Assembly (NCBI GenBank): GCA_049515535.1
Contig: JBEKTZ010000008.1
Location: 104,173 to 168,172 of the forward strand
Length of the DNA stretch: 64,000 nt
Source of the DNA: Candidatus Aminicenantales bacterium
GTDB taxonomy: Bacteria; Acidobacteriota; Aminicenantia; Aminicenantales; UBA4085
Direction of reading: 5' to 3'
Of the stretch, positions 1-64,000 are shown piece by piece. The notes beneath the pieces were generated by a model, which did not search any database, was not told where the DNA came from, and saw nothing but the letters and a program-made list of their open reading frames with translations. How positions within the stretch are numbered: position 1 is the stretch's first letter; the number at the start of each line of letters is the position of its first letter. A program made the position numbers and the translations under genes.

Positions 1-661
1 GGGGGTCAAGGCCGGCCTCCAAATGGTCGGCGATCTCGAGACGACGGTCGTGGCCTGGGCCGGGGACGGAGGGACGTTCGACATCGGCCTCCAAGCGCTG
101 AGCGGCGCGGCCGAGCGCAACGAAGATATCATATACGTCTGCTACGACAACGAGGCTTACATGAACACCGGCATCCAGCGCAGCTCCGCGACCCCAATGG
201 GGGCCTGGACGACCACGACACCGGTCAAGTTCTTCAAAGACCAGCCGAAGAAGGACATCGATGCGATCATGGCGGCCCACCGTATCCCTTATCAGGCCAC
301 AGCCTCCACTTCATACCCCGAGGACCTCTTCAAAAAGGCCAAAAAGGCGAAAGGCATCAGAGGGACGAAGTTTCTTCACATCTACGCGCCCTGCCCGACG
401 GGTTGGAAGAGCCGTCCGGAAGACGTGGTCAAGCTCGGCCGGATGGTCGTTCAAAACGGCATTTTCCCGCTTTACGAAATTAAGCATGGCGAAAAATACA
501 CCCTTAGTATGAAGATCAAGGACAAGAAGCCAATCGACGACTACCTCAAGCTCCAGGGACGGTTCCGCCATCTGAAACCCGATCAGATCAAGGGCATACA
601 GGAAGAAGTGGACCTGGCCTGGGCCCGCCTCTTGAAGAAGTGCGAAACGAACGGAGCGTGA
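1..661 (+). CDS. porB: 2-oxoacid (pyruvate/2-ketoisovalerate-type):ferredoxin oxidoreductase, beta (TPP-binding) subunit; 5' end lies outside the window
   Basis: Reading frame is open from position 2 (GVKAGLQ upstream of the first Met). TPP-binding beta-subunit motifs GDGG.FDIG and CYDNEAYMNTGIQRS are present. Length and C-terminus match the PorB/VorB family. Confidence 0.8.
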   Translation, partial: GVKAGLQMVGDLETTVVAWAGDGGTFDIGLQALSGAAERNEDIIYVCYDNEAYMNTGIQRSSATPMGAWTTTTPVKFFKDQPKKDIDAIMAAHRIPYQATASTSYPEDLFKKAKKAKGIRGTKFLHIYAPCPTGWKSRPEDVVKLGRMVVQNGIFPLYEIKHGEKYTLSMKIKDKKPIDDYLKLQGRFRHLKPDQIKGIQEEVDLAWARLLKKCETNGA

Positions 662-672
662 TCGAAGATTCG

Positions 673-1164
673 ATGAAAGGAAGAATTTTATCGATCGTCA
701 TGCTCTTGGCCGCGGGAGCGGCCGTTTTCGCCTCGCAAGTCGAGAATCAGCCCGCTCCGGCCTTTTCCATTAAAGACCTCACCGGAAAAACGCTGGCCCT
801 GGCCGATATGAAAGGCAAGATCGTCGTCCTCAATTTCTGGGCGACGTGGTGTCCTCCCTGCCGCGAAGAAATCCCGGACTTCGTCGAGTTCTACGGCCGG
901 AACAAGACCAGCGGCCTGGAAATCGTCGGCGTGTCCGTCGATGACATGACCGCCCGGGAGCTTCTGCCGTTCGTCCGGAAAAACAACATGAGCTACCCGG
1001 TGGCTCTCGTCACGGAGAAGATTCTCAAAAGCTATGGCCCGATCGAGGCCATCCCAACGACCTTCGTCATCGATAAGAAAGGGATCATCCGCCATGTTCA
1101 GGTCGGCATGATGGATAAAACTTCGTTGACGGGGCTGTTTCGGAAGTTATCGGCCGAAAAATAA
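673..1164 (+). CDS. TlpA/ResA-like periplasmic thiol:disulfide oxidoreductase (thioredoxin fold)
   Basis: WCPPC active-site motif. N-terminal signal peptide MKGRILSIVMLLAAGAAVFA. The first ATG is at 673; the track start at 640 is a GTG lying inside the preceding gene. Confidence 0.75.
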   Translation: MKGRILSIVMLLAAGAAVFASQVENQPAPAFSIKDLTGKTLALADMKGKIVVLNFWATWCPPCREEIPDFVEFYGRNKTSGLEIVGVSVDDMTARELLPFVRKNNMSYPVALVTEKILKSYGPIEAIPTTFVIDKKGIIRHVQVGMMDKTSLTGLFRKLSAEK

Positions 1165-1176
1165 ACCCATTCGACT

Positions 1177-1250
1177 CCCCGGGCTGAAGCCCGGGGTATA
1201 TTCAGGGTTAATACTGAGCGGCGCTTTTACCCCGATTTAAAAATCGGGGG
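1177..1250. terminator. Two tandem GC-rich hairpins between convergent genes (TlpA-like + / fabH -); probable bidirectional terminator region
   Basis: Perfect palindrome CCCCGGGC-tgaa-GCCCGGGG (~1177-1196) and a second hairpin CCCCGATTT-aa-AAATCGGGG (~1230-1249), lying between two convergent stop codons. T-tracts are weak. The first palindrome is also a repeat-family member (see findings). Confidence 0.4.
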
Positions 1251-1360
1251 TTTGCGCCGTCGAACGTATAAGCGGGCGCCGGGTGACGCCGTTCCTGGAG
1301 CCTCGCCGCGCTCTGCGGACGGATCTGTCCCGATCATATCTCCGACTTCGTTTCCGGCTC

Positions 1361-2356
1361 TCACCATTTGTAGACGATTGACGCCCAGGTGAAGCCGGCC
1401 CCGAACGCATCGAGGAGCATGACCGTCCCCGGCTTCAGCTTTTTGGCCTGCCGCAACTCGTGAATCGCGACGGGAATGCAGGCGACGGACATATTGCCGT
1501 AGCGGTCGATATTCACGTATATTTTTTCCTTGGGAACCTTCAGGCGTTCTCCCACGGCGTTGATGATTCGGATATTGGCCTGATGAGGGATAAAAACGTC
1601 CACGTCGTCTTTGGTCAAACCCGCTCTCTTCAACGCTTCCTCGGCCGCCTCGTCCATCCGCTTGACGGCGTGTTTGAAGACATCATTGCCTTTCATGTAC
1701 ATATAATGCCCGTCCTCGGCGACGGTTTGGTGAGACGCGGGTTTCAGTGTCCCGCCGGCCGGGACCAGAAGAAGACCGGCCAATGTGCCGTCCGCCTTCC
1801 AATAAGACGACAGCATTCCCATTCCGTCATGGCTTTCTTCGAGGACTGCGGCCCCCGCCCCGTCCCCCAGGAGGACGCACGTGCCGCGGTCCTTCCAATT
1901 GGTAACCTTGCTCAGCGTTTCGCCGCCGATCAAGAGAATCCGACGGGCCGTCCCGCTGAAAATGAGGCTTTCCGAGATGATCATTCCATAAAGGAAGCCC
2001 GTGCAACCGGCCATGACGTCAAACGCGGGCACCGTGCCCGCTTCGAGCTTCGCCTGGACCCAGCAGGCAGTCGAGGGGAAGACCGTATCGGGTGTGTTGT
2101 TGGCGACGATGATGAGATCGATGTCCTTGATCTCCAAGTGGGCGTTCTTGAGCGCCCGCCGCGCGGCCTCCACGCACAGATCGGATGTGGCCTGGTTCGC
2201 GGCGGCGATGTGCCTCTCGCGGACGCCCGAACGCGAGACGATCCATTCGTCCGTCGTATCGACCATCTTTTCCAAGTCGGCGTTGGTCAGGATTTGGTCG
2301 GGGACATAAAATCCCGTCCCCACGATTTTGATGCGTCTCTGTTTGTCCATGGCCAT
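1361..2356 (-). CDS. fabH: 3-oxoacyl-[acyl-carrier-protein] synthase III (beta-ketoacyl-ACP synthase III)
   Basis: Full-length similarity to FabH (IVGTGFYVP, active-site Cys in AGCTGFLYG, C-terminal GFGAGFTWAS). The ATG at 2356 is preceded by GGAGAGAAGGA. The upstream 17 codons in the track are probably not translated. Confidence 0.9.
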   Translation of the reverse strand: MAMDKQRRIKIVGTGFYVPDQILTNADLEKMVDTTDEWIVSRSGVRERHIAAANQATSDLCVEAARRALKNAHLEIKDIDLIIVANNTPDTVFPSTACWVQAKLEAGTVPAFDVMAGCTGFLYGMIISESLIFSGTARRILLIGGETLSKVTNWKDRGTCVLLGDGAGAAVLEESHDGMGMLSSYWKADGTLAGLLLVPAGGTLKPASHQTVAEDGHYMYMKGNDVFKHAVKRMDEAAEEALKRAGLTKDDVDVFIPHQANIRIINAVGERLKVPKEKIYVNIDRYGNMSVACIPVAIHELRQAKKLKPGTVMLLDAFGAGFTWASIVYKW

Positions 2357-2401
2357 TCCTTCTCTCCGATGATTTTTCTTAATAGCATAAGCCGCTTGAA
2401 T

Positions 2402-2430
2402 TTGCAAATCGAGCCCAACTCGGGTAGAAT
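2402..2430 (+). promoter_or_regulatory. sigma70-like promoter (-35 TTGCAA, 17-nt spacer, -10 TAGAAT) for the outer-membrane protein gene; the transcript would be nearly leaderless
   Basis: Hexamers are read directly from the sequence. The -10 ends ~9 nt before the ATG at 2440. Confidence 0.35.
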
Positions 2431-2439
2431 TTTCGAGCT

Positions 2440-3693
2440 ATGAAAAAGGAGCGGGTTTTATTGATTTTTTTCTTGTTGACGGCGACGCTGTCCATGTTTC
2501 CCGCTATCTCCTCCGCGCAGCTCGTTCTAGGCCAGTATGAGGGTGAAGCTCCGTTCCGGACCTGGAACACGTTTCCCTTTGCCGGCGCGGCCGCTCTCGG
2601 CCGGGGTGAAACTTGCTTTGCCCTGGCTTCAGACGCATCCTCGGCGCTGTCCAACCCGGCTCTCCTCCCCGGCCTTCCGAAATTCAGCCTGACGATCGGC
2701 GGCTATTATCAGGTCGCCGAATTCTACAAATACGGCCCGGTAAACACGGGAGTCATGGGAACGGAAAATAACATCGGGCAAGGGCTGTTTGGCCTGGATT
2801 CCGCCGGAGTGTCCTATTCCCTTGGCGGTTGGGCCTTCGCCCTGAACGTCTCTGTGACGGAGCTTTACAATCGGCCGGAAGCCAAATACGAAGAAACTTA
2901 CGGCGATGGCTCCGCCTATTTATTGGACTTCACCCAGGAGGGCATTCTCAGAAATATCAATTTTTCCATAGGGCGACGGATCTTTCCCTGGCTCAGCGCC
3001 GGCCTAGGGCTGAATTACGTGACCGGCAGCCTCCACAGGAAATTGTTGGAGCAGGAAACCCCGGTCGGCTATACGATCTCGGATCAGATTGGACAGGATT
3101 TCACGGGATTCTTCATTAACGGGGGCTTCCTGGTCGAGATTTCGGACAAATTCAAGGCCGCCGCGGTCTTCCGGACACCCTACGCGAAAAAGGCCGCGAA
3201 CAGCGGCGTCTTACGGTACAGCTACGCGACGTCGTCCGGTGCGCCGCCCGATATCGTCATATCGGCCTCATCGAATGATGTGGCCGAACAGCCGCCAATT
3301 CTCGGGTTTGGCTTGAGTTATGCGGTTCTTCCCGAGCTCGTCCTGACCGCGGACTCAACGTATTTCGCCTGGTCGAAATATAAGTTGGATGAGTTCGGAG
3401 AAAAGCAGGAGCGCGATTTCAAGGACATCGTCAAGCTTGGAGCGGGCGCGGAATATACGGCCCAGGCCGGGGTTTTCGGGGCTCAGGCCTCGATCCCGTT
3501 CAGAATCGGCCTCGTTTACGATCCGCAACCCATGAAAAACCCCGGTTCTTCTTATATCGCCTTCACTTTCGGAAACGGCGTGCATTGGAAAAACCTGCGC
3601 CTGGATCTGGGGGCCATGCTGGGCCGGGAATCGGGTTCCGGGAACAGCCTGGCCGTGAAAAGATTCGCACTTTCGCTCGGTTTTAACTTATAA
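2440..3693 (+). CDS. Putative outer-membrane beta-barrel protein (FadL/TodX-like size and organisation)
   Basis: Sec signal peptide MKKERVLLIFFLLTATLSMFPAISSAQ. Gly/Tyr/Phe-rich alternating hydrophobic strands throughout. No catalytic motifs. Family assignment is tentative. Confidence 0.5.
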   Translation: MKKERVLLIFFLLTATLSMFPAISSAQLVLGQYEGEAPFRTWNTFPFAGAAALGRGETCFALASDASSALSNPALLPGLPKFSLTIGGYYQVAEFYKYGPVNTGVMGTENNIGQGLFGLDSAGVSYSLGGWAFALNVSVTELYNRPEAKYEETYGDGSAYLLDFTQEGILRNINFSIGRRIFPWLSAGLGLNYVTGSLHRKLLEQETPVGYTISDQIGQDFTGFFINGGFLVEISDKFKAAAVFRTPYAKKAANSGVLRYSYATSSGAPPDIVISASSNDVAEQPPILGFGLSYAVLPELVLTADSTYFAWSKYKLDEFGEKQERDFKDIVKLGAGAEYTAQAGVFGAQASIPFRIGLVYDPQPMKNPGSSYIAFTFGNGVHWKNLRLDLGAMLGRESGSGNSLAVKRFALSLGFNL

Positions 3694-3704
3694 TAGACAG
3701 GAAC

Positions 3705-4757
3705 ATGAGAAAGAAAACTTGGGCTGTTTTCATTTTGATTTTTCTCACGAGCTCCGGGACGCTGCTCTTTTCCCAAGGCGGGCTCAACGGCGCCTATCAC
3801 TCCTATCTTGAGCTCGAAGCGGATATGCTGGCGCTCCAGCAGAAATACCCCAATATCGTCAAGGTCTTCGACATCGGCGACAGCGTGGAGAAACGAAATA
3901 TCTATGCCATGAAGATCAGCGACAACGTCGCTGTCGATGAGGACCAGGCCGAAATTCTCCTGCTGGGATGCCATCACGCCCGGGAATGGATCTCGGTCGA
4001 AGTCCCGTTCCTGATAGGAAAATATCTGGCCGAGAATTATGCCGTGAACCCCGACGTCAAACGCCTCGTGGACCAGAGCCAGATCTGGATCGTCCCTCTC
4101 GTCAATCCCGACGGACTGGAATATACGATTCACGTCTATCGCTACTGGCGGAAGAACCGGCGCGATAACGGCAAAGGCGATTTCGGCGTGGACCTCAACC
4201 GGAACTACGGCTATCAATGGGGCGTCGATAACGACGGATCGAGCCCCAATCCCGCCTCCTACGTTTATCGGGGACCGGCGCCGTTTTCCGAGCCGGAGAC
4301 GCAGGCGATCAGGGACCTTTTCCTGAGGAAAAATTTCCGGTCGCTGATTTCGTACCACAGCTTTTCCCAGACGATCATGTATCCCTGGGGCTATACCGAC
4401 AAGCTGGCGCCCGATACAGAGGCGCAAATGAGGGAGATCGCCGCGGCGATGTCGGCGAAGATCCAGTCGGTCAACGGCCGGCTTTACGAATACGGACAGT
4501 CCGGCAAAATCCTGTACGTCACGAACGGGGACGTGACGGATTGGGCCTACGCCATGAGCGGCATTCCAGCCTATACGATCGAAGTCCCGCCCATCGACGA
4601 GATCGGAGGCGGCTTTTTCAATCGGGAAGAAGACATCACCCCGATCCTGCAAGAAAACCTGCCCGCCGCCCTCTATCTCATCGATCGCACCATTCAGGAT
4701 TATCGGCCCCTGACTCAGGCCCCGTTCGATCTGCGCGCTTTGTTCTTCAAGAGATAG
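3705..4757 (+). CDS. Secreted M14 family zinc carboxypeptidase (carboxypeptidase T/A-like)
   Basis: Signal peptide. Zn-binding HxxE (HHAREW), NPDG, DLNRNY and a second His region typical of peptidase M14. Confidence 0.8.
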   Translation: MRKKTWAVFILIFLTSSGTLLFSQGGLNGAYHSYLELEADMLALQQKYPNIVKVFDIGDSVEKRNIYAMKISDNVAVDEDQAEILLLGCHHAREWISVEVPFLIGKYLAENYAVNPDVKRLVDQSQIWIVPLVNPDGLEYTIHVYRYWRKNRRDNGKGDFGVDLNRNYGYQWGVDNDGSSPNPASYVYRGPAPFSEPETQAIRDLFLRKNFRSLISYHSFSQTIMYPWGYTDKLAPDTEAQMREIAAAMSAKIQSVNGRLYEYGQSGKILYVTNGDVTDWAYAMSGIPAYTIEVPPIDEIGGGFFNREEDITPILQENLPAALYLIDRTIQDYRPLTQAPFDLRALFFKR

Positions 4758-4995
4758 CGATTGATCCGGTTCTTTCCGATAAATGAAGATGCCTCAGCCC
4801 GACGGCAAGGAGAAATAACCGCTGGACGCCCTATCGAATCTGCAACACGCCTCTTCGATCGAAAGAGAAGGACTTCCGTTCTGGATTCTTTGGCTTCTTC
4901 TCTGCATCATCCTTCTTCTCCTGGCCTTCATTTTTCTCCGGGATAGGGATCTCCGCCAGAGGCTGAATAAATTTCTTTCCGGCGCCAAGCGGCGG

Positions 4996-5535
4996 ATGAA
5001 GCGGACGCAGCTTCAGATCCGCCTGAACCGGGAAAAGAGAAGAAAGGGAGAGCTCTTAAGAGAGTTGGGCAAGAACGCCTGGCTGGCCAAGCTTCCCGAT
5101 AAGAAATACGATCCTCTTTTTCATAACCTCGAACAATTGGAAAACGAGGGTTGTGAGCGCCAAGCCGAATTGAAAGGCATTCTGGCCGGAATCATCGATC
5201 TTCAAAAGAAACAGGAGGATGCCCGCCAAACCCATAAACAGCTGACCAAGCTCAAAGAGGCCGGACAGAACCCGGACGGCCAGAGGATCCGCGCCGCTAA
5301 GGACGAGGAAAAGCGTCTCAAGAAAGAGATCAAAGACGACGAAAAGAAGATCAAGGCCGGCCAGGACGCGCTGAAAGATATCGACCGCCGGAAAGCGGAC
5401 CAGTTCATCCGGCTCGGAACCATCATCGACGAGGGCCGGCCGGAGACCAAGGATTTTCTGGGTTTTTACGTCCAGATCGACAAGAGCAACCGGCAAATCC
5501 TCCATTATATGAGCGAGATCGAGAAATTCCGTTAG
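4996..5535 (+). CDS. Hypothetical coiled-coil protein (K/E-rich), possibly with an N-terminal transmembrane extension from a non-ATG start
   Basis: Strongly charged heptad-like sequence. The same frame is open upstream to ~4819 and encodes a hydrophobic helix (ILWLLLCIILLLLAFIFL). A CTG at ~4822 lies 9 nt after AAGGAG. Confidence 0.4.
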   Translation: MKRTQLQIRLNREKRRKGELLRELGKNAWLAKLPDKKYDPLFHNLEQLENEGCERQAELKGILAGIIDLQKKQEDARQTHKQLTKLKEAGQNPDGQRIRAAKDEEKRLKKEIKDDEKKIKAGQDALKDIDRRKADQFIRLGTIIDEGRPETKDFLGFYVQIDKSNRQILHYMSEIEKFR

Positions 5536-5572
5536 GCTTTACCTCATTTCCCATCCGTCATAGAATTTAAAG

Positions 5573-6124
5573 ATGCCCAAGCCCCCGATATTCGCTCATA
5601 TCTGCTGCGCCCCCGATGCGGCGTACGTCGTGGAACTCCTTCAAAAAGATTATGACGTCACGGGATATTTCTACAACCCGAACATCGGACCTCCGGCTGA
5701 GTACGCTCTCCGCCTGTCCGAGACGCGCAAGGTCGAACGCATTCTCGGCTTCGGGCTGGTGGAAGGCGACTATGAGCAGGATCTATGGTCGAGACTCACC
5801 CGCGGGTTCCGGGGCGAACCGGAAAAAGGACGGCGCTGCGATATCTGTTACGCCCTGCGGCTCGATCGAACGGCGCGGAAAGCGGTCGAATCCGGGTTTC
5901 CCGCATTCACGACCATCATGAGCGTTTCTCCCTGGAAGAAGGCGGAGGTCATCAATAGGATCGGACGCCTGATCGGGCGAAAACACGGCCTTCGCTTCCT
6001 TGAAGCTGATTTCAAAAAAAAAGGCGGATTCCAAAAGAGCGTCGAGCTCAGCCGCCTTTACGGGCTCTATAGGCAAAATTACTGCGGCTGCATTTGCAGC
6101 CGGCGGGACACGATCAATAAATGA
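5573..6124 (+). CDS. queH: Epoxyqueuosine reductase QueH (DUF208 family)
   Basis: N-terminal HICCAPDA Cys cluster plus a C-terminal CGC..C pattern. Length ~180 aa, characteristic of QueH. Confidence 0.7.
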   Translation: MPKPPIFAHICCAPDAAYVVELLQKDYDVTGYFYNPNIGPPAEYALRLSETRKVERILGFGLVEGDYEQDLWSRLTRGFRGEPEKGRRCDICYALRLDRTARKAVESGFPAFTTIMSVSPWKKAEVINRIGRLIGRKHGLRFLEADFKKKGGFQKSVELSRLYGLYRQNYCGCICSRRDTINK

Positions 6125-8400
6125 ACGGCTCAGCGCTCCGGATCACGGTCTTCGGCGTCGTCCAGGGCGTCGGATTCAGGCCCTTCATTTATCGCCTCGC
6201 CGGACGTTTCGGCTACAAAGGCTGGGTCAAAAATGCCGGCCGCGGGGTCGAGATCCACATCGAGACCGAAAGAAAAACCTCCTTTAAAAAATTTCTCGAG
6301 GCGATCACGGCCGAAAAACCTCCTCTGGCCCGGATCGAGAGCTTGACGTCTGAGCGCGCGGGCTTCAAAGGTCATCAGGATTTCACGGTCAAAAAGTCCG
6401 GCAAAGGGAAGCGTTTCGTATTTGTCTCTCCCGATATTTCGACCTGCGCGAACTGCCTCGAGGATATCGCGAACCCCGAGGACCGCCGGTTCCGCTATCC
6501 ATTCACGAACTGCACCGACTGCGGCCCCCGCTACACGATCGTGACGGAGCTGCCGTACGACCGTCCCTCCACGACGATGGCCGGCTTCCCGATGTGCCCG
6601 GACTGTTCCGCCGAGTACGACGATCCCCGCGACAGGCGCTATCACGCCCAGCCGATCGCCTGTCCGCGCTGCGGCCCGTCGGTCCGGCTTCGCGAGGCGA
6701 AAACGGGCCGGGAGATCCCGGGAGGAATCGAGCGGGCTGCCGCGCTCATCGGGCAAGGCAAAATCCTGGCGATCAAAGGGCTCGGCGGATTTCATCTCGT
6801 CTGCGACCCCCTGAATCTCAAGGCCGTCCGCCGGCTGCGTCGGATCAAGGAACGGCGCACAAAGCCTCTGGCCCTCATGGCCCGGGATCTGAGGACCATC
6901 GAGAAATACGCCCCGATCTCGCCCGAAGAGAGAAAATTCCTTCTCTCCGAAAGGCGTCCGATCGTCCTTCTGAAAAAGAAAAGGGACATTCCCGGGATTG
7001 CCCCGAATCTCGACGACATAGGGTTCATGCTTCCTTTTACGCCGTTGCATCATCTTTTGCTCGAGGATATCGAGCTTATCGTGGCGACTAGTTCGAACAT
7101 GAAAGATGCCCCGATCATGAAAGACGAGAACGAAGGCATCCGGAGCCTCTGCGATGCCATCCTCGGCCACGACCGGCCGATCGCGATGAGAGCGGACGAC
7201 TCCGTGCTCAAGATCGTGGACGCGGCGCCGCTTTTTATCCGCAGAGCGCGCGGCTATGTCCCTTATCCGCAGAAGGTTCCGGCGGAGCTCCGCTCCTCCC
7301 GATCCATCCTGGCCTTGGGAGGCGAGCTCAAAGACACGGTCTCCATATATAAAAACGGCTATATCGTCACGAGCCAGTTCCTGGGCGACCTGGATGAATA
7401 CAAAAACCGGATCTATTTCGAAGAGACGATCGCCCATTTGACGAAATTGTTCGACCTCAAGCCGGATTGTGTGGTCACGGACCTCCATCCCGGCTTTCAT
7501 TCGACCCGCCATGCCAAAAAGCTCGGACTTCCCCATCTTCAGGTCCAGCACCATCATGCGCATGTCCTGGCCGGCATGATCGAACATGGGATTTCTCCAG
7601 GAACCAGGGTTCTCGGCGTCGCCTGGGACGGCTTCGGCTACGGCGCCGACGGAACGGCTTGGGGCGGAGAATTTCTTCTGGCCGACTATCTAACCTTCGA
7701 GAGGTTCGCCCATTTCGAGCCCGTCCCTCTGCCCGGCAGAGACCTAGCGGCCAAGCAGCCGTGGCGGATGGCCTTAGCCTATCTCCGTGAAGCCGGGGTT
7801 GTCCGCGTTCCTCGGTTAGGAACTCTCAGAAGCATCAAGGAAAGAAAAATCCGGGGGGTGAAGGCCATGATGGACGGCCGGATCCATTCTCCATTGTCGT
7901 CGAGTTGCGGCCGGTTGTTCGATGCCGTTTCCGCCCTCCTCGGCACCGCCCCGATCGAGAACGAGTTCGAAGCCGAGGCGGCCATGCGGCTGGAAGCAAC
8001 AGCCTCGGGACGCGAGAAAAGGCCCTATCCTTTTCTTATAACTTGCGAAAAAAAGCCCTTTCTGATCTCCTTCGCGGAAACTGTCCGGAGCCTCTTGGCG
8101 GACCTTGAGCGAGGCTTATCGCCGTCCCGGATCTCCGGAAAATTCCACGCCACGCTGGCCCGCGTCATCGTCGAAGTCGCACTGAAGGCGAAGAAGGAAC
8201 ACGGGATCGAAATCGTCGTTCTCAGCGGAGGGGTCTTTCTGAATGCGAAACTGCTTCGGCTCGCCGCCGAAGGATTGAGACAAAGGGGATTGAGAGTTTT
8301 AAGACCCCTTGGTTATTCTCCGAACGATGAATCTCTATCCGTGGGACAGATCGCCCATGCCTTGGCCCGGATGGGAAACAAGCGGACCCTCAAGCGCTAG
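6121..8400 (+). CDS. hypF: [NiFe]-hydrogenase maturation carbamoyltransferase HypF
   Basis: Acylphosphatase domain (VQGVGFRPFIY). Two CxxC-x18-CxxC zinc fingers. YrdC-like and Kae1/YgjD-like domains. Start overlaps the queH stop (ATGA). Confidence 0.9.
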   Translation: MNGSALRITVFGVVQGVGFRPFIYRLAGRFGYKGWVKNAGRGVEIHIETERKTSFKKFLEAITAEKPPLARIESLTSERAGFKGHQDFTVKKSGKGKRFVFVSPDISTCANCLEDIANPEDRRFRYPFTNCTDCGPRYTIVTELPYDRPSTTMAGFPMCPDCSAEYDDPRDRRYHAQPIACPRCGPSVRLREAKTGREIPGGIERAAALIGQGKILAIKGLGGFHLVCDPLNLKAVRRLRRIKERRTKPLALMARDLRTIEKYAPISPEERKFLLSERRPIVLLKKKRDIPGIAPNLDDIGFMLPFTPLHHLLLEDIELIVATSSNMKDAPIMKDENEGIRSLCDAILGHDRPIAMRADDSVLKIVDAAPLFIRRARGYVPYPQKVPAELRSSRSILALGGELKDTVSIYKNGYIVTSQFLGDLDEYKNRIYFEETIAHLTKLFDLKPDCVVTDLHPGFHSTRHAKKLGLPHLQVQHHHAHVLAGMIEHGISPGTRVLGVAWDGFGYGADGTAWGGEFLLADYLTFERFAHFEPVPLPGRDLAAKQPWRMALAYLREAGVVRVPRLGTLRSIKERKIRGVKAMMDGRIHSPLSSSCGRLFDAVSALLGTAPIENEFEAEAAMRLEATASGREKRPYPFLITCEKKPFLISFAETVRSLLADLERGLSPSRISGKFHATLARVIVEVALKAKKEHGIEIVVLSGGVFLNAKLLRLAAEGLRQRGLRVLRPLGYSPNDESLSVGQIAHALARMGNKRTLKR

Positions 8401-9223
8401 CTTCAGGATCGTTCTCCCTGTCTTCGGATCCTTTGTTCCTCATTTCCTTTTCTTGCTCCGGGGCCGGAATCTGCAAATGGAGTTTGAGGCCTCCGATCAG
8501 GGAGAGAATGAAATTCAAGATCACGCCCTTGAGGAAAGCGAGGACGCCGAAAACCAGAAATCCGATCACCCCGCCCGACAACCCGTCTATGAGGGCGCCG
8601 AAGAGCTTGCCCTGGAGATTGGCGAGCGAGGCCGGCAGAAACGTCAGATATTTCGAAAAATATCCCGTGGCTCCGGCAAAAACCCCGGCGACGACTCCGA
8701 TGAGAACGCCCAGGACGCCGCCGAACAGGAACAAAGACGACAGCTGGACCGAGCGCAAGGCAAAGGTTCCTTTTTTTTGGCGGATATTGATGATTTGTCC
8801 TTGGCCGATGGTCCCTGTTTCCCTAAAGATTTCCTTTCCGAAGCCGGTCGTTCTGCAATTCGGGCAAGTCATCAAAGGTTTTTGGAGTTTGGCGCCGCAT
8901 TTGGGACAAGTGGACCGTTCCGAGCCGAAGTTCCCTCCGCAGCGGGCACAGACGGCCGACTCCAGCTTATTTTCGAATCCGCAATAGACGCAGATCGCTT
9001 TCTTCTCCTTCTGCGACGGCGGCTCGGCCTGGATCCAATCCTTTCCGTCGAAGAAATACCACTTGCCCGTCTGGGCCCCGATCATCCAGAAGTGACCTTG
9101 GTCGTCCTTGATCCGCAGCTTTTTCATCTCGTCGATGAACTGCTGGCGGGAAATTTCCCCGGTTTGGAACCTTGCCTTCAGGTTGTTGAAGGCTTCGATG
9201 ACGCCGATGAACGAGTTTTCCAT
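8390..9223 (-). CDS. Double zinc-ribbon domain membrane protein (hypothetical)
   Basis: Two CxxC...CxxC ribbons (CVYCG...CARCG and CPKCG...CPNCR). Gly-zipper-rich C-terminal TM region. ATG at 9223 with GAAGGAGAGGGG upstream. Confidence 0.55.
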   Translation of the reverse strand: MENSFIGVIEAFNNLKARFQTGEISRQQFIDEMKKLRIKDDQGHFWMIGAQTGKWYFFDGKDWIQAEPPSQKEKKAICVYCGFENKLESAVCARCGGNFGSERSTCPKCGAKLQKPLMTCPNCRTTGFGKEIFRETGTIGQGQIINIRQKKGTFALRSVQLSSLFLFGGVLGVLIGVVAGVFAGATGYFSKYLTFLPASLANLQGKLFGALIDGLSGGVIGFLVFGVLAFLKGVILNFILSLIGGLKLHLQIPAPEQEKEMRNKGSEDRENDPEASA

Positions 9224-9250
9224 CGTTTTCCCCTCTCCTTCAGGCTCCAT

Positions 9251-9428
9251 ATTTGCAACTCATTTGTTTTCAGCCAATTCACAACTTGTTCATTATAATA
9301 AAGTTATGTGACGTGACGAAATTTTGTGCAAACTGTCGTATCTTCAACAATTTTCGTCAATTTAGCGTTAGGACGGTCCGCTTATCCACACTTTTTCCAC
9401 AGAATTTGTGAATAACTTTCTCTCGCAT
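9251..9428 (-). promoter_or_regulatory. AT-rich (~35% GC) promoter island upstream of the zinc-ribbon gene, containing TATAAT and TTGACG hexamers on the minus strand
   Basis: Sharp local GC drop. Hexamers are read on the reverse complement. It lies between the M50 protease stop and the zinc-ribbon start. Confidence 0.35.
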
Positions 9429-10439
9429 TCATGGCCATAATTGCTTTATGATGTCGATCACATTATACCCTTGGACGGGGTCGGGAATAAAGGACAGAAT
9501 GAAAATAACGAGCGCCAGACCGCCCATGATCTTTCTCCTCGTTCCCAAAGGCATCTCGGCGTCCCAAGTCGGAGGATGTTTCAGGCCGATGAGCAGGATA
9601 GCCGCGGCCCAAACGAGCCAGCCGGCCCAGAACAAGACGCCCAGGACCACGAAGACGCCCAAAAAAATACGGCCGACGGATTTTGACCGCGGACCGAGTA
9701 TCGCGTAAGCGATATGTCCGCCGTCGAGCTGGCCGATGGGAAAAAGGTTCATCGCCGTGACGAGAAGGCCGGCCCATCCGGCGAAGACGAGAGGATGATA
9801 GACGATAGCTTTACCCGGTTCCAGGCTCCCGAAACGAAAAGCCGCCAGGACTTTGAGAAAAAGAGGATCGCCCAGGAAAAGGGTTCCTTCCCTGGACAAA
9901 AGGTATACGGAGTTTTTCGAAGTCAGGAAAAGCCCGGCGACGAGCGTCGGAACCGACAGGACAAAGCTCATCAAGGGCCCGGCGATGCCGACGTCGAAGA
10001 GCTCGCGTTTTCGGGTGATCGGCGACTTGATCCTGATGAACGCGCCCATGGTCCCCAGGAGCGTGGGCGCGGGAATGAAATAAGGAAGAGTGGCCTTGAG
10101 GTGATAGCGGCGGCAGGTTAGATAGTGACCCATCTCATGCCCGAGCAGGATCAGAATGAGGGCCAAGGTGAAAAGCGCGCTCAGGAAGATGATCTGAGGA
10201 TCCTTGAACATCCCGGCATCCATCGCGAGATTCGGATCCCGGCTGATCTCTTCGGCATACTTATAGTTGGCGCTCCAACTCAGGCCGACGAAGAAAATCG
10301 ATAAGGCCGTCAGGACAAAAAGTGAGACGTTCAGCCAGGCCCGGTTCTTCCCAAAGAGCCAGGAAGTCCGCGGCACCTGAGACTGCGGCGCCTGAGGCCC
10401 CGGCGCCTCCAGTCCTCCGTCGATCCGATTCTCGTCCAT
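9429..10439 (-). CDS. M50 family (site-2 protease-like) membrane metalloprotease
   Basis: HEMGHY (HExxH) within a TM helix. Multiple TM segments. Start at MDENR, preceded by a hairpin terminator of the upstream ferredoxin gene. Confidence 0.7.
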   Translation of the reverse strand: MDENRIDGGLEAPGPQAPQSQVPRTSWLFGKNRAWLNVSLFVLTALSIFFVGLSWSANYKYAEEISRDPNLAMDAGMFKDPQIIFLSALFTLALILILLGHEMGHYLTCRRYHLKATLPYFIPAPTLLGTMGAFIRIKSPITRKRELFDVGIAGPLMSFVLSVPTLVAGLFLTSKNSVYLLSREGTLFLGDPLFLKVLAAFRFGSLEPGKAIVYHPLVFAGWAGLLVTAMNLFPIGQLDGGHIAYAILGPRSKSVGRIFLGVFVVLGVLFWAGWLVWAAAILLIGLKHPPTWDAEMPLGTRRKIMGGLALVIFILSFIPDPVQGYNVIDIIKQLWP

Positions 10440-10500
10440 GGGCTTATAAAAAAATAGGAGTGAGACCCTCACTCCTATTTTCAAGAAGTCCTTCTAAATA

Positions 10501-10746
10501 TCAGCCTTTGAGCTTCTTGTGCTTGGCTTCGAGCGCTTCCCGGCTCTCCTTGTGATCGGGATCGGGAACGCAGGAATCGACCGGGCAGACCGCGGCGCAT
10601 TGGGACTGCTCAAAACTCCCGACGCATTCCGAGCACTTGCCCGGATCGATGACATAGATCGTATCGCCCGCGGCGATCGCCTGATTGGGGCACTCAGGTT
10701 CGCAGGCGCCGCAGTTGATACATTCTTCCGTGATCTTGTAAGCCAT
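10501..10746 (-). CDS. 2x[4Fe-4S] ferredoxin
   Basis: [12 protein letters not shown] and [18 protein letters not shown] cysteine motifs. Confidence 0.85.
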
Positions 10747-10777
10747 GAATGATTCTCCTCAATGAAATAAAGATTAG

Positions 10778-10805
10778 ATTATAGCCTTTTTTTTCGAATT
10801 TTCAA
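10778..10805 (-). promoter_or_regulatory. Consensus sigma70 promoter for the ferredoxin gene (minus strand: TTGAAA, 16-nt spacer, TATAAT)
   Basis: Hexamers are read on the reverse complement. GAGGAG RBS and the ATG at 10746 follow. Confidence 0.45.
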
Positions 10806-10819
10806 GCGACCGGTCCCGC

Positions 10820-11476
10820 CTATTTCACGGCCTCGAGCTTCTTAACCTTGAGCGACGCGTCGTATCCATAATAGCTCTGGGCGTATTCCTCTTGGAGCTT
10901 TTTATAAAGTTTCAGGGCTTCCTGGATATCGCCTTTCTTCTCCAGGGCCTCGGCGTGTCGGAAGAGGACGGCGTCGACAAGATAGTCCTTCGGCTTCTCG
11001 TCCTCGATCTTTTTCAAAACGGCGATCGCCCGGTCATAATCGCCCTTCAGGACGGCGATCTGCGCGGCCAGGTCCTGGGCCTGATAATAAAAGAAGTCCT
11101 TGGCCCCGCCCTGGATCTTGCTCAACGCGTCCTGGGCCTTGTCGGACCGGCCCTGTTCGATCCAATAGGTCGCCAGGCTGATATACGCGATCCTGGAAAA
11201 TTTGCCATTGCCGGCCATTTGCTCGAGCTTGGCGACGTTCTCCGGGTTTTTGGCGAGGTCGGCCCGGATGTCCAGGATCTCTCCGACCGTCCCGCTTTCT
11301 TTTTTCACTTGCTGGGCCTTCAGGAACTGAAAACCGAAGAACAGGAGCAGCACAACCGCCGCGGCTGCGGCGGCGATGATGATTTCCCGCTCCCATGTCT
11401 TGACGAACCGCATAAACGCGTTCATGCCCGAGACGAATTCGTCTTCTTTGAGCTTCTTCTTGATCTCTCTTTTCAT
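10820..11476 (-). CDS. YfgM-like single-pass membrane protein with TPR repeats
   Basis: Charged N-terminus, one TM helix (IIIAAAAAAVVLLLFFGF), then TPR-like helical repeats. Architecture of the YfgM/UPF0070 family. Confidence 0.6.
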   Translation of the reverse strand: MKREIKKKLKEDEFVSGMNAFMRFVKTWEREIIIAAAAAAVVLLLFFGFQFLKAQQVKKESGTVGEILDIRADLAKNPENVAKLEQMAGNGKFSRIAYISLATYWIEQGRSDKAQDALSKIQGGAKDFFYYQAQDLAAQIAVLKGDYDRAIAVLKKIEDEKPKDYLVDAVLFRHAEALEKKGDIQEALKLYKKLQEEYAQSYYGYDASLKVKKLEAVK

Positions 11477-11589
11477 GGCGCTTTCCTTTCCTTGAAGGCC
11501 GAGTCCGGATGCGGCCTATTTTTTATCATATTCCCTTTGAAAAGCCAAGAGCGGCTGAAACCCCCGGACGCAAAACGCGGCGTCGAGGC

Positions 11590-12066
11590 TCAGCTGAACA
11601 GTTTTATCGCCAGGGCCGCCAGGTCTTTCGCATAGATATCGCAGGATTTGAGCGACCGTTGGTCCGGACGGCCGATGGACACCGGGCCATAGTGGTCTCC
11701 GCGGGGTTCTCCTTGGATGATCAGGCCGTGGATCAGAAGGGCATTCAGGATATCCAGGACCGTAGTCTCGTTGCCTCCGGCGATATTGCCCGACGAGGCG
11801 AACGCCCCGCCTACACGCCCTTTGAGCTTGCCGTGGAATTTGACGCTCTCGTCCAGAAGCTTTTTCAGAGGCCAGGCCATGGTCCCGTAATACGTCGGCG
11901 AGCCGAAGACCAGGCAATCATAATGGAGGAGGTCGCCGGGAGCCGTGGCTTCGACCTTTTTGAGATCGGTTTCCAGGTCATTCTTGCGGAGGGCATCCGC
12001 GATCCTGATCGCCATCTTTTCGGTATTTCCCGTCTTGGAATAGTAGCAGACAAGAGCTCTTGGCAT
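11590..12066 (-). CDS. Flavodoxin family protein (FMN-binding)
   Basis: Flavodoxin signature YYSKTGNTE near the N-terminus. ~158 aa. Confidence 0.8.
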   Translation of the reverse strand: MPRALVCYYSKTGNTEKMAIRIADALRKNDLETDLKKVEATAPGDLLHYDCLVFGSPTYYGTMAWPLKKLLDESVKFHGKLKGRVGGAFASSGNIAGGNETTVLDILNALLIHGLIIQGEPRGDHYGPVSIGRPDQRSLKSCDIYAKDLAALAIKLFS

Positions 12067-12204
12067 GATCGGTTCTCCTTGGAAGCTTAATCATAGCACG
12101 AAGATCCCGCCGGTGTTAAGTTTCCCCGCGAAAAACCTCTCCGTAAACTGGGTCCGGACCGCCCCGGCGTTGCCAGCGGGTCGGGATTTCATTACACTGG
12201 CTCC

Positions 12205-14508
12205 ATGAAAAAGACTCTTCTTTCCATTTTCTTCCTCGCTTTTCTGGGGATGGCGGCGAGTCCGTGCGCCGCCGAGATCCGGCCTCAGCCGTCGTCCCAT
12301 GATCTCGTTTTTCGCTCGCCGGCCAAGACCTGGGACGAAGCCGTCCCCCTGGGCAACGGAATGGTCGGAGCTCTAGTCTGGCAGAAGGGGGCGAAGCTGC
12401 GGTTATCGCTCGACCGGGCCGATCTTTGGGATCTGCGCCCCGTACCGAATTTGAGCGCACCTGAATGGAAATTCCGCTGGGTGGTCGAGCAGTGGAAGAA
12501 GAACGACTACAAGCCCGTCCAGGACAAGTTCGATAAACCTTATGACGCCGATCCCGCGCCCTCGAAAATCCCGGCAGGCGCCCTGGAATTCGATCTCGCC
12601 GCTTTCGGTTCTCCGGAAAGCGTCCGGCTGTTCGTCAGCGAAGCCGTTTGTCGCATCCAATGGCCGGGAGGAGAGTCGCTCGAGACGTTTGTCCACGCGA
12701 CCAAACCCATGGGCTGGTTCCGGATCAAGGGCGCCGGGAAGGATATTGCGCCCAATCTGATCATGCCTCTCTACCAGGCTGCCGAAGACGGCGGCGACTT
12801 AAATCCCGTCACGGGTCAAGGCCTGAGAAGATTGGGTTATGAACAGGGGCGGGTCCGGCCGGCCGCCGACCTCCTGACCTATCATCAAAAAGGATGGGGC
12901 GAATTCTATTACGACATCGCCGTCGCCTGGAAGCGGAGCGGGGCGGGCGATATCGAAGGCGTCTGGAGCATCAGCTCGAAATTTTCGGACGATAAAAAAG
13001 AATCGTCCGCGGAAGCCATCGTCAGGTCCGAGCTCGCCCGGGGATTCTCCGTGAATTTCGACGAACACGCCGCGTGGTGGAGGAATTTCTGGTCCCGTTC
13101 TTCCGTAACCGTGCCGGACGATGTCCTCGAAAAGCAATGGGTCCTCGAACAATATAAATTCGGCTCCGCCGCCCGGCGCGGCGCGCCCCCCATTTCCCTG
13201 CAGGCCGTCTGGACCGCCGACAACGGAAAGCTCCCTCCATGGAAAGGCGATTTCCATCACGACCTGAACACGCAGCTCAGCTATTGGCCCTGTTACTCCG
13301 CCAATCATCTCGAGGAAGGGCTGGGCTTTCTGGATTGGCTCTGGGAGCTGCGGCCCGTATTCAAGAAGTACACGAAAGCCTATTTTGAAACAAACGGATT
13401 GAACGTTCCCGGCGTCTCGACGCTCGCCGGCGAACCGATGGGCGGCTGGATCCAGTATTCGTTCGGCCCCACGGTCGGAGCGTGGCTGGCCCAGCATTTC
13501 TACCTGCACTGGCGCTACAGCATGGACCGGAAGTTCCTCGAGGACCGGGCCTATCCCTGGATCATGGATGTCGCCGTGCATCTCGACGAATTATCGCGGC
13601 GCGACGAGCGCGGCCGGCGCAGGCTCCCGGCGAGCTCAAGCCCGGAGATCTTCGATAACAGCGCGAAGGCCTGGTTCGCCGAGACCACGAACTTCGACCT
13701 GGCCCTCATCAAATGGACATTCCAGACGGCGGCCGAACTGGCCGCGGAACTCGGCCGGACGGGAGAGGCGAAAAAATGGAAGACGATTCTCGGCGAATGG
13801 CCCGATTTCGCCGTGGATCCGAAGCTCGGCTTGATGTTCGCTCCGGGCGTTCCCTACGCCGAATCTCACCGCCATTTTTCCCATCTTATGGCCTTCCATC
13901 CCTTCGGCCTCATCGATTGGTCGCACGGCCCGAGCGACCAAGCGGTCATCAAAAACACCCTCGCCACGCTCGACAAGATCGGTCCGGATTTGTGGTGCGG
14001 CTACTCGTACAGCTGGCTGGGGAACTTGAAGGCCCGGGCCTTCGACGGCGACGGGGCGGCCCAGGCGCTCAAGATCTTCGCCGCCTGTTTCTGCCTCCCC
14101 AACAGCTTTCACGTCAACGGCGACCAGTCCGGCACGGGCAAATCGAAATTCACGTACCGGCCGTTCACGCTCGAGGGCAATTTTGCCTTCGCGGCCGGCC
14201 TCCAGGAAATGCTCCTCCAAAGCCACACCGGCGTCATCCACCTCTTCCCCGCTGTTCCGGATTCATGGAAAGATATATCGTTCAACGACCTCCGGGCCCA
14301 GGGAGCGTTCCTCGTCTCGGCCAAGAAGACGAACGGCCAGGTGATGGAAGTCCGCATCGTTTCGGAGAAAGGCGGCAAACTGAAGCTCCTGAACCCCTTC
14401 GAGTTCGCCTTCACAGTCGACGGACTCTGGCGGCGTCCCAGCGAAAAGCTCATCGAGCTCGAGACCCGACCGGGCCAGGAGATCCGTCTCGAAGCCCATG
14501 ACGAATGA
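12205..14508 (+). CDS. Secreted six-hairpin glycoside hydrolase, GH95-like (alpha-L-fucosidase family architecture)
   Basis: Signal peptide. ~770 aa. The segment HHDLNTQLSYWP resembles the GH95 N-x-N-T-Q-M-N-YWP catalytic region. Assignment is by motif only. Confidence 0.55.
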   Translation: MKKTLLSIFFLAFLGMAASPCAAEIRPQPSSHDLVFRSPAKTWDEAVPLGNGMVGALVWQKGAKLRLSLDRADLWDLRPVPNLSAPEWKFRWVVEQWKKNDYKPVQDKFDKPYDADPAPSKIPAGALEFDLAAFGSPESVRLFVSEAVCRIQWPGGESLETFVHATKPMGWFRIKGAGKDIAPNLIMPLYQAAEDGGDLNPVTGQGLRRLGYEQGRVRPAADLLTYHQKGWGEFYYDIAVAWKRSGAGDIEGVWSISSKFSDDKKESSAEAIVRSELARGFSVNFDEHAAWWRNFWSRSSVTVPDDVLEKQWVLEQYKFGSAARRGAPPISLQAVWTADNGKLPPWKGDFHHDLNTQLSYWPCYSANHLEEGLGFLDWLWELRPVFKKYTKAYFETNGLNVPGVSTLAGEPMGGWIQYSFGPTVGAWLAQHFYLHWRYSMDRKFLEDRAYPWIMDVAVHLDELSRRDERGRRRLPASSSPEIFDNSAKAWFAETTNFDLALIKWTFQTAAELAAELGRTGEAKKWKTILGEWPDFAVDPKLGLMFAPGVPYAESHRHFSHLMAFHPFGLIDWSHGPSDQAVIKNTLATLDKIGPDLWCGYSYSWLGNLKARAFDGDGAAQALKIFAACFCLPNSFHVNGDQSGTGKSKFTYRPFTLEGNFAFAAGLQEMLLQSHTGVIHLFPAVPDSWKDISFNDLRAQGAFLVSAKKTNGQVMEVRIVSEKGGKLKLLNPFEFAFTVDGLWRRPSEKLIELETRPGQEIRLEAHDE

Positions 14509-14511
14509 TAA

Positions 14512-14818
14512 GCGGGCGCCGTGTTTTTGCGCCACCGGCCGACAGCCAGCGAGGACTATTTGGCGAAAAAACCGTCCGGGGGGGGTGAGCGGGCACGGCC
14601 CTGCTTCGCCTAACGAAGCAGGGAGCGAGCCGACGCCAGAGCCGGTTTCCTCGCCACCGCTCAATCCCCAGCGAGGACTATTTGGCGAAAAAACCGTCCG
14701 AGGGGTGAGCGAGCACGGTCCCGCTGCGCGAACGCGGCGGGGAGCGAACCCCGAGGCCGAGCCGCGCACGCGCTCGCCGGGCGCGCGGGCGGCGTGTTTT
14801 TTCGCCAAATAGTCCGAG
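14512..14818. repeat. Intergenic repeat block: ~2.5 copies of a ~130-155-bp unit. The complete copy is bounded by 20-nt terminal inverted repeats (GGACTATTTGGCGAAAAAAC ... GTTTTTTCGCCAAATAGTCC)
   Basis: Direct repeats begin at ~14549 and ~14671 (CAGCGAGGACTATTTGGCGAAAAAACCGTCCG...GTGAGCG.GCACGG). The inner hairpins differ but keep their pairing. A partial right end (CGCCGTGTTTTTGCGCC) sits at ~14516. Confidence 0.6.
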
Positions 14819-14884
14819 CGTTTCTTGACTTGCTCCAACCCAAATGATAGAAAGACATTTCCCGCATTCTTCAAGGAGGTTCGC

Positions 14885-17551
14885 ATGACAAAAGGACTGA
14901 AAAACCTGATGTTCGGATCGCTGGCCTTTCTTGTCGTAGCCGGATTCCTCGCCGCCCAGACGACGCCCGAGGCGTTCCTGGGCTTCAAGGTCGGCGCGGA
15001 CCGGAAGCTCGCCGATTACAACCAGATCAAGGCTTACTTCGAAAAACTCTCTCAAGAAGCGCCGAAAAAGCTCAAGCTCCTGACCATCGGCGAAAGCACG
15101 ATGAAAAAGCCCATGATCATGGCCGTGATCACCTCGGAAGAGAACATGGCCAAGCTCGACGCTTATCGCGAGATCATCAAGAAATTGCGCGACCCGCGAA
15201 CGCTGTCCGTCGAAGACGCCAGGAAACTGGCCAAGGAAGGCAAGGCGATCGTCCTGATCACCTGCAGCCTCCACTCCACGGAGATCGCCGCGTCGCAGAT
15301 GTCCATGGAGCTGGCCTATGACCTGGTCACGGGCAAGACACCGTTCGACGCCAAAAAGGTCTTAAGCGACGTCATCGTCCTGCTCTGTCCGACGCACAAC
15401 CCGGACGGCATCCAGATGGTCGTGGACTGGTACAAAAAATACTTGGGAACCAAATACGAAAGCGGCAGCATGCCCTTCCTCTATCATTATTACGCCGGCC
15501 ACGACGACAACCGCGATTACTACATGATCAACCTCGCCGAAACCAAGGCAATCACCAAGGTCCTTTATTACGACTGGCTGCCCCAGGTCCACATCGACGA
15601 ACATCAGCAAGGTTCCAACGGCGCCCGGCTCTTCATCCCGCCGCTGATGGACCCGCCGCTTCCCAACATCCAGCCGCTCGTCTGGCGGACGGTCAACCTC
15701 ATGGGAACGGCTATGGCCTACGACCTGCAAAAGAACGGGATGAGCGGCGTCGTCAACGGCCGGAGCTATACCGGCTGGTACATCGGCGCCTGCGACGACA
15801 CACCCTGGCTGCACAATGTCATCGGCATCCTGAGCGAGGCGGCTTCGGTCCGCCTGGCCACTCCCATCTACATCGAGCCGACCGAGATCCCGAAATCTTT
15901 CAACGAAAAAATGATGGATTTCGTCGATCCCTGGCCGGGCGGCTGGTGGCGCCTGCGGGACATCGTCGACTACGAGCTCGTCCTGTCCCAGAGCCTGGTC
16001 AAGACCGCCGCGCTCAACAAGGAAGACCTTCTCTTCAATTTCTATATGATGAACAAGACCGCGGTCGAGAAAGTGGACAAGAACCAGCCCTACGCCTTCG
16101 TCATCTCCGCGAAACAACACGATTACCCGACCATGCTCAAGATGATCGACGTCCTGCAGCTGGGCGGCATCGAGATCTATCAGGCCAAGGCCGATTTCAT
16201 CGCCGGCGATAAATACTATCCGGCCGGCTCCTTCGTCGTGAAAATGGCCCAGCCCTACAAGGCCTACGCCTGGGCGATCCTGGAAAAACAGAAATATCCC
16301 GATATGCGGGAATACCCCGGCGGCCCTCCCCAACCGCCTTACGACAATGCCGGCTGGACGCTCCCCATCCAGATGGGCGTCGCCTGCGACCAGGTCAAAG
16401 AACCGTTCGAGGCCAAGCTCGAAAAAATCGACAAGGTTCCCTATCCGCAGGTTCCGGCGGGGCAAGGGAACGGCGCGTATATCGTCCTGGGCTCACAGAT
16501 CAACGCCTCATATCCGATCGTCTTCGCCCTTTTGAAGGACGCCAAAGCCGAAGTCTGGCGAACCAAGGCCAGAATCGCCAAGAAAGACTATGATATTCCG
16601 GCCGGAAGCTTCATCGTCAAGAACGGGCCCGATATCAAAAAAGCGCTCCCCGGCCTTCAGGCCAAATATCACCTTTCCGTCATCGATCTCGACGACGCCG
16701 CGGACATCGCTAAAGCCCCGCTCAAGTTCCACCGCGTCGGTCTCTACCAGTCATGGCGCGGCAACATGGACGAAGGTTGGACCCGGTACATGTTCGACGA
16801 TCTGGGCATTCCCTATACGACCCTCCACAACGACTATTTCAAGGGCACGAAAGAGAAGAAAACGGACATCAAAGCCGACTACGACGTCATCGTTTTCGCC
16901 GACGAGAACGGGGCCATGATCAAATCGGGAACGCGCGGCGCCGGCGGGCCGGGCGGAGCCGGTGGACCGGGCGGAGCCGCGGGCGGCGGGCCGGCCGCAG
17001 CAGCTCAGCGGCCGACGAGCTCGACGACCCCTCCGGAATATGAAGGCGGAATCGGGCAGGAAGGCGTGGACGCGCTGAAAGCGTTCGTCGAGAAAGGCGG
17101 CACGATCGTCCTGCTCAACCAGGCCTGCACCCTGGCTTTCAGTGAATTCGAAATCCCGGCCCGCAATGCCCTCCAGAGCGTGGACCGGACGAAATTCTTC
17201 TGCCCGAGCTCGGTCCTGAAGATCCTCGTGGACAACGAGACGCCAATCGGCTACGGCATGCCCAAGGAAGCCGGGGCGATGTTCGTCAACAGCCTGGCCC
17301 TGGACACGTCCTCGCCCGGCTTCGAATGGGACCGGAAGGTCGTCGCGAGCTATCCCGAGGACGGCGTTCTCATGAGCGGCTGGCTTGTCGGCGAGGACGT
17401 CATCGCCCGCAAAGCAGTGGTCGTGGATACGAAATACAAGGAGGGGCATATCGTCCTCATCGGCATCCGCAGCCAGAACCGCGCCCAGTCCCACGGCACG
17501 TACAAGTTCCTGCTGAACGGGCTATTGTATCCGGATAAAGAGGAAAAATAA
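14885..17551 (+). CDS. Large secreted M14-like metallocarboxypeptidase domain protein with a Gly-rich linker and a C-terminal domain of unknown function
   Basis: Signal peptide. HxxE (SLHSTE), NPDG and a His-rich region consistent with M14. Linker GTRGAGGPGGAGGPGGAAGGGPAAAA. ATG at 14885 with CAAGGAGG upstream. Confidence 0.6.
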   Translation: MTKGLKNLMFGSLAFLVVAGFLAAQTTPEAFLGFKVGADRKLADYNQIKAYFEKLSQEAPKKLKLLTIGESTMKKPMIMAVITSEENMAKLDAYREIIKKLRDPRTLSVEDARKLAKEGKAIVLITCSLHSTEIAASQMSMELAYDLVTGKTPFDAKKVLSDVIVLLCPTHNPDGIQMVVDWYKKYLGTKYESGSMPFLYHYYAGHDDNRDYYMINLAETKAITKVLYYDWLPQVHIDEHQQGSNGARLFIPPLMDPPLPNIQPLVWRTVNLMGTAMAYDLQKNGMSGVVNGRSYTGWYIGACDDTPWLHNVIGILSEAASVRLATPIYIEPTEIPKSFNEKMMDFVDPWPGGWWRLRDIVDYELVLSQSLVKTAALNKEDLLFNFYMMNKTAVEKVDKNQPYAFVISAKQHDYPTMLKMIDVLQLGGIEIYQAKADFIAGDKYYPAGSFVVKMAQPYKAYAWAILEKQKYPDMREYPGGPPQPPYDNAGWTLPIQMGVACDQVKEPFEAKLEKIDKVPYPQVPAGQGNGAYIVLGSQINASYPIVFALLKDAKAEVWRTKARIAKKDYDIPAGSFIVKNGPDIKKALPGLQAKYHLSVIDLDDAADIAKAPLKFHRVGLYQSWRGNMDEGWTRYMFDDLGIPYTTLHNDYFKGTKEKKTDIKADYDVIVFADENGAMIKSGTRGAGGPGGAGGPGGAAGGGPAAAAQRPTSSTTPPEYEGGIGQEGVDALKAFVEKGGTIVLLNQACTLAFSEFEIPARNALQSVDRTKFFCPSSVLKILVDNETPIGYGMPKEAGAMFVNSLALDTSSPGFEWDRKVVASYPEDGVLMSGWLVGEDVIARKAVVVDTKYKEGHIVLIGIRSQNRAQSHGTYKFLLNGLLYPDKEEK

Positions 17552-17608
17552 GCTCAAAACCGAGAGCGAGCCGTCTCTTCCGGGCGGCGGGCTCACCGTC
17601 CATAAAAA

Positions 17609-17641
17609 AAGGGGCCGCCTTCCGGCAGCCCCTTTTTCTTC
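17609..17641. terminator. Bidirectional intrinsic terminator (A-tract, GGGGCCGCC/GGCAGCCCC hairpin, T-tract) between the convergent M14-like and M42 genes
   Basis: AAAAAAAGGGGCCGCCTTCCGGCAGCCCCTTTTTCTTC read directly. Confidence 0.55.
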
Positions 17642-17651
17642 TCTAAATGAA

Positions 17652-18926
17652 CTACTTCCACTCCTCGACGATGGCCGCGATAAGGCTGGTCAAGCCTTCG
17701 AGATCGCTCTTGACGATCTTCTCGATGAAGGAATGGGCGGAGGTCCCGGCCCATGACAGCGGGATATCCACGGCGCCGTCGGCGACGAAGACCGAGCCGT
17801 CGTTTCCGCCTCGCGAATTCCTGATCTGGATCGGAATTTTATGCGCCTCGGCGATTTTCGCGACCTTGAAGATCTCGGTCTTGGGCGTGACGTTGCTCGT
17901 GTCGATCGAGCGAAGCACGGCCCCCTTGCCGAGCACCGCATCGGCGAACCGCTTGTTCTCGAGAGGCGAATCCGAAGAGACGAACGTGTCGACGGCAAAG
18001 ACATAATCGGGCTTCATGACCTTGGCCAGCGCCTGGGCGCCGTAGAGGCCGATCTCCTCTTCCACGTCCCAGGCAAAGGTGACCGTCTTCGTTTTGATTT
18101 TCGACCAGTCGAACTGGAGCGCGACGGCCAGCAAAGCGGCGCAGCCGGCCCGGTCATCCACCGCGCGCGTGGCCAAGATGTCAGGGGAGAGATCCACGAT
18201 TCTCTTTTTGAAGAGAACCTGGTCGCCCTCGGCGACGCCGAGATCGCGGACTTCCTTTTCCGTGGAAACCCCGAGATAGACTTCAAAGATATCGGCGGCG
18301 GCTTGCGCCTGGACGGGGTTCTGGGCCGGAGCCTGCGCGGCAAGTTTTGTCTGAGCGGGCTGCGCGGCCGGCTTCTGAGCCGGAGTCGATGCCGGAACGG
18401 TGCCGCGCTGAGGCGCGGGCTGGCCTTGAGGAGGATTTTGCGTCGACGCCTGGGGGGCCGATGTCCGCGTGGGAGCGGCGGCCGCGGTCGGGCCCTGATA
18501 GTAATCCGGCTTGGGCTGGATGATGCCCTCGACCGGTCCTTTAGCCGTATAGATGATAAACGGCCGGGCTTCGCAAGTTTGGGGCAGCAGTCCGCCCCGC
18601 GCCTTCAGCATGACGGTTCCCTGCGGGGTGAGTTTATCGACAACGAATCCCAGTTCGTCCAGATGGGCCACGATGAGAATATGCGGATTCCCCGACCCGA
18701 CCGTGAACCAGACGTTGGACTTCGCGTCCCTCTGGACTTTGAGCGACGACGGCAGGACGGACTGGACAAAATCCGCGACTTTCCCTTCCTGGCTGGAGAG
18801 GCCCGGCACGAGGACGATCTTTCGGAGGAGATCCCAGCTCGAAGCGGTGGGCACGTTCTGCTGGGCCGAAACCGCGAGGTTCAAGGTCAACGCCGACAAA
18901 ATGATGATAAAAGCTGTTTTTCTCAT
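17652..18926 (-). CDS. Secreted M42 family (TET/FrvX-like) aminopeptidase with a Pro/Ala/Gln-rich insertion
   Basis: Signal peptide. M42 metal-ligand motifs AHLDELGF and DDRAGC. A ~65-aa P/A/Q low-complexity insert. Confidence 0.75.
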   Translation of the reverse strand: MRKTAFIIILSALTLNLAVSAQQNVPTASSWDLLRKIVLVPGLSSQEGKVADFVQSVLPSSLKVQRDAKSNVWFTVGSGNPHILIVAHLDELGFVVDKLTPQGTVMLKARGGLLPQTCEARPFIIYTAKGPVEGIIQPKPDYYQGPTAAAAPTRTSAPQASTQNPPQGQPAPQRGTVPASTPAQKPAAQPAQTKLAAQAPAQNPVQAQAAADIFEVYLGVSTEKEVRDLGVAEGDQVLFKKRIVDLSPDILATRAVDDRAGCAALLAVALQFDWSKIKTKTVTFAWDVEEEIGLYGAQALAKVMKPDYVFAVDTFVSSDSPLENKRFADAVLGKGAVLRSIDTSNVTPKTEIFKVAKIAEAHKIPIQIRNSRGGNDGSVFVADGAVDIPLSWAGTSAHSFIEKIVKSDLEGLTSLIAAIVEEWK

Positions 18927-20035
18927 TTGATCCTCCCGGATTGAGCCAGTTGGAAGACCAGCGTTTTTAAGAACTGAACGTCTTTAAGATCGATGATTTC
19001 CGACGGCGTCTGCGCGAATTTGACCGGCAGCGCCAGCATGAGGGCCTCGGTCCCGTCTCCGGCCAAGCCGCTCAAGAGAGCGGAATCCACGCCCGACTGG
19101 TATTGAAGCGGGATCTTGTTCTCACGGGCGACAGCTTCCACGGCGTCTTTGAGCTTCGGCGCGCCGTCCTTCGGCAGGATGAGGACGGGGCCTTTGCCGA
19201 GGGCCGGTCCCTGTTCACTCCGTTCGGCGGGAACGCCGTCGATAAGGATCGCCGCCTTGGGCTGGAGCGTCTTTTTGGCGCGGATAGCGCCGAGCGAGGA
19301 CCTGGCGCCCCCCGAACGGGTGGGATATTTCGACTGGGCCATCCAGGCGAGGACGATTTCCTTGGAGAGTTTCGCCTTGCCCAGCTCGTCGGCCAGCTCC
19401 AGAAGCAGCGCGCATGAGGCTTTCTGGCCAAGCGACGGGCCGGCCCACCTGTCATTGGCCAGGGTGCTGATCTCGGGCCAGAGCGTCACGGCGTCGAGGT
19501 TCTCGACGCCTTTTTTCCTGGCCTCGTCCTCCGACCGGACGCCGATGTCCACATAAGCGAGGTCGAGGGAGAAGTTTTTGAGCTCTTCGCGCCGCTCGCG
19601 CGTGAGCAAATGCATGGCCGGCTGGACGACGATCCCGTAGAGAAGCCCTTTCTGCGTGGATATGACCACCGGATGGCCGAGCAGATAATTATCGAAATTC
19701 GGATGCGGCTGGGAGGAGCGGTCCAAGCGCAAATATCCGTCCGGGGTGATGCCGCTCACGAACCAGCCGTACTCATCCAGGGCCGCCAGGATCGCGAGGC
19801 TTTTATCCCCCGACCCGAGACGGGCATAGAGGCTCCCGAGATTGTCCTTTTCCACGGCGTTTTTCGGAAGATAGGACATGATCTTGGCGGCCAGCGCCTC
19901 CTCGTTTCCCAGGACCGAGGGAATGGAGACGGCCTCCCGGATCAGGTCTTTGATCTCATACGAGGCCGCGGAAGTCGCTCCGAAGACGAGGAGCAGCACC
20001 GCGGGCCAAATCCTGCCGCAAATCCTTTTTTTCAT
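18923..20035 (-). CDS. Secreted M42-like paralog with degenerate metal-binding residues (probable pseudo-peptidase)
   Basis: Same fold-level similarity, but AALDEYGW (His to Ala) and NDRWAG (Asp to Asn). Signal peptide. 4-nt overlap with the downstream M42 gene. Confidence 0.6.
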   Translation of the reverse strand: MKKRICGRIWPAVLLLVFGATSAASYEIKDLIREAVSIPSVLGNEEALAAKIMSYLPKNAVEKDNLGSLYARLGSGDKSLAILAALDEYGWFVSGITPDGYLRLDRSSQPHPNFDNYLLGHPVVISTQKGLLYGIVVQPAMHLLTRERREELKNFSLDLAYVDIGVRSEDEARKKGVENLDAVTLWPEISTLANDRWAGPSLGQKASCALLLELADELGKAKLSKEIVLAWMAQSKYPTRSGGARSSLGAIRAKKTLQPKAAILIDGVPAERSEQGPALGKGPVLILPKDGAPKLKDAVEAVARENKIPLQYQSGVDSALLSGLAGDGTEALMLALPVKFAQTPSEIIDLKDVQFLKTLVFQLAQSGRIK

Positions 20036-20062
20036 GCGATCTCCTTTTGGTGAATCGACGGC

Positions 20063-20123
20063 GGCTGGGGCCCCGGGCTTTGCCCGGGGGTCCACTTCCG
20101 CCGCGAAGGCTCGTCCCTTGACG
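20063..20123. repeat. REP-like GC-rich palindromic element. It is an inverted copy of the element at 54385-54440
   Basis: Its reverse complement reads CAAGGGACGAGCCTTCGCGGCGGAAGTGGACCCCCGGGCAAAGCCCGGGGC, nearly identical to 54385-54440. The core is CCCCGGGC-N4-GCCCGGGG. Confidence 0.5.
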
Positions 20124-20128
20124 GATCG

Positions 20129-22354
20129 TCATTTCTTGAGGAAGCGGCCGAAGAAGTCGTCGGCCGCATTGAACGTGCGCAGCCATTTACGGAAGACCAG
20201 GAAGTCGTGCACTTCATCGGGATAGACAATGAGCTCATGATAGATGTTCCGCGCCCGCAATAGCTGCACGAGTCCGGTCAACTGCGAGAACTCCACGTTG
20301 CGATCGTCATCGCCCTGGACCAGCAGCACGGGCGACGTCCACTTGTCCACCGTGGCGACCACCGACGATTTGAACGCGACGTTGTTGGTGTCCAGCGAGT
20401 TCCCCCAGAGGTGAACGCCGGCGATGTCCACGCCGGCGGCGAAGAGGTCCGAGTTGCGCGAGAGACCCATCGCGGTGAGCAGGCCGCCGTAAGACAAGCC
20501 CCACAACCCGATCCGCTTCGGATCCACGTCGGGCCGCGACTGGAGATATTTTGCCGCGGCATAGATGTCCTGATACTCGGAGGAGCCGCCCTGGCCGCGG
20601 TTGGCAGCCATGCGAAAATCCCGGCCGTAGCCGATGCCGGAGCGGTAATTCACCGAGATGACGACATAACCCTTGGCGGCGAAATACTGATTGACGGCAT
20701 AGGCCAGGTGATAGAAGAACATGTAGTGGTAGCCGAGCAGCATCTGGCGGCCGGGACCGCCGTGGGTGAAGAGGATCGCCGCCCGCTGTTCGCCGGGACG
20801 GATGTCCTTCGGCAGGAAGAGCTGGGTATGGAACTTCAGGCCGTCCTCGGCCGTGAGGATGATCTGTTCCGGGACGACATGGTCTTCGAGGGGAAAGCCG
20901 GCGGGAAGTTTCGTGATGATATCGGTCTTCCCGTCTTGCGTCTCGACGACGGCGATCGAGAGCGGGCGCTTCGCGTCCGCGTACATGATGGCGACTTTGG
21001 CACCGGAAGCGAGCGGCGCGGGCGATGTCTCGATCCCATCGCCCGTGGTGATCTGGACGGACGGCCCTCCCGCCGTCGGCGTACGCCAGAGATCCCGGCG
21101 GTCGATGTCGCCGGCGTTCGAGCTGTAGAAAAGGCTTTTACCGTCCGCCGAAAATCCGATGGTCTCCGCTTCTCCCTCCCCCGGAGTGATGTCGACCGGC
21201 GCCGTATCGGGCCCGCCGGTTGCCGGCACGGAATAATAATGCTGCCAGTTATTGCGTTCGAGCCGGAAGACCAGATGATCTGCCTCCCATTGGATTTCCC
21301 TGATCGCCCGGAAGGAGGCATCGTCGAGCGGATCGCGCCAAACCTCTTCGGTTTTTCCCGACTCCAAATCGAAAACCAAAAAGGCGAGGACATGCCCGTC
21401 CTCGAATTTCGCCGATTGGAATCCCGGACTCGAAGCGATCTTCGGCACCGCCTCTTCTTTCGCCGGAGGCGCGGCCGGGACCGCGGGTCTCGCCGGAAAC
21501 TGACCCCGCCCCGCGGCGACCGTGGCGAGAGCCGCGGCGGTGATCTGGGAAAACGTCGAGCCCGGCCGGCGGATGAAGGCGATCTTTCTGCCATCGGGAG
21601 ACCAAGCCGGGCTGGTATCCTTATCGACCGAAGGCGCTATATACGTGATCCTGCGGCTGGTATGCTCGTAGATACCGATGAAACCATGATCCTTCCGGTC
21701 GCTGACGAAGGCAATCTTCCTGCCGTCGGGCGACCAGCGCGGATCGGCGTTCGTGCCCCACGCGCGGAACAGCGGATAGCGCTCATCGAGCTCCGGACCG
21801 GCCCCGACGCCGGCCGGACTTTTCAATTTCCTGCCCGGCTCCCGGACGGGAACTTCGTAGATCTGGCCGTCTTTCACGAACAGCACCCATTGCCCGTCCG
21901 GAGAGAGCTCCGGCCCCCTTGCCGCGGTCAAGCGAAAAGGCTTTCTCTCATTCGTCCGGACCGCCCAGATCGCCTGTTCGCTGCCGTCGGGGAACGTCGA
22001 GGGATTGGCGTTCCAGCCTTCCCGGTTCGGGTCCGAACCGCGGACGAAGATCACGACGGCGCCGTCGTCCGAAATCGCCAGGCTTTTTGTCTCGGTCCCG
22101 TCGTCCGCGGCAAAATCGGTCAGACGGACAGGCTTGAAGTCCGGAGCCGCGGCGGTATAAACGTTACGCTGTCCCTGTTCGAACTCGATCCAGGCGATGC
22201 GGTCGGCCTTTTTTGCGGAGACCAGTTCCAAGGGGATGGGAGCGCTCAACACCTGCTCGATGGAGAAAGGTTTCTGGGCGAAGATGGAAGGAGCCAGAAG
22301 CAGGACGGCGAGGGCAAGGCTCCCCATGGACGCGCGAAGGCGGAATTCTTTCAT
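20129..22354 (-). CDS. Secreted S9 family serine peptidase (prolyl oligopeptidase/dipeptidyl-peptidase type) with an N-terminal beta-propeller
   Basis: Signal peptide. TolB-like propeller repeats. Catalytic GWSYGG-type motif (GLWGLSYGG), plus DDD and H of the alpha/beta-hydrolase triad near the C-terminus. Confidence 0.85.
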   Translation of the reverse strand: MKEFRLRASMGSLALAVLLLAPSIFAQKPFSIEQVLSAPIPLELVSAKKADRIAWIEFEQGQRNVYTAAAPDFKPVRLTDFAADDGTETKSLAISDDGAVVIFVRGSDPNREGWNANPSTFPDGSEQAIWAVRTNERKPFRLTAARGPELSPDGQWVLFVKDGQIYEVPVREPGRKLKSPAGVGAGPELDERYPLFRAWGTNADPRWSPDGRKIAFVSDRKDHGFIGIYEHTSRRITYIAPSVDKDTSPAWSPDGRKIAFIRRPGSTFSQITAAALATVAAGRGQFPARPAVPAAPPAKEEAVPKIASSPGFQSAKFEDGHVLAFLVFDLESGKTEEVWRDPLDDASFRAIREIQWEADHLVFRLERNNWQHYYSVPATGGPDTAPVDITPGEGEAETIGFSADGKSLFYSSNAGDIDRRDLWRTPTAGGPSVQITTGDGIETSPAPLASGAKVAIMYADAKRPLSIAVVETQDGKTDIITKLPAGFPLEDHVVPEQIILTAEDGLKFHTQLFLPKDIRPGEQRAAILFTHGGPGRQMLLGYHYMFFYHLAYAVNQYFAAKGYVVISVNYRSGIGYGRDFRMAANRGQGGSSEYQDIYAAAKYLQSRPDVDPKRIGLWGLSYGGLLTAMGLSRNSDLFAAGVDIAGVHLWGNSLDTNNVAFKSSVVATVDKWTSPVLLVQGDDDRNVEFSQLTGLVQLLRARNIYHELIVYPDEVHDFLVFRKWLRTFNAADDFFGRFLKK

Positions 22355-22406
22355 GCTCGATCTCCCTTCATTTGAAATAAAAAAAAGACAGGGATCTTTC
22401 AGCGCC

Positions 22407-22793
22407 TCAGCCTTTCAGGATCTGTTCGGCCCGGTCGATATTGGAAACGTCCAAGATGACGGACTGGGTATCCCCTCTGCGGCTGAGCGTTCCATAGCAA
22501 TAATCGATATTGATCCCCTCGTCTCCAAGCTTGCTCGTCAACTCCGCCAGGGCGCCGGGCTTGTTCTCGAGGTCCACGAGCAGCACGTCCCGAAGCTCAT
22601 GATTCGCGTATTCTTCGTGTTTGGACAGCGCTTTGACGGCCTTATTGAGGTTCTTGACGTAGATCTTGGCCGTCTCCTGGAAAACGCCGATGGCCTCGAT
22701 ATTGATCTCCTCTTCGGCCAGGTAGGTGCAGAGATTTCCCAGCGTTGACGGCTTGTCGTCCAGAAGGACGAAAATTTCGGTGATGCGTTCCAT
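22407..22793 (-). CDS. ACT domain-containing protein (tandem ACT)
   Basis: Two ~60-aa ACT-like repeats (VLLDDKPSTLGNL... and LVDLENKPGALAELT...). Confidence 0.6.
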   Translation of the reverse strand: MERITEIFVLLDDKPSTLGNLCTYLAEEEINIEAIGVFQETAKIYVKNLNKAVKALSKHEEYANHELRDVLLVDLENKPGALAELTSKLGDEGINIDYCYGTLSRRGDTQSVILDVSNIDRAEQILKG

Positions 22794-22854
22794 GTGTGCC
22801 CCTCCTCGATGATCTTGGGGTCGGACCTCCGGCTTCGGAAGTCCGATTCCTATC

Positions 22855-24279
22855 TTAATCGAAGATCTTGCCGGGGTTCAAGATGCCGTTCGGATCGAAC
22901 GCCCTCTTGATTCCCCTCATGAGGCCGATGTGCTCCGGCGACAGGCTGCGGGAGAGATATTTCTTTTTGACCAGCCCGATGCCGTGCTCCCCCGAAATGA
23001 CGCCTCCGCGGGCGAGGCCGTCCTCATAAATCTCCTCGCGGATCTTGTCGAACGCTCCCCGCCATTCGGACTCAGGGACCGGGACGATCCGGCCGTTTTC
23101 ACAGCGGGCCTTCATGATGTGCGTATGGACGTTCCCGTCGCCGGCGTGGCCGAACGTCGGCAGCCAGAGCCCGTATTTCGCGGCGATCGCGCGGACGCGC
23201 TTGACGTGGGCCGCGATCTGTCCCCGCGGGACGCAGACGTCCAGAATCTCGATGGTATCCTGCTTGATGGCCTCGTAAATCTTGCTCCGGATGTCCAGGA
23301 CGTCAGCCTGTTTTTTGGGGGTGTCGGCGATGAAAACGTCCAGCGCCCCATGATCGAGCGCGATCGCGGCCGCGCTCTGCGAGAGACGGTCCATTTCGTC
23401 TTCGTCCGCCGCGTCGAGAATGATCAGGAGGTGCGTTTCACCCAGGGAACAAGGCCATGACTTCCGGAGACGATCCGCCGAGATCATGATCACGTCGCAG
23501 GGCATGAATTCCAGGGCGATGGGCAGGATGTTCTTGAGGAGAAGCGGGACGGTCTCGATCGCGGCATCAAGCTCGTCGAAGGGAACGATGAGCGAGCGCG
23601 TCATGGGAGGCTTAGCCAGGAATTGAATGACGGCCTTGGTCACGATCGCCAGGGTCCCTTCCGAGCCGATCATGAGATGGAGCAGGTTATAGCCCGTGCT
23701 GTTCTTGATGAGCTTGCCGCCGAGGTCGAGGATATCGCCCTGCGCCGTCACGATCTCCAGCCCGCGGACATAATTACGAAGGACGCCGTATTTCACGGCC
23801 CGGCTCCCGCCGGCGTTCGTGGCAATCATGCCGCCGATCATGGCGCTCTCGTCTCCAGGGTGAGGTGGGAAATAGAACCCCGCATCCTCGACGGCCTGTT
23901 CGAATTGCCCGAGGGTCAGCCCCGCTTCGACCACGGCCATCTGGTTGGCAATGTCGATTTCGAGGACCCGGTTCATGCGCTCGAGGGAGAGGACGATGCC
24001 GCCCGGCGCCGGAACGCACCCGCCGCATAGTCCCGTCGCCCCGCCGCGGGGCGTCACGGGAATTCTCTCGCGATCGGCGACTTCAAGGATCGCCGCCACC
24101 TGAAAGGAGGACTGCGGTTTCAAGACGAGTTCCGGCATCCGGCCGATATCGCGAAGCGAGAACTCGTCGTGGCTGTAATCGACCATTCCGTCGGGCTCGG
24201 TAATGGAATTTTTCCGGCCGACGATCTCGATGAAAACCTCCCGGATTCCCGGGTCCAGCGTAGAACTCTTCACGCTCAA
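22855..24279 (-). CDS. FAD-linked oxidase (GlcD/D-lactate dehydrogenase family)
   Basis: FAD-binding PCMH domain motifs (RGGATGLCGG) and a C-terminal FAD-oxidase domain (HAGDGNVH). Confidence 0.8.
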   Translation of the reverse strand: MSVKSSTLDPGIREVFIEIVGRKNSITEPDGMVDYSHDEFSLRDIGRMPELVLKPQSSFQVAAILEVADRERIPVTPRGGATGLCGGCVPAPGGIVLSLERMNRVLEIDIANQMAVVEAGLTLGQFEQAVEDAGFYFPPHPGDESAMIGGMIATNAGGSRAVKYGVLRNYVRGLEIVTAQGDILDLGGKLIKNSTGYNLLHLMIGSEGTLAIVTKAVIQFLAKPPMTRSLIVPFDELDAAIETVPLLLKNILPIALEFMPCDVIMISADRLRKSWPCSLGETHLLIILDAADEDEMDRLSQSAAAIALDHGALDVFIADTPKKQADVLDIRSKIYEAIKQDTIEILDVCVPRGQIAAHVKRVRAIAAKYGLWLPTFGHAGDGNVHTHIMKARCENGRIVPVPESEWRGAFDKIREEIYEDGLARGGVISGEHGIGLVKKKYLSRSLSPEHIGLMRGIKRAFDPNGILNPGKIFD

Positions 24280-24400
24280 CTTTTATCATAAGAAATAAGG
24301 AGACACAATACCTATTTCCTTACACTTATTTCCCCATGCGCGCCCCGAATTCAAGGAACCGGGAATCATGCCACGCTATGGAATTAGTGATAAAATGCGT

Positions 24401-24427
24401 GTCAACGAAAGGGCCTTTCCGTTCGTT
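24401..24427 (+). promoter_or_regulatory. Possible ECF-type autoregulatory promoter (GTCAAC-N17-CGTT) upstream of the sigma factor gene
   Basis: AAC-N17-CGT spacing resembles ECF promoters. It lies ~20 nt upstream of the ATG within an AT-rich island. Confidence 0.3.
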
Positions 24428-24446
24428 TTCATAGATAGACAGGATC

Positions 24447-25022
24447 ATGGAAGAAGAAAAGTCCATCCAACTGGCCAGGGAAGGGGATCCCGGAGCCTTA
24501 CGCGCCCTTTATGACGGGCATCGACAGCGGGTTTTGTCACTGGCCTATCGGTATCTCCGAAACCGGGCGGACGCCGAAGATGTCCTGCAGGAAACGTTCA
24601 TCAAGGCTTATCATTCCCTGTCCCGCTACAACCCGGATAAAGGCCTGAATTTCTCCTGCTGGCTCAACAAGATCTGCATAAACGCCAGTATCGACGCCCT
24701 GCGGAGAAACAGGGTCAAGGGGATGCCCGTCACTGCCGTCGGGGACGTGGCCGATATGCCGGACCCATCGAACTCTTCCGATCCCGAGCGGACGGCGCGG
24801 AATAGGGAAATTCGCGAACGGATCGATAGCGCTTTGAACGACTTATCCCCAAAGCAGCGCATGATTTTCACTCTGCGGCACTATCAGGAATACAGCATCC
24901 GGGAGATCGCGGAACACATGGAATCGACCGAGGGAAGCATAAAAAAACATCTTTTTCGGGCCGTCGAGACGCTCAAAAAACGGCTCAAACGGTTCGTCAT
25001 GGAGGACGGCTATGAAGTGTGA
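24447..25022 (+). CDS. RNA polymerase sigma-70 factor, ECF subfamily
   Basis: Region 2 (DVLQETFIKAY) and region 4 (SIREIAEHMESTEGSIKKHLFRA) signatures. ~190 aa. Confidence 0.85.
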   Translation: MEEEKSIQLAREGDPGALRALYDGHRQRVLSLAYRYLRNRADAEDVLQETFIKAYHSLSRYNPDKGLNFSCWLNKICINASIDALRRNRVKGMPVTAVGDVADMPDPSNSSDPERTARNREIRERIDSALNDLSPKQRMIFTLRHYQEYSIREIAEHMESTEGSIKKHLFRAVETLKKRLKRFVMEDGYEV

Positions 25023-25743
25023 CACAGCTAAAGGCCTGATCATTCTCGATCTCTACGGCGAGCTCGGAGACGCCGAAAAGGCCGGACTCCACGATCACAT
25101 CCAGCGCTGCCGCGCCTGTTCGGAAGAGCTGGCCCTGACAAAAAAAGTCTTCAGCCTGCTCGATGACAACCGGCCCGCCGAAGCGCCGGCCGCGGATTGG
25201 GAAAAAGCGTGGCGCGGCATCCAGGGCGGCCTGTCGCGCCCGCCCTCGAACCGCCGTTTCTTCGGTCTGCCCGGCCGGCGGTGGGTCTTCGCCGGATCGG
25301 TCCTCACCCTGGTCTTGATCGCCGGGATCCTCATCGGAAAATACGGCCTCGCTCCTTCTTCCCCGCCGGCCGCCATCGCGGCCCGGACGACTCCGGATTC
25401 CTCCTCTTCCCCCAACGGCATCCGGCCGGCCTTCGCCGCGCACCTCGACGACCTCAAGCCGATCCTTGTCGATTACGCCCATTTCGAACCGGGCGAGAAG
25501 GCCGGGCAAAGGATCGCCGTCGACGAAAATGTTCTCCGCGGACTCATTCTTCAAAACCTTCTCTTGAAAAGAAAACTCGCGGAAAAGGACCCGGCAGCGG
25601 CCGATCTTTTAGACGATATCGACGTCGTCCTCAGGGAAATCACGAACCAGGGAGCGCAAGACGCTCAATCCCCGGCCCAGATCAGAGATCTGATCGAGCG
25701 GCGGGATATCCTTTTTAAATTGGAAATCTTGAAAAAGATCTAG
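25012..25743 (+). CDS. Putative anti-sigma factor (zinc-finger, single TM)
   Basis: 11-nt overlap with the sigma gene. N-terminal HxxxCxxC (HDHIQRCRAC). One TM helix. Confidence 0.6.
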   Translation: MKCDTAKGLIILDLYGELGDAEKAGLHDHIQRCRACSEELALTKKVFSLLDDNRPAEAPAADWEKAWRGIQGGLSRPPSNRRFFGLPGRRWVFAGSVLTLVLIAGILIGKYGLAPSSPPAAIAARTTPDSSSSPNGIRPAFAAHLDDLKPILVDYAHFEPGEKAGQRIAVDENVLRGLILQNLLLKRKLAEKDPAAADLLDDIDVVLREITNQGAQDAQSPAQIRDLIERRDILFKLEILKKI

Positions 25744-25754
25744 GAGGAATACCC

Positions 25755-27005
25755 ATGAAAACCATGAAAACGATCTTCGTCATCCTTGCTTTCGGCCTGA
25801 TCTTCGGAAACATGGCCTCGGCGCAGGTCAAAGACGCCGACAAGACAAAGGAAACGATCGACAGAGCCAAGGAACAGATCCAGCTAGCCTATGACCAGGC
25901 CAAAAAAGCCATCAGCCTCAAGGACTGGAAAACGGCCATCGAAGCCTGCCGGAAGATCGCGGCCGAAAACGGCAAAAGCGGCTATTACGGAGAATCCCTC
26001 TACTGGCTCGGCTACAGCATGGACCGATTCGCCAATTCGCTCGAGGACATGAAACTGCAGTTCAAGAATAAGGAAATGGCGATCGAAGAGCTGAATGTGC
26101 TTCTCCAAAAGATGCCGGAAAGTACATGGGCCAGGGACGCCAAGCTCCTTCGGCTCGAGATCGCCGAAGGACTGGCCAACAAGGGCCTGTCCGGTTACCA
26201 GAAATACATCGACGAAAGTCTGGCGGGCGGCGTTGCCGAAGGCGTGAGTGGCGGCGTGGCGGGCAGCGGCTGGAACCAGAAAAAGACCGACGCCGATACG
26301 AAACTGTACTGGAACCAGAAAAAGACCGACCCCGATACGGAACTGAAGCTCGTCGCTTTGGATGCGCTCATGCAGATGGACAGAGAGAAAGCCTTCCCGA
26401 TCCTCGAGAAAATGGTCCGGGAGGAGCAAAAACCGGAACTCAAGGAAAAGGCGCTTTTCGTCCTCAGCCAGTCTAGAGATCCAAAGGTCGTTCCGATCCT
26501 CGCCGAGCTGGCCACGAAAGATCCCTCGGACAAAATCCGGCAGACGGCCGTTTTTTGGCTCGGGCAGAGGCACGACGACGAGAGCCTGGCCGCCTTGTTG
26601 AAGATCTACGACGCCGCGGCCGCCGACTCGAAGCTCAAAGAGAACCTGATCATGGGCTTTGCTCAGAGCAAGAACGAGAAGGCCGGGGCCAAGATAATAG
26701 AAATCGCTAAAAACGACAAAGACCCCATAGCCCGGGAACGCGCCGTCTTCTGGCTGTCGCAGAGAAAGGGAGATGAGGTCCTGGCCGTCCTCCTGGATGT
26801 CTATTCTCAAACGGACAACGCGAAGCTCAAACAACAGGTCATCTTTTCCATCGCCCAGAACAAGAGCCCCAAGGCCGTCCAGACGCTGATCGACATCGCC
26901 CGCAAGGAAAAAGACTTTGAAATGAAAAAACAGATCGTCTTCTGGCTCGGCCAATCGAAGAGCGAGGAGGCGATCAAGTTCCTCAAGGAAATCCTGGATA
27001 AATGA
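25755..27005 (+). CDS. Secreted HEAT-repeat protein (PBS-lyase-like repeats)
   Basis: Signal peptide. Reiterated ~31-aa repeats with an A(V/I)FWLGQ core. Contains an in-frame 39-bp tandem duplication. Confidence 0.6.
   Translation: MKTMKTIFVILAFGLIFGNMASAQVKDADKTKETIDRAKEQIQLAYDQAKKAISLKDWKTAIEACRKIAAENGKSGYYGESLYWLGYSMDRFANSLEDMKLQFKNKEMAIEELNVLLQKMPESTWARDAKLLRLEIAEGLANKGLSGYQKYIDESLAGGVAEGVSGGVAGSGWNQKKTDADTKLYWNQKKTDPDTELKLVALDALMQMDREKAFPILEKMVREEQKPELKEKALFVLSQSRDPKVVPILAELATKDPSDKIRQTAVFWLGQRHDDESLAALLKIYDAAAADSKLKENLIMGFAQSKNEKAGAKIIEIAKNDKDPIARERAVFWLSQRKGDEVLAVLLDVYSQTDNAKLKQQVIFSIAQNKSPKAVQTLIDIARKEKDFEMKKQIVFWLGQSKSEEAIKFLKEILDK
26270..26347 (+). repeat. Perfect-frame 39-bp tandem duplication (2 copies) inside the HEAT-repeat gene, encoding WNQKKTD(A/P)DT(K/E)L(Y/K)
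   Basis: CTGGAACCAGAAAAAGACCGAC.CCGATACG.AACTG repeated head-to-tail with 3 mismatches. Confidence 0.7.
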
Positions 27006-27023
27006 CGGGATGGACGGGCAGCA

Positions 27024-28160
27024 GTGAAAAACATCACGTCAAAAGCCATCTGGAGTGGAGCGATCGCGGGATCGCTCCTTTTTATCACCCTGTTCGGCGC
27101 CGTTTTAGCGGCGGAGGAAAAACCGGCGTTTCTGAGCGGCAAGGTCCGGGACTTGAGCGGACAAAGCGTCTCTCTCGACAAAAAGCTGGAATCGGCCCGG
27201 ACGGAATTCCAGAAATCCGGCGGCGGAAAGATCTATTTCGCGGCCTATGAGTTCCTGAGCCGGCACAAGATCCGCAGGGGAAACTCCTATGGCGCCGGAG
27301 AGGGGTATGTCGTCAGCCCCAAAGAGTCCAAGATCAAGATCGAGGAAAAAGGCCGTGGATGGAACCAGGTCGGAACGGAAACGGACACAAAAGACGCTTC
27401 CTCGCCGGCCGCCCTTCTCATCCTCTACGACGCCTCCAAGAACGGGGAGATCCTGGACGTCGCTATCCTCGATAACGACCAGACCTATGATTTTGCCGAG
27501 GCCGCCGTGTTTTGGCTCGGCCGGGCGGATAACACGGAGAGCGTTTCGTTCCTGGAAAGATCCTTCGACGCGGCCAAAGGCGCATCATCGCTTCAAAAAA
27601 ACGTGATCTTCGCCGTCGGCTGCCATCAGGATCCCCGGGCGTATGCGTTCCTCAAGAAAATCGCCATCGGATCGGACGACAACAAAATCAGAGAAAGCGC
27701 CATTTTCTGGCTGGGAAATTACGGCGACGCGAAAAGCCTGGCCGATCTCAAAGACATCTTCGCCAAGGAAAAAAGCGATTCCGTCAAAAAGCAGATCGTT
27801 TTCGCCCTGCAGTTGAGCCGGCAAAAAGAAGCCGTTGAGGAGCTGATCCGGATCGCCAGACAGGACGCGAGTCTGGACGTCCGCAAGCAAGCCGTTTTCT
27901 GGCTGGGGCAAAAGGCTTCCGCCGAAAGCATCAAGGCGCTCAAGGACATCGTCGGAGAGCCGGACGAGGACACCAAATTGAAGGACCAGGCGGTCTTCGC
28001 CATCAGCCAGCTCCCCAAAGACAAATCCGTGCCGATGTTGATCGACATCGCCAAGTCGAACAAGACCGCGTCCATCCGGAAGAACGCGATCTTCTGGCTG
28101 GGGCAAAGCGGCGATCCCGCCGCGCTGAAATTCTTCGAGGAGATCCTCCTGAAGAAGTAG
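27024..28160 (+). CDS. Secreted HEAT-repeat protein, paralog of the preceding gene
   Basis: Signal/TM segment followed by the same A(V/I)FWLGQ repeat architecture. Confidence 0.6.
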   Translation: MKNITSKAIWSGAIAGSLLFITLFGAVLAAEEKPAFLSGKVRDLSGQSVSLDKKLESARTEFQKSGGGKIYFAAYEFLSRHKIRRGNSYGAGEGYVVSPKESKIKIEEKGRGWNQVGTETDTKDASSPAALLILYDASKNGEILDVAILDNDQTYDFAEAAVFWLGRADNTESVSFLERSFDAAKGASSLQKNVIFAVGCHQDPRAYAFLKKIAIGSDDNKIRESAIFWLGNYGDAKSLADLKDIFAKEKSDSVKKQIVFALQLSRQKEAVEELIRIARQDASLDVRKQAVFWLGQKASAESIKALKDIVGEPDEDTKLKDQAVFAISQLPKDKSVPMLIDIAKSNKTASIRKNAIFWLGQSGDPAALKFFEEILLKK

Positions 28161-28165
28161 GGAAA

Positions 28166-29986
28166 TCAAAAATCTTTGACGGCGGCGATGATGTGACGGG
28201 CGCTGATCCCGTATCGATCCATCAACTCGTCCGGCTTGCCCGAACGGGGAAGTTCCCGGACGCAGAGGTGCTTGATCCGGGCGCGGCCCGCCAGGGCCGA
28301 GGCCACGGCCTCGCCCAATCCGCCGGCCTCGAAATGATCCTCGACGACGACGGCCCGGCTTCCCGTTTCGGCCACGTTTTTCAAGATGGTCTCGCCATCC
28401 AGCGGCTTGACGGAATAGGCATCCACGACGCGGATCCCGAGGCCCTCTTTCTTCAATTCTTCATAAGCCTTGAGCGATTCGAAGACCGTGATGCCGGCGG
28501 CGATCACCGTCGCCTTGTCGTTCTCGCTCTTCCTCAGCACTTTCGACCCTCCGATCGGGAAGGCATCATCCTTGGCATAGAGCAGGGGCACCGCCGGCCG
28601 CGTCGTGCGGATATAACACATGCCGCGATGCCGGGCGGCGGCCTCGACGCACGCTTCCGCCGCGTACGCATCGCTCGGATAGAGGACGACGCAACCGGGG
28701 ATGGGGCGAAAAATCGCCAGGTCCTCGAGACCCATCTGGGACGGTCCGTCCTCACCGATGCTCACTCCGACATGCGATCCGCAGATCTTGATGTTCGAGA
28801 GCGAATACGCCGCCATCCGCGCCTGGTCGTGGGCGCGGCTCAGGAACGCCGCGAACGTCGCCATGAACGGGATGTATCCCTTGGCCGCGAATCCCATGCC
28901 CATGCCGACCATGTTCTGTTCGGCGATGAACGACTGGAACGACCGCCTGGGGAACGCCTCGAAAAACTTGTCGGCATATGTCGAGTTTTTGACGTCGCCG
29001 TCGATGACGACGATGCCGCCATGAGTTTTGCCGAGCGCCAGAAGAGCATTGCCGTAAGCCAGCCGCGTCGCGGTCTTGTCTTTGTAGGCGGTTCTTTCGA
29101 AAGTCATATTCCTCTCGAACTCCGGCCGCGCCGTTTTTATGGGAGGACGGACGAAGGACGCGGCGTCTACCTCGGGGAGCGGGCCGATTTCTTCGAGCGC
29201 CGCCCGCAACTCATCTTCTTTCAACGGCTTGCCATGCCATCCGTTCTTGTTTTCCGTGAACGAAACGCCTTTGCCTTTGATGGTCTTGGCCAGAATGACG
29301 GTCGGCTTACCGCCCCTGCCGATCTTCTTTAGCGCGTCCAGAATCGCCCTGATTTTGTGACCGTCAACGCGCAGGACATCCCATCCGAACGCCCGGAATT
29401 TTCCGGCGAAAGCCGCCACGTCGTACTCGTGCATGGTCGCCTCGGACTGGCCGAGCCGGTTGATATCGACGATGGCGCACAAATTGTTGAGCTTAAAAAA
29501 AGAAGCGGCGTTCGCCGCTTCCCAGACCGATCCTTCCGCGCACTCGCCGTCGCCCATGACGACGAAGACGCGGCCCGGCGACGCGCCGAGCTTCATGGCC
29601 GCGGCCATGCCCGCGCCGACCGAAAGGCCCTGGCCGAGCGAGCCCGTGGCCGCCTTGATCCAGGTCATCCGCGGCGTCGGGTGGCCTTCCAGATCGCTCG
29701 TGAGCTTCCGCAACTCCATGAGGTCCCGGAGAGGGATGATGCCCGCCTCGGCGTAGGCCGCCCATAAAATGGGCGCCGCGTGCCCCTTGGAGAGAATGAG
29801 TTCGTCGTTTCCCCAATCCTCGGGATCCTTGGGATTGAAGCGCATCTCGCCGAAAAACAGGCAGGACATGATCTCGGCCAGCGACAGGCAGGTCGTCGGG
29901 TGGCCGGAGCCCGCTTTGGTCGTCATCATCAGGGAATGGATACGAAGTTTCGTGGCGATCTTTTCCAGGGCGGCGATGCGGTTCAT
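28166..29986 (-). CDS. tkt: Transketolase (short, single-polypeptide form)
   Basis: N-terminal TPP-binding region (GHP..., GDG.., EG) and C-terminal pyrimidine-binding/C-terminal domains. 606 aa. Confidence 0.85.
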   Translation of the reverse strand: MNRIAALEKIATKLRIHSLMMTTKAGSGHPTTCLSLAEIMSCLFFGEMRFNPKDPEDWGNDELILSKGHAAPILWAAYAEAGIIPLRDLMELRKLTSDLEGHPTPRMTWIKAATGSLGQGLSVGAGMAAAMKLGASPGRVFVVMGDGECAEGSVWEAANAASFFKLNNLCAIVDINRLGQSEATMHEYDVAAFAGKFRAFGWDVLRVDGHKIRAILDALKKIGRGGKPTVILAKTIKGKGVSFTENKNGWHGKPLKEDELRAALEEIGPLPEVDAASFVRPPIKTARPEFERNMTFERTAYKDKTATRLAYGNALLALGKTHGGIVVIDGDVKNSTYADKFFEAFPRRSFQSFIAEQNMVGMGMGFAAKGYIPFMATFAAFLSRAHDQARMAAYSLSNIKICGSHVGVSIGEDGPSQMGLEDLAIFRPIPGCVVLYPSDAYAAEACVEAAARHRGMCYIRTTRPAVPLLYAKDDAFPIGGSKVLRKSENDKATVIAAGITVFESLKAYEELKKEGLGIRVVDAYSVKPLDGETILKNVAETGSRAVVVEDHFEAGGLGEAVASALAGRARIKHLCVRELPRSGKPDELMDRYGISARHIIAAVKDF

Positions 29987-30098
29987 GGATTCCTCTCTCC
30001 CTTCATTTCACGGCCGGGTGCTCGTGAAGGGAACATTATATTTTTTTTTCCTGTTCGGGACAATTCCCTGAGATCGAAGGAAAACCGGGCCTCGAAGC

Positions 30099-31262
30099 TC
30101 AGGACAAGCCGCGGAGGGCCGCCGCGAAATCCTCTAAAAGATCGGCCGTCGCTTCGACGCCGACGGAAAGCCGGATCAGGCCGTCCGAGATGCCGAGCCT
30201 CCGCCGGTCTTCGGGGTTCATTCCCAAATGCGAAGTGGTCGCCGGCCGGGTCATCAGCGTCTCGACCCCGCCGAGACTCGGGGCGATGATCGGAAGTTTG
30301 ACGTTGCGCATCAAGGCCTCGGCCGCGGCCACGCCGCCCTTTAATTCGAAACTCAACATCCCCCCGAAGCCGTCAAAGAGACGGGCCGCGCGGTCGTGGC
30401 TCGCGCCGCCCGGCAAGCCGGGATAATTCACTCGCGCGACCGAGGGATGAGCGGCGAGAAAGCGGGCCGTCTTCATGGCGCTTTCGTTCTGGAATCGCAC
30501 GCGGAGGGCGAGGGTCTTCAGCCCGCGGTGGAGCAGGAAACAGGCATGGGGATCCATCGAACCGCCCAGATGATCGAGCTTCAGGAGGACCTTCCCGACG
30601 AGGTCCGCCCGGCCGATGACCGCTCCGCCGACGATGTCCGAGTGCCCATTCAGATATTTCGTGCAGGAGTGGAGCGAAAGGTCGAAGCCGCGCTCGGCCG
30701 GCCGGAAATTGACGGGCGTGGCGAACGTGTTGTCGATCATCGAAACGAGCGAATGGGCCCGGGCGAAGGCGACGACGGCTTCGAGGTCGGGAACCTGCAT
30801 TAGGGGGTTGTCGATGGATTCGACGTAAATGGCGCGCGTCGTCGGCCGGAGCTTTCCTTTCCAGGAGCCCGGATCATCGATATCGAGGAAATCGTGGGCG
30901 ATACCGAACGAGGCGAGGTGCCTGGTGAAGAAATCGTGCGTCCCCCCATATAGCGATTCCTGGGCGAGGATGTGGTCGCCGGCGGATGCGACGGCGAGGA
31001 GCGCGGTCGTGATGGCCGCCATGCCGCTCGCCGCCACGAGGGCGGCCTCGGCGTTCTCGATCGAGGCCAGCTTGCGATGGAGGACGGTGTGGTTCGGCGT
31101 GTTGTTGAGCCGGATGTACTTGATATCGTGGTAATGTTCGGCTCCGGCGTATTCATACATGGCCGATTGAAAGACCGGCAGGCTAACCGCGCCGAGGACG
31201 CCCGGCCGGATCTCGCCGGCATGGATCAATTTTGTTTCGATAGTCATGTCCTTTCGCGTCAT
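30099..31262 (-). CDS. Cys/Met-metabolism PLP-dependent enzyme (cystathionine gamma-synthase/beta-lyase/methionine gamma-lyase family)
   Basis: PLP-lysine motif SCTKYLNGHSD. ~387 aa. GGAGG RBS before the ATG at 31262. Confidence 0.8.
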   Translation of the reverse strand: MTRKDMTIETKLIHAGEIRPGVLGAVSLPVFQSAMYEYAGAEHYHDIKYIRLNNTPNHTVLHRKLASIENAEAALVAASGMAAITTALLAVASAGDHILAQESLYGGTHDFFTRHLASFGIAHDFLDIDDPGSWKGKLRPTTRAIYVESIDNPLMQVPDLEAVVAFARAHSLVSMIDNTFATPVNFRPAERGFDLSLHSCTKYLNGHSDIVGGAVIGRADLVGKVLLKLDHLGGSMDPHACFLLHRGLKTLALRVRFQNESAMKTARFLAAHPSVARVNYPGLPGGASHDRAARLFDGFGGMLSFELKGGVAAAEALMRNVKLPIIAPSLGGVETLMTRPATTSHLGMNPEDRRRLGISDGLIRLSVGVEATADLLEDFAAALRGLS

Positions 31263-31329
31263 GGAGAAGCCTCCTCACGAAAATTGAATAAGCGGAATCG
31301 GGCAGGACGATCCGGACGGACGGCCGTTC

Positions 31330-32358
31330 TCAGCTCTGCCAGGAGCGCGGGAAGAAGATTTTCTCATACAAGGTCAGGGCGTAGCGATCGGTCATGCCGG
31401 CTATGAAATCTCCCACGCGTTTCTCAAGCGGATCTCCCTGCGGATATTCCTTGATATAGTCTTCGGGATGCTTGCTCAGATAATCATAGAGGTCGCGCAT
31501 GATCTTCTCGGTCTTGCGCAGCTCCTCGCGGGCGGAAGGGTTGTAATAGACGCGTTCGTACAGGAAATCCCGCAGCTCGACCACGGCCTTCATGATCTCG
31601 TCGCTCATGGCGATCCGATCGAGATTCGCTTTCGCGCTGGATTCCACGACGTCCACGACCATTTTGTCGATGCGCGTCGCATGCCAGCGGCCGAGGACCC
31701 CGACCAGGTGGCGCGGGATGTCGGTCTCCTTGATGATGCCGGCCCTCAGCGCGTCGTCGATATCGTGATTCACGTAGCCGATCACGTCCGAAACGCGCAC
31801 GATCTGGCCTTCGAGCGTCGCCGGCAGGTCCTCTTTTTTCCGGTCCAGGATCTTGCCGCGGCCTTTGGAGTGGCGGGAGATGCCGTCGCGGACCTCGAAG
31901 GTCAGGTTCAGGCCCTTCCCATCATACTCGAGCTTATCCACGACGCGGAGGCTCTGCTCATAGTGGCTGAACCCTCCGGGAAGGAGCTTGGCCAGCGTCT
32001 CTTCCCCCGAATGGCCGAAGGGCGTGTGACCGAGGTCGTGGCCGAGGGCGATGGCTTCGGTCAGGTCCTCGTTCAGCCGCAGGGCTTTGGCGATCGTCCG
32101 GGCGATCTGGGAGACTTCGAGGGTATGAGTGAGGCGCGTGCGGTAGTGGTCGCCGAAGGGCGCCAGGAAAACTTGCGTCTTATGCTTCAGGCGGCGGAAC
32201 GACTTGCAATGGAGGATGCGGTCCCGATCGCGCTGGAAAGCGGTCCGGAAGGCGTGGGGCGCTTCCTGCCGCACCCGACCTTTCGTGTCCCGGCTCAGGC
32301 AGGCCTTGGGCGAAAGGATCTGGGCTTCGATCTCCTCGAGCTGTTCCCGGATGTTCAA
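31330..32358 (-). CDS. dGTP triphosphohydrolase-like HD-domain phosphohydrolase
   Basis: HD motif ([10 protein letters not shown]) and a conserved N-terminal [10 protein letters not shown]...[11 protein letters not shown]. Apparent TTG start. Confidence 0.8.
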
Positions 32359-32474
32359 GATCTTGACCTCGACGGAAGTATCTTAACTTAAATGACGCGC
32401 CCGATAAAGCCCCCACGAGCAGAGAAACGAAGCGGAAACGATTCTCAGGTACCATTTGACGAGCGGCGATTATG

Positions 32475-32642
32475 CCCCGTGGCTTGCCACGGGGAGCCGC
32501 TCGAGAGGAATCCAAGGGGGAGTCGCCCCCTTGGTCGCAGGGCGGGGTTTCATGCCCCGCCCGAGAAGGGGAGGCAGGGCGCACCGTTTTGTACCTAGAG
32601 TACAAAACGGTGCGCCCGTTGGAAGGGGTCTTCCCCTCCAAG
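32475..32642 (+). repeat. Multi-hairpin conserved intergenic element, copy A (candidate structured ncRNA or mosaic REP element)
   Basis: Order of parts: H0 hairpin, CCAAGGGGG-N-CCCCCTTGG, TCGCAG, variable hairpin, CGAGAAGGGGAGGCAGGG, variable hairpin, CCGTTGGAAGGGGTCTTCCCCTCCAAG. The second copy at 58980-59129 has the same order, with different but base-pairing variable hairpins. Confidence 0.4.
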
Positions 32643-32671
32643 TTGACTTTTGGCCCTTTAGGCATTATTAT
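32643..32671 (+). promoter_or_regulatory. sigma70-like promoter (TTGACT, 17-nt spacer, TATTAT) immediately 3' of repeat copy A, driving the small ORF
   Basis: Hexamers are read directly. AAAGGAGGG RBS and the ATG at 32704 follow. Confidence 0.45.
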
Positions 32672-32703
32672 AGGCATTATTAATAGTCCATAAAGGAGGG
32701 ACC

Positions 32704-32997
32704 ATGAAAGACATCCCGAAAGCCCCGCCATCTAAGCTCTACCATTGGAAGAAGCTTATTGAGACACTCGAAAAAATCGATCCCATCGCCGCCGTTACGA
32801 GCATCACGATGGAGCCAATTTATCCGCCGACGGTCAGGGGCGGCAAGAAATATATTCACGCCGCGAGCGTCGAATTTAGCACGGGGATCCCGTTGTTCAA
32901 AGATTTTCCCAACATCAGGTATTCAGCTCGTTTGTGTCTTGAGCACCAAGACGAGTGCTGGTGGGACATCGTCGCCTGTCCCAATATCAAGATTTAA
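32704..32997 (+). CDS. Small hypothetical protein (97 aa) with a C-terminal Cys/Trp cluster
   Basis: Strong RBS (AAAGGAGGG) and an upstream promoter. Motif CLEHQDECWWDIVAC. No recognisable family. Confidence 0.45.
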   Translation: MKDIPKAPPSKLYHWKKLIETLEKIDPIAAVTSITMEPIYPPTVRGGKKYIHAASVEFSTGIPLFKDFPNIRYSARLCLEHQDECWWDIVACPNIKI

Positions 32998-33089
32998 AAA
33001 ACCCGATCTTCGACTGAATCTGATCTCTGGCGGATAGGTCTAGGTCGATCTTTTTGCCTTCAAGGCCCCCTTCTGATAAAATTTCTTTC

Positions 33090-33749
33090 ATGTCCCTCAT
33101 CGGAGACAACGTCGCCAGGGTCTTAGCGGAACTCCCCCCGGGCGTCGAGCTCGTCGCGGCGGCCAAGACAAGGACACCCGCGGAAATCCTGGAAGCCGTC
33201 GAGGCCGGAGTGCGGATCATCGGCGAGAACTACGTCCAGGAAGCGGCCGAAGCTTTCGCCGCGATCGGGCGCCGGGTGAGATGGCACGGCATCGGCCATC
33301 TCCAGACGAACAAGGTGAAAAAGGCGGTCGAGATTTTCGACCTGATAGAAACCGTGGATTCCCTGGATCTGGCCGGGGAAATCGACAAGCGCTGCCGGAA
33401 TGCCGGCAAAGCCCTGCCGGTTCTGATCGAAATCAACAGCGGCGATGAAGCCCAAAAATCCGGCGTCCGGCCGCAAGAGGCCGAGGCGCTGATCAGGGAA
33501 ATCGCCATTCTGCCGAATATCAGGATCGAGGGTTTGATGACGATGGGACCCTTCGAAGGGAACCCGGAAGACGCCCGTCCTTATTTCAGGATCACGAAAC
33601 GGCTCTTTGATGAATTCCAATCGCTCGGCCTGCCCGCCGTGGCCATGAAGCGGCTATCGATGGGTATGACCAATTCCTACCGTGTCGCTCTCGAGGAAGG
33701 GGCGACCATGGTCCGTATCGGAACGGGCATCTTCGGCCCGCGGTTTTGA
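33090..33749 (+). CDS. yggS: YggS family pyridoxal-phosphate homeostasis protein
   Basis: Alanine-racemase-N-like fold motifs (AAKTRT PLP-lysine region, GENYVQE, HLQTNK). ~220 aa from the ATG at 33090. Confidence 0.8.
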   Translation: MSLIGDNVARVLAELPPGVELVAAAKTRTPAEILEAVEAGVRIIGENYVQEAAEAFAAIGRRVRWHGIGHLQTNKVKKAVEIFDLIETVDSLDLAGEIDKRCRNAGKALPVLIEINSGDEAQKSGVRPQEAEALIREIAILPNIRIEGLMTMGPFEGNPEDARPYFRITKRLFDEFQSLGLPAVAMKRLSMGMTNSYRVALEEGATMVRIGTGIFGPRF

Positions 33750-33784
33750 ACGCTCCCGTTCAAAACTCATCCGGGGCGCCGTGT

Positions 33785-34729
33785 TTAAATAAAAATCCCC
33801 TCCGTCCAGCCGAGCTTGATGAGCTCGATCAGGCTCGGATCGCTTGTCCCCAACTTGTGCCGCGAGTCCGCCAGAGCGATATGGTGGGCCGAAGTTTCGA
33901 GCGGCTGAGCCTCGCCGAAAACCTGCAGCCGCTTGGCTTCGATGACCCGAAATCCGGTGCTGTCCACGGCCACGGGATCCTGCCCGACGATCAAGCCCTT
34001 ATACGGCCAGAGGTATTTTTCGTTGAAGCCGCTCGGCCCGATGTTGTGGAACTGCGGCGTGAGCATGACCAGGATGTTCAGCTTCGTCTTGTCCTTGACA
34101 ATGGGCAAGCTCCAGATCGTGGCCAGGTCGGCGCAGGCGTCGTTATGGTACTCGGACGGCTTGGGGACGAACTGGATGTAATTCTTGATGCAGCTCCCCA
34201 TCCCCGCCCAGTAGTGGACCCGGGCGGGACGGGCGTTGATCAGGACGGTTGAGTTCTGGAAGATCGGATTGCTCAAAACGCCTCGGTCTGCGACCGCGAC
34301 TCGGTCGGCGGGCACGCCGGCGTCCAGGACCCTTCGCTTGATCGCCTCCTCGACCTCTTTGCCCGTCGGCAGGGACCGCCAGGCGTTGGTCTTGATCCCG
34401 ACGGTGTCGCCGGGCTTGACGATCTTTTTCCAAGCGGCCACCGGATCCTTCTCACCGAAGAGCGTCGTGACCGCGTCGTCCAGCATTTTTTGGATCACCG
34501 CGCCGTCGAACGTCTTATTGTCCGCGGCCACGGCGTTCGCGTCCCGGACAAGGACGACCCGCGACGCATGGGCCAGGGATTTGATCGTCGCGACCCCCCC
34601 GGCGCTCGCCGCCCGCGGCGTCGGCGCGACCGCCGCGGCGCCCGTGCAACAGCAGCCGATCGCCCCAGCGATGGGGGTGACGGCGGCCGCCTTCAGAAAA
34701 TCGCGGCGGGTGATGGTTTTCTTTTTCAT
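33785..34729 (-). CDS. Tat-exported protein of unknown function (possibly DUF362-like)
   Basis: Twin-arginine signal MKKKTITRRDFLKAAAV with AAGGAGG RBS. No catalytic motif identified. 4-nt overlap with the upstream gene. Confidence 0.5.
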   Translation of the reverse strand: MKKKTITRRDFLKAAAVTPIAGAIGCCCTGAAAVAPTPRAASAGGVATIKSLAHASRVVLVRDANAVAADNKTFDGAVIQKMLDDAVTTLFGEKDPVAAWKKIVKPGDTVGIKTNAWRSLPTGKEVEEAIKRRVLDAGVPADRVAVADRGVLSNPIFQNSTVLINARPARVHYWAGMGSCIKNYIQFVPKPSEYHNDACADLATIWSLPIVKDKTKLNILVMLTPQFHNIGPSGFNEKYLWPYKGLIVGQDPVAVDSTGFRVIEAKRLQVFGEAQPLETSAHHIALADSRHKLGTSDPSLIELIKLGWTEGIFI

Positions 34730-35646
34730 ATTCCGGTTTTCCTCCTTTGCTCGACTTTCGCCAATATTTCCTTCGCCGTCTCGGCCGACGGCGCGCCGAA
34801 GACGACGGCGATCAGATCCTCCCGGACCGTCGCCCCCGTCCATTTGTTGTCTTCGCTTCGGAATAAGCCGGACGCTCCGGAGCCGGGCATGGCGATCCTC
34901 GCGAACTTCTCAAAGGCCTCGGACGCTCTCTTGGGCCCGGGATACTTGATCAGCAGCAAAATGCCGTTTCGTCCTTTCCATCCCGGCTTGGCGAGCACGG
35001 CCTCGGACGTCGGGTCGAGGTCCAGGACGTTTTCCCGGTCGACGAAAAATAAGCGGTTCAGAATGATATGGTTGTGAAGATAATGAACGATCTTTTTGTC
35101 CGCGAACTCGGCCGGCAGCATATTCAAGAGGGCCGGCTTCCTTCCCTCGCCTTGGATCGCGGCGGCGATGGCTCCGCCCGCGGCGAAGAGCGCGGCTTTC
35201 GTCTCGGCCGTCTCCGCTTCGGCGGTGATCGCGACGAAATAGCGGTCTTTCCAAAATGAGAGCAGTCCGCCGTTATAGGTCGCGTCCTGTCCAACGTCGG
35301 CGGCCTCCCCTTCCAGGTCGTTGGTGAAGACGCCGAACGCGTCGTGCGCCGAGCCCATGTCGAAGAAATCGATGACGATGTCGGAGTTCCCCGGCTTCCT
35401 CAAGCGGCGGGAAAGCAGGGCCTTGAAATCATAGGCCCGATAGATCTCTCCAGCCCCGTCGATATAATCGAAAATGGTCTGCGGATCGTAAAGCTGGTCT
35501 TTGTCTTCGGCCTTCCAGCCGAGGACGTCCCCGGGAAGAAACGATTTCAACCGGTCCGCTGAGGTATCTTGCGAAGCGCTCATGGCGGCCTTCCCGGCAA
35601 GAACGAGCAGAAGAACCGCGAGGCCGGGTCGGAAAACCCTTCTCAT
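34726..35646 (-). CDS. Secreted hypothetical protein
   Basis: Signal peptide MRRVFRPGLAVLLLVLAGKAAMSAS. Co-directional and overlapping with neighbours in the ior/acd operon. Confidence 0.45.
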   Translation of the reverse strand: MRRVFRPGLAVLLLVLAGKAAMSASQDTSADRLKSFLPGDVLGWKAEDKDQLYDPQTIFDYIDGAGEIYRAYDFKALLSRRLRKPGNSDIVIDFFDMGSAHDAFGVFTNDLEGEAADVGQDATYNGGLLSFWKDRYFVAITAEAETAETKAALFAAGGAIAAAIQGEGRKPALLNMLPAEFADKKIVHYLHNHIILNRLFFVDRENVLDLDPTSEAVLAKPGWKGRNGILLLIKYPGPKRASEAFEKFARIAMPGSGASGLFRSEDNKWTGATVREDLIAVVFGAPSAETAKEILAKVEQRRKTGI

Positions 35647-35686
35647 CACCGGAGATTTTATCAAAACTCGATTTGGGAGGGAAGGG

Positions 35687-38047
35687 TTATCTTCGCCCGC
35701 CCGCTTTGCTCGATTTCAAGCGGAAATTCACGTATTTGCGGAGGAACTTGACCGCATCGTCCGAGCGCCGGAAAACGGGGATTCCCGCCTCTTCCATTTG
35801 CGCCACCATGGGATCATAGGGAGCGCCCGCGTCGACGTTGACGACGAATGGCTTGTCGGTCGCGCGGAAGATCGCGATGAGCCGCGACGACGTGCTGTCC
35901 GGGCTATGGATCGTTTCCGGGTAGCCTTCGCCCGGCGCCAGCGTCTGCATGGCCGGCGTCATCGGCACGGGCGAGATGACGGCGCAATCCACGCCGGGAT
36001 CTTCGAGGAGCGCCCGGGCGCACTCGCAGAAAACCGCGTCATTGGCGACGGGGGTCACGTCAAGCGGGTTCTTGATGTCCTGGAGCTTGTCGATGCCGAG
36101 CGGCGCCAGGGCCCCGGCCAACCGCTTTTTCGTCGCGTCCGAAAGAGCGGCCAAGACGAGGCTCTCGCCGTTTCTGATGCTGTCCGACATGATCACGCTT
36201 TCGAAACCGGCGTTGCTGAGCAGACCGACGCGGTTGCCGCGCGCGGTTTTTCCCGCCAGGTCGCCCAGGCCTTTGATCATGTTTTCGAACTCGAAAATGC
36301 CGTCGGCGACAAAGACGCCGGCCTCTTCGAGCACGGCCTTGCAGACGTCGTATTCGCCGGCGACCGAGGCCGTATGGCTCGAGGTCGCCAGCCGTCCTTC
36401 GGGCGTCCGGCCGCTCTTGTAAAAGACGACCGCCCGCCCTTCTTTCCCGGCGATGTCCCTGGCCGCTTCGGCCAGAAGATAGCCGTCGCCCGGCTTGAAT
36501 CCCTCGGCATAGACGGCGAAAATTTTCACGTCGTCTTCGTCCTTCAAATAGTTCAGGTAGTCCGAAAGGCGGAGGTCGATCTGGTTGCCGAGCGACACGC
36601 CGTAGAGCGGCTCGTAGCGCTGGAGCTTGCTGACGCGACTGATCAGGAACGCCCCGCTTTGACTGATATAAGCCAGGTTCGACGTCGCGGTCTTCGGGAA
36701 TTTGAGCTTATGCTCCGGGATGAACGTCGTGTCGTACCGCCCCGGTTTGGAGTAGATGCCAAGGCAGTTGCCGCCGTTGACGACGGGGGTGAGGCTGCCC
36801 TGGGCGCGGCCGTCGGCAATGAGGCCGGTGATCCGCTCCTCCAGGCTGTGTGTCCCTTCTTTTTCCCCCATCCCTCCGGCGATGATGATGACCGAGCGGG
36901 CCTTGCCGTGGGCGATCAGGTCGGCCATGACGCCATAACACTGGTCGGCCGTGAGGGTGAGGACGAACAGGTCCACGGTTTCGGGAAGCGAGGCGACGTC
37001 CGGGACGCAGAGGCAGCCTTCGATCTGCCGCGGCCCGGGCTTGACGACGTAAACGCGCTCGGGAGGAAACCCGTTCTTCAAGACATTATTGAGGATGATA
37101 TGCCCGAGGTTCATCTTCTCGGAAACGCCGATGACGGCGATGGACGCCGGACGCAGAAGACGCCGGATCTCGGCGAACGGCCGGCCCGTGATGCCGATAT
37201 GCCGCCGCGAAAAGCGGCACAGCCCGTCGAGCGGCAGGAGTTTCCCGGCCCGTACCACGAACGGATTGACCTCGGCTTCCTCGATGACGTAGCGGCCGCC
37301 CGGCCGGAACGGCGAATAATGAGCGGCCAGCCCGCAAAATCCCGAATAAACGTCGCGGAGCTCCGCCGCGCCGAGGACGGCCGGCCGGCCGCGGAAGGGC
37401 TTGACCAGCTTGTCGTAGACGGCGAGCGGCTCCAGATGGGCCGAAACATCTTTTTTCTGAAGGAGATGCGCGGACGCGATCGACGTCGCTTTCCCCTCCT
37501 TGATTCTCGCGTTCAAATATTCGACTTCGACGCCGCCCGCCCCCATCGTGACGATCGGCCCGAATTCCCGCGAATTTCTGACACCGATCAAAAGCTCCGT
37601 CCCGAAGCCGACTTTTTCGTAATCCACCATTTCGCAGACGAGGACTCCGCGGACGTCCCGGCCGATCTCTTCGAGCGACGGGACAGCGGCGCCGTCGTGC
37701 CGGCCATGCGTCCCGGACCATTCCAGGAATCGGCGGGGGACTTCGGCGAGCATGCTCTTGATGCCGGCATTGACGGCCGCGGCGGCGTTCTTGACGAACA
37801 GGACTCCACCGACGTCGGTCTTGTGCTGGATGAGCGGCGCGACGATCTTCAAAACGAGGCCGGCCGACTTGAACCCGGCCAGCCTTTTGGCCCGGACAGC
37901 CTGCCCGCGTTTCACGAACACGAATCTCGGCGTCCGGATCCCGGCCTCTTTGAGCATCTGATAAACTTCATGTTCGAAGAGAAAGGAGCGGCCGTCGTTC
38001 TCGGCGCGGGCGAAGATCGGGTCGATATTCTTGAAAGGAATCGTCAT
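35687..38047 (-). CDS. acd: Acetyl-CoA synthetase (ADP-forming), fused alpha/beta (NDP-forming acyl-CoA synthetase family)
   Basis: CoA-binding and succinyl-CoA-synthetase-like ligase domains plus an ATP-grasp domain in one ~787-aa polypeptide. ATG at 38047 with GGAGA RBS. The long + strand ORF 35501-38374 is antisense to it. Confidence 0.8.
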   Translation of the reverse strand: MTIPFKNIDPIFARAENDGRSFLFEHEVYQMLKEAGIRTPRFVFVKRGQAVRAKRLAGFKSAGLVLKIVAPLIQHKTDVGGVLFVKNAAAAVNAGIKSMLAEVPRRFLEWSGTHGRHDGAAVPSLEEIGRDVRGVLVCEMVDYEKVGFGTELLIGVRNSREFGPIVTMGAGGVEVEYLNARIKEGKATSIASAHLLQKKDVSAHLEPLAVYDKLVKPFRGRPAVLGAAELRDVYSGFCGLAAHYSPFRPGGRYVIEEAEVNPFVVRAGKLLPLDGLCRFSRRHIGITGRPFAEIRRLLRPASIAVIGVSEKMNLGHIILNNVLKNGFPPERVYVVKPGPRQIEGCLCVPDVASLPETVDLFVLTLTADQCYGVMADLIAHGKARSVIIIAGGMGEKEGTHSLEERITGLIADGRAQGSLTPVVNGGNCLGIYSKPGRYDTTFIPEHKLKFPKTATSNLAYISQSGAFLISRVSKLQRYEPLYGVSLGNQIDLRLSDYLNYLKDEDDVKIFAVYAEGFKPGDGYLLAEAARDIAGKEGRAVVFYKSGRTPEGRLATSSHTASVAGEYDVCKAVLEEAGVFVADGIFEFENMIKGLGDLAGKTARGNRVGLLSNAGFESVIMSDSIRNGESLVLAALSDATKKRLAGALAPLGIDKLQDIKNPLDVTPVANDAVFCECARALLEDPGVDCAVISPVPMTPAMQTLAPGEGYPETIHSPDSTSSRLIAIFRATDKPFVVNVDAGAPYDPMVAQMEEAGIPVFRRSDDAVKFLRKYVNFRLKSSKAGGRR

Positions 38048-38115
38048 GGCATCGTCTCCGTTCACAAAAAGGGACAGGGATCCCCTTCCGAAATGAGGTC
38101 CATGTCCCGGAATTT

Positions 38116-38700
38116 TTATCCGGCGGCCCGGCGCCCCAATTCAAAAGCCCTGAGATTCGCCTCGAGGATCTTGTCGCCGCGCGGGGCGAAAAGGACCTTG
38201 ATGAATTCCCGCAGGGATTCCTCGCTCACGGCCAGGTCTTTAGCGGCGGCGCCGAGCAAGACCGTGTTCTGGGCTTTGCTCGTCCCCGCCTCCTTGGCCA
38301 GAGCTTCCGAGTCGATGACGAGGCTGTCCTTGAGCCCCCGAATATGGGCGAGCAGTTTTTCCTTGTCCGGATAATCGGGAATGTTGACGAACGGCGCGCT
38401 GCTTGTGATGACCTTGCCTCCGGGATGAAGGAAATCCAGATAGCGGAGCGCCTCGAGCGGCTCGACGCTGAGGATGAGGTCGGCCTCGCCCCGGGGAATG
38501 AGGTCGCTGTAGATCCGGTCTCTCGACAGCCGAAGGTGGGACTGGACGGCGCCGCCCCGTTGGGCCATGCCGTGGACCTCGGCCTGCTTGACGTTGAAGC
38601 CTTCCTTGAGCGCCGCGTTATCGATGACGAAAGCGATGGACAGAATGCCCTGCCCTCCGACCCCGGCCAGAATGATGTCCTGCTTGCGATGTGAGGCCAT
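38116..38700 (-). CDS. iorB: Indolepyruvate:ferredoxin oxidoreductase beta subunit
   Basis: IorB/pyruvate-ferredoxin-oxidoreductase-gamma fold. N-terminal ILAGVGGQG motif. ~194 aa. Confidence 0.8.
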   Translation of the reverse strand: MASHRKQDIILAGVGGQGILSIAFVIDNAALKEGFNVKQAEVHGMAQRGGAVQSHLRLSRDRIYSDLIPRGEADLILSVEPLEALRYLDFLHPGGKVITSSAPFVNIPDYPDKEKLLAHIRGLKDSLVIDSEALAKEAGTSKAQNTVLLGAAAKDLAVSEESLREFIKVLFAPRGDKILEANLRAFELGRRAAG

Positions 38701-38710
38701 GGCCCTCCTC

Positions 38711-40306
38711 CTATCCCCTGTTCTTCTTGCGGGCTTCTTCGAGGCATTCCCGGTCCGCCACGATCACGGACAATCCTGGATGCCCAATCTCTTCCTTCAG
38801 GATCCGGACATTTTTATCGTGGAACTTGGGCAAGGGAGTGATGACCCGGATATGCTCTTTCGGCACGCCTGCGCCCTCGATGATCTTCAGGAGCCGGTCG
38901 CCCGTGGTGAAGCTCGGTTGGCCGCCGGTCATGGCCACCGTGCCGTTGTCGAGGATGATGACGACCATAGGGGTATTGGAGGCCGCGGCGCTGAGCAGAG
39001 GAGTAATGCCCGAATGGCCGAATGTCGAATCGCCGATGACGGCGACCGCCGGAAAGACGCCGGCCTCGGCCGCGCCTTTGGCCATGCCCACGCTGGCCCC
39101 CATGCAGACGCACGAGTTGACGGCGTTATAAGGAGCGAAATAGCCGAGGGTGTAACAGCCGATATCGCTGAAAACGTTGGCTTTGCTCATCCCCTCCAAG
39201 GCTTTGTTCAGGGCCTTGAACGTATCGGCGTGCGGACAGCCCACGCAGAGTTGGGGCGGGCGGCCCGACAGTTCGAAATCGCTCGCCGCCTGCCGCTCGA
39301 GCGGCTTCAGACCCAACGCGGACCGGACGGTTTCCGGCGACAGCTCGCCGGCGAGAGGGAGGTGTCCGCTGAGCTTGCCAATGAGCTTTTTCCCGGGAAT
39401 GCCGTAGAGCCCCTTGATGCCGCGCTCGATCAGGGGATAGCCTTCCTCGGCCACGAGCACGGTTTCCACGTGGGCGACGAGCTTCCTGACCAGCTCCTCG
39501 GGAATGGGATATGTGGAGATCTTGAGGACCGACGGCTTCCTGGCCTCGGTCCGGATATTTTCCAGGACATAATTATAGGCGATGCCCGAAGCGATGATGC
39601 CCAGGGATTTGTCATCGGGGTTCAATTCCAGGCTGTTGAAGCGCGATTCATCGGAGAATTTAACCAGCTCGGGTTGGAGATCGAGGATCCGCTTGAACCG
39701 GGGCCGGGCGATCATGGGGAGGAGCGTCCAATGCTGCCGCGCCCCGTAATGGAGGTCGTTTTGCGGGCGGGCCTCGCGCGTCGCCACGCCGGCCCGGCTG
39801 TGCGACAGCCGCGTCACCATCCGGATCATGACCGGGATGTCCATTTTTTCGGAAAGATCGAACGCTTCGCGCGTCATGTCATAGGCTTCCTGATGGTCGG
39901 CGGGCTCATAGCAGAAGATCTGGGCGAACTGGGCGTAAAAGCGGCTGTCCTGCTCGTTCTGGGAGCTGTGCATGCTCGGGTCATCGGCCACGACGACGAC
40001 GAGCCCGCCGTTGGCGCCCGTGAGCGAGGCGCTCATGAACGGGTCCGCGGCCACGTTCAGGCCGACGTGCTTCATCGAGACGAGCGCCCGCTTACCCGCG
40101 AAGGACGCGCCGAGGGCTTCCTCGAAAGCCGTTTTCTCGTTCACCGACCAGGCTCCGCTGAAGGCCTTCGTTTTCAGGGAAAGCCGGATCAGGTATTCCA
40201 TGATCTCCGAGGCTGGAGTCCCGGGATAGGAGTATCCGGCCGTCAGGCCCGCGTGGACGGCGCCCAATGCCACCGCTTCGTCGCCGAGCAATATTTCTTT
40301 GTTCAT
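38711..40306 (-). CDS. iorA: Indolepyruvate:ferredoxin oxidoreductase alpha subunit (TPP-dependent)
   Basis: N-terminal MNKEILLGDEAVALGA...GYPGTP, a TPP-binding GDS..G region, and a C-terminal Cys cluster (CVGCPH). Confidence 0.85.
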   Translation of the reverse strand: MNKEILLGDEAVALGAVHAGLTAGYSYPGTPASEIMEYLIRLSLKTKAFSGAWSVNEKTAFEEALGASFAGKRALVSMKHVGLNVAADPFMSASLTGANGGLVVVVADDPSMHSSQNEQDSRFYAQFAQIFCYEPADHQEAYDMTREAFDLSEKMDIPVMIRMVTRLSHSRAGVATREARPQNDLHYGARQHWTLLPMIARPRFKRILDLQPELVKFSDESRFNSLELNPDDKSLGIIASGIAYNYVLENIRTEARKPSVLKISTYPIPEELVRKLVAHVETVLVAEEGYPLIERGIKGLYGIPGKKLIGKLSGHLPLAGELSPETVRSALGLKPLERQAASDFELSGRPPQLCVGCPHADTFKALNKALEGMSKANVFSDIGCYTLGYFAPYNAVNSCVCMGASVGMAKGAAEAGVFPAVAVIGDSTFGHSGITPLLSAAASNTPMVVIILDNGTVAMTGGQPSFTTGDRLLKIIEGAGVPKEHIRVITPLPKFHDKNVRILKEEIGHPGLSVIVADRECLEEARKKNRG

Positions 40307-40501
40307 ATCGAATTCCTCACGATGAAGCCTGGTGTTTTCGAAAAAGAAAGGCCAGGATACAACCGTCTCGAAAAAGAGTCAAGGCGGCCTTATTCCAATT
40401 AATTCGATAATTCCTATAAATTTATGTTGTATTAGGCGCGGGCTTGGAATATGATAAGGATAGTTGGTCTTTGTTCGTTCTTTTCGACAAAGGAGACCGG
40501 G

Positions 40502-40957
40502 ATGATCAAGCTTTCGACCAAAGGGCGTTACGGAACCCGGCTGATGGTCAATCTCGCCCGTCATCATAAAAACAGCAACCGGGCCGTCATCCTGAAAAAC
40601 GTGGCTACGGAAGAAGGCATATCCATCCGCTACCTCGAACAAATTATCATTCCCCTGAAAATCAACAAGCTCGTCAAAAGCATCCGGGGGGCCGGCGGCG
40701 GCTACATCCTCGGCCGGGAACCCGCCGACATCAAGATCTGCGACATCCTGGAGGCTTTGGAAGGGACGTGCAGCCTGGTCGATTGCCTCGAAGACGAGAC
40801 GTTCTGCGATAAGATCAAATCCTGCGGGACCTACGAGATCTGGAAGGGAGCCACCGATCTGCTGAGAGATTACTTCACCCGGATATCGCTCCAGGACGCC
40901 TTGGAAATCTGCGAGAAGAAAGCCGCGGGCTCCAGGAAAAAAGGAAAATCAAAATAA
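40502..40957 (+). CDS. Rrf2 family transcriptional regulator (IscR/NsrR-like, three conserved Cys)
   Basis: N-terminal wHTH (STKGRYGTRLMVNLA). C-terminal CSLVDC...C...C cluster ligands. GGAGACCGGG RBS before the ATG at 40502. Confidence 0.8.
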   Translation: MIKLSTKGRYGTRLMVNLARHHKNSNRAVILKNVATEEGISIRYLEQIIIPLKINKLVKSIRGAGGGYILGREPADIKICDILEALEGTCSLVDCLEDETFCDKIKSCGTYEIWKGATDLLRDYFTRISLQDALEICEKKAAGSRKKGKSK

Positions 40958-40971
40958 CGCGGCCCGCCGCG

Positions 40972-42360
40972 ATGGCAAAGATCTTTCGATTTCTGGCTTC
41001 GATCAAGCTGGCCATCATCCTTCTGATCCTGCTGGCCGTCGCCTCCATTCTGGGGACGCTGCTTCCCCAGATACCGCGGGGCTTCGAGCCGCAGGCGTCC
41101 GCGGATTGGATCGCCTCGTTCCAAGAGCATTATGGAAAGGCCGCCGTTTTTTTCGAAAAGCTGCAACTCATCAAGGTCTACCGTTCGGCCTGGTTCCTCG
41201 TGCTTCTCGGGATCTTCGCTCTCAACCTCATCGTCTGCACGCTGATCCGCCTCTCCCCCAAATATCGGAGGGCGTTCCGGCCGCGCCTCGAAAGCGATCC
41301 CGGAAATCTCCTGGCGCTCAAGACGAGCGCCCGCTTCAAGGCGAACGCGCCCGTGGCCGAAACCGCGGGCGAATTGAAAAGACTCCTGGCCGCCGCGCAT
41401 TACCGGGTCAGAGAGGCCGGCCGGGAATCCCGGATTCTTTATCTGGCCCGGAAAAGAATCTGGGGAATTTTCGGGTCGGACGTGGTCCATCTCGGCCTGC
41501 TCGTCGTTCTTGCCGGCGGTATCCTCAGCGGCGCGGGAAGCGTCCGGAGTCAAATCGAATTCTTCAACGAAGGAGACCTCAGGCCGGTCCCGGGCGCGGC
41601 CTTCGATCTTCGTCTCGACAAATTCGTCACCGAATATTATCCCGGGGGAAGCGTCAAGTCATGGAAAAGCACGCTGACCGTCCTCGAGCGACAAAATCCC
41701 GTCCGGACCCGGGTCGTCGAAGTCAACCGTCCCCTGACTTATCAAGGATATTCATTCTATCAAATGAGCTACGGCTGGAAATGGGACGAGGTGGCCGTCG
41801 AATTCTGGGTCAAAGAAAAAAGCGACGCGGCGTTTCTCCGCAAGCTCAAGCCCAAGATCGGCGAGCGGGTGCTCCTGGACGATAAAGGGCAAACATCGAT
41901 CTCCGTCGAGCGGTTCATTCCCGATTTCGTCCTCGGCGAAGGGAATAAGCCCGAGACTCGATCTCTTCAACCCGGCAACCCGGCCGCTCTGATCAAAGGC
42001 TTTCGCGGAGGAAAAGAAATCTTCTCGGGTTGGATCTTCGCCGACTTTCCAGATTTCGCCCAGATGCACGGCGCCGCGGAAACCGACCTCGTCTTTGAAT
42101 TCAAGAGATTCGACGCCGGGCAATTTCCGGTCATCGAAGCGGCCAGAGACCCGGGTGCCGTCCTGATTTGGCTCGGCTGCGCCCTGGTGATGCTCGGCCT
42201 CGGCCTCGCCTTCTACTGGCCGACCTGGGAAATCAAGGCGTCGCTCGCGGTGAGCCAGGGCAAAACCGAGGTGATCCTGGGCGGTATCGCAGCCAAGGGC
42301 CGGGAGGCGTTCGGCGCCGAATTCGAACGGATCGGGACGTCATTGAAGAGAACAAAATGA
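40972..42360 (+). CDS. resB: Cytochrome c biogenesis protein ResB/Ccs1 (System II)
   Basis: N-terminal TM helix, large periplasmic domain, C-terminal TM helices. ResB-like N-terminus (SIKLAIILLILLAVASILGT). Confidence 0.75.
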   Translation: MAKIFRFLASIKLAIILLILLAVASILGTLLPQIPRGFEPQASADWIASFQEHYGKAAVFFEKLQLIKVYRSAWFLVLLGIFALNLIVCTLIRLSPKYRRAFRPRLESDPGNLLALKTSARFKANAPVAETAGELKRLLAAAHYRVREAGRESRILYLARKRIWGIFGSDVVHLGLLVVLAGGILSGAGSVRSQIEFFNEGDLRPVPGAAFDLRLDKFVTEYYPGGSVKSWKSTLTVLERQNPVRTRVVEVNRPLTYQGYSFYQMSYGWKWDEVAVEFWVKEKSDAAFLRKLKPKIGERVLLDDKGQTSISVERFIPDFVLGEGNKPETRSLQPGNPAALIKGFRGGKEIFSGWIFADFPDFAQMHGAAETDLVFEFKRFDAGQFPVIEAARDPGAVLIWLGCALVMLGLGLAFYWPTWEIKASLAVSQGKTEVILGGIAAKGREAFGAEFERIGTSLKRTK

Positions 42361-43154
42361 ACGAATCGACTCTTTTTCTCATCGCCTTTATCTTTTATGT
42401 TCTTTCGACCATTTTTTATTTAATTTATTCCGCCCGCCTTTTTTCCCCGAAGCCCGGCCTGGCGAAAGCCGCTTCCGCTCTGGCTGTCTCCGGACTCCTG
42501 CTTCACACGCTGGCCCTCATCTTCCGGACGATCGAAAGCGGCCATGCGCCGTTCACGGATATGTACGAGTCGCTCTCGTTCCTCTCCTGGGCCTTAGTCA
42601 TCGCCTTCATCATCATCGACAGAAAATTCGGGATCCCCAGGATCGGATTTTTTCTCATGCTGATCGTCATTGGCCTTGTCGCCTTGGCCTCGTCCCCGCT
42701 CATGCCCAAACAGGCCATGCCGCTCGTCCCCGCTCTCCAAAGCTACTGGCTCTGGCTCCATGTTTCGGTGACGCTCGTCGGGGAGGCCTTCTTCGCCGTC
42801 GCCTTCATCACGAGCCTCATGTATCTCTCGACCCGGGACCCGGCAAAAAAGGAAAAGATGGACGCCGTGAGCTATCGCTGCGTAGCCGTCGGATTCCCGC
42901 TGTTCACGCTGGGCGGACTCGTCTTCGGCATGATCTGGGCCTTCCGGGCCTGGGGGACCTACTGGAGCTGGGATCCGAAAGAAGTCTGGAGCCTGATCAC
43001 CTGGTTCGTCTTCGCTCTTTACCTCCACGCGCGGATCGTCATGGGCTGGAAAGGGAGAAGAACGGCCGTCATCGCCGTCCTCGGCTTCCTGGCCGCCCTG
43101 TTCACCTACTTCGGCGTGAACTATCTGCTCTCCGGCCTGCACAGCTATGCCTGA
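42357..43154 (+). CDS. ccsA: Cytochrome c-type biogenesis protein CcsA/ResC (System II heme handling)
   Basis: Trp-rich WWD-type motif (WGTYWSWDPKEVWSL). Multiple TM helices with conserved His. ATGA overlap with resB. Confidence 0.8.
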   Translation: MNESTLFLIAFIFYVLSTIFYLIYSARLFSPKPGLAKAASALAVSGLLLHTLALIFRTIESGHAPFTDMYESLSFLSWALVIAFIIIDRKFGIPRIGFFLMLIVIGLVALASSPLMPKQAMPLVPALQSYWLWLHVSVTLVGEAFFAVAFITSLMYLSTRDPAKKEKMDAVSYRCVAVGFPLFTLGGLVFGMIWAFRAWGTYWSWDPKEVWSLITWFVFALYLHARIVMGWKGRRTAVIAVLGFLAALFTYFGVNYLLSGLHSYA

Positions 43155-43283
43155 ACCAGCGACGATGCCGGGAAACACCGGCCCCGATCATTCATTCATG
43201 GGATTTCGCCGGAGGAAGGATTTGACTCCGCGGATACGCGAACATAAAATGAAAGAGCCTTCGAAATCGCAAAGGAGAAACAC

Positions 43284-43805
43284 TTGAGGAAAGCGCTGAT
43301 TCCCGCCGCGTTTATCGCCATCGCCGTTTTTGCCCTCGCCGTGCTGAGCCAGGAATTCACCTATATCGGCGCCCAGAAATGCATGCCCTGTCACAAAGGA
43401 GAAAAGATCGGGATGCAAAGCCCGATCTGGGAAAAAAGCGCCCACTCCAAATCCTTCGTCGCGCTGAGCTCAGATCAAGCGGCAGCCGCCGCCCAAGCCC
43501 TGGGCATCAAAGATCCGGCGAGCGCTCCTCAATGTCTGAAGTGCCATTCGCCGCTCTTCGAAAAAGCCCCCGATCTCAAATCCGAGGCTATCGGCTGTGA
43601 AGTCTGCCACGGCCCCGGCAGCGAATATAAGAAGATGAGCAACATGCTGAACAAGGAAGCGGCCGTCAAGGCCGGCCTCAAGGTTTACGGGAGCCCGGAA
43701 GCCATAAAAACAGGGTGCCTCACCTGCCACGCCAACGCTCACGGCAAGACGTTCGATTTCGCCGCGGGTTGGGACAAAATCAAGCATCTCCGTCCGGGGA
43801 AGTAA
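43284..43805 (+). CDS. Tetraheme c-type cytochrome (secreted)
   Basis: Four CxxCH motifs (CMPCH, CLKCH, CEVCH, CLTCH). Signal peptide. TTG start 7 nt after AAGGAG. Confidence 0.75.
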   Translation: MRKALIPAAFIAIAVFALAVLSQEFTYIGAQKCMPCHKGEKIGMQSPIWEKSAHSKSFVALSSDQAAAAAQALGIKDPASAPQCLKCHSPLFEKAPDLKSEAIGCEVCHGPGSEYKKMSNMLNKEAAVKAGLKVYGSPEAIKTGCLTCHANAHGKTFDFAAGWDKIKHLRPGK

Positions 43806-43837
43806 GAGCGGCCGGAAGGATCCGGCCCGGATCGTGA

Positions 43838-44314
43838 ATGGCCATCAAGGAAATTCTCAAGCGAGCCGCGACCGCCCTTCTCATCATTGCGGGCGCTGCG
43901 ACATTAGCGCGCGCAACGACAAACGAGGATTGCCTGGCCTGCCACGGCGATAAAGCCCTCAAAAACGCCGCGGGTCGCTCGATGTTCGTCGATCCGGCGG
44001 CCTTCGCCGCTTCCTTCCACGGCCGGGCCGGGCTGGGCTGCACGGACTGTCACTCGGACCTCAAGAACGTCCAAGATTTTCCCCATATCCAAAACCTCCA
44101 GTCCGTTCGCTGCGCCTCATGCCACCAGGGCTTCGGTCGCCGCCGAGACCTGCCGTGGAGCCGGATCCACGCGGCCTCAAAGACGCCGGAAAACATTTGG
44201 GGAACGATCGTCAAGACGCTCTACCTCGTCCTCATTGTAGGGCTGATGGCGGCGTTCCTGGCGTTCATCGCCGCGGATCTCCGGCAGTGGAAAAGAACCG
44301 CATGGAAACGCTGA
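43838..44314 (+). CDS. Triheme c-type cytochrome with a C-terminal membrane anchor
   Basis: CLACH, CTDCH and CASCH motifs. Signal peptide. C-terminal hydrophobic helix. Confidence 0.7.
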   Translation: MAIKEILKRAATALLIIAGAATLARATTNEDCLACHGDKALKNAAGRSMFVDPAAFAASFHGRAGLGCTDCHSDLKNVQDFPHIQNLQSVRCASCHQGFGRRRDLPWSRIHAASKTPENIWGTIVKTLYLVLIVGLMAAFLAFIAADLRQWKRTAWKR

Positions 44315-45129
44315 CCGGGAACGGGCTCCTCCGCGACGACGAAATCATCCTCCGGATGAGTTTCGCCGAGCGGGCCCAACACATCCTGTTGATCATGACC
44401 TTTGCCGTCTTGATCGTCACCGGGCTCCCCCTCGTCTTGTTTAAAGCTCGGTTTTTCTCATGGCTCATGCCGTCCGCCGCGGCCTTCAATATCCGAGGCA
44501 TCGCGCACCGCGCCGCCGCGATCACGCTGATCGCCGATATCCTTTGGTATGCGGCTTACGCGGTCTTCACGGCGCGCGGGCGGGCCCATTTGCGAGAAAT
44601 GCTTCCGCGCCTTGCCGACCTCCGTGATGCTTGGCGGCTGTTTGGGCACAACTTCGGTCTGACCCAATTCCTGAATGCAAAGGGATGGTTCCGGAATTTT
44701 TTCGACAAGCATCCCGCCTGGCTGTTCCGCGAAGCGCCCGAGTTCGGCCGCTACAGCGTCTTCGAAAAATTCGAATTCTGGTCCATGGCCTGGGGCTCGT
44801 TGATCATGATCCTCAGCGGATTCTTCATTTGGGACGCGGATCTGACGATCAGGATCTTCCCGCTCTGGGTCCTCGATCTTTTCGTCATCATCCACAGTTA
44901 CGAAGCCGTTCTCGCCTTCCTGTCCATCCTCATATGGCACATGTACAACGTCCATCTCAACCCCGACGTTTTTCCGATGAGCCGGATTTGGCTCGACGGC
45001 AAGATCACGGGCCGCGAGCTGCGGACGCATCATCCCCTGGAATACAAGAAAATCCTGGAAGAGCGGAAGATAGCGAAGGGGAGCGGTGAGGATGATCTCA
45101 GCGGAAATGATCGAAGCCGCGGCGCTTGA
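44302..45129 (+). CDS. Membrane di-heme cytochrome b subunit (FdnI / Ni-Fe-hydrogenase b-type cytochrome family)
   Basis: N-terminal R.SF.ER..H....TF.VL..TGLPL signature of PF01292-type cytochrome b. His residues within 4-5 TM helices. Start overlaps the preceding gene by 13 nt. The track start at 44119 is an upstream in-frame extension. Confidence 0.55.
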   Translation: METLTGNGLLRDDEIILRMSFAERAQHILLIMTFAVLIVTGLPLVLFKARFFSWLMPSAAAFNIRGIAHRAAAITLIADILWYAAYAVFTARGRAHLREMLPRLADLRDAWRLFGHNFGLTQFLNAKGWFRNFFDKHPAWLFREAPEFGRYSVFEKFEFWSMAWGSLIMILSGFFIWDADLTIRIFPLWVLDLFVIIHSYEAVLAFLSILIWHMYNVHLNPDVFPMSRIWLDGKITGRELRTHHPLEYKKILEERKIAKGSGEDDLSGNDRSRGA

Positions 45130-46105
45130 GCTCGACCGTTTTCCCGGCCGCCCGATATCTCAGCCCTTCTTTTTTCCCTTCGATCCTTCCGATCCTCGAC
45201 AGCGGGCGGCCGAATTTCCGTTCGAAACCGGCCGTGATTCTTTCATAGCGGTCCGGCCGGATCGTCGCCAGCAGGCAATAATCTTCGCCGCCCGCGGCCG
45301 CCAGGCCCCGGACGTCCCAGCCGTATTTTTTGCCCGCGCGCCGGAGCGGTCCTGACAGGGGAAGATCGTCCAGGTCGACGACCGCTCCGCAATGGGACCG
45401 TTCCATGATCCGCCGCAGATCGGAATCTATGCCGTCCGAAACATCCATCATCGCCGTCACGTCATCCCTCGCCGCCAGCCAGGCGCCTTCGGCCAGGTGG
45501 GCGCGCGGCCGGTGATGCCGGCGGATGAGATGCGCCTCGTCTTTTCCCCGCGGCAGATCATCGAGAAGGACGCGCAGCCCGGCGCCGGAATCCCCTAAAA
45601 ACCCCGTGACGCCTATGATGTCGCCGGTCCGGGCGCCCGAACGCAACTTCAAGCGCGTCCTCCGGACCCGGCCGAGAACAACGACATTGATCACGATGGG
45701 TCCCGGCGATTGGGTCGTGTCGCCGCCGAGGAGTCGAACGCCCGAGGCCTTGGCCTGTTCCGCCATTCCCCGGAAGAACGCATCGAGCCATTCGACATCG
45801 ATCTTGCCGGGAATTCCAAGAGAGAGAAAAGCCGAGCGCGGCGATCCGCCCATGGCCGCGATGTCGCTCAAATTCACGGCCAGCGCTTTGACGCCCAGGT
45901 CGCGCGGCCCGATTTCGCTCCTGAGAAAATGGACGTTTTCGATGAGCATGTCGGTCGTGACGAGGAGGCAGGCGTCTTTTTTCCAAGGCAAGACCGCGGC
46001 GTCGTCGCCGATACCGACGACGCCGGGCGGCAAATCTTTTGAAAACGCCGGCGAGAACCTCCGGATGAGGCCGAATTCGCCGATGGCCGACAGTTTCAAC
46101 TTCAA
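45098..46105 (-). CDS. thiL: Thiamine-monophosphate kinase
   Basis: AIR-synthase-related fold with the ThiL N-terminal motif (GEFGLI...GDDAAV...TTD). Confidence 0.85.
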   Translation of the reverse strand: MKLKLSAIGEFGLIRRFSPAFSKDLPPGVVGIGDDAAVLPWKKDACLLVTTDMLIENVHFLRSEIGPRDLGVKALAVNLSDIAAMGGSPRSAFLSLGIPGKIDVEWLDAFFRGMAEQAKASGVRLLGGDTTQSPGPIVINVVVLGRVRRTRLKLRSGARTGDIIGVTGFLGDSGAGLRVLLDDLPRGKDEAHLIRRHHRPRAHLAEGAWLAARDDVTAMMDVSDGIDSDLRRIMERSHCGAVVDLDDLPLSGPLRRAGKKYGWDVRGLAAAGGEDYCLLATIRPDRYERITAGFERKFGRPLSRIGRIEGKKEGLRYRAAGKTVELKRRGFDHFR

Positions 46106-46749
46106 GACCTCTTCGCCCGATGGAGGTCAAGGACTTTCCTCAGCCGCCGCGCCGCGGCCTCGGGATCGACGGCCGCGCAGACGGCCGATACGACGGCCAA
46201 CCCGTCCGCGCCCGCATCGAGGACCTGCCCGGCGTTGGAATCGTTGATACCGCCGATGGCGACCAGGACATGGCGCGAATGCTTCCGCATCCGGCGCAGG
46301 CCGTCCAGTCCCCAGGCCGCGGCCGTATCGGTTTTGGTCGGCGTCGGGAAGACCGGGCTGACGCCGAGATAATCGACGTCCCATTCCTCGGCTTTCACCG
46401 CCTGGGCCGCATTCTCAACGGAGATTCCGACGATGGCGCCGTGTCCCAGGATCCTGCGCGCGTCCTCATAGGGAATATCCTTTGGACCCAAATGAACGCC
46501 CTCGGCTCCGACGGCGAGCGCCACATCGAGACGGTCGTTGATGATCAGCGGGATGCCGCGGGGCCCCACGATCTTCTGGATCCGGCGGGCCGTCGCGATG
46601 AACTCCCGGATCGAGAGGGCTTTTTCGCGGAGTTGAACCGCCGTGACGCCTCCGCGCACCGCGGCCTCGATCACGGACTCGACAGAACGGCTTCCGGCCA
46701 GATTCCGGTCCGTGACTAAATAGAGACCGAAATCGAGCGCTTTGTTCAC
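46102..46749 (-). CDS. thiE: Thiamine-phosphate synthase
   Basis: LYLVTD start region and TIM-barrel ThiE motifs (GVHLG, GVSPVFPTPTK). Probable GTG start overlapping the thiM stop (GTGA). The Arg-rich upstream extension in the track overlaps thiM and is probably spurious. Confidence 0.8.
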   Translation of the reverse strand: MNKALDFGLYLVTDRNLAGSRSVESVIEAAVRGGVTAVQLREKALSIREFIATARRIQKIVGPRGIPLIINDRLDVALAVGAEGVHLGPKDIPYEDARRILGHGAIVGISVENAAQAVKAEEWDVDYLGVSPVFPTPTKTDTAAAWGLDGLRRMRKHSRHVLVAIGGINDSNAGQVLDAGADGLAVVSAVCAAVDPEAAARRLRKVLDLHRAKRS

Positions 46750-47549
46750 GGGCCTTCGATTTTCAAGCGGCCGGAGATATCGTCTTTTGAAAGCCGGTAG
46801 AGCGCGTCGAAGAAATGCATCTCGAAGCTGCCCGGTCCGCGGGCTTCTATGCCCGCCATTTCGCCGGCGATGCCCATGACCGCCATGGCGTGAGCCGCCG
46901 CGCGCAGAGGCGAAGGGTTGATAGCCGCGAAAGCGCCGGTCAAAGCCGAGGCCGCGCAGCCCATGCCCGTCACGCGCGGCATGAGCGGATGGCCGTTGGC
47001 TACACGAACGACGGCCTCGCCTTGGACAATGACGTCGATGGGACCGCTGACGCTCACGGCGCATCCGAAACTCCGCGACAGGCCTCGGGCGGCTTCAAGC
47101 GCATCCTCGGCGCGGTGCCGGCTGTCCACACCCTTGGTTGCGCGCTCGGCAAAATGAAGCGCCCGGATCTCAGAGGCGTTGCCCCGAAGAATGGTAGGCC
47201 GCCCTTCGTGCAGGATGTGGAGGGCGGTCTCCGTCCGGAACGGCGTGGCTCCGGCGCCGACAGGGTCCAAGACGATGGGGATGCCTTTGGTCCGGGCCGC
47301 CCGCGCGGCCTTGAGCATGGAGGCTACCCAAGACACGCTGAGCGTCCCGATGTTGAGCACAAGCGCGGCCGCCAGATCGACGATGTCCTCGACCTCCTCA
47401 GCCGCCTGGGCCATGACCGGCGAAGCGCCGATCGCGAGCAGGGCGTTGGCGGTCGTATTCATCACGACGTAATTGGTGATGTTGTGGATGAGAGGAGCCT
47501 CTTCACGAATGCGTTCGATGTCCCGCCAGATGCCTTCGAACTCGCTCAT
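46746..47549 (-). CDS. thiM: Hydroxyethylthiazole kinase
   Basis: ThiM family similarity (NITNYVVMNTTANALLAIGASPVM and the Cys-containing ATP region). Confidence 0.85.
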   Translation of the reverse strand: MSEFEGIWRDIERIREEAPLIHNITNYVVMNTTANALLAIGASPVMAQAAEEVEDIVDLAAALVLNIGTLSVSWVASMLKAARAARTKGIPIVLDPVGAGATPFRTETALHILHEGRPTILRGNASEIRALHFAERATKGVDSRHRAEDALEAARGLSRSFGCAVSVSGPIDVIVQGEAVVRVANGHPLMPRVTGMGCAASALTGAFAAINPSPLRAAAHAMAVMGIAGEMAGIEARGPGSFEMHFFDALYRLSKDDISGRLKIEGP

Positions 47550-47705
47550 GGTCGACCCTCCCGAAAGAATTCTTCGGCTTCCCCGGAGCGACGAGCAAGA
47601 GGAATCATTCCCCCCGCGCGCCCGATAAAGTCAAAGGGCGCTTTCCTAAGCTCCCCGTCCCGAAAAAAAGCCCGGCCCGTATCTCCGTGAATGACAACCG
47701 GACGT

Positions 47706-48218
47706 TTATTTCTTCATCTTCGGACAATCTGAGCCCATGGGACAGCCCTCTTCGTTGTGTCCCGCCATGCCGCCCTTGCCCTCTTTCATCTTCGCCGCCC
47801 AGTCCTGGATCTTCTTCACGGTCTCGGGGCTCTTGGCCGAAAGCGTGATCGTCACTCCGTCCTTGGTATTGGTGAATGTCTTCTCGACGTCCTTCATCAT
47901 CATCGGGCAGCTTTCCATCTCGCCCTGTTTCGTCGGCGCACCCTGCATCATCATTCCGCCCATGGGCTTCGCCGCGTCGTTGGGAGTCAAATATTTCTCC
48001 GGGCTCTTGGTGAACTCGGTCTTGCAGCCCTCGCTGCAGAAATAATATTTCGTCCCCTTGTAGTCGGCGGTATATTTAGCCCCGTCGATCTTCACCGACA
48101 TGCCGCAGACCGGGTCTTTGGCCGTTATGGCTCCGGTAGGCTGCTGGGCAATTCCCGTCGCGACGAGGATGAGCGCTGCCGTCAGAAAAATCATCAGCGT
48201 TTTCGAGTTTTTAAGCAT
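47706..48218 (-). CDS. Secreted YHS-domain, Met-rich copper-binding protein (putative periplasmic Cu chaperone)
   Basis: Signal peptide. YHS/TRASH motif (CGMSV...YYFCSEGC). Met-rich tracts (MGGMMMQG, CPMMMKD). Adjacent to copA. GGAGG RBS before the ATG at 48218. Confidence 0.6.
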   Translation of the reverse strand: MLKNSKTLMIFLTAALILVATGIAQQPTGAITAKDPVCGMSVKIDGAKYTADYKGTKYYFCSEGCKTEFTKSPEKYLTPNDAAKPMGGMMMQGAPTKQGEMESCPMMMKDVEKTFTNTKDGVTITLSAKSPETVKKIQDWAAKMKEGKGGMAGHNEEGCPMGSDCPKMKK

Positions 48219-48351
48219 TGGGACCTCCATGAATTTAGGTTTGATTTAAAAGTTATCATATACTTAAATGATAAAAATAATCAAGTTTAGCCCCCGTTCC
48301 GGAGGTGCGCGCCGCATCCGGAAGTCCGGACGCCTGCCGGGGGCTTTTCGC

Positions 48352-50604
48352 TCACGTTATGGAGGCCCGCCGCAGCCGCAGCGAATTCAAGACCACGGAC
48401 ACCGAGCTCGCCGCCATGGCCGCCGAGGCGATCATCGGATTCAGCTGCAAGGGATAGAGGACGCCCGCCGCCACCGGAATGCCGATGACGTTGTAGATGA
48501 ACGCCCAGAACAGATTCTGTTTGATCGTGCGGATCGTCCGCCGGCTCAGCACGATGGCCTGGGCCACGCCGTCGAGGTCGTCCTTGATGAGCGTGATGTC
48601 CGCCGCCTCCATGGCCACGTCCGTCCCCGACCCGATGGCGATGCCGATATCGGCCTGGGCGAGGGCCGGCGCGTCGTTGATGCCGTCGCCGACCATGGCG
48701 ACTTTTTTCCCGGATTCCCTGAGCCTTTGGATCTCGCGGACCTTGTCGGCCGGCAGGAGCTCGGAGACGACGGTCTCGATCCCGGCCAGCTTCGCGACGG
48801 CCTCGGCCGTCCTCCGATTGTCGCCGGTCAACATGACAATCTCCAAGCCGAGCCGTTTGAGCCGATCGACGACCAGGGCGGAATTCTCCTTGAGCGTGTC
48901 CGCGATGGCCAGGAGCCCGGCCGGACGTCCATCCGCCTCGATATAAACGGGGGTCTTCCCCTGGCGCGACAGCTCTGCCGCGCGTTCCGCGAACGCTCCG
49001 AAATCGATCCCCCGTTCAGCCATAAGCCGCTCGTTTCCAATGGCGATCCTCCGTCCATCGACGTCGGCTTCGATCCCCAGGCCTTCGAGCACCCGGAAGT
49101 TTCCGGTCTCGGAGAGCGCGATATCCCTATTCAGAGCTTTTTTCAGGATAGCCTCGGCCAGAGGGTGTTCGGATGTCTTTTCGGCGCTCGCGGTCCAGCG
49201 GAGCACGTCCTCTTCGGAAAAAGGGGCCGCCGCGAAAAAGTCCGTCACTTCGGGCTCGCCCTTGGTAAGCGTTCCCGTCTTGTCGAAAACGATCGTCGTG
49301 ATCCTGCCGGCCGTTTCCAGGCTTTCGCCGCCCTTGATCAGGATCCCGTTTTCCGCCCCTTTTCCCGTCCCGACCATGACCGCCGTAGGCGTGGCCAGAC
49401 CCAAGGCGCAAGGGCAGGCGATGATCATCACCGCCACGAAATTCAAGAGGGCGGACCTTAGGGCGGGCTTGCTGCCGAAGGCCATCCAAGCGCTGAAGGT
49501 CAAAATCGCGATGGCCATGACGACCGGGACAAAATAGCCGGCGATGACATCGGCCAGGCGCTGGATGGGCGCCTTGGAACCCTGCGCTTCCCGGACGAGC
49601 CTGATGATCTGGGCCAAGGCCGTATTCATTCCGACCTTGGAGGCCCGGAATTCAAAGCTGCCGGCCTTGTTCATTGTCGCGCCGATGACCTCATCGCCTT
49701 CTCTTTTTTCGACGGGCAGGCTTTCGCCGGTGAGCATCGATTCATCGACGGCGGACCGCCCTTTCGTGACGACGCCGTCCACCGGCAGCTTTTCGCCGGG
49801 CCTGACGACCACGATATCGCCGACGGCGACATCCTTGACCGGAATATCGATTTCGGCGCCGTCGCGCCGCACGCGGGCCGTTTTCGGTTGGAGGCCGATC
49901 AACTTTTTGATGGCTTCGGACGTCTGCCCCGTGGCCCTGGCTTCGAGCATCCGGCCGAAAAGAATGAGGGTGATGATGACCGCCGACGTATCGAAATAGA
50001 CCTCGGGCGGGGCGATCCCACCGGCCGCGAAAAACGAAGGGAAAAGCGTTGCTGCGGCGCTGTAAAGATAGGCGGCCGATGTGCCCACGGCGACGAGAGT
50101 GTTCATGTCCGCCCGGCCGTGTCTCGTCGCCGCCCAGGCGCCTTTATAAAAGCGACGGCCGATCCAGAATTGCACGGGCGTCGCCAAGGCCCAGAGAAGG
50201 ATATGATTGTTGAGAAAACGCGGCAGCCAGGGGAAGAATTGGGGGGAGCTGCCCAAGAAAATGACGGCACTGAATCCCAGCCCGACCCAGAAAGCCCGAT
50301 TTAACGTCTTGAATTCACGCTCCCGGACCAGGCGCTCGGCGTCTTCCCCGTTTTCTCCTTCAACCTTGATGACTTCGTAGCCGGCCGACTGAATCGCTTT
50401 TTCGATGTCGACGGGCTTGATGAGCCGGGGGAGGAAAAAGACCGTCGCCCGGGCCGTGGCGAAATTGACGTTGGCGTTCTCGACGCCGGCCAGGTTTCTC
50501 AAGGCCTTCTCAATATTGGCCGCGCAACCGGCGCAGTTCATTCCTCCGATCGGCAGATCGATCCGCTCGGCTTTATCGGCTTTATCGTGAATTTCAGGTT
50601 CCAT
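48352..50604 (-). CDS. copA: Copper-translocating P1B-type ATPase
   Basis: N-terminal HMA domain (GMNCAGC), CPC transmembrane motif, DKTGT phosphorylation site, and GDGINDAP. Confidence 0.9.
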
Positions 50605-50720
50605 GTCTTTCAGTATAGCAGAGATCGAGGCCGTTTCCAGCCGTTCCGTTCCGTGCCTATCCTTGACGGCCCGCGGACTGGCACATACAATAGGGCGGCA
50701 TTCGAAGAAGGACGCGCATC

Positions 50721-51725
50721 ATGAAGAAAGAGCAAATTCCGGGCTGGATCCTGATGATCGCCGTCGGCGTCGTCTCCATGATCCTGTCAAACCTGGTCAC
50801 GGCCGGCGGCAAGCATCCCCTGGAGGCCACGGCCCTGGCCGTCGTCATCGGCATCCTCGCCCGCAACCTGGGCCTCGTCCCGAAAATATTCCATCCCGGC
50901 ATCAAGGCCTTTGAAAAATTCCTGATCTGGGGCGTCATTCTGATCGGCGCCACGCTGAACTTCAAGGATTTCCGGTCCCAGGGACCGAAGATGCTCACGA
51001 TCATCCTGGTGACCATGCTCGTCAGCTACTTCGTCATTTACGCGCTCGGGCGGCTTTTCAAACTGCCCTGGTCGCTGTCCACGCTGCTCTCGGTCGGAAC
51101 GACGATCTGCGGCGGCTCGGCCATCGCCGTCACCGCCCCATTGATCAAGGCAAAGGAGGAGGAGACGAGCTACGCCATCGGAACGATCACGCTTTGGGGG
51201 CTCGTCGCCATCCTTCTCTATCCGAAGCTCGCCCAACTCGTCGGCGCAAGCGATATCCAATTCGGCGTCTTCGCCGGAACGGCCATCCACGCCACGCCCC
51301 AGGTTGTCGGCGCCGGATTCATCTTCTCCGACCTGGCCGGGAAAACCGCCACAGCGATCAAACTCGTGCGCAATTGCTTCATGGCCCCGCTCGCCTTTTT
51401 CATCGCCGCCTGGTACACGAAAACGTCCATCGATTCCGCGAAAAAAGACCATCAGCGCGTCAACTTCGCCAAGGCTTTTCCTTGGTTCCTGTTCGGTTAT
51501 TTCATCATGGCCGGCCTGAACACCGCCGGGTATTTCACGAAGGCCGGCCTCGACGGACTGACTTGGCTGGGACGGTTTTTGATCATCGTCTCCATGGCCG
51601 GTATCGGGCTAAACACGGTCTTCGCCACGTTCAAAAAGGTCGGGCTGAAGCCGCTTATCGTCGGCCTCCTCGGCGCCCTGGTCGTCGCCAGCGTGAGCGT
51701 CACGATGATCGCCCTTATGCTCTAG
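50721..51725 (+). CDS. YeiH/UPF0324 family putative sulfate-exporter-type membrane protein
   Basis: ~10 TM helices with Gly-rich reentrant-like segments characteristic of PF03601. Confidence 0.65.
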   Translation: MKKEQIPGWILMIAVGVVSMILSNLVTAGGKHPLEATALAVVIGILARNLGLVPKIFHPGIKAFEKFLIWGVILIGATLNFKDFRSQGPKMLTIILVTMLVSYFVIYALGRLFKLPWSLSTLLSVGTTICGGSAIAVTAPLIKAKEEETSYAIGTITLWGLVAILLYPKLAQLVGASDIQFGVFAGTAIHATPQVVGAGFIFSDLAGKTATAIKLVRNCFMAPLAFFIAAWYTKTSIDSAKKDHQRVNFAKAFPWFLFGYFIMAGLNTAGYFTKAGLDGLTWLGRFLIIVSMAGIGLNTVFATFKKVGLKPLIVGLLGALVVASVSVTMIALML

Positions 51726-51806
51726 CGGCTGGATTTTGTCTCACTCTTTTCCGGGAAGGAAAAAGAAAAAAGTGCGGATGGCCGGCATACCGGCTTCCTC
51801 CGCAAG

Positions 51807-52946
51807 TCAAGCGGCCGGCGAACCGTCCGTCGAGCCGTTTAAAGCGTGGTCGATGATCCCACCGCCGAGGACAATGTCGCCGTCGTAAAAAACGACGGCT
51901 TGCCCCGGCGTGATGGCGCGCTGCGTCTTTTCGAACTCGACAAGGACTTTTCCTGAATCCCGCGGCGTAATCGTAGCCGGGGCTTCGACGTGTTTATAAC
52001 GGATCCTCGCCCGCGCCGCCCGCGGCTCCGCCGGGCCTTCTCCGGAGATCCAGTTCACGTCCGATGCTTCGAGCCCGCGCCGATAGAGGTCCTCGTTCTT
52101 TCCGGCGACGATCGTATTCTTCCCGACATCGATGGCGACGACATAGAGGGGGTGCGGCGCGGCGATGCCCAATCCCCGTCGCTGGCCGATCGTAAAATGG
52201 GCGATGCCGCCATGCGTCCCGATTTTTTTCCCGCGCGTATCCACGATCGGGCCGGAACGAAACGCGTCGGGCCATCGTTCCTTGAGAAAGCGGGGATAAT
52301 CGTCGTCCGGAATGAAGCAGATCTCCTGGCTCTCCGCTTTCTCGGCAACCGGCAGATTGTATTCAGCGGCCAACCCGCGGATCTGTTCTTTCGTGTATTC
52401 CCCGACCGGGAACAGCGTTCGGGTCAGCTCGGCCTGCATCAGCGGGTATAAAAAATAGGACTGATCCTTCGCTGCATCAATCCCTTTCCGTAAAAGCCGT
52501 CGCCCGGACGCGGGATCGACGCCCCCTATCGCATAGTGCCCCGTCGCCACGAAATCCGCGCCGAGCGCCTTCACCCGTTCGAGCAGCAGGCCGAACTTGA
52601 TGAACCGGTTGCAGCGGATGCAGGGATTCGGGGTCCGGCCGCGGCGGTATTCCCGGCAGAAATCGGCGATGACGCTCGCCTCGAACTCAGGCCGGAAATC
52701 GACGACGAAATGAGGGATTCCGAGGGCGATCGCTACGCGGTTCGCGTCTTCCTGGGCCTTCCAGCCGCAGCAGCTCCTCAAATTCTCGGAACGACAGGCT
52801 TCTCTCGGCAGGGAAAAGAGATTCATCGTGACGCCGATGACGTCATAGCCCTGTCCCTTGAGAAGGGCCGCCGCGACGGATGAATCCACGCCGCCGCTCA
52901 TGGCCACGCCGACGACGCCTTTGGAATTTCCTGATTTTCCTTTCAT
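51807..52946 (-). CDS. mnmA: tRNA-specific 2-thiouridylase
   Basis: PP-loop SGGVDSS, catalytic Cys residues and a C-terminal beta-barrel. Typical MnmA length. Confidence 0.9.
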   Translation of the reverse strand: MKGKSGNSKGVVGVAMSGGVDSSVAAALLKGQGYDVIGVTMNLFSLPREACRSENLRSCCGWKAQEDANRVAIALGIPHFVVDFRPEFEASVIADFCREYRRGRTPNPCIRCNRFIKFGLLLERVKALGADFVATGHYAIGGVDPASGRRLLRKGIDAAKDQSYFLYPLMQAELTRTLFPVGEYTKEQIRGLAAEYNLPVAEKAESQEICFIPDDDYPRFLKERWPDAFRSGPIVDTRGKKIGTHGGIAHFTIGQRRGLGIAAPHPLYVVAIDVGKNTIVAGKNEDLYRRGLEASDVNWISGEGPAEPRAARARIRYKHVEAPATITPRDSGKVLVEFEKTQRAITPGQAVVFYDGDIVLGGGIIDHALNGSTDGSPAA

Positions 52947-53058
52947 GGCATCCTGGATGATCGGTCTCGAGGCGGAGTCATTTTACCATGCTTTTCCAGG
53001 GGCCGGAAGGGCGGCGTTCTTGGCGGAATCACGGTACCACGGTCAGATCCGCCCTCAT

Positions 53059-53087
53059 TTGCCATGACCCGCTTTTTATGCTAAAAT
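53059..53087 (+). promoter_or_regulatory. sigma70 promoter for yebC-ruvC (TTGCCA, 17-nt spacer, TGCTAAAAT extended -10)
   Basis: Hexamers are read directly. AAGGAG RBS and the ATG at 53117 follow. Confidence 0.45.
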
Positions 53088-53116
53088 TTCTGTGATTCGT
53101 ATCTTAAGGAGATCAT

Positions 53117-53869
53117 ATGTCCGGACATTCGAAATGGGCCTCTATCAAACATAAAAAAGCCGCCACGGATTCCAAGCGGGGCAAGGTTTTCACCAAGATC
53201 ATCCGCGAGATCGCCGTCGCCGCCCGCAACGCCGGAGGCGACCCCGACATGAATCCGCGCCTGCGAAAGGCCATCCAGGACGCCAAGAACGTCAACATGC
53301 CGGCCGACAACATCAAGCGGGCTATTTTGAAAGGCACGGGCCAGCTCGAAGGCGCCCAGTACGAAGAAGCCATCTACGAAGGCTACGGCCCCGGCGGCGT
53401 GGCCATTTATATCACCGCGCTTTCCGACAACAAGAACCGCACGGTTTCCGAGCTCCGCCATATTTTCATGAAGAACGGCGGCCAGATCGGGACGCAGGGC
53501 TGCGTCGCCTTCCGCTTCAAACGCGGGGGCTACATCGACATCGACAAGGACAAAGCCGAAGAGGAAAAGCTCATGGACATCGCCCTGAACGCCGGCGCCG
53601 AGGATATCAAAGACGACGGCGATACCCTGGAGATCGTCACGACGCCGGAAAAGTACGAGGCCGTGATCGAGGCCGTCAAGGCCGCGGGAATCGAGATCGC
53701 GGATTCCAATGTCGGCTATATTCCCCAGGATTATACGAAGCTCGAAGGCAAACAGGCCCAACAGGCGCTGAAACTCGTCGAGGAGCTCGAAGACCACGAC
53801 GATGTCCAGACCGTGGCCGCCAACTTCGACATCAACGAGAAGGAAATCGCTCTGTACGAGAACGCCTGA
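53117..53869 (+). CDS. yebC: YebC/PmpR family DNA-binding regulatory protein
   Basis: Highly conserved N-terminus MSGHSKWASIKHKKA and three-domain YebC architecture. Confidence 0.9.
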   Translation: MSGHSKWASIKHKKAATDSKRGKVFTKIIREIAVAARNAGGDPDMNPRLRKAIQDAKNVNMPADNIKRAILKGTGQLEGAQYEEAIYEGYGPGGVAIYITALSDNKNRTVSELRHIFMKNGGQIGTQGCVAFRFKRGGYIDIDKDKAEEEKLMDIALNAGAEDIKDDGDTLEIVTTPEKYEAVIEAVKAAGIEIADSNVGYIPQDYTKLEGKQAQQALKLVEELEDHDDVQTVAANFDINEKEIALYENA

Positions 53870-53880
53870 AGCCGGAGCCG

Positions 53881-54381
53881 ATGAAGGTTCTCGGAATCGA
53901 TCCCAGCAGCCAGTCCACGGGATACGGGATCATCGAATTCACCCGGCAGCAATACGTGGTGCTGGACTACGGCACGATCAAGCCGACACGAAAGGCGCCG
54001 CTCCACGCAAAACTCCGCGAAATCAAGAGCGGCGTGGACCGGCTGCTCGAAAAGCACGCGCCCGAAGAAGTCGCCATCGAAAATCCCTTTTACGCCCGGA
54101 ACATCCGGACCGCCATCACCCTGGGACAGGTGCGCGGGGCCGTGCTCGTAGCCGTGGCGGAGAGCGCGCGGCCGCTCTTCGAATATTCTCCCCTCGAAAT
54201 CAAAAAAGCCGTGACCGGCTACGGTCAGGCGGACAAAACTCAGGTCGCGACCATGGTCAAGGCGCTGCTGAATCTCACGGACGATAAAATGGAAGAGGAC
54301 GCTTCAGACGCCCTGGCCTGCGCTTTCTGTCATCTGAATACGCGGCTGTACCAGAAGAACATCGAGGAATCGGAGTTTTAG
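53881..54381 (+). CDS. ruvC: Crossover junction endodeoxyribonuclease RuvC
   Basis: RuvC catalytic Asp/Glu framework (VLGIDPS...E...D...). ~165 aa. Confidence 0.9.
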   Translation: MKVLGIDPSSQSTGYGIIEFTRQQYVVLDYGTIKPTRKAPLHAKLREIKSGVDRLLEKHAPEEVAIENPFYARNIRTAITLGQVRGAVLVAVAESARPLFEYSPLEIKKAVTGYGQADKTQVATMVKALLNLTDDKMEEDASDALACAFCHLNTRLYQKNIEESEF

Positions 54382-54384
54382 GTC

Positions 54385-54440
54385 AAGGGACGAGCCTTCG
54401 CGGCGGAAGCGGACCCCCGGGCAAAGCCCGGGGCACCGGC
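54385..54440. repeat. REP-like GC-rich palindromic element in the ruvC-ruvA spacer (direct copy of the 20063-20123 element)
   Basis: CAAGGGACGAGCCTTCGCGGCGGAAGCGGACCCCCGGGCAAAGCCCGGGGC. Followed by a further GC-rich hairpin up to ~54500. Confidence 0.5.
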
Positions 54441-54558
54441 TGGCGCGGGGGTGCGGGCCAATGCGCCCGCCCCGGCCGCCGTGGACGTCATTTTTCGGAA
54501 TCGGTCCGGGATTCTTCATTTTGCTTTCCCCTTTCATTTATTTTAAAATAGCCGCGAT

Positions 54559-55149
54559 ATGATCGCGTATCTTAAGGGGACGATTTTCCGTAAACTCCCC
54601 GGCCAGGTCGTCATCGACATCGGCGGCGTCGGTTATTGCGCGGCCATTCCTCTGACGACGTATTTCAAGCTGGGAGAGGTCGGCGAGCCCGCGGAACTGC
54701 TGATCCACACCCATCTCACGGACAATGCCCTGTCGCTTTTCGGATTCGCGACCGAGGACGAGCGGGACCTCTTCCTCAAGCTCATCGGCGTGTCCGGGAT
54801 CGGGCCGAAGCTGGCCATGAACATCCTCTCCGGAATGAACGCGGTCGAGCTCGTCGACGCCATTCAAAAAAGCGACGTCGGCCGGATTTCGATGATCCCG
54901 GGGATCGGAAAAAAGACCGCCTTGCGGATCGCCATGGAGCTGCAGGACAAGCTCGACAAGAAAGAGAAGCTCCTTTCGGCCAAGGGGTCGCAGGAAAAAG
55001 AGGACCTGATCTCGACGCTCCTCAACCTCGGCTTCCGGCGGAAGGAAGTCGAGCGGGTCGTGGATGAGACGCTCCGGGCCCATTCGGAAGAGAAGGCGGA
55101 GTTCGAGAAACTCCTTCGGGAATGCCTGCGAACATTGGCTAAGGTCTGA
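54559..55149 (+). CDS. ruvA: Holliday junction branch-migration complex subunit RuvA
   Basis: OB-fold N-terminus (MIAYLKG), HhH motifs (GIGPK, GIGKKTA), and a C-terminal RuvB-interaction domain. Confidence 0.9.
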   Translation: MIAYLKGTIFRKLPGQVVIDIGGVGYCAAIPLTTYFKLGEVGEPAELLIHTHLTDNALSLFGFATEDERDLFLKLIGVSGIGPKLAMNILSGMNAVELVDAIQKSDVGRISMIPGIGKKTALRIAMELQDKLDKKEKLLSAKGSQEKEDLISTLLNLGFRRKEVERVVDETLRAHSEEKAEFEKLLRECLRTLAKV

Positions 55150-55195
55150 ACCATGGAGAGAAGGGCGCGCCCCGCGGGGCCCGCGATGACATGAA

Positions 55196-56248
55196 ATGAA
55201 GATTAAAGACACGCCCGCCATCCTGACCCCGGTCCGCACCAGGGAGGACCTGCTCTTCGAGGACAGCCTCCGGCCGCGGAGCTTCGATGAATTCATCGGC
55301 CAGGAAAGCGTCAAATCCAACTTGAAGGTTTTTATCGAGGCCGCGCGCAAAAGGGACGAGCACCTCGACCACGTTCTTTTATACGGCCCGCCGGGCCTGG
55401 GCAAGACGAGCCTGGCCTATATCATCGCCAAGGAGATGGGCGTCGGCATCAAGCCGACGGCCGGGCCGGTGATCGAGAGGACGGGCGACCTGTCGGCGAT
55501 TCTATCCAATCTCCAATCGAAGGAGATCCTTTTCATCGACGAAATCCACCGCCTCCATCCCTCGGTCGAAGAGATCCTGTATTCGGCCATGGAGGATTTC
55601 AACCTCGACATCGTCATCGGTCAGGGACCGAGCGCCCGCAGCCACAAGCTGAAGCTCAAGAAATTCACCCTGATCGGCGCGACGACCCGCGCCGGCCGGA
55701 TCACGGCCCCGCTGCGCGGGAGGTTCGGCATCATCCACCGGCTGGACTATTACAAGAACGAGGACATCCGGAAAGTCATATTGCGGGCGGCGGCCATTCT
55801 CAAAGTGAAGATCGATGAAGCCGGCGCCGAGCAGATCGCGTTGCGCGGCCGCGGCACGCCGCGCGTGGCCAACCGCCTCCTGCGCCGCGTGCGCGATTAT
55901 GTGGACGTCAAAGGCCAGGGCGTGATCACGGCCAAGGAGGCCCGCGGCGCGCTGGACATGATGGACGTCGATTCCCTGGGGCTGGATGACGTGGACCGCA
56001 AGATCCTCCTGACCATCATCGAGAACTTCGGCGGCGGTCCCGTCGGGGTCGGGACGATCGCCGCGGCCATCGACGAGGAAAAAGACACCATCGAATCCAT
56101 CTACGAGCCGTTCCTGATGCGCATCGGCTTCCTCGACCGCACGATCCGCGGCCGGAAGCTGACGGCCAGGGCCTACGAGCATCTCGGGTTCTCTTATCCG
56201 CATAAAGGGTCCGCCCCGCCGCGTCAGAAAAAGTTGTTCAAAGATTAA
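55196..56248 (+). CDS. ruvB: Holliday junction DNA helicase RuvB
   Basis: Walker A GPPGLGKT, Walker B DEIH, sensor motifs and the winged-helix C-terminus. Confidence 0.95.
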
Positions 56249-57283
56249 GTGCTGATCTCCGAGTTCGACTTCGATCTCCCGCCCGGGCTCATCGCCCAGA
56301 ACCCTCTCCCCGATCGCGACGCGTCGCGGATGATGGTCGTCCGGCGCAAGGAAGAAAAAATTCTTCACGCGCGATTCGGGGAATTCCCGGCGTATTGCCG
56401 CGAAGGCGACGTCCTCATCCTCAACGACACCAAGGTCATCCCGGCCAAGGTCTGGGGGAAGAGGGGCGATGCGTCGGTCGAGTTTCTGTTCATCAAAGAA
56501 AAAGAGCCGGGATTGTGGGACGTCCTGTGTAAACCGGCCAAGAAAGTGCGAGCCGGGGATAGGATCAATTTTCCTGACCGGCTGGCGGCCGAGGTCGTCG
56601 AGGCGGACGGGGAAGGCCGCCGCGTTCTGAAATTCGCGGTCCTCGACGTCCTGGACCATCTCAAAAAAATAGGCTTCGCTCCTCTGCCGTCCTATATCAA
56701 ACGCAGGAAAGAAGATGCCGGCGCGCGGGCCACGGATCTCAGCCGGTATCAAACGGTGTTCGCCGCCAAGGAAGGCGCCATCGCCGCGCCGACGGCCGGT
56801 CTGCATTTCACGCCGCGCGTTCTCGACGACATCCGGAGAAAGGGAGCCCGGATCGCCGAAGTCACCCTCGATGTCGGGCCGGCGACATTTCAGCCGATCC
56901 GGGTCGAGCGTCTGGAAGATCACAGGATGCTCGAGGAAACATATGAGATACCGAACCGCGCGGCCCGGGAAATCAACGAAGCGAAAGAAGAGAAGCGGCC
57001 CGTGGCCGCCGTCGGGACGACGGTCGTCCGGACGCTCGAAAGCGCCGCCGAAGCGTCTTATCGTGTCCGGCCCGGCCGGGGCGCGACGTCGCTTTTCATC
57101 CGGCCCGGCCATGCATTCAAAATCGTGGACAGGCTGCTGACAAATTTCCACCTGCCGAAATCGACTTTGCTGATGCTGGTCGCCGCTTTCGCCGGCCGCG
57201 ACCTCATTCTGGCCGCCTACCGCGAAGCCGTACGCGAGCGTTACCGCTTTTTCTCCTACGGCGACTGCATGCTCATTCTTTAA
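56249..57283 (+). CDS. queA: S-adenosylmethionine:tRNA ribosyltransferase-isomerase
   Basis: QueA N-terminus (LISEFDFDLPPGLIAQ) and conserved core. GTG start directly after the ruvB stop. Confidence 0.9.
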   Translation: MLISEFDFDLPPGLIAQNPLPDRDASRMMVVRRKEEKILHARFGEFPAYCREGDVLILNDTKVIPAKVWGKRGDASVEFLFIKEKEPGLWDVLCKPAKKVRAGDRINFPDRLAAEVVEADGEGRRVLKFAVLDVLDHLKKIGFAPLPSYIKRRKEDAGARATDLSRYQTVFAAKEGAIAAPTAGLHFTPRVLDDIRRKGARIAEVTLDVGPATFQPIRVERLEDHRMLEETYEIPNRAAREINEAKEEKRPVAAVGTTVVRTLESAAEASYRVRPGRGATSLFIRPGHAFKIVDRLLTNFHLPKSTLLMLVAAFAGRDLILAAYREAVRERYRFFSYGDCMLIL

Positions 57284-57381
57284 TTTCGGTGACAGACAAC
57301 TCAACCGCTAAATTCCGCTCGATCGAATTTCGGCAATGCGTTGTCTGTCACCGAGAGAGGATTTACGGCAGCGCTTTATTT

Positions 57382-58749
57382 CTAAGCCGTGATGATCCCC
57401 AGCGGTGGGTTGGTCTTCCACTTGCCCCGTGTGAAATCGGGGATCTCGACAGGCCCCCCCCTTTTCGCCACTGAGGCGCAGCTCGCTCCGACGATCGCGC
57501 TCCAGGCCGCCGCGTCATAGACGTCCTGATCGAGCGGCTCGCCTTTACGGAGCGACCAGATGAGCCGGTAATCCTCGATGTAATCCATGCCGCCGTGGCC
57601 TCGGCCTTCGCCTTTCGCGGAGATTGCCTTCCAGAGCGGATGTTCGAACTCGGCGGCGAACTTCTCGAAATCGTCCCATTCATGGGCCTTGGCCGCTTTT
57701 CCCTCGATATAGATCCGGTCGGGCCATTTATGGGCGACGCCCTTCGTCCCCTGGACGAGGTTGATCCGGGTATAGGGCCGCGGCAGGTTGGTGTCGTGGA
57801 TGAGAATGATCGTCTTGCCGAGCCTGGTCCTGATCAGGCTCGTGTTGACGTCGCCCAGGACGAATCTTTCCTGCGCCTGGGGCGAATCCGGGCCGAACGT
57901 ATCCACGGCATATTCATGGAGCCCGCGCGTCGGTCCGCTCAGGGAGACCAGGAAATCGAACGCATCGCCCCGGTTGATGTTCAGGCACTGGGCCACGGGG
58001 CCCAGGCCGTGCGTCGGGTAGAGGTTGCCGTTGAGCTTCTGCGCCCAGGCCCGGCGCCACAGCCCTTCGCCTTCCTTGCTGAATTTGACCTCGCGCAAAT
58101 CATGCAGATATCCGGCCTCGGCGTGGAGGACCTCGCCCAGGACGCCTTTGCGGACGAGGTTCAAAGTCATGAGCTCGATCCGGTCATAGCAGCAGTTCTC
58201 CATCATCTGGCAGTGCTTGCCGGTTTTCTCGGCGGTCTCGACGAGCTTCCAGCAGTTTTCGAGGCTCATCGCCGCCGGCACCTCGGTCGCCGCGTGCTTT
58301 CCGTTTTCCATGGCCGCGACGCAGACCGGGACGTGCCACTCCCAGGGCGTGGCCGTCATGACGAGGTCTAGATCCTCTTTCTCGCACATCCGCTTGAAGT
58401 CCGTGGGGCCGTTCGAGTAACCCGTCGGCAGGGGCTGCCCCGCGGCGACGACCCATTTCTGGGCCCGTTCGACTTTGGCCGGGACAATGTCGCAGATGCC
58501 CTTGATCCGGACGCCCTCGATGTTCAAGTAGTTTTGGACGTGGGCCGAGCCCATGCCGCCGACCCCGACGAACCCGACGTTCACGGTCTCGATGGGCGCG
58601 ACCTTGAACTGGGTGCGGGCTTCGCCCTTGACTTGGGCTTCAGCGGCCTTGACCGGCTTCAAACCGGCCAGCGCCGTCCCGATCCCGGCCATGGCACCGG
58701 CTTTGAGAAAATCTCTTCGACTCGGGTTCTTGACGTCGTCGCTCATCAT
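57382..58749 (-). CDS. Tat-exported Gfo/Idh/MocA family NAD(P)-dependent oxidoreductase
   Basis: Twin-arginine signal (SRRDFLKAGAMAGIG). Rossmann GFVGVGGMG. Gfo/Idh/MocA C-terminal domain. ATGATG start with GGAGGG adjacent. The upstream 103 codons in the track overlap the repeat region and are probably not coding. Confidence 0.75.
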   Translation of the reverse strand: MMSDDVKNPSRRDFLKAGAMAGIGTALAGLKPVKAAEAQVKGEARTQFKVAPIETVNVGFVGVGGMGSAHVQNYLNIEGVRIKGICDIVPAKVERAQKWVVAAGQPLPTGYSNGPTDFKRMCEKEDLDLVMTATPWEWHVPVCVAAMENGKHAATEVPAAMSLENCWKLVETAEKTGKHCQMMENCCYDRIELMTLNLVRKGVLGEVLHAEAGYLHDLREVKFSKEGEGLWRRAWAQKLNGNLYPTHGLGPVAQCLNINRGDAFDFLVSLSGPTRGLHEYAVDTFGPDSPQAQERFVLGDVNTSLIRTRLGKTIILIHDTNLPRPYTRINLVQGTKGVAHKWPDRIYIEGKAAKAHEWDDFEKFAAEFEHPLWKAISAKGEGRGHGGMDYIEDYRLIWSLRKGEPLDQDVYDAAAWSAIVGASCASVAKRGGPVEIPDFTRGKWKTNPPLGIITA

Positions 58750-58979
58750 CCCTCCATATGTGGATATTTCTCTCAACTTATATCGAATCGTCGCCAAGAA
58801 GTAAATCCCCCGCGCATTTTGGACAAAGCCGTCCTTAACCGTAGTACAGTTTCCAAGACGAGTTATATTTCCTATGTCACCAGAGCAAAGGATATGCTGC
58901 TCGGAACCCATCCGAGAGCGAGAGCGGGCATGGTTCGGAAATAAAATTTCCGAGAGCGAGAGAAAGGCCGAGCGGATTT

Positions 58980-59129
58980 GAGGATTTGGGCTCCGGCCCA
59001 AATCCTCGGGGACTCCAAGGGGGCATGCCCCCTTTGGTCGCAGTCCTATGCGGAGCATAGGGCGAGAAGGGGAGGCAGGGACGGCGGGATTTTCCCGCCG
59101 GACCGTTGGAAGGGGTCTTCCCCTCCAAG
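58980..59129 (+). repeat. Multi-hairpin conserved intergenic element, copy B
   Basis: H0 (GAGGATTTGGGC-tccg-GCCCAAATCCTC), then the same conserved linkers as copy A, with compensatory different stems. Preceded by two CCGAGAGCGAGAG direct repeats. Confidence 0.4.
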
Positions 59130-59188
59130 GGCGCGGGTGGGAAAATCCGCGTGGTGACGAGCGGCATATCCTGCGCGAGCCGTCCGGC

Positions 59189-59217
59189 TTGACAAAAACG
59201 CGAAAGACGGCTATTGA
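59189..59217 (+). promoter_or_regulatory. sigma70-like promoter (TTGACA, 17-nt spacer, TATTGA) downstream of repeat copy B, driving the lipoprotein gene
   Basis: Perfect -35 hexamer. Weaker -10. Confidence 0.4.
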
Positions 59218-59246
59218 ATGGAAGACTCGCCGAACAAGGACAAACC

Positions 59247-59669
59247 ATGAGAAAGGCCATCGCCGTATTGATGATTCTCGGCATCGCCGGAGTTTTATTG
59301 AGCGTGCCGGCCTGCAAAAGCAAATCCGGAGAGACGGCGGACGAAGCCGAACAAGCCCGCCTCGATTCGGAGCAGGCCGTGGCGGACGCGGCCGCGGCGG
59401 CGGAAGCCGCCAAACTGGCGGCCCCCCCTCCTCCTAAAATCAACGACGATGTCTACGCCGAGATCCGGGCGAGGTCATCCCTCTTGCTGGACAAATACAA
59501 GGACGACCCAGCCGCGGCTCAAAAGAATCTCGATGCCCTTTACGAAAAATTCCAGGTGACGATCGAGGAGTTCAAGGCCTTCGAAGCCAAACAGACGCCC
59601 CAGCACCGGGGGGAACTCGAACGGAAGGTCATGGACTTCATCCAAAAATTCGTCCACGAATACCGGTAA
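59247..59669 (+). CDS. Probable lipoprotein, Ala/Glu-rich, unknown function
   Basis: Signal peptide ending LSVPAC (lipobox-like). Low-complexity helical mature region. The first ATG is at 59247 (the track start is TTG). Confidence 0.5.
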   Translation: MRKAIAVLMILGIAGVLLSVPACKSKSGETADEAEQARLDSEQAVADAAAAAEAAKLAAPPPPKINDDVYAEIRARSSLLLDKYKDDPAAAQKNLDALYEKFQVTIEEFKAFEAKQTPQHRGELERKVMDFIQKFVHEYR

Positions 59670-59674
59670 TCCCG

Positions 59675-61255
59675 TCAATGCAATAGTGGACGCTTTTTGT
59701 TCCACCGTTCGCGCAGCCGGATCGAATCCAATCCGACGTAATTGCCATTGGCCAGAAGGTTCCTGCCGACGCATTCCAGCCGGAGCGTGTGCTTTCCGGG
59801 CGCGAGCTTGAAACTGCCGAGGTAATTGTCCTTGACCTGGAGATCCTTCGAGTAGAAATCGTAGTCGGCGATCTTCTGGCCGGCCATGTAATCCGCCGGC
59901 TGCCGGACGTTCTTCCCATCGAGGAAGATCCTGTAACTGCCGTAATCCGGGGCGTACGTAAATCGCAGGATCAAGCCGCGGTATTCTTCCTTCTCGATCT
60001 GGAAATCGACGTCGAGCGCCGGGCTTTCGCTGGCGGGCATGAAAAAGACCTGGCCGTCGCCGGTCCAGTCGAAGCCGTTCTGGAGCTCGAGGACGCCGGG
60101 CGTATGTTTAGCCGTCGGGACAAGGGTTTTTCCCTCGATCACGATATCCAGATTGGGCAAGAGCCGCTGAGCGAGCGGCGGCAGCGTGGTGAACCGCTTG
60201 GGCTGCCCGACTTGATACCAGAAGGCGACGGTGGCGATATCGTCCTCGCGCTCGACGTGGCCTTCGATTTTCCCGCTTTCGGTTTCGTCCTCGCTGATCC
60301 AACCCTTGTGCTCGATCTCGAACCGCAGGGATTTCGTGAACCTGACCGGATCGGCGATATGCCAGCGATAGAGGCAATATTCCGTCCCCAAGTCCTCAAA
60401 ATCCGTGCTCATGTAGGTGCAGCCGAAATAAGGGAAATTAGCCTCGTTGAGGCCCCAGGCCATGAGGAAATAATCCTCCGTCCCGGTGCCCTGAATCGTC
60501 GGCGACTTCTCGCCGTCCACGTAAAACTTGGCGTCGCCTTCGCCGAACCAGAGTGGGCTGCGCGACCGTGCCGAGAGGACCGTTCCGACGTAGTGGCCCT
60601 CGCCTTCCGCGTCGAGAATGAGATAGTCCCGGCCGGTCTTTTCCGGAAATTCGTTCCTGTACTGGGCGCAAAAATAGCCCGTTTTATCCGGGAGCTTCTC
60701 CTCCTCGGTATAATCGATGTGATAATAGAAGCTGCGGACGTTTTTCCGGCTCTCATTGGTGATGGTGATGAGGCCGCGTTTGTGAAACGGCATGGCCCAA
60801 TAACAGTTGTAGCCGTCGCCGCCCTCCACCTGGACCGGGACGGACTTGAGCTCCTTGCGGAGGCCGAAGCCGGCCCCGAAGAAATCGCCGATCGGCGCCT
60901 CGACCGCGGGCTCCGCGGCGCCGTCCCAGTACATGCGGAGGATGATTTCATCAGGACGGGCCGATCCCGTCGCTTCAAGCCAGTTCGGCCGCGCCTCATT
61001 GAACGTCAACCAAATATGGCGGATAACCGCCGGGCTTTTGATATCGGCAAGAACCTTGGTCTCCCCCGGCGCCACGATCTTGATCCGGTCGGCGTTGCTG
61101 TCGGGATTCGGATCGGCCGAGGTCACGGCGCGCGCCCGGCCGGATTTGACCTGGGCCAGGCCGGTCAGATCCTGCCCGCGCGCATCGAGAATCACGCTAA
61201 AAAAGATAAGGGTCGCTAAAAACAAATCGATCGCAATTTTTTCGTGTTGGCGCAT
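59675..61255 (-). CDS. Secreted protein of unknown function (beta-rich, possible glycoside-hydrolase-like DUF)
   Basis: Signal peptide. ATG with AAGGAGG RBS. No confidently recognisable catalytic motif. Confidence 0.45.
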   Translation of the reverse strand: MRQHEKIAIDLFLATLIFFSVILDARGQDLTGLAQVKSGRARAVTSADPNPDSNADRIKIVAPGETKVLADIKSPAVIRHIWLTFNEARPNWLEATGSARPDEIILRMYWDGAAEPAVEAPIGDFFGAGFGLRKELKSVPVQVEGGDGYNCYWAMPFHKRGLITITNESRKNVRSFYYHIDYTEEEKLPDKTGYFCAQYRNEFPEKTGRDYLILDAEGEGHYVGTVLSARSRSPLWFGEGDAKFYVDGEKSPTIQGTGTEDYFLMAWGLNEANFPYFGCTYMSTDFEDLGTEYCLYRWHIADPVRFTKSLRFEIEHKGWISEDETESGKIEGHVEREDDIATVAFWYQVGQPKRFTTLPPLAQRLLPNLDIVIEGKTLVPTAKHTPGVLELQNGFDWTGDGQVFFMPASESPALDVDFQIEKEEYRGLILRFTYAPDYGSYRIFLDGKNVRQPADYMAGQKIADYDFYSKDLQVKDNYLGSFKLAPGKHTLRLECVGRNLLANGNYVGLDSIRLRERWNKKRPLLH

Positions 61256-61502
61256 GGGGCCTCCTTGCCGGTTGCTCTTTCCATCCATTCATTCTTATTG
61301 GCGAGTCGGCTGATGTCAAGAGTCTATCGGCGGCAAAAACGAAACGAGCATAAGCCGAACGGGCCGCAAAATCATGTCCTTTTTCCGGCTGAGAGGCTGA
61401 GTCCGCGTTTTTTGGAGGGATCTGCCCGAGTCCCCCTTTTTTGACTTTTCACCTCCGAAACGATAGGATGATTTTTTCATGAATCCGGGGAAGGAAAAAT
61501 CC

Positions 61503-63416
61503 ATGGCCGCTCAACGAACCCTGCCTCAGCTCTTTGAGGACTCCGTTCACCGGTTTCCCGGCAACATCCTGATGTGGGAAAAGAAGACGGACCGCTATGT
61601 CGGGACGACCTATGCTGAGATGCAGGTTCTCGTTCACAGGTTCGGCTCCGGCCTGATCAGCCTGGGCGTAAATAAGGGGGACAGGATCGGCCTCGTCTCC
61701 GAGGGCCGGAACGACTGGGTGATGAGCGAACTCGGGATTCTTTTTGCCGGCGCGGTCAACGTGCCGATCTCGGTCAAAATCGACGCGCTCGCCGACCTCA
61801 AGTTCCGGTTGGCCCATAGCGGATGCCGGATGGTCATCGCTTCGCAGGGCCAGATCGCCAAGATCCGGCAAATCAAGAATGACCTGGCCGAGCTCGAGAG
61901 AATCATCGTTCTCGACGAGCTGCAGGCATACGAACATGACGAAATCTCCGCCCGAACCGTCCTCAAATTGGGGGAGGATTTCCTGGCACACGGCAAGCAG
62001 GTCTTCGCCGCGCGATGGCAGTCCATCCTGGAAAACGATCAGGCCAATATCTGCTACACGTCCGGAACGACCGCCGACCCCAAGGGAATCATCCTCACCC
62101 ACCGGAATTACACGGCCAATATCGAACAATCGATGGCCCTCGTCCACGGCACGGAGGACTGGTGCTCCTTGATCATCCTTCCCTGGGACCATGCCTTCGG
62201 CCACACCTGCGGCGTCTATACGCTCATGAAGCTTGGGGCGAGCATCGCCTCGGTCCAATCGGGCAAAACGGCGTTGGAAACGCTCAAGAACGTTCCTCTC
62301 AATATCAAAGAGACGCGGCCGCATATCCTTCTCAGCGTTCCGGCCCTGGCCAAGAATTTCCGGAAGAACATCGAGAAAGGCCTTCGTGAAAAAGGGCCCA
62401 AAATCGAAACCCTGTTCAAGAAAGCCCTCGCCCTCGCCTACGATTACAACGCCGAGGGCTGGAACCGGGGCATCGGAAAGAAAAAAATCAAAAGGCCCAT
62501 CCTCGCCCTTTTCGACCTGCTGATCTTCAAGAAGATCCGAGCGAACTTCGGCGGCCGCTTGCAGTTTTTCGTCGGCGGCGGAGCGCTCCTCGATATCGAA
62601 CTCCAACGCTTCTTTTACGCCATCGGGATCCCTATGCTTCAGGGATACGGTCTGACCGAGGCCGCGCCCGTCATCTCGGCGAATTCCATGGACGCCCACA
62701 AGCTCGGGTCCTCGGGCCGCGTCGCGCCCGGCCTCGAGATCAGGATCTGCGACGAAAAGGGAAATCCGCTGCCGACCGGGGCTAAAGGAGAGATTGTTGT
62801 CCGCGGCGAGAACGTCATGGCCGGATACTGGAAAAACGAAAAAGCGACCCGCGCAGCGCTCCGCGACGGCTGGCTCTATACGGGCGACATCGGATATCTG
62901 GATGAGGACGGATTTTTATATATTTTGGGCCGGATGAAGAGTCTGCTCATCGCCGACGACGGCGAAAAATTCAGCCCGGAAGTCATCGAGGAGGCCGTGG
63001 CGGAGAATTCCCCTTATATCGAGCAGTTCATGCTTTACAACAATCAATCCCCCTGCACGGTTGCGCTTCTCGTCCCCGACAGAGCGGCCGTTTTGGGAAA
63101 GTTGAAGGCCGACGGCTTGTCCTGCCAAACCCCGGAAGGCCGGGAAGCGGCCCTGCGGCTCCTGGAAAAGGAAATCAACGCGTACAAGGAAGGCGGAAAA
63201 TTCGCCGGGATGTTTCCGGCGCGCTGGCTGCCTTCGGCCGTGGCCGTTCTCGGCGAGCCGTTCACGGAACAGAATCAGATGGTGAATTCCACGATGAAAA
63301 TCGTCCGGGACAAGATCGCGGAGTTCTACAAAAACAGGATCGACTATCTTTTCACGCCCGAGGCCAAGGACATCGTCAATCCCCAGAACCTGACGATCGT
63401 CGGCCGGTTCGAATAG
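61503..63416 (+). CDS. Long-chain fatty-acid--CoA ligase (AMP-dependent synthetase/ligase family)
   Basis: AMP-binding motif YTSGTTADPKG. Conserved GYGLTE and an Asp/Lys C-terminal domain. GAAGGA RBS before the ATG at 61503. Confidence 0.85.
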   Translation: MAAQRTLPQLFEDSVHRFPGNILMWEKKTDRYVGTTYAEMQVLVHRFGSGLISLGVNKGDRIGLVSEGRNDWVMSELGILFAGAVNVPISVKIDALADLKFRLAHSGCRMVIASQGQIAKIRQIKNDLAELERIIVLDELQAYEHDEISARTVLKLGEDFLAHGKQVFAARWQSILENDQANICYTSGTTADPKGIILTHRNYTANIEQSMALVHGTEDWCSLIILPWDHAFGHTCGVYTLMKLGASIASVQSGKTALETLKNVPLNIKETRPHILLSVPALAKNFRKNIEKGLREKGPKIETLFKKALALAYDYNAEGWNRGIGKKKIKRPILALFDLLIFKKIRANFGGRLQFFVGGGALLDIELQRFFYAIGIPMLQGYGLTEAAPVISANSMDAHKLGSSGRVAPGLEIRICDEKGNPLPTGAKGEIVVRGENVMAGYWKNEKATRAALRDGWLYTGDIGYLDEDGFLYILGRMKSLLIADDGEKFSPEVIEEAVAENSPYIEQFMLYNNQSPCTVALLVPDRAAVLGKLKADGLSCQTPEGREAALRLLEKEINAYKEGGKFAGMFPARWLPSAVAVLGEPFTEQNQMVNSTMKIVRDKIAEFYKNRIDYLFTPEAKDIVNPQNLTIVGRFE

Positions 63417-63493
63417 GTCGGGCGCGTTGGGTCCATCTTCGGAGAAAGGCCCAGGATTTGAAGAAGGAGCATAAAACTGGTAGACTATTTCGC

Positions 63494-63835
63494 ATGAAGC
63501 AGGACCGGGCCATGCAGGAAAAGCTCGAGGACATCCTTTACCCCGCAACGGAAGCCAAATCCTTCCGGATCACGGTCGGTTTCGGGTACAAGATGGGGGA
63601 CGCCTACAAGAAAGCCGTGATCCTCGCCAAGAAGAATCCCACATATAAGGAAGAAGGCGAAGGAGAATGGATCCGTCATTCTGCGGTCTTTACGCCGTCG
63701 GAAGCCGACGACCTCTTCGAGCTTTTCAACCTCGTCCATGATTGGGATACGACCGAGGTCCTGGTCAACCACAAGAAGCTCCCCTACGGCCACCAGTTGT
63801 GGCTCCCCCTGATGTGGTTCTACCGTATCAAATGA
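63494..63835 (+). CDS. Hypothetical protein
   Basis: ORF only. Start uncertain (the track start is TTG). No recognisable family. Confidence 0.3.
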   Translation: MKQDRAMQEKLEDILYPATEAKSFRITVGFGYKMGDAYKKAVILAKKNPTYKEEGEGEWIRHSAVFTPSEADDLFELFNLVHDWDTTEVLVNHKKLPYGHQLWLPLMWFYRIK

Positions 63836-63883
63836 ATACAGAAGCGGAAGGCGCTTCTTTATAATTCCAGAATCGGCCTTCCC

Positions 63884-64000
63884 TCAATCCTCGATCCTCA
63901 GGGCTTTCATTTTATTGAAGAGCGTTTTGCGGCTGATGCCGAGAGATCTGGCCGCCCGCGTCTTATTGCCTTCCGACTCGCGCAAGGCTTTTTCGATGAG
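63884..64000 (-). CDS. C-terminal Fis-type HTH of a sigma-54-dependent (NtrC-family) transcriptional regulator; the gene continues beyond the window
   Basis: Minus-strand translation LIEKALRESEGNKTRAARSLGISRKTLFNKMKALRIED*, the classic enhancer-binding-protein HTH_8 motif. Confidence 0.6.
   Translation of the reverse strand, partial: LIEKALRESEGNKTRAARSLGISRKTLFNKMKALRIED

Follow-up and report, generated by a model that had tools for sequence, protein, structure and literature searches.

A previously undescribed family of interspersed multi-hairpin repeats in Candidatus Aminicenantes

Results

Two copies of a modular element

Two segments of the 64,000-nt stretch of DNA analysed here (the window) belong to a family of non-coding, interspersed repeats of Candidatus Aminicenantes that has not been described before. 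These repeats are modular, with multiple hairpins, and one strand (+) is kept foldable by selection. Most likely, they are small mobile parasites and not gene switches.

The segments had been reported as look-alikes in an earlier note made from the sequence alone (32475-32642 and 58980-59129), and both were verified there, on the + strand, with the module order H0, H1, TCGCAG, H2, linker, H3 and H4 correct in each. They share an 18-nt block, CGAGAAGGGGAGGCAGGG (32562-32579 and 59063-59080), and a 27-nt block, CCGTTGGAAGGGGTCTTCCCCTCCAAG (32616-32642 and 59103-59129), each occurring exactly twice in the 64 kb, with chance expectations of 0.17 and 0.00, respectively. Between these exact blocks, the hairpins of the two copies have unrelated sequences. 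Both copies folded far better than shuffled sequences (z = -8.0 for copy 1 and -5.0 for copy 2), and no third copy was found in the window by a covariance model run with filters off. The boundaries first given were too narrow: the element extends further and has more modules than had been described. Copy 1 spans 32456-32647, from TTGAC through TTGAC (short form, about 190 nt), its H0 having an additional outer stem (32460-32467/32496-32503). Copy 2 covers at least 58889-59172 (long form, about 290 nt), including a 5' module, a hairpin H5 and a 15-bp long-range closing helix (58889-58903/59158-59172) that had not been described. The features are listed below, with their basis in brackets.

Copy 1
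32456..32460, + strand: 5' TTGAC junction motif, within TTGACGAGCGGC, conserved at short-form 5' edges; homologous to TGACGAGCGGC of copy 2 (59155-59165)
32460..32503, + strand: H0 outer stem CGAGCGGC/GCCGCTCG (sequence, fold, family comparison); equivalent of the long-form closing helix, here capped (family comparison)
32474-32494, + strand: H0 inner hairpin CCCCGTGG-CTTG-CCACGGGG, enclosed by the outer stem
32512..32534, + strand: H1, CCAAGGGGG-AGTCG-CCCCCTTGG (sequence, fold)
32535..32540, + strand: invariant junction TCGCAG; GGTCGCAG invariant or nearly so in 70 copies
32541..32561, + strand: H2, GGCGGGG-TTTCATG-CCCCGCC, variable hairpin (sequence, fold)
32562..32579, + strand: purine-rich junction CGAGAAGGGGAGGCAGGG, exact in both window copies
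32580..32614, + strand: H3, long 15-bp hairpin, variable module (sequence, fold)
32616..32642, + strand: CCG, H4 (TTGGAAGGGG-TCTT-CCCCTCCAA, bulged A) and G, exact in both copies
32643..32671, + strand: 3' terminal TTGAC (32643-32647) and promoter-like TTGACT-17-TATTAT, upstream of ORF 32704-32997

Copy 2
58889..58903, + strand: P1 closing helix, 5' strand AGGATATGCTGCTCG, pairing with 59158-59172 (MFE and centroid folds)
58904..58979, + strand: 5' module with GAGCGGGCATGG and hairpin 58934-58954 (sequence, fold)
58912-58924 and 58950-58962, + strand: direct repeat CCGAGAGCGAGAG in the 5' module
58980..59007, + strand: H0, GAGGATTTGGGC-TCCG-GCCCAAATCCTC (sequence, fold)
59015..59043, + strand: H1, CCAAGGGGGC-AT-GCCCCCTTTGG, with one bulged T, and TCGCAG (sequence, fold)
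59044..59062, + strand: H2, CCTATGC-GGA-GCATAGG (sequence, fold)
59063..59080, + strand: junction CGAGAAGGGGAGGCAGGG, exact match to copy 1
59081..59102, + strand: H3, CGGCGGGA-TTT-TCCCGCCG (sequence, fold)
59103..59129, + strand: CCG, H4 and G, exact match to copy 1
59131..59152, + strand: H5, CGCGGG-TGGGAAAA-TCCGCG, missing from copy 1 (fold)
59155..59172, + strand: TGAC junction and P1 3' strand CGAGCGGCATATCCT, motif shared with copy 1 at its 5' end

A protein-coding origin was rejected, as the lengths of the H2, H3 and H4 modules differ by non-multiples of three and the reading frame past the shared linker differs between copies 1 and 2. The Rfam comparison that the earlier note had proposed gave 0 matches in the whole window at gathering thresholds (Rfam 15, membership being a covariance-model score at or above the gathering threshold of the family). 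A further search at permissive thresholds gave best scores of 13-20 bits around both copies, compared to thresholds of 40-111 (E of at least 0.12), and an HDV-like resemblance of GGGCAUGGUUCC found no Rfam support.

Distribution, architecture and permutation of the family

Species-representative genomes were scanned with the 17-mer GAGAAGGGGAGGCAGGG, and at least about 80 copies with the full architecture were directly observed, dispersed over at least 37 assemblies. Among the matches listed, almost all element-positive assemblies were Candidatus Aminicenantes and up to at least nine copies appeared per MAG. Plasmid and phage collections had no match by blastn, viral contigs scanned with the 17-mer presented a single chance match inside a gene, and no Aminicenantes/OP8 RNA motifs or repeats were found in the literature.

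The unit measured 190-400 nt across the family and comprised 5-8 hairpins and conserved unpaired junctions. The junction strands GGGGrUUCC, UCGCAG, CGAGAAGGGGAGGCAGGG, CCG and UGACGA made up an invariant core, and the helices leaving it (H0/P1, H1, H2, H3 and H4) varied freely in sequence and length, the H3 position being occupied in other copies by hairpins of other sequence, 10-36 nt long. H5 and the outer helices were optional. Among the long-form copies, H5 was kept as G.TGTGGGAAA...GCG, the GAGCGGGCATGG module was conserved in 14, and P1-equivalent helices of different sequence appeared in others.

Copy 1 is a circular permutation of the long form, with the closing helix capped and the backbone opened at the UGAC junction, which results in TTGAC at both ends. 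In particular, copy 1 begins with TTGACGAGCGGCGATTATGCC, which matches TGACGAGCGGCATATCC, located 3' of H4/H5 in copy 2, and natural H4-AAATTGAC-GAGCGGC junctions at two loci (L060 and L095) are identical to the ends of copy 1 joined together. The permuted forms preserve the cyclic helix order.

Copies were homogeneous within genomes, with a median pairwise identity of 92% and several pairs at 99-100% at unrelated loci, compared to 70% between genomes; gene conversion could be an alternative source of this homogeneity. Truncated, tandem and solo-H4 copies were found, and about 20 copies among the matches listed lay at contig ends. Moreover, presence differed among relatives: the nearest ones, whose HD gene is 91-92% identical, had no copy across 21 kb, and related metagenome loci (830 kb) had only two copies, both around yggS in L124. 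Two genomes with otherwise unalignable intergenic DNA had a copy upstream of accB in common, a retention that suggests purifying selection at that locus.

Compensatory changes and the folded strand

Compensatory change maintaining the hairpins had been proposed from two copies and was borne out by 70 distinct ones, in which 99.0% of the cells were paired and pairing collapsed when the stem partners were slid. Double-change cells numbered 74, compared to 16.8 in shuffles, with 0 of 500 shuffles reaching the observed value. Pairing persisted despite unrelated sequences in H0, H2, H3 and the closing helices. In particular, five of the nine pairs of H1 had double changes, one pair of H2 appeared as GC (41), AU (24) or CG (3), and the TYGG/CCRA stem of H4 covaried between UA (57) and CG (12). 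A pseudoknot of the loop-junction type, joining the H1 loop to UUGAC and considered by eye, was discarded for being without covariation.

This conservation of structure was strand-specific. On the + strand, G.U exceeded A.C by 53:4, which indicates that this strand is under selection to fold, and its MFE was lower than that of the other strand in 64 of the 66 copies compared for stability. The loop repertoire of the 66 copies comprised 60 C(GNA)G triloops, 87 GCGNAGC and 17 CTTG, with almost no GNRA or UNCG hairpin caps. Such cap types are atypical of RNA and typical of stable DNA mini-hairpins, very stable forms of which are known at ssDNA priming sites and in phage N4 hairpin promoters (PMC13037366). 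A DNA intermediate is favoured by the loop repertoire, and an RNA intermediate by the tolerance of G.U.

Genomic setting and the promoter question

Both window copies lie between divergent genes, as had been noted. Copy 1 is flanked by an HD-domain phosphohydrolase on one side and a 97-aa ORF (ORF97) and yggS on the other, and copy 2 by a TAT-signal GFO/IDH/MocA-GH109 protein and a small lipoprotein. Intergenic regions with the element and confident flanks (38) were divergent in 18 cases, tandem in 18 and convergent in two, and 36 of the 38 copies were in regions containing gene starts. The divergent share (18/38) exceeded the 13% background against all intergenic regions (p = 3e-7), while with only intergenic regions of at least 80 nt as background the enrichment was marginal (p = 0.05), being largely lost, and promoter-region targeting was rejected. 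In tandem regions, the element was antisense to the next gene in 16 cases and sense in 10. The downstream genes were functionally unrelated (guaA, leuS, ileS, accB, mnmE, mraZ, sulfatases and lipoproteins).

The TTGAC that had been read as a promoter directly 3' of each copy is instead an internal conserved junction of the element; in copy 2, the closing helix has its 3' strand after this junction. Its readings as a target-site duplication or a pre-existing -35 box hit by the element were also rejected, TGACGA being an internal junction of the long form. Only part of the sigma70-like promoter claim held: TTGACT-17-TATTAT at copy 1 matches the consensus at 10 of 12 positions, but TTGACA-17-TATTGA at copy 2 fails the sigma-70 rule because it has no T at the last -10 position. 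The terminal TTGAC was kept in short-form copies even without any -10 behind it. A properly spaced -10 followed it in three of 15 short-form copies, above the 3.5% expected by chance, but the family as a whole does not share this spacing. In copy 1, the terminal TTGAC probably acts as the -35 box for ORF 32704. As for the small exported proteins said to be driven from these sites, only the one downstream of copy 2 looks exported, with a lipoprotein-like N-terminus; ORF97 has no signal peptide and no Pfam match, and is absent from relatives. Exact-protein look-ups for a strain-level empty site found no record for ORF97 or the lipoprotein, and one extra contig stopped before the element.

No conserved -35/-10 was found upstream of the family copies and no terminator-like site at copies 1 and 2; a terminator role was rejected, as there is no T-run and most copies sit where no gene ends. 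Therefore, a classical sRNA gene, lacking a conserved promoter or terminator, was not supported, and neither was a cis-regulatory or riboswitch-like role, as the downstream genes were unrelated and the orientation mixed.

Discussion

A non-autonomous mobile repeat and its alternatives

Of the three options first considered for the element, a structured mobile REP/MITE-like one fits best. We consider it about an even chance that the family is a mobile, non-autonomous repeat, similar to REP/BIME elements or MITEs, that depends on its single-stranded fold to propagate. The family would multiply within genomes as REP/BIME, PATE or MITE-type repeats do, the folded single strand being the form recognised by a copying machinery supplied in trans. 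Such recognition would explain why pairing is kept and junctions are invariant while the stems drift, and a circular or tandem single-stranded intermediate would account for the permutation. We infer mobility itself, the nature of the intermediate and any effect on neighbours. In favour of the mobile reading are the unrelated flanking genes, the higher identity of copies within genomes than between them, the missing copy in the nearest relatives, the truncated, tandem and solo-H4 copies, and the copies at contig ends. No protein recurred beside the copies when their neighbours were clustered all-against-all. Among the flanking proteins of the matches listed, there was no transposase, RAYT, TnpB or reverse transcriptase, and a tblastn search with an IS608 TnpA-like query (Y1 transposase) had no match in 1.75 Mb. 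Moreover, neither target-site duplications nor conserved flanks were found at long-form boundaries. Replication-strand bias was rejected: GC skew in the flanks, used as a proxy and taken relative to the strand of the element, was positive at 35 loci and negative at 39 (p = 0.76), and the coding-strand fraction was 0.48. This speaks against ssDNA transposition on the lagging strand as in IS200/IS605. A conserved core with variable termini is also the reverse of classical MITEs and counts against the mobile reading; together with invariant junctions across at least 37 species, this pattern is more reminiscent of an RNA with a functional fold. The copy retained upstream of accB and the possible origin of within-genome homogeneity by gene conversion count against the mobile reading as well.

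Placed second, as possible though doubtful, are host-functional structured RNAs, in which the + strand would be transcribed and many loci would need copies, acting as a protein-binding scaffold, a module for transcript processing or stability, or a catalytic RNA. Invariant junctions with free helices, compensatory changes and tolerated G.U are consistent with them, as are closing helices that differ in sequence without relation from one subfamily to another, a circular permutation that keeps the cyclic helix order, the accB-upstream copy retained in two divergent genomes and the 36 of 38 copies in gene-start regions. Natural circular permutation is also known in hammerhead and twister ribozymes. 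Nevertheless, a conserved promoter and terminator are both missing, the copies take both orientations to neighbours of unrelated functions, close relatives have no copy, paralogues resemble each other much more closely than they do copies from other genomes, and the hairpin caps are of the DNA type, with almost no GNRA/UNCG.

A DNA-level element acting as folded chromosomal ssDNA, for instance through supercoil-driven hairpin extrusion between promoters, as a hairpin-type promoter or as a primase/primosome loading signal, seems unlikely. It would agree with a loop repertoire like that of very stable DNA mini-hairpins, comparable hairpins at ssDNA priming sites and N4 promoters (PMC13037366), and the divergent enrichment of 18/38 vs. 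13%. However, that enrichment mostly vanishes against regions of at least 80 nt, there is no orientation bias by GC skew or gene strand, presence among relatives is patchy, and a cruciform needs both strands paired, yet A.C (G.T opposite) is avoided.

A new catalytic or self-processing class is improbable. Here, a multi-helix-junction RNA (or ssDNA) would be cut or joined at UUGAC|GA, and tandem or rolling-circle precursors would release monomers that are then circularised, which would explain the fixed TTGAC ends, the H4-AAATTGAC-GAGCGGC junctions and the permuted genomic forms. If true, it would represent in bacteria what retrozyme- or viroid-like replicons are elsewhere, or else a new family of self-cleaving ribozymes. 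Most improbable, and largely refuted by the family survey, is the first lead of a cis-regulatory module or sRNA with a sigma-70 promoter driving small exported proteins, which could draw on the promoter-like site abutting copy 1, the small ORFs downstream of both window copies and the spaced -10 of three of 15 copies, against which stand the failed copy 2 site, the other 12 short-form copies, the internal nature of TTGAC, the diverse, housekeeping downstream genes with many copies antisense, and an ORF97 neither exported nor present in relatives.

Comparison with known systems

REP/BIME elements and REPINs are mobilised by RAYT Y1 transposases. REPs are single palindromes of 20-40 bp with a GTAG or CGTC tag, found mainly 3' of genes, where the ORFs on either side converge or stand in tandem; their single-stranded hairpins are thought to be recognised, and arrays have been proposed to arise from circular intermediates (PMC3733652). 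The present family resembles REP/BIME/REPIN in being interspersed, intergenic and non-coding, with G+C-rich hairpins in larger mosaic units that are varied between species and homogeneous within a genome. In contrast to REPs, it measures 190-400 nt, has invariant unpaired junctions, hypervariable stems and no GTAG tag (GACG...CGTC occurs only at some H0 stems), and is found mostly in gene-start regions; no RAYT was seen beside the copies listed.

Bacterial MITEs have conserved terminal inverted repeats and target-site duplications with a variable interior. The Correia/CREE, ERIC, BOX and RUP repeats are non-autonomous, 100-400 nt long, structured as single strands and modular (BOX A-B-C); MITE-type repeats sometimes carry outward promoter elements, and their copy number varies among relatives. 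The family shares their size class, single-strand structure, modularity and varying copy number. Unlike MITEs, it has variable termini, invariant interior junctions, strand-asymmetric pairing and no TSD: long-form ends are complementary, with sequences differing among subfamilies, the short form of copy 1 is without TIR, and the TTGAC at both short-form ends is element sequence.

IS200/IS605-derived PATEs have no classical TIR or TSD and carry subterminal hairpins read on one DNA strand; their specific left-flank penta-nucleotide resembles the right-end cleavage site, and they can form circular single-stranded intermediates. The TTGAC|...TTGAC| arrangement of copy 1 is similar, although the left TTGAC is not simply a target because it is homologous to the internal long-form junction. 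Moreover, the family differs in having no orientation bias by the replication proxy, and no TnpA or TnpB was seen beside the copies listed.

Hammerhead (types I-III) and twister (P1/P3/P5) ribozymes present conserved multi-helix junctions, free stems, permuted forms and numerous copies in intergenic regions, frequently associated with selfish elements. The family shares the multi-helix junction with conserved nucleotides, the free stems, the permutation and the many intergenic copies, but it is larger, has no Rfam ribozyme match and contains none of the ribozyme core consensus sequences. HEARO/omega-RNAs, large ncRNAs of IS elements, are also of 200-400 nt, heavily structured and present in tens of copies per genome; they lie next to IscB/TnpB ORFs, while no such neighbour was found for any of the about 80 copies listed and Rfam HEARO gave no match.

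The family joins traits that are usually separate: it behaves in populations like a selfish interspersed repeat, yet it is built like a functional fold, with its invariant junctions, compensatory stems and circular permutation. Should the folded strand be DNA, the family would be a new class of substrate for enzymes that transpose or recombine single-strand DNA; should it be RNA, the family would be a new structured RNA of large size that may process itself. In both cases, it would give a concrete and testable handle on the mobile-element biology of Aminicenantes, a lineage without genetics whose members are uncultured, abundant in sediments and the subsurface, and known from MAGs only. Candidatus Aminicenantes is a class-level lineage of Acidobacteriota. 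In at least 37 of its species, the repeat is a hitherto unannotated feature, whose copies break short-read assemblies, generate spurious ORFs and can donate a -35 box to adjoining genes.

Two copies in the window

Both segments that an earlier note had described as copies of a five-hairpin intergenic element were confirmed where it had placed them, on the + strand. The features in the window were the following:

32456-32647 (+): copy 1, short form, ~190 nt
58889-59172 (+): copy 2, long form, ~290 nt
58889-58903 and 59158-59172: pairing strands of the closing helix of copy 2, AGGATATGCTGCTCG and CGAGCGGCATATCCT
58912-58924 and 58950-58962: direct repeat CCGAGAGCGAGAG, within the copy 2 5′ module
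58934-58954: small A/T-rich hairpin flanked by these repeats
32704-32997 (+): ORF97 (97 aa), with a strong Shine-Dalgarno sequence, directly behind copy 1
32180-32731 (-) and 59048-59437 (+): examples of spurious ORF calls across the element, which is long enough to yield them

The sequences CGAGAAGGGGAGGCAGGG (at 32562 and 59063) and CCGTTGGAAGGGGTCTTCCCCTCCAAG (at 32616 and 59103) each occurred exactly twice in 64 kb, with chance expectations of 0.17 and 0, respectively. In the pairwise alignment of the copies, conserved junctions alternated with unrelated, self-complementary inserts, and their folds had z-scores of -8.0 (copy 1) and -5.0 (copy 2) relative to shuffles. Neither a third copy (covariance model, filters off) nor tRNAs were found in the window and, in agreement with that note, no known Rfam family matched in the window or around the copies at gathering or permissive thresholds. 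Copy 1 was flanked by an HD/HD_assoc phosphohydrolase gene (the HD gene) on one side, and by ORF97, which had no Pfam hit and no record in the protein collection, and then yggS on the other, while the neighbours of copy 2 were a TAT-signal GFO_IDH_MocA/GH109 gene and, on its other side, a lipoprotein-like ORF.

Family and structure

Scanning species-representative genomes for the 17-mer GAGAAGGGGAGGCAGGG yielded at least 119 loci, with the whole architecture at no fewer than ~80 of them, the remaining matches being chance or other repeats. The host assemblies (at least 37, some of them MAGs with generic labels) were nearly all labelled Candidatus Aminicenantes/Aminicenantales/Saccharicenans or Acidobacteriota, with up to 9 copies per MAG among the matches listed. 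With hairpins numbered in order, the consensus was H0 - GGGGrTTCC - H1 (CCAAGGGGG/CCCCCTTGG) - TCGCAG - H2 - (C)GAGAAGGGGAGGCAGGG - H3 - CCG - H4 (TYGGAAGGGG..CCCCTCCRA). This element family is real, strongly supported and not annotated before.

Among 70 distinct copies, standard pairs filled 99.0% of the consensus-helix cells, and both-side changes affected 8 pairs and 74 cells, compared to 16.8 cells in shuffles, none of which (0/500) reached 74. Sliding the partners by 1-3 columns lowered pairing to 50-70%, and H0, distal H2, H3 and distal H4 still paired despite entirely different sequences and lengths. The compensatory pairing proposed from two copies was therefore upheld; corrections are needed to the boundaries, promoter link and regulatory reading proposed with it. 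Of 66 copies, 64 gave a better fold on the + strand than on the - strand (mean difference 10.8 kcal/mol) and G.U cells exceeded A.C cells (53 vs. 4), which indicates that the + strand is selected as a folded single strand. Length differences among the modules were not multiples of three; the element is thus non-coding, and a protein-coding reading was rejected.

For RNA as the folded strand spoke the 13-fold tolerance of G.U over A.C, the invariant junctions with free helices, a tandem G.A in the closing helix and an orientation not linked to replication. For single-stranded DNA spoke 103 triloops among 341 predicted hairpin loops, 60 of them C(GNA)G, together with GCGNAGC (87 times in 66 copies), CTTG caps (17 times) and the near absence of GNRA (about 11) and UNCG caps. 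DNA hairpins of the type GCGNAGC/GCGNNAGC have exceptional stability, their RNA counterparts far less; the type is found at sites of ssDNA priming and at hairpin promoters (PMC13037366).

Long form and circular permutation

The boundaries first proposed were too narrow, as copy 2 extends over ~290 nt. It carries a conserved 5′ module upstream (..GAGCGGGCATGG..) and, 3′ of H4, an extra hairpin (H5), then TGAC and the strand pairing with the far 5′ end. Other long-form subfamilies had the same closing helix (P1) with different sequences (AGGCGAGGGTATTGGG/CCCAATACCGAGCCT; ..GGTGTTGGG/CCCAACACC..; AAGGGGAGAGGGCAAGGGAT/ATCCCTTGCCCTTCCCCTT; GGGTGGGTCC..GCGGCGC/GCGCCGCGCCACCCACCC), and one had an additional outer helix, CTCTTTTTCCG/CGGAAAAAGAG, whose variants were compensatory. 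The long form contains four to five GAGCGG-like motifs.

The 5′ end of copy 1, TTGACGAGCGGCGATTATGCC (from 32456), equals the motif after H4/H5 in copy 2 (TGACGAGCGGCATATCC, 59155-59172); most long-form copies conserve this junction of UGACGA and a following helix strand. In copy 1 the partner of this strand is local, GCCGCTCG (32496-32503), with a capping hairpin between the two, and the 3′ end reads H4-AAGTTGAC. Thus, the short form is P1 3′-strand - cap - P1 5′-strand - H1 - H2 - H3 - H4 - TTGAC, a circular permutation in which the cyclic order of the helices is kept and the backbone is opened at the UGAC junction. Contiguous H4-AAATTGAC-GAGCGGC junctions, identical to the joined ends of copy 1, occurred naturally in the genome-collection loci L060, L070 and L095, where a solo H4 or partial copy directly precedes a full copy, so the flanking TTGAC is element sequence. 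The invariant junctions and the permutation are unusual among structured interspersed repeats and make the element worth experimental follow-up. At L030:~6000-6500 (-), the element lay within a locus-specific 22-nt inverted repeat (AAGCATTTCCAAAACCGTGATA / TATCACGGTTTTGAAAATGCTT), which may be a pre-existing palindrome hit by insertion or a further outer helix.

Of the promoters proposed 3′ of each copy, the one of copy 1 (TTGACT-17-TATTAT) passed the consensus scan and the one of copy 2 (TTGACA-17-TATTGA) failed it. A terminal TTGAC with a rule-conforming -10 box was found in 3 of 15 short-form copies (expected 3.5%), with two further near-misses by eye, L057 and L060 (TATAAC and TATTAG), both lacking the final T. 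A -35 box can come from the element, as is probable for the ORF at 32704, but as a by-product and not as the defining property of the family.

Dispersal and genomic context

Core identity, including the variable stems, had a median of 92% within genomes and 70% between genomes, and several same-genome pairs at unrelated loci were 99-100% identical (e.g. L035/L046/L062 and L048/L053). Among 80 related metagenome loci around HD gene orthologues (830 kb in total), only L124, whose HD gene is 87% identical, held copies: two, at 7626-7777 (+) and 8442-8603 (-), convergent and bracketing yggS, vs. the single copy upstream of ORF97-yggS in the window. In L122 and L123, which are the closest relatives (protein identity 91-92%), 21 kb contained no copy, and their HD-yggS spacer held neither element nor ORF97; hence, ORF97 may have arrived with the element or be a spurious ORF. 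An accB-upstream copy was common to two genomes, the rest of whose intergenic DNA no longer aligned. Deleted, tandem and nested copies also exist, including:

L070:~5570-5640 (-): deletion derivative directly upstream of a full copy, 5′ half of H0 joined to 3′ half of H3 via shared CCGGGTCTT
L106:~3000-3200 (+): tandem second copy
L037:~5740-5765 (+): full copy, with the opening ~22 nt of a further unit behind it

About a quarter of the genome-collection copies among the matches listed adjoined contig ends (≤ ~300 nt in L006, L016, L018, L019, L027, L039, L042, L044, L053, L056, L069, L080, L086, L091, L096, L103, L112 and L113), so the repeat fragments short-read MAG assemblies.

Gene calls came from an ORF caller based on codon usage and trained on the loci themselves. 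Those beside copies were functionally unrelated (guaA, leuS, ileS, accB, mnmE, mraZ, sulfatases, lipoproteins and others), and no protein family recurred among the compared neighbours. Element-bearing intergenic regions with confident flanks were divergent, tandem or convergent in 18, 18 and 2 cases, compared to 38, 209 and 51 for all other intergenic regions (P = 3e-7), or 32, 56 and 20 when the background was limited to those of at least 80 nt (P = 0.05). Tandem regions had 10 elements sense and 16 antisense to the following gene.

Interpretation

The combined evidence is best fitted, at roughly even odds, by an amplifying, non-autonomous interspersed repeat, given that it is dispersed to unrelated loci, is homogeneous within genomes, is present in some relatives and absent from others, has decayed and tandem copies and follows no regulon logic. 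A copying machinery acting in trans would use its single-stranded fold as substrate, and a circular or tandem intermediate, processed directly after UGAC, would give the permuted short form. No partner enzyme was seen among neighbouring proteins or by tblastn with an approximate Y1 transposase query (1.75 Mb). In behaviour the element resembles REP/BIME, PATE and MITE-type repeats, but it departs from the definition and distribution of REPs in PMC3733652, shows no TSD, unlike MITE-type repeats, and lacks the replication bias of PATEs, as its orientation followed neither flank GC skew nor coding strand. The ends of the long form are complementary, in sequences that differ between subfamilies, and copy 1 has no TIR.

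The main rival, a host-functional structured RNA, is possible at a tentative level; the RNA-like features of the fold are consistent with it, and the unrelated neighbours offer it no regulon. A DNA-level structural role, to which the DNA-type triloops could belong, is improbable beside the G.U tolerance, and the extreme RNA version, a self-processing ribozyme or circular replicon-derived element compatible with the permutation, slightly more so. Least probable is the promoter-linked regulatory module of the earlier note, as neighbours are unrelated and orientation is mixed, whatever the -35 box of copy 1.

A few copies of the element came from assemblies labelled as other phyla: L083:2756-2906 (-) 'uncultured Clostridiales RUG089' (divergent, 24.8 bits), L116 'Thermoplasmata archaeon', L101 'Clostridiales' and L021 'Desulfaltia', which could be mis-binning, mislabelling or rare transfer. 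Four loci in one Syntrophaceae UBA6087 MAG (L022:7419, L075:2068, L082:896 and L097:1899) read TTCGGAG-GAGAAGGGGAGGCAGGG-GGCCT.., often with the reverse complement CCCTGCCTCCCCTT after it; they represent another hairpin repeat, which shares the 17-mer by coincidence.

Follow-up and report, generated by a model that had tools for sequence, protein, structure and literature searches.

A compact c554–trihaem–cytochrome b module beside rrf2-resB-ccsA in a Candidatus Aminicenantales bacterium, a probable reduced form of a larger Aminicenantes cluster

The locus lies in a 64-kb stretch of Candidatus Aminicenantales DNA (64,000 nucleotides), and "the window" below means this whole stretch. Gene content, homology, ligand conservation, slot orthology, selection and promoter conservation are shown by the analysis. 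The features are:

38711-40306, minus strand: iorA, divergent from rrf2
40307-40501: iorA-rrf2 divergent spacer, 41.5% GC, with both promoters inside
40335-40344: palindrome TTTTCGAAAA, an earlier operator candidate, within the iorA 5' leader
40354-40382, minus strand: conserved iorA promoter-like site (promoter scan; alignment A1)
40406-40455, plus strand: conserved rrf2 promoter block (five-locus alignment A1)
40502-40957, plus strand: rrf2, Rrf2-family regulator, 151 aa (PF02082, 108.9 bits)
40972-42360, plus strand: resB, CcsB-type System II cytochrome c synthesis protein (PF05140, 242.9 bits)
42357-43154, plus strand: ccsA, CcsA/CcsB, System II haem handling (PF01578; TIGR03144, 253.9 bits vs cut-off 187.6)
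43222-43250, plus strand: internal sigma-70-type promoter 5' of the c554 gene, conserved in relatives L090, L082 and L083
43284-43805, plus strand: c554-family tetrahaem periplasmic cytochrome, 173 aa, signal peptide, four CxxCH (PF13435, 50.3 bits)
43810-43827, plus strand: hairpin with a perfect 7-bp stem (GGCCGGA-AGGA-TCCGGCC), lying between the c554 gene and the trihaem gene
43838-44314, plus strand: trihaem c-type cytochrome, 158 aa, three CxxCH
44302-45129, plus strand: FdnI-type dihaem cytochrome b, 275 aa, four TM helices (NCBIfam, PDB profile search, fold search)

The preliminary description had named these six genes, and all are present with their family assignments (Rrf2, ResB, CcsA, tetrahaem, trihaem and cytochrome b); iorA is on the minus strand, divergent from rrf2 as described, and counting confirms four and three CxxCH motifs in the two small cytochromes. 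Both reported overlaps are also real: resB and ccsA share an ATGA (42357-42360), and the trihaem and cytochrome b genes overlap by 13 nt (ATG at 44302, TGA at 44312-44314). The c554 gene starts with TTG, and its orthologues have ATG at the aligned position.

The cytochrome b has no Pfam match of its own. Its profile matches a single PDB entry, E. coli FdnI (1KQF_C, E 2.5e-8), and the fold search with its AlphaFold2 model (pLDDT 79) also returns 1KQF_C only (probability 1.0, TM 0.75), making FdnI the sole solved structure matched by both sequence profile and fold. His27, His69, His198 and His213 align with the four haem-b ligands of FdnI (His18, His57, His155 and His169) and are invariant in 48 homologues; the di-haem b-type membrane subunit proposed earlier is borne out as an FdnI-type protein with four TM helices and all ligands kept. 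The likeness extends to the partner, since E. coli formate dehydrogenase-N also has a periplasmic electron-transfer partner anchored by a C-terminal helix (FdnH). The window protein differs from FdnI in falling below the NCBIfam equivalog cut-off (41.5 vs 115.85 bits), in carrying a ~60-residue cytoplasmic insertion between TM2 and TM3, in having a c-type cytochrome rather than an Fe-S protein as its partner, and in having no formate dehydrogenase catalytic genes nearby.

The trihaem cytochrome has an N-terminal signal, a C-terminal TM anchor (residues ~119-150) seen by hydropathy and in the AF2 model, and a basic tail. It contains exactly three non-motif His, all conserved, matching three bis-His haems. 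In about 60 Candidatus Aminicenantes genomes, the orthologous cytochrome b is preceded by an 11-haem cytochrome. When the trihaem protein is aligned with its relatives' upstream genes (MAFFT), the N-terminus and haems 1-3 are kept, and the sequence after haem 3 jumps to the tail following haem 11 (xGxGxxFxKGxIH…EN…TM). The alignment indicates that the trihaem protein derives by collapse, in frame, from the 11-haem partner of cytochrome b; haems 4-11 would have been lost and the two ends joined in frame at a CxxCH motif. The short form also occurs in at least five other 50%-identity clusters, and fused relatives of the trihaem/cytochrome b pair exist as single proteins (L050, L056, P0255). The best PDB match of the short-form profile is 28pb_A, "Cytochrome c" (E 4.6e-10), which may be CbcA.

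The tetrahaem protein matches cytochrome c554 of Nitrosomonas europaea (CycA; PDB 1BVB/1FT5) over residues 27-157 (1BVB, E 2.4e-6) and belongs to the same tetrahaem c554 family, scoring above the PF13435 threshold. Its identity in relatives is 53-73%. It is not an equivalog of the Nitrosomonas protein (NF043010, 48 bits vs cut-off 400), is shorter (173 vs 211 aa), and has no hydroxylamine oxidoreductase or cM552 gene nearby.

The slot occupied by the module is shared with related Aminicenantes, and a search for homologous resB-ccsA-cytochrome clusters found them there. In these relatives, iorBA-rrf2 lies upstream and thiL-thiE-thiM-YHS-copA downstream, as in the window, and between them stand full clusters (for example L002, L004 and L052) in the order resB-ccsA-NapC-like 17-haem-Rieske-cytb-9-haem-c554-9-haem-11-haem-FdnI-like cytb, with or without MtrAB, which is often in the slot. 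No description of this large cluster was found in the literature searched. ResB (47-64% identical), CcsA (65-80%), c554 (53-66%) and cytochrome b (54-63%) are orthologous between the two. In contrast to the large cluster, the window has no 17-haem NapC/NirT-like protein, Rieske/cytochrome b pair, 9-haem cytochromes (both are absent) or MtrAB, and its 11-haem subunit is cut to three haems. The compact architecture is also found in L090 (iorA 81%, c554 73%, cytb 59% identical). By position and homology, the window module appears to be a reduced orthologue of the large Aminicenantes metal-respiration cluster, and as a system it varies a known type rather than adding a new one. The idea of a self-contained module thus survives as regards its quinol/quinone-linked cytochrome anatomy but not as a stand-alone invention, the module being the positional orthologue of a larger cluster.

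We put at about 65% the probability that the module works as a quinone-linked cytochrome complex of reduced b/c type, irrespective of the direction in which electrons run. The c554, anchored trihaem and dihaem cytochrome b genes are all intact, their translation is coupled and purifying selection acts on them, and their products have the anatomy of a quinol/quinone-linked module; complex formation, quinone specificity, flow direction and the physiological partner are what we infer. By analogy, the module is best read as a minimal menaquinol:cytochrome c oxidoreductase of the CbcBA kind, served by a periplasmic carrier that resembles c554. The four-helix cytochrome b would hold two b haems across the membrane, with a quinone site that, as in FdnI, would face the cytoplasm. 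The periplasmic bis-His trihaem cytochrome would be held to it by its C-terminal TM helix, which would do here what the FdnH anchor does in formate dehydrogenase-N or CbcA does in Geobacter CbcBA, and the c554-family protein would serve as a soluble periplasmic carrier. Electrons would pass, by a path that we rate at a little better than even odds, from menaquinol to the cytoplasmic-side haem b, the periplasmic-side haem b, the three c haems, c554 and finally a periplasmic acceptor or reductase encoded elsewhere; the 64-kb window holds no gene for an acceptor, donor or outer-membrane partner. Because it encodes no outer-membrane component, neither MtrAB nor any other outer-membrane cytochrome, the "extracellular" transfer suggested earlier finds no support here.

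The architecture resembles that of CbcBA (Cbc5) of Geobacter sulfurreducens, where a dihaem cytochrome b with four helices is likewise a protein of its own and its partner is a periplasmic multihaem c subunit anchored at the C-terminus. CbcA carries seven haems and has a TM helix at its C-terminal end, and CbcB is its 4-TM dihaem partner; the two are encoded by adjacent genes of one operon and jointly form a quinol oxidoreductase (bioRxiv 10.1101/2021.04.15.440034; PMC13591261). Fused b-c relatives in other lineages are a further likeness. CbcBA differs in having seven c haems rather than three, in sigma-54/BccR control rather than a sigma-70-type promoter, and in using PpcA or CbcC rather than a c554-family protein as carrier. 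Three b-haem His lie in CbcB and one is proposed to come from CbcA, whereas all four are in the b subunit of the window and its trihaem anchor helix has no His of the kind that CbcA is proposed to donate. CbcL of G. sulfurreducens, a menaquinol oxidase, also joins a dihaem b domain to a bis-His multihaem periplasmic domain (PMC9129911), an arrangement approached by the fused relatives of the window pair. CbcL has its six TM helices and nine c haems in a single polypeptide; the window pair consists of two, with three c haems and, besides the one anchor helix, four TM helices.

Electrons might instead run the opposite way, from a periplasmic donor through c554, the trihaem cytochrome and the two b haems to menaquinone on the cytoplasmic side, building up proton-motive force in the manner of formate dehydrogenase-N. 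FdnI, the only solved homologue, works in this direction, reducing quinone at a site on the cytoplasmic side; in Nitrosomonas, electrons move by way of c554 towards the quinone pool; and the TM2-TM3 cytoplasmic loop of the window cytochrome b has many invariant charged residues. However, the window has no gene for a dehydrogenase or oxidase as periplasmic partner, those b-plus-multihaem systems of similar architecture that have been characterised (CbcL and CbcBA) are quinol oxidases, and the MtrAB-type conduits of related full clusters could work either way. We regard this direction as possible but rather unlikely.

The three genes could also be functionless leftovers heading for deletion, the bc-type complex having been lost together with the large multihaem cytochromes and the conduit through the outer membrane. 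Every stage of such loss is seen in the relatives' slot, from 5-haem forms through half a cytochrome b (L082) to no cytochromes at all (L092). The branch of the window cytochrome b is long (its identity to every relative is 59-63%, vs 72-81% reached by neighbouring genes), which may reflect relaxed constraint, and dN/dS against the closest strains (dS about 0.05) is higher, at 0.2-0.67 from very few substitutions, with c554 reaching the upper value. Several observations nevertheless make decay improbable. First, no haem motif, distal His or b-haem ligand has been lost. Second, the promoter survives, as does the 13-nt overlap that couples the genes. Third, the same compact form lasts in L090 across roughly 20-40% protein divergence. 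Fourth, at dS 0.2-0.4 against L093, dN/dS is 0.12 for c554, 0.26 for trihaem and 0.21 for cytb, equal to that of the flanking thiL (0.32), thiE (0.20) and thiM (0.18). Because the form recurs in a relative (cytb 59%) and its dN/dS resembles that of the thi genes, the compact module is probably functional.

The locus would comprise two units, rrf2-resB-ccsA and c554-trihaem-cytb, each with its own conserved promoter. The preliminary description had proposed a single Rrf2-headed operon with dedicated maturation genes, a self-contained quinol-to-extracellular conduit and TTTTCGAAAA as operator, which as a whole we hold to be improbable: the genes are co-oriented and tightly spaced (14 nt between rrf2 and resB; the resB/ccsA overlap) and L082, L085-L087 and L090 likewise have rrf2-resB-ccsA-c554… in this order, but a conserved, near-consensus sigma-70-type promoter (TTGACT-17-TAAAAT) stands between ccsA and c554, rrf2 lacks an adjacent resB in L089, and the window has no outer-membrane cytochrome genes for such a conduit. 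Because the cytochrome genes own this promoter, Rrf2 is not the simple head of one block. Nor is resB-ccsA dedicated to the adjacent cytochromes: it is the System II cytochrome c maturation pair of the genome, part of a fixed backbone (iorBA, then rrf2-resB-ccsA, then thi) in which L092 keeps rrf2-resB-ccsA alone.

The rrf2 product is an Fe-S-type Rrf2 regulator with four invariant, clustered Cys (C90, C95, C102 and C108; Cx4Cx6Cx5C), not three as first counted; its targets we infer. The iorA promoter-like site in the spacer (-35 TTGACT, 40382-40377; -10 TATCCT, 40359-40354; minus strand) has GTCAAG and GCTAGGATA conserved. Downstream of this -10, in the iorA leader, lies TTTTCGAAAA, which has a second copy inside resB (41150-41159); two copies within 1 kb, where a 64-kb stretch should have 0.26 by expectation, count in its favour. 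Four orthologous iorA-rrf2 spacers do not conserve it, which tells against its role as operator, and at least one 10-nt palindrome arises in 18% of shuffles of the spacer, not beyond chance. A different conserved block lies at the rrf2 promoter (-35 TTGTAT, 40427-40432; 17-nt spacer; -10 TATGAT, 40450-40455). This promoter block is present in L082 and L085-L087, and its rrf2-proximal conserved part recurs nowhere else in the window even when up to 3 mismatches are allowed, a further point against a single Rrf2-headed operon. Abutting the -35, GATAATTCCTATAAATTTATG contains the palindrome ATAAATTTAT (40416-40425) and makes the strongest candidate for an operator through which Rrf2 would regulate its own gene; the conserved AT-rich block TCCTATAAATTTATG next to the same -35 is the likely autoregulatory site.

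Six genes on the forward strand make up the locus, headed by an rrf2 gene that is divergent from iorA, and all six are present as the preliminary description had them:

40502-40957, plus strand: Rrf2 regulator (PF02082)
40972-42360, plus strand: ResB (PF05140)
42357-43154, plus strand: CcsA (TIGR03144, above cut-off)
43284-43805, plus strand: c554-family cytochrome (four CxxCH, PF13435)
43838-44314, plus strand: trihaem cytochrome of 158 aa (three CxxCH)
44302-45129, plus strand: cytochrome b, a 275-aa membrane protein, FdnI-type by profile and fold

The overlaps of resB with ccsA (at ATGA) and of the trihaem gene with the cytochrome b gene (13 nt) are borne out in the sequence, and the haem-motif count of the two small multihaem cytochromes agrees with four plus three CxxCH. 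ResB (PF05140, 242.9 bits) and CcsA (TIGR03144, 253.9 bits versus a cut-off of 187.6), the latter carrying the tryptophan-rich haem-handling motif WGTYWSWDPKE, are a System II cytochrome c maturation pair. The product of the fourth gene has a signal peptide, four CxxCH motifs and a PF13435 score of 50.3 bits (cut-off 20.8), and among solved structures it is closest to Nitrosomonas c554 (PDB 1BVB, E 2.4e-6); it is a member of the cytochrome c554 family. It is not the Nitrosomonas CycA equivalog (NF043010, 48.1 bits versus a cut-off of 400), and the window has neither HAO-like genes nor any further genes with CxxCH motifs.

The identity of the membrane subunit emerged from profiles and fold. The window cytochrome b has no Pfam match even at E 10, PF01292 is present in most of its homologues, and its matches to formate-dehydrogenase gamma models lie beneath the cut-offs. 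A PDB profile search built on 48 homologues returned E. coli FdnI (1KQF_C, E 2.5e-8) as its sole match, and 1KQF_C was also the only match in a fold search with the AF2 model (pLDDT 79). His27, His69, His198 and His213, invariant in the 48 homologues, align with the FdnI haem ligands H18, H57, H155 and H169. The subunit that had been described as a di-haem b-type membrane protein can thus be placed in the FdnI/HydC type (PF01292 superfamily), with four TM helices and four His ligands, where the type is defined by two ligands in TM4 and one each in TM1 and TM2. Residues ~90-152 form a ~60-residue cytoplasmic insertion between TM2 and TM3 that is missing in FdnI; invariant charged residues in this region (R92, D106, D109, R150, E155, K156 and E158) accompany an element that may serve the quinone site or partner binding.

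The trihaem protein begins with a signal-like N-terminus and contains three CxxCH motifs and exactly three further conserved histidines, enough for three bis-His haems. Its C-terminal end consists of a low-confidence linker followed by a TM helix and a basic tail. Within the anchor helix, all nine aligned short-form sequences (trihaem proteins with a C-terminal anchor) share D147 (FIAADL), and most of the aligned long forms, the 11-haem cytochromes that precede cytochrome b in relatives, have it too. A C-terminal anchor and three haems set this protein apart from the NapC/NirT/NrfH type, which has an N-terminal anchor and a tetrahaem domain, and the NrfH model scores far under cut-off for both the trihaem protein (E 0.021) and the c554-like protein (E 0.0074). 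The possibility, raised at the outset, that these cytochromes are an NrfH/NapC paralogue finds no support here. Searched by fold, the AF2 model of the trihaem protein gave nothing significant (best NrfA, E 0.79, and MtrA, E 1.1).

Together, the trihaem protein and cytochrome b, with the c554-like protein as carrier, would constitute a menaquinol:cytochrome c oxidoreductase. Electrons would pass from a quinone site, placed on the cytoplasmic side by analogy with FdnI, through the two b haems and the three c haems to the soluble c554-like carrier. We lean slightly towards quinol oxidation as the direction of flow. The reverse direction, an Fdn-like redox loop, is the less probable of the two and in our judgement rather unlikely. 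The architecture recalls formate dehydrogenase-N, in which FdnI is paired with the FdnH anchor helix as the window cytochrome b is with the anchored trihaem protein. Cytochrome b is not a formate dehydrogenase-N gamma subunit proper (TIGR01583, 41.5 bits versus a cut-off of 115.85), and its neighbours are cytochromes and thiL, with no adjacent fdnGH.

Another anatomical parallel to this putative quinol oxidoreductase is Geobacter CbcBA, which combines a 7-haem CbcA carrying a C-terminal anchor with a 4-TM dihaem CbcB (PMC13591261); the window likewise co-encodes an anchored multihaem c subunit and a separate 4-TM dihaem b subunit. One difference concerns the b-haem ligands. In the published CbcBA model, the fourth b-haem His is proposed to come from the CbcA anchor helix, whereas in the window the b subunit supplies all four, and the anchor helix contains no His but has the invariant D147. 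The best PDB match of the short-form profile is 28pb_A, a 278-aa chain named "Cytochrome c" with seven or more CxxCH motifs (E 4.6e-10), which the single window trihaem sequence reaches only at E 0.0046. Since a 2026 review gives "PDB 2BPB" for CbcA (PMC13591261), 28pb may be CbcA; the code 28pb itself is mentioned in no paper of the literature searched. Single-polypeptide versions of the window pair, resembling CbcL, also occur: a 5-haem cytochrome c is fused in frame to an FdnI-like cytochrome b at two related loci (L050, 9329-10825; L056, 5541-6926), and a 3-haem cytochrome c is fused in the same way in the homologous protein P0255.

Homologous resB-ccsA-cytochrome clusters are found mostly as one large cluster of Candidatus Aminicenantes, whose MAGs supply nearly all cytochrome b homologues (at most 63% identity among species representatives). 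Cytochrome b terminates this conserved cluster in ~60 of the 80 loci fetched. In full, it comprises resB, ccsA, a 683-aa 17-haem NapC/NirT-like protein, a Rieske protein and a bc-type cytochrome b, followed by a 9-haem cytochrome, c554, a second 9-haem cytochrome, the 11-haem cytochrome and the FdnI-like cytochrome b. A DmsE-family decahaem cytochrome and an MtrB/PioB porin often lie beside it and score above NCBIfam cut-offs, at 272.8 and 276.6 bits in the relative L002. Upstream of the full clusters lie iorBA-rrf2 and downstream thiL-thiE-thiM-YHS-copA, exactly as in the window, and the window locus is therefore their positional orthologue. The genes that it lacks relative to the full cluster are absent throughout the 64 kb: tblastn for an MtrAB/PioAB porin-cytochrome conduit gave no match, no other multihaem ORF is present, and elsewhere the window codes for peptidases, glycoside hydrolases, HypF, transketolase and functions of that sort. 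HypF, a [NiFe]-hydrogenase maturation carbamoyltransferase, is encoded at 6121-8400, so the organism probably has a hydrogenase, none of which is seen within the window. The literature searched contains no description of the Aminicenantes cluster and mostly calls the phylum fermentative, and phmmer of the L002 11-haem protein against PDB found nothing at E ≤ 1e-4.

A second paralogous pair of a multihaem cytochrome and an FdnI-like cytochrome b, 26-33% identical to the main pair, adjoins it at L005, L007, L008, L032, L048, L064, L065, L074, L076, L077 and L081. The record of L082 is labelled Clostridiales but has Aminicenantes-like genes. The Aminicenantes cluster is likewise present in many records titled "uncultured Eubacteriales/Clostridia", and such labels look unreliable on that account.

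Alignment with the genes that precede cytochrome b in relatives shows how the window protein is built. The trihaem protein keeps the N-terminus through haem 3 and then passes straight to what lies beyond haem 11 in the long forms (xGxGxxFxKGxIH…EN…TM anchor); by this alignment it is a collapsed 11-haem protein. Intermediates with 5 haems occur at L011 and L017. A word-indexed search gave only 2 matches for trihaem homologues and an exhaustive search was required, which added at least five further clusters (at 50% identity) of trihaem proteins with an anchor, 150-172 aa long. A neighbour-joining tree of cytochrome b intersperses the short-form loci with the 11-haem loci, which suggests repeated shortening; the window forms a long branch whose placement is probably affected by long-branch effects, so the tree is used only for the scatter, and some odd haem counts on it (for example the 5h, 7h and 9h labels) may stem from frameshifts or contig ends.

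The most far-reaching interpretation, to which we give a tentative probability of about one in three, is that the window encodes the smallest natural b/c-type quinol:cytochrome c oxidoreductase (two b and three c haems, with a 4-haem carrier), derived by in-frame recombination between CxxCH motifs that took the c subunit from 11 to 3 haems, and that independent shortening to 5 or 3 haems, or fusion to the b subunit, occurred in several Aminicenantes lineages after loss of the outer-membrane conduit and the bc-type complex.

Several observations bear on whether the shortened module is functional or decaying. The identical locus is present in several metagenomes, and gene lengths are unchanged in strains with 93% identical cytochrome b. 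The closest strains offer too few substitutions for dN/dS, and L093 (84-90% identical proteins) was used in their place: values are 0.12 for c554, 0.26 for the trihaem gene and 0.21 for cytochrome b, and 0.32, 0.20 and 0.18 for the flanking thiL, thiE and thiM. The more distant L090 has the same arrangement (iorBA, rrf2-resB-ccsA-c554-trihaem-cytochrome b, thiL, with a trihaem protein of 169 aa) at 81% identity for iorA, 73% for c554 and 59% for cytochrome b. The slot between iorBA-rrf2 and the thi genes can decay further. At L082 (6479-10354), rrf2-resB-ccsA-c554 is followed only by a 122-aa ORF that matches the C-terminal half of cytochrome b, with neither the trihaem gene nor the N-terminal half left; L092 (6001-10094) passes from rrf2-resB-ccsA directly to thiE/thiM without cytochrome genes, the empty state of the locus; and at L011 (2114-8718), ccsA is separated from c554 by an RND efflux operon (HlyD, AcrB, outer-membrane factor) together with an IS integrase (rve_3), in the position of the NapC-like and Rieske/cytochrome b genes in other genomes. 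That the window module is a remnant of this kind is improbable, and we conclude that it is maintained by selection. The empty slot of L092 also speaks against the proposal that the maturation genes are dedicated to the adjacent cytochromes, as does the same resB-ccsA pair leading clusters of widely differing content in other genomes.

Each part of the module falls into an established category (System II maturation, Rrf2, the c554 family, FdnI-type cytochrome b, anchored multihaem partner); what is new is the compact 3-haem form. The redox window of extracellular respiration, and the energy it yields, are set by inner-membrane quinol:cytochrome c oxidoreductases of the Cbc type, which are known almost exclusively from Geobacter and have no complete complex structure cited in the literature found. 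Candidatus Aminicenantes are uncultured and usually described as fermentative, and a large syntenic respiratory/extracellular electron-transfer cluster in most of their genomes, with some lineages retaining just a selected minimal core, adds to their known physiology. At one orthologous locus, the passage from 11 to 5 to 3 haems gives a clear example from nature of modular multihaem shortening. If the far-reaching interpretation is true, haem-wire length would be an evolvable, selectable trait, and the locus would provide a compact, tractable model for how CbcBA/CbcL-type enzymes link periplasmic cytochromes to the quinone pool in uncultured bacteria that are largely fermentative. The 158-aa and 275-aa pair would make a small object for expression and structural studies. 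The interest is moderate and lies in a natural series of haem-wire shortening and in a Cbc-like complex that is small and tractable, with no new principle and no overturning of current understanding.

The Rrf2 protein belongs to its family (PF02082, 108.9 bits; TIGR00738, 108.4 bits versus a cut-off of 73.3) and falls under the cut-offs of the IscR (107.4 versus 207.55 bits), CymR (108.6 versus 195), RirA (54.7 versus 193) and NsrR (37.6 versus 182) equivalogs. Four clustered cysteines, not the three first counted, are invariant among 33 homologues (C90, C95, C102 and C108; Cx4Cx6Cx5C), and with at least three conserved C-terminal Cys ligands the protein is predicted to be of the Fe-S type, as had been proposed. 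Identity among relatives is 65-83%, above that of the cytochromes, and rrf2 keeps its place beside iorBA irrespective of the downstream genes; these features point to a conserved Fe-S-type regulator, probably autoregulated and co-transcribed with resB-ccsA. Its position at the head of a cytochrome block holds for resB-ccsA, but probably not for the cytochrome genes, which have a separate conserved promoter upstream of c554. That promoter is near-consensus (TTGACT-17-TAAAAT, 43222-43250) and conserved in L090, L082 and L083, in surroundings that are not conserved.

The spacer between iorA and rrf2 (40307-40501, 41.5% GC) contains two promoter-like units conserved in an alignment of five orthologous spacers:

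iorA-rrf2 spacer, minus strand: iorA promoter-like unit, TTGACT…TATCCT
40427-40455, plus strand: rrf2 promoter-like unit, −35 TTGTAT, 17 nt, −10 TATGAT, with TCCTATAAATTTATG abutting the −35

The TCCTATAAATTTATG block is unique within the window at up to 3 mismatches and contains the palindrome ATAAATTTAT. On the minus strand, the rrf2-proximal block 40406-40433 (which includes TAATACAACATAAATTTATAGGAATTA) resembles the B. subtilis CymR operator consensus, a lead only. The palindrome TTTTCGAAAA (40335-40344), suggested earlier as a possible Rrf2 operator, was rejected: it is not conserved across orthologous spacers and lies downstream of the iorA −10. At least one 10-nt palindrome occurs in 18% of shuffles of such a spacer, so one copy is not unusual, and TTCGAA-type hexamers are frequent (37 copies across the window). 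A second exact TTTTCGAAAA lies within resB (41150-41159), with near-copies at 40365 and 40481; the expectation is 0.26 per 64 kb, against two exact copies here within 1 kb.

An Rfam scan of 38000-51000 found no RNA family. The 14 nt from the rrf2 stop to the resB start codon (40958-40971) are occupied by a GC palindrome, CGCGGCCCGCCGCG, with no obvious Shine-Dalgarno sequence ahead of the resB start. At the other end of the locus, the last 32 nt of the cytochrome b gene (45098-45129) are shared with the 3' end of the convergent thiL. Between c554 and the trihaem gene, which are 32 nt apart, lies a perfect 7-bp, GC-rich hairpin (43810-43827, GGCCGGA-AGGA-TCCGGCC) with no T-run 3' of it, which might have a role in the ratio of carrier to membrane complex.
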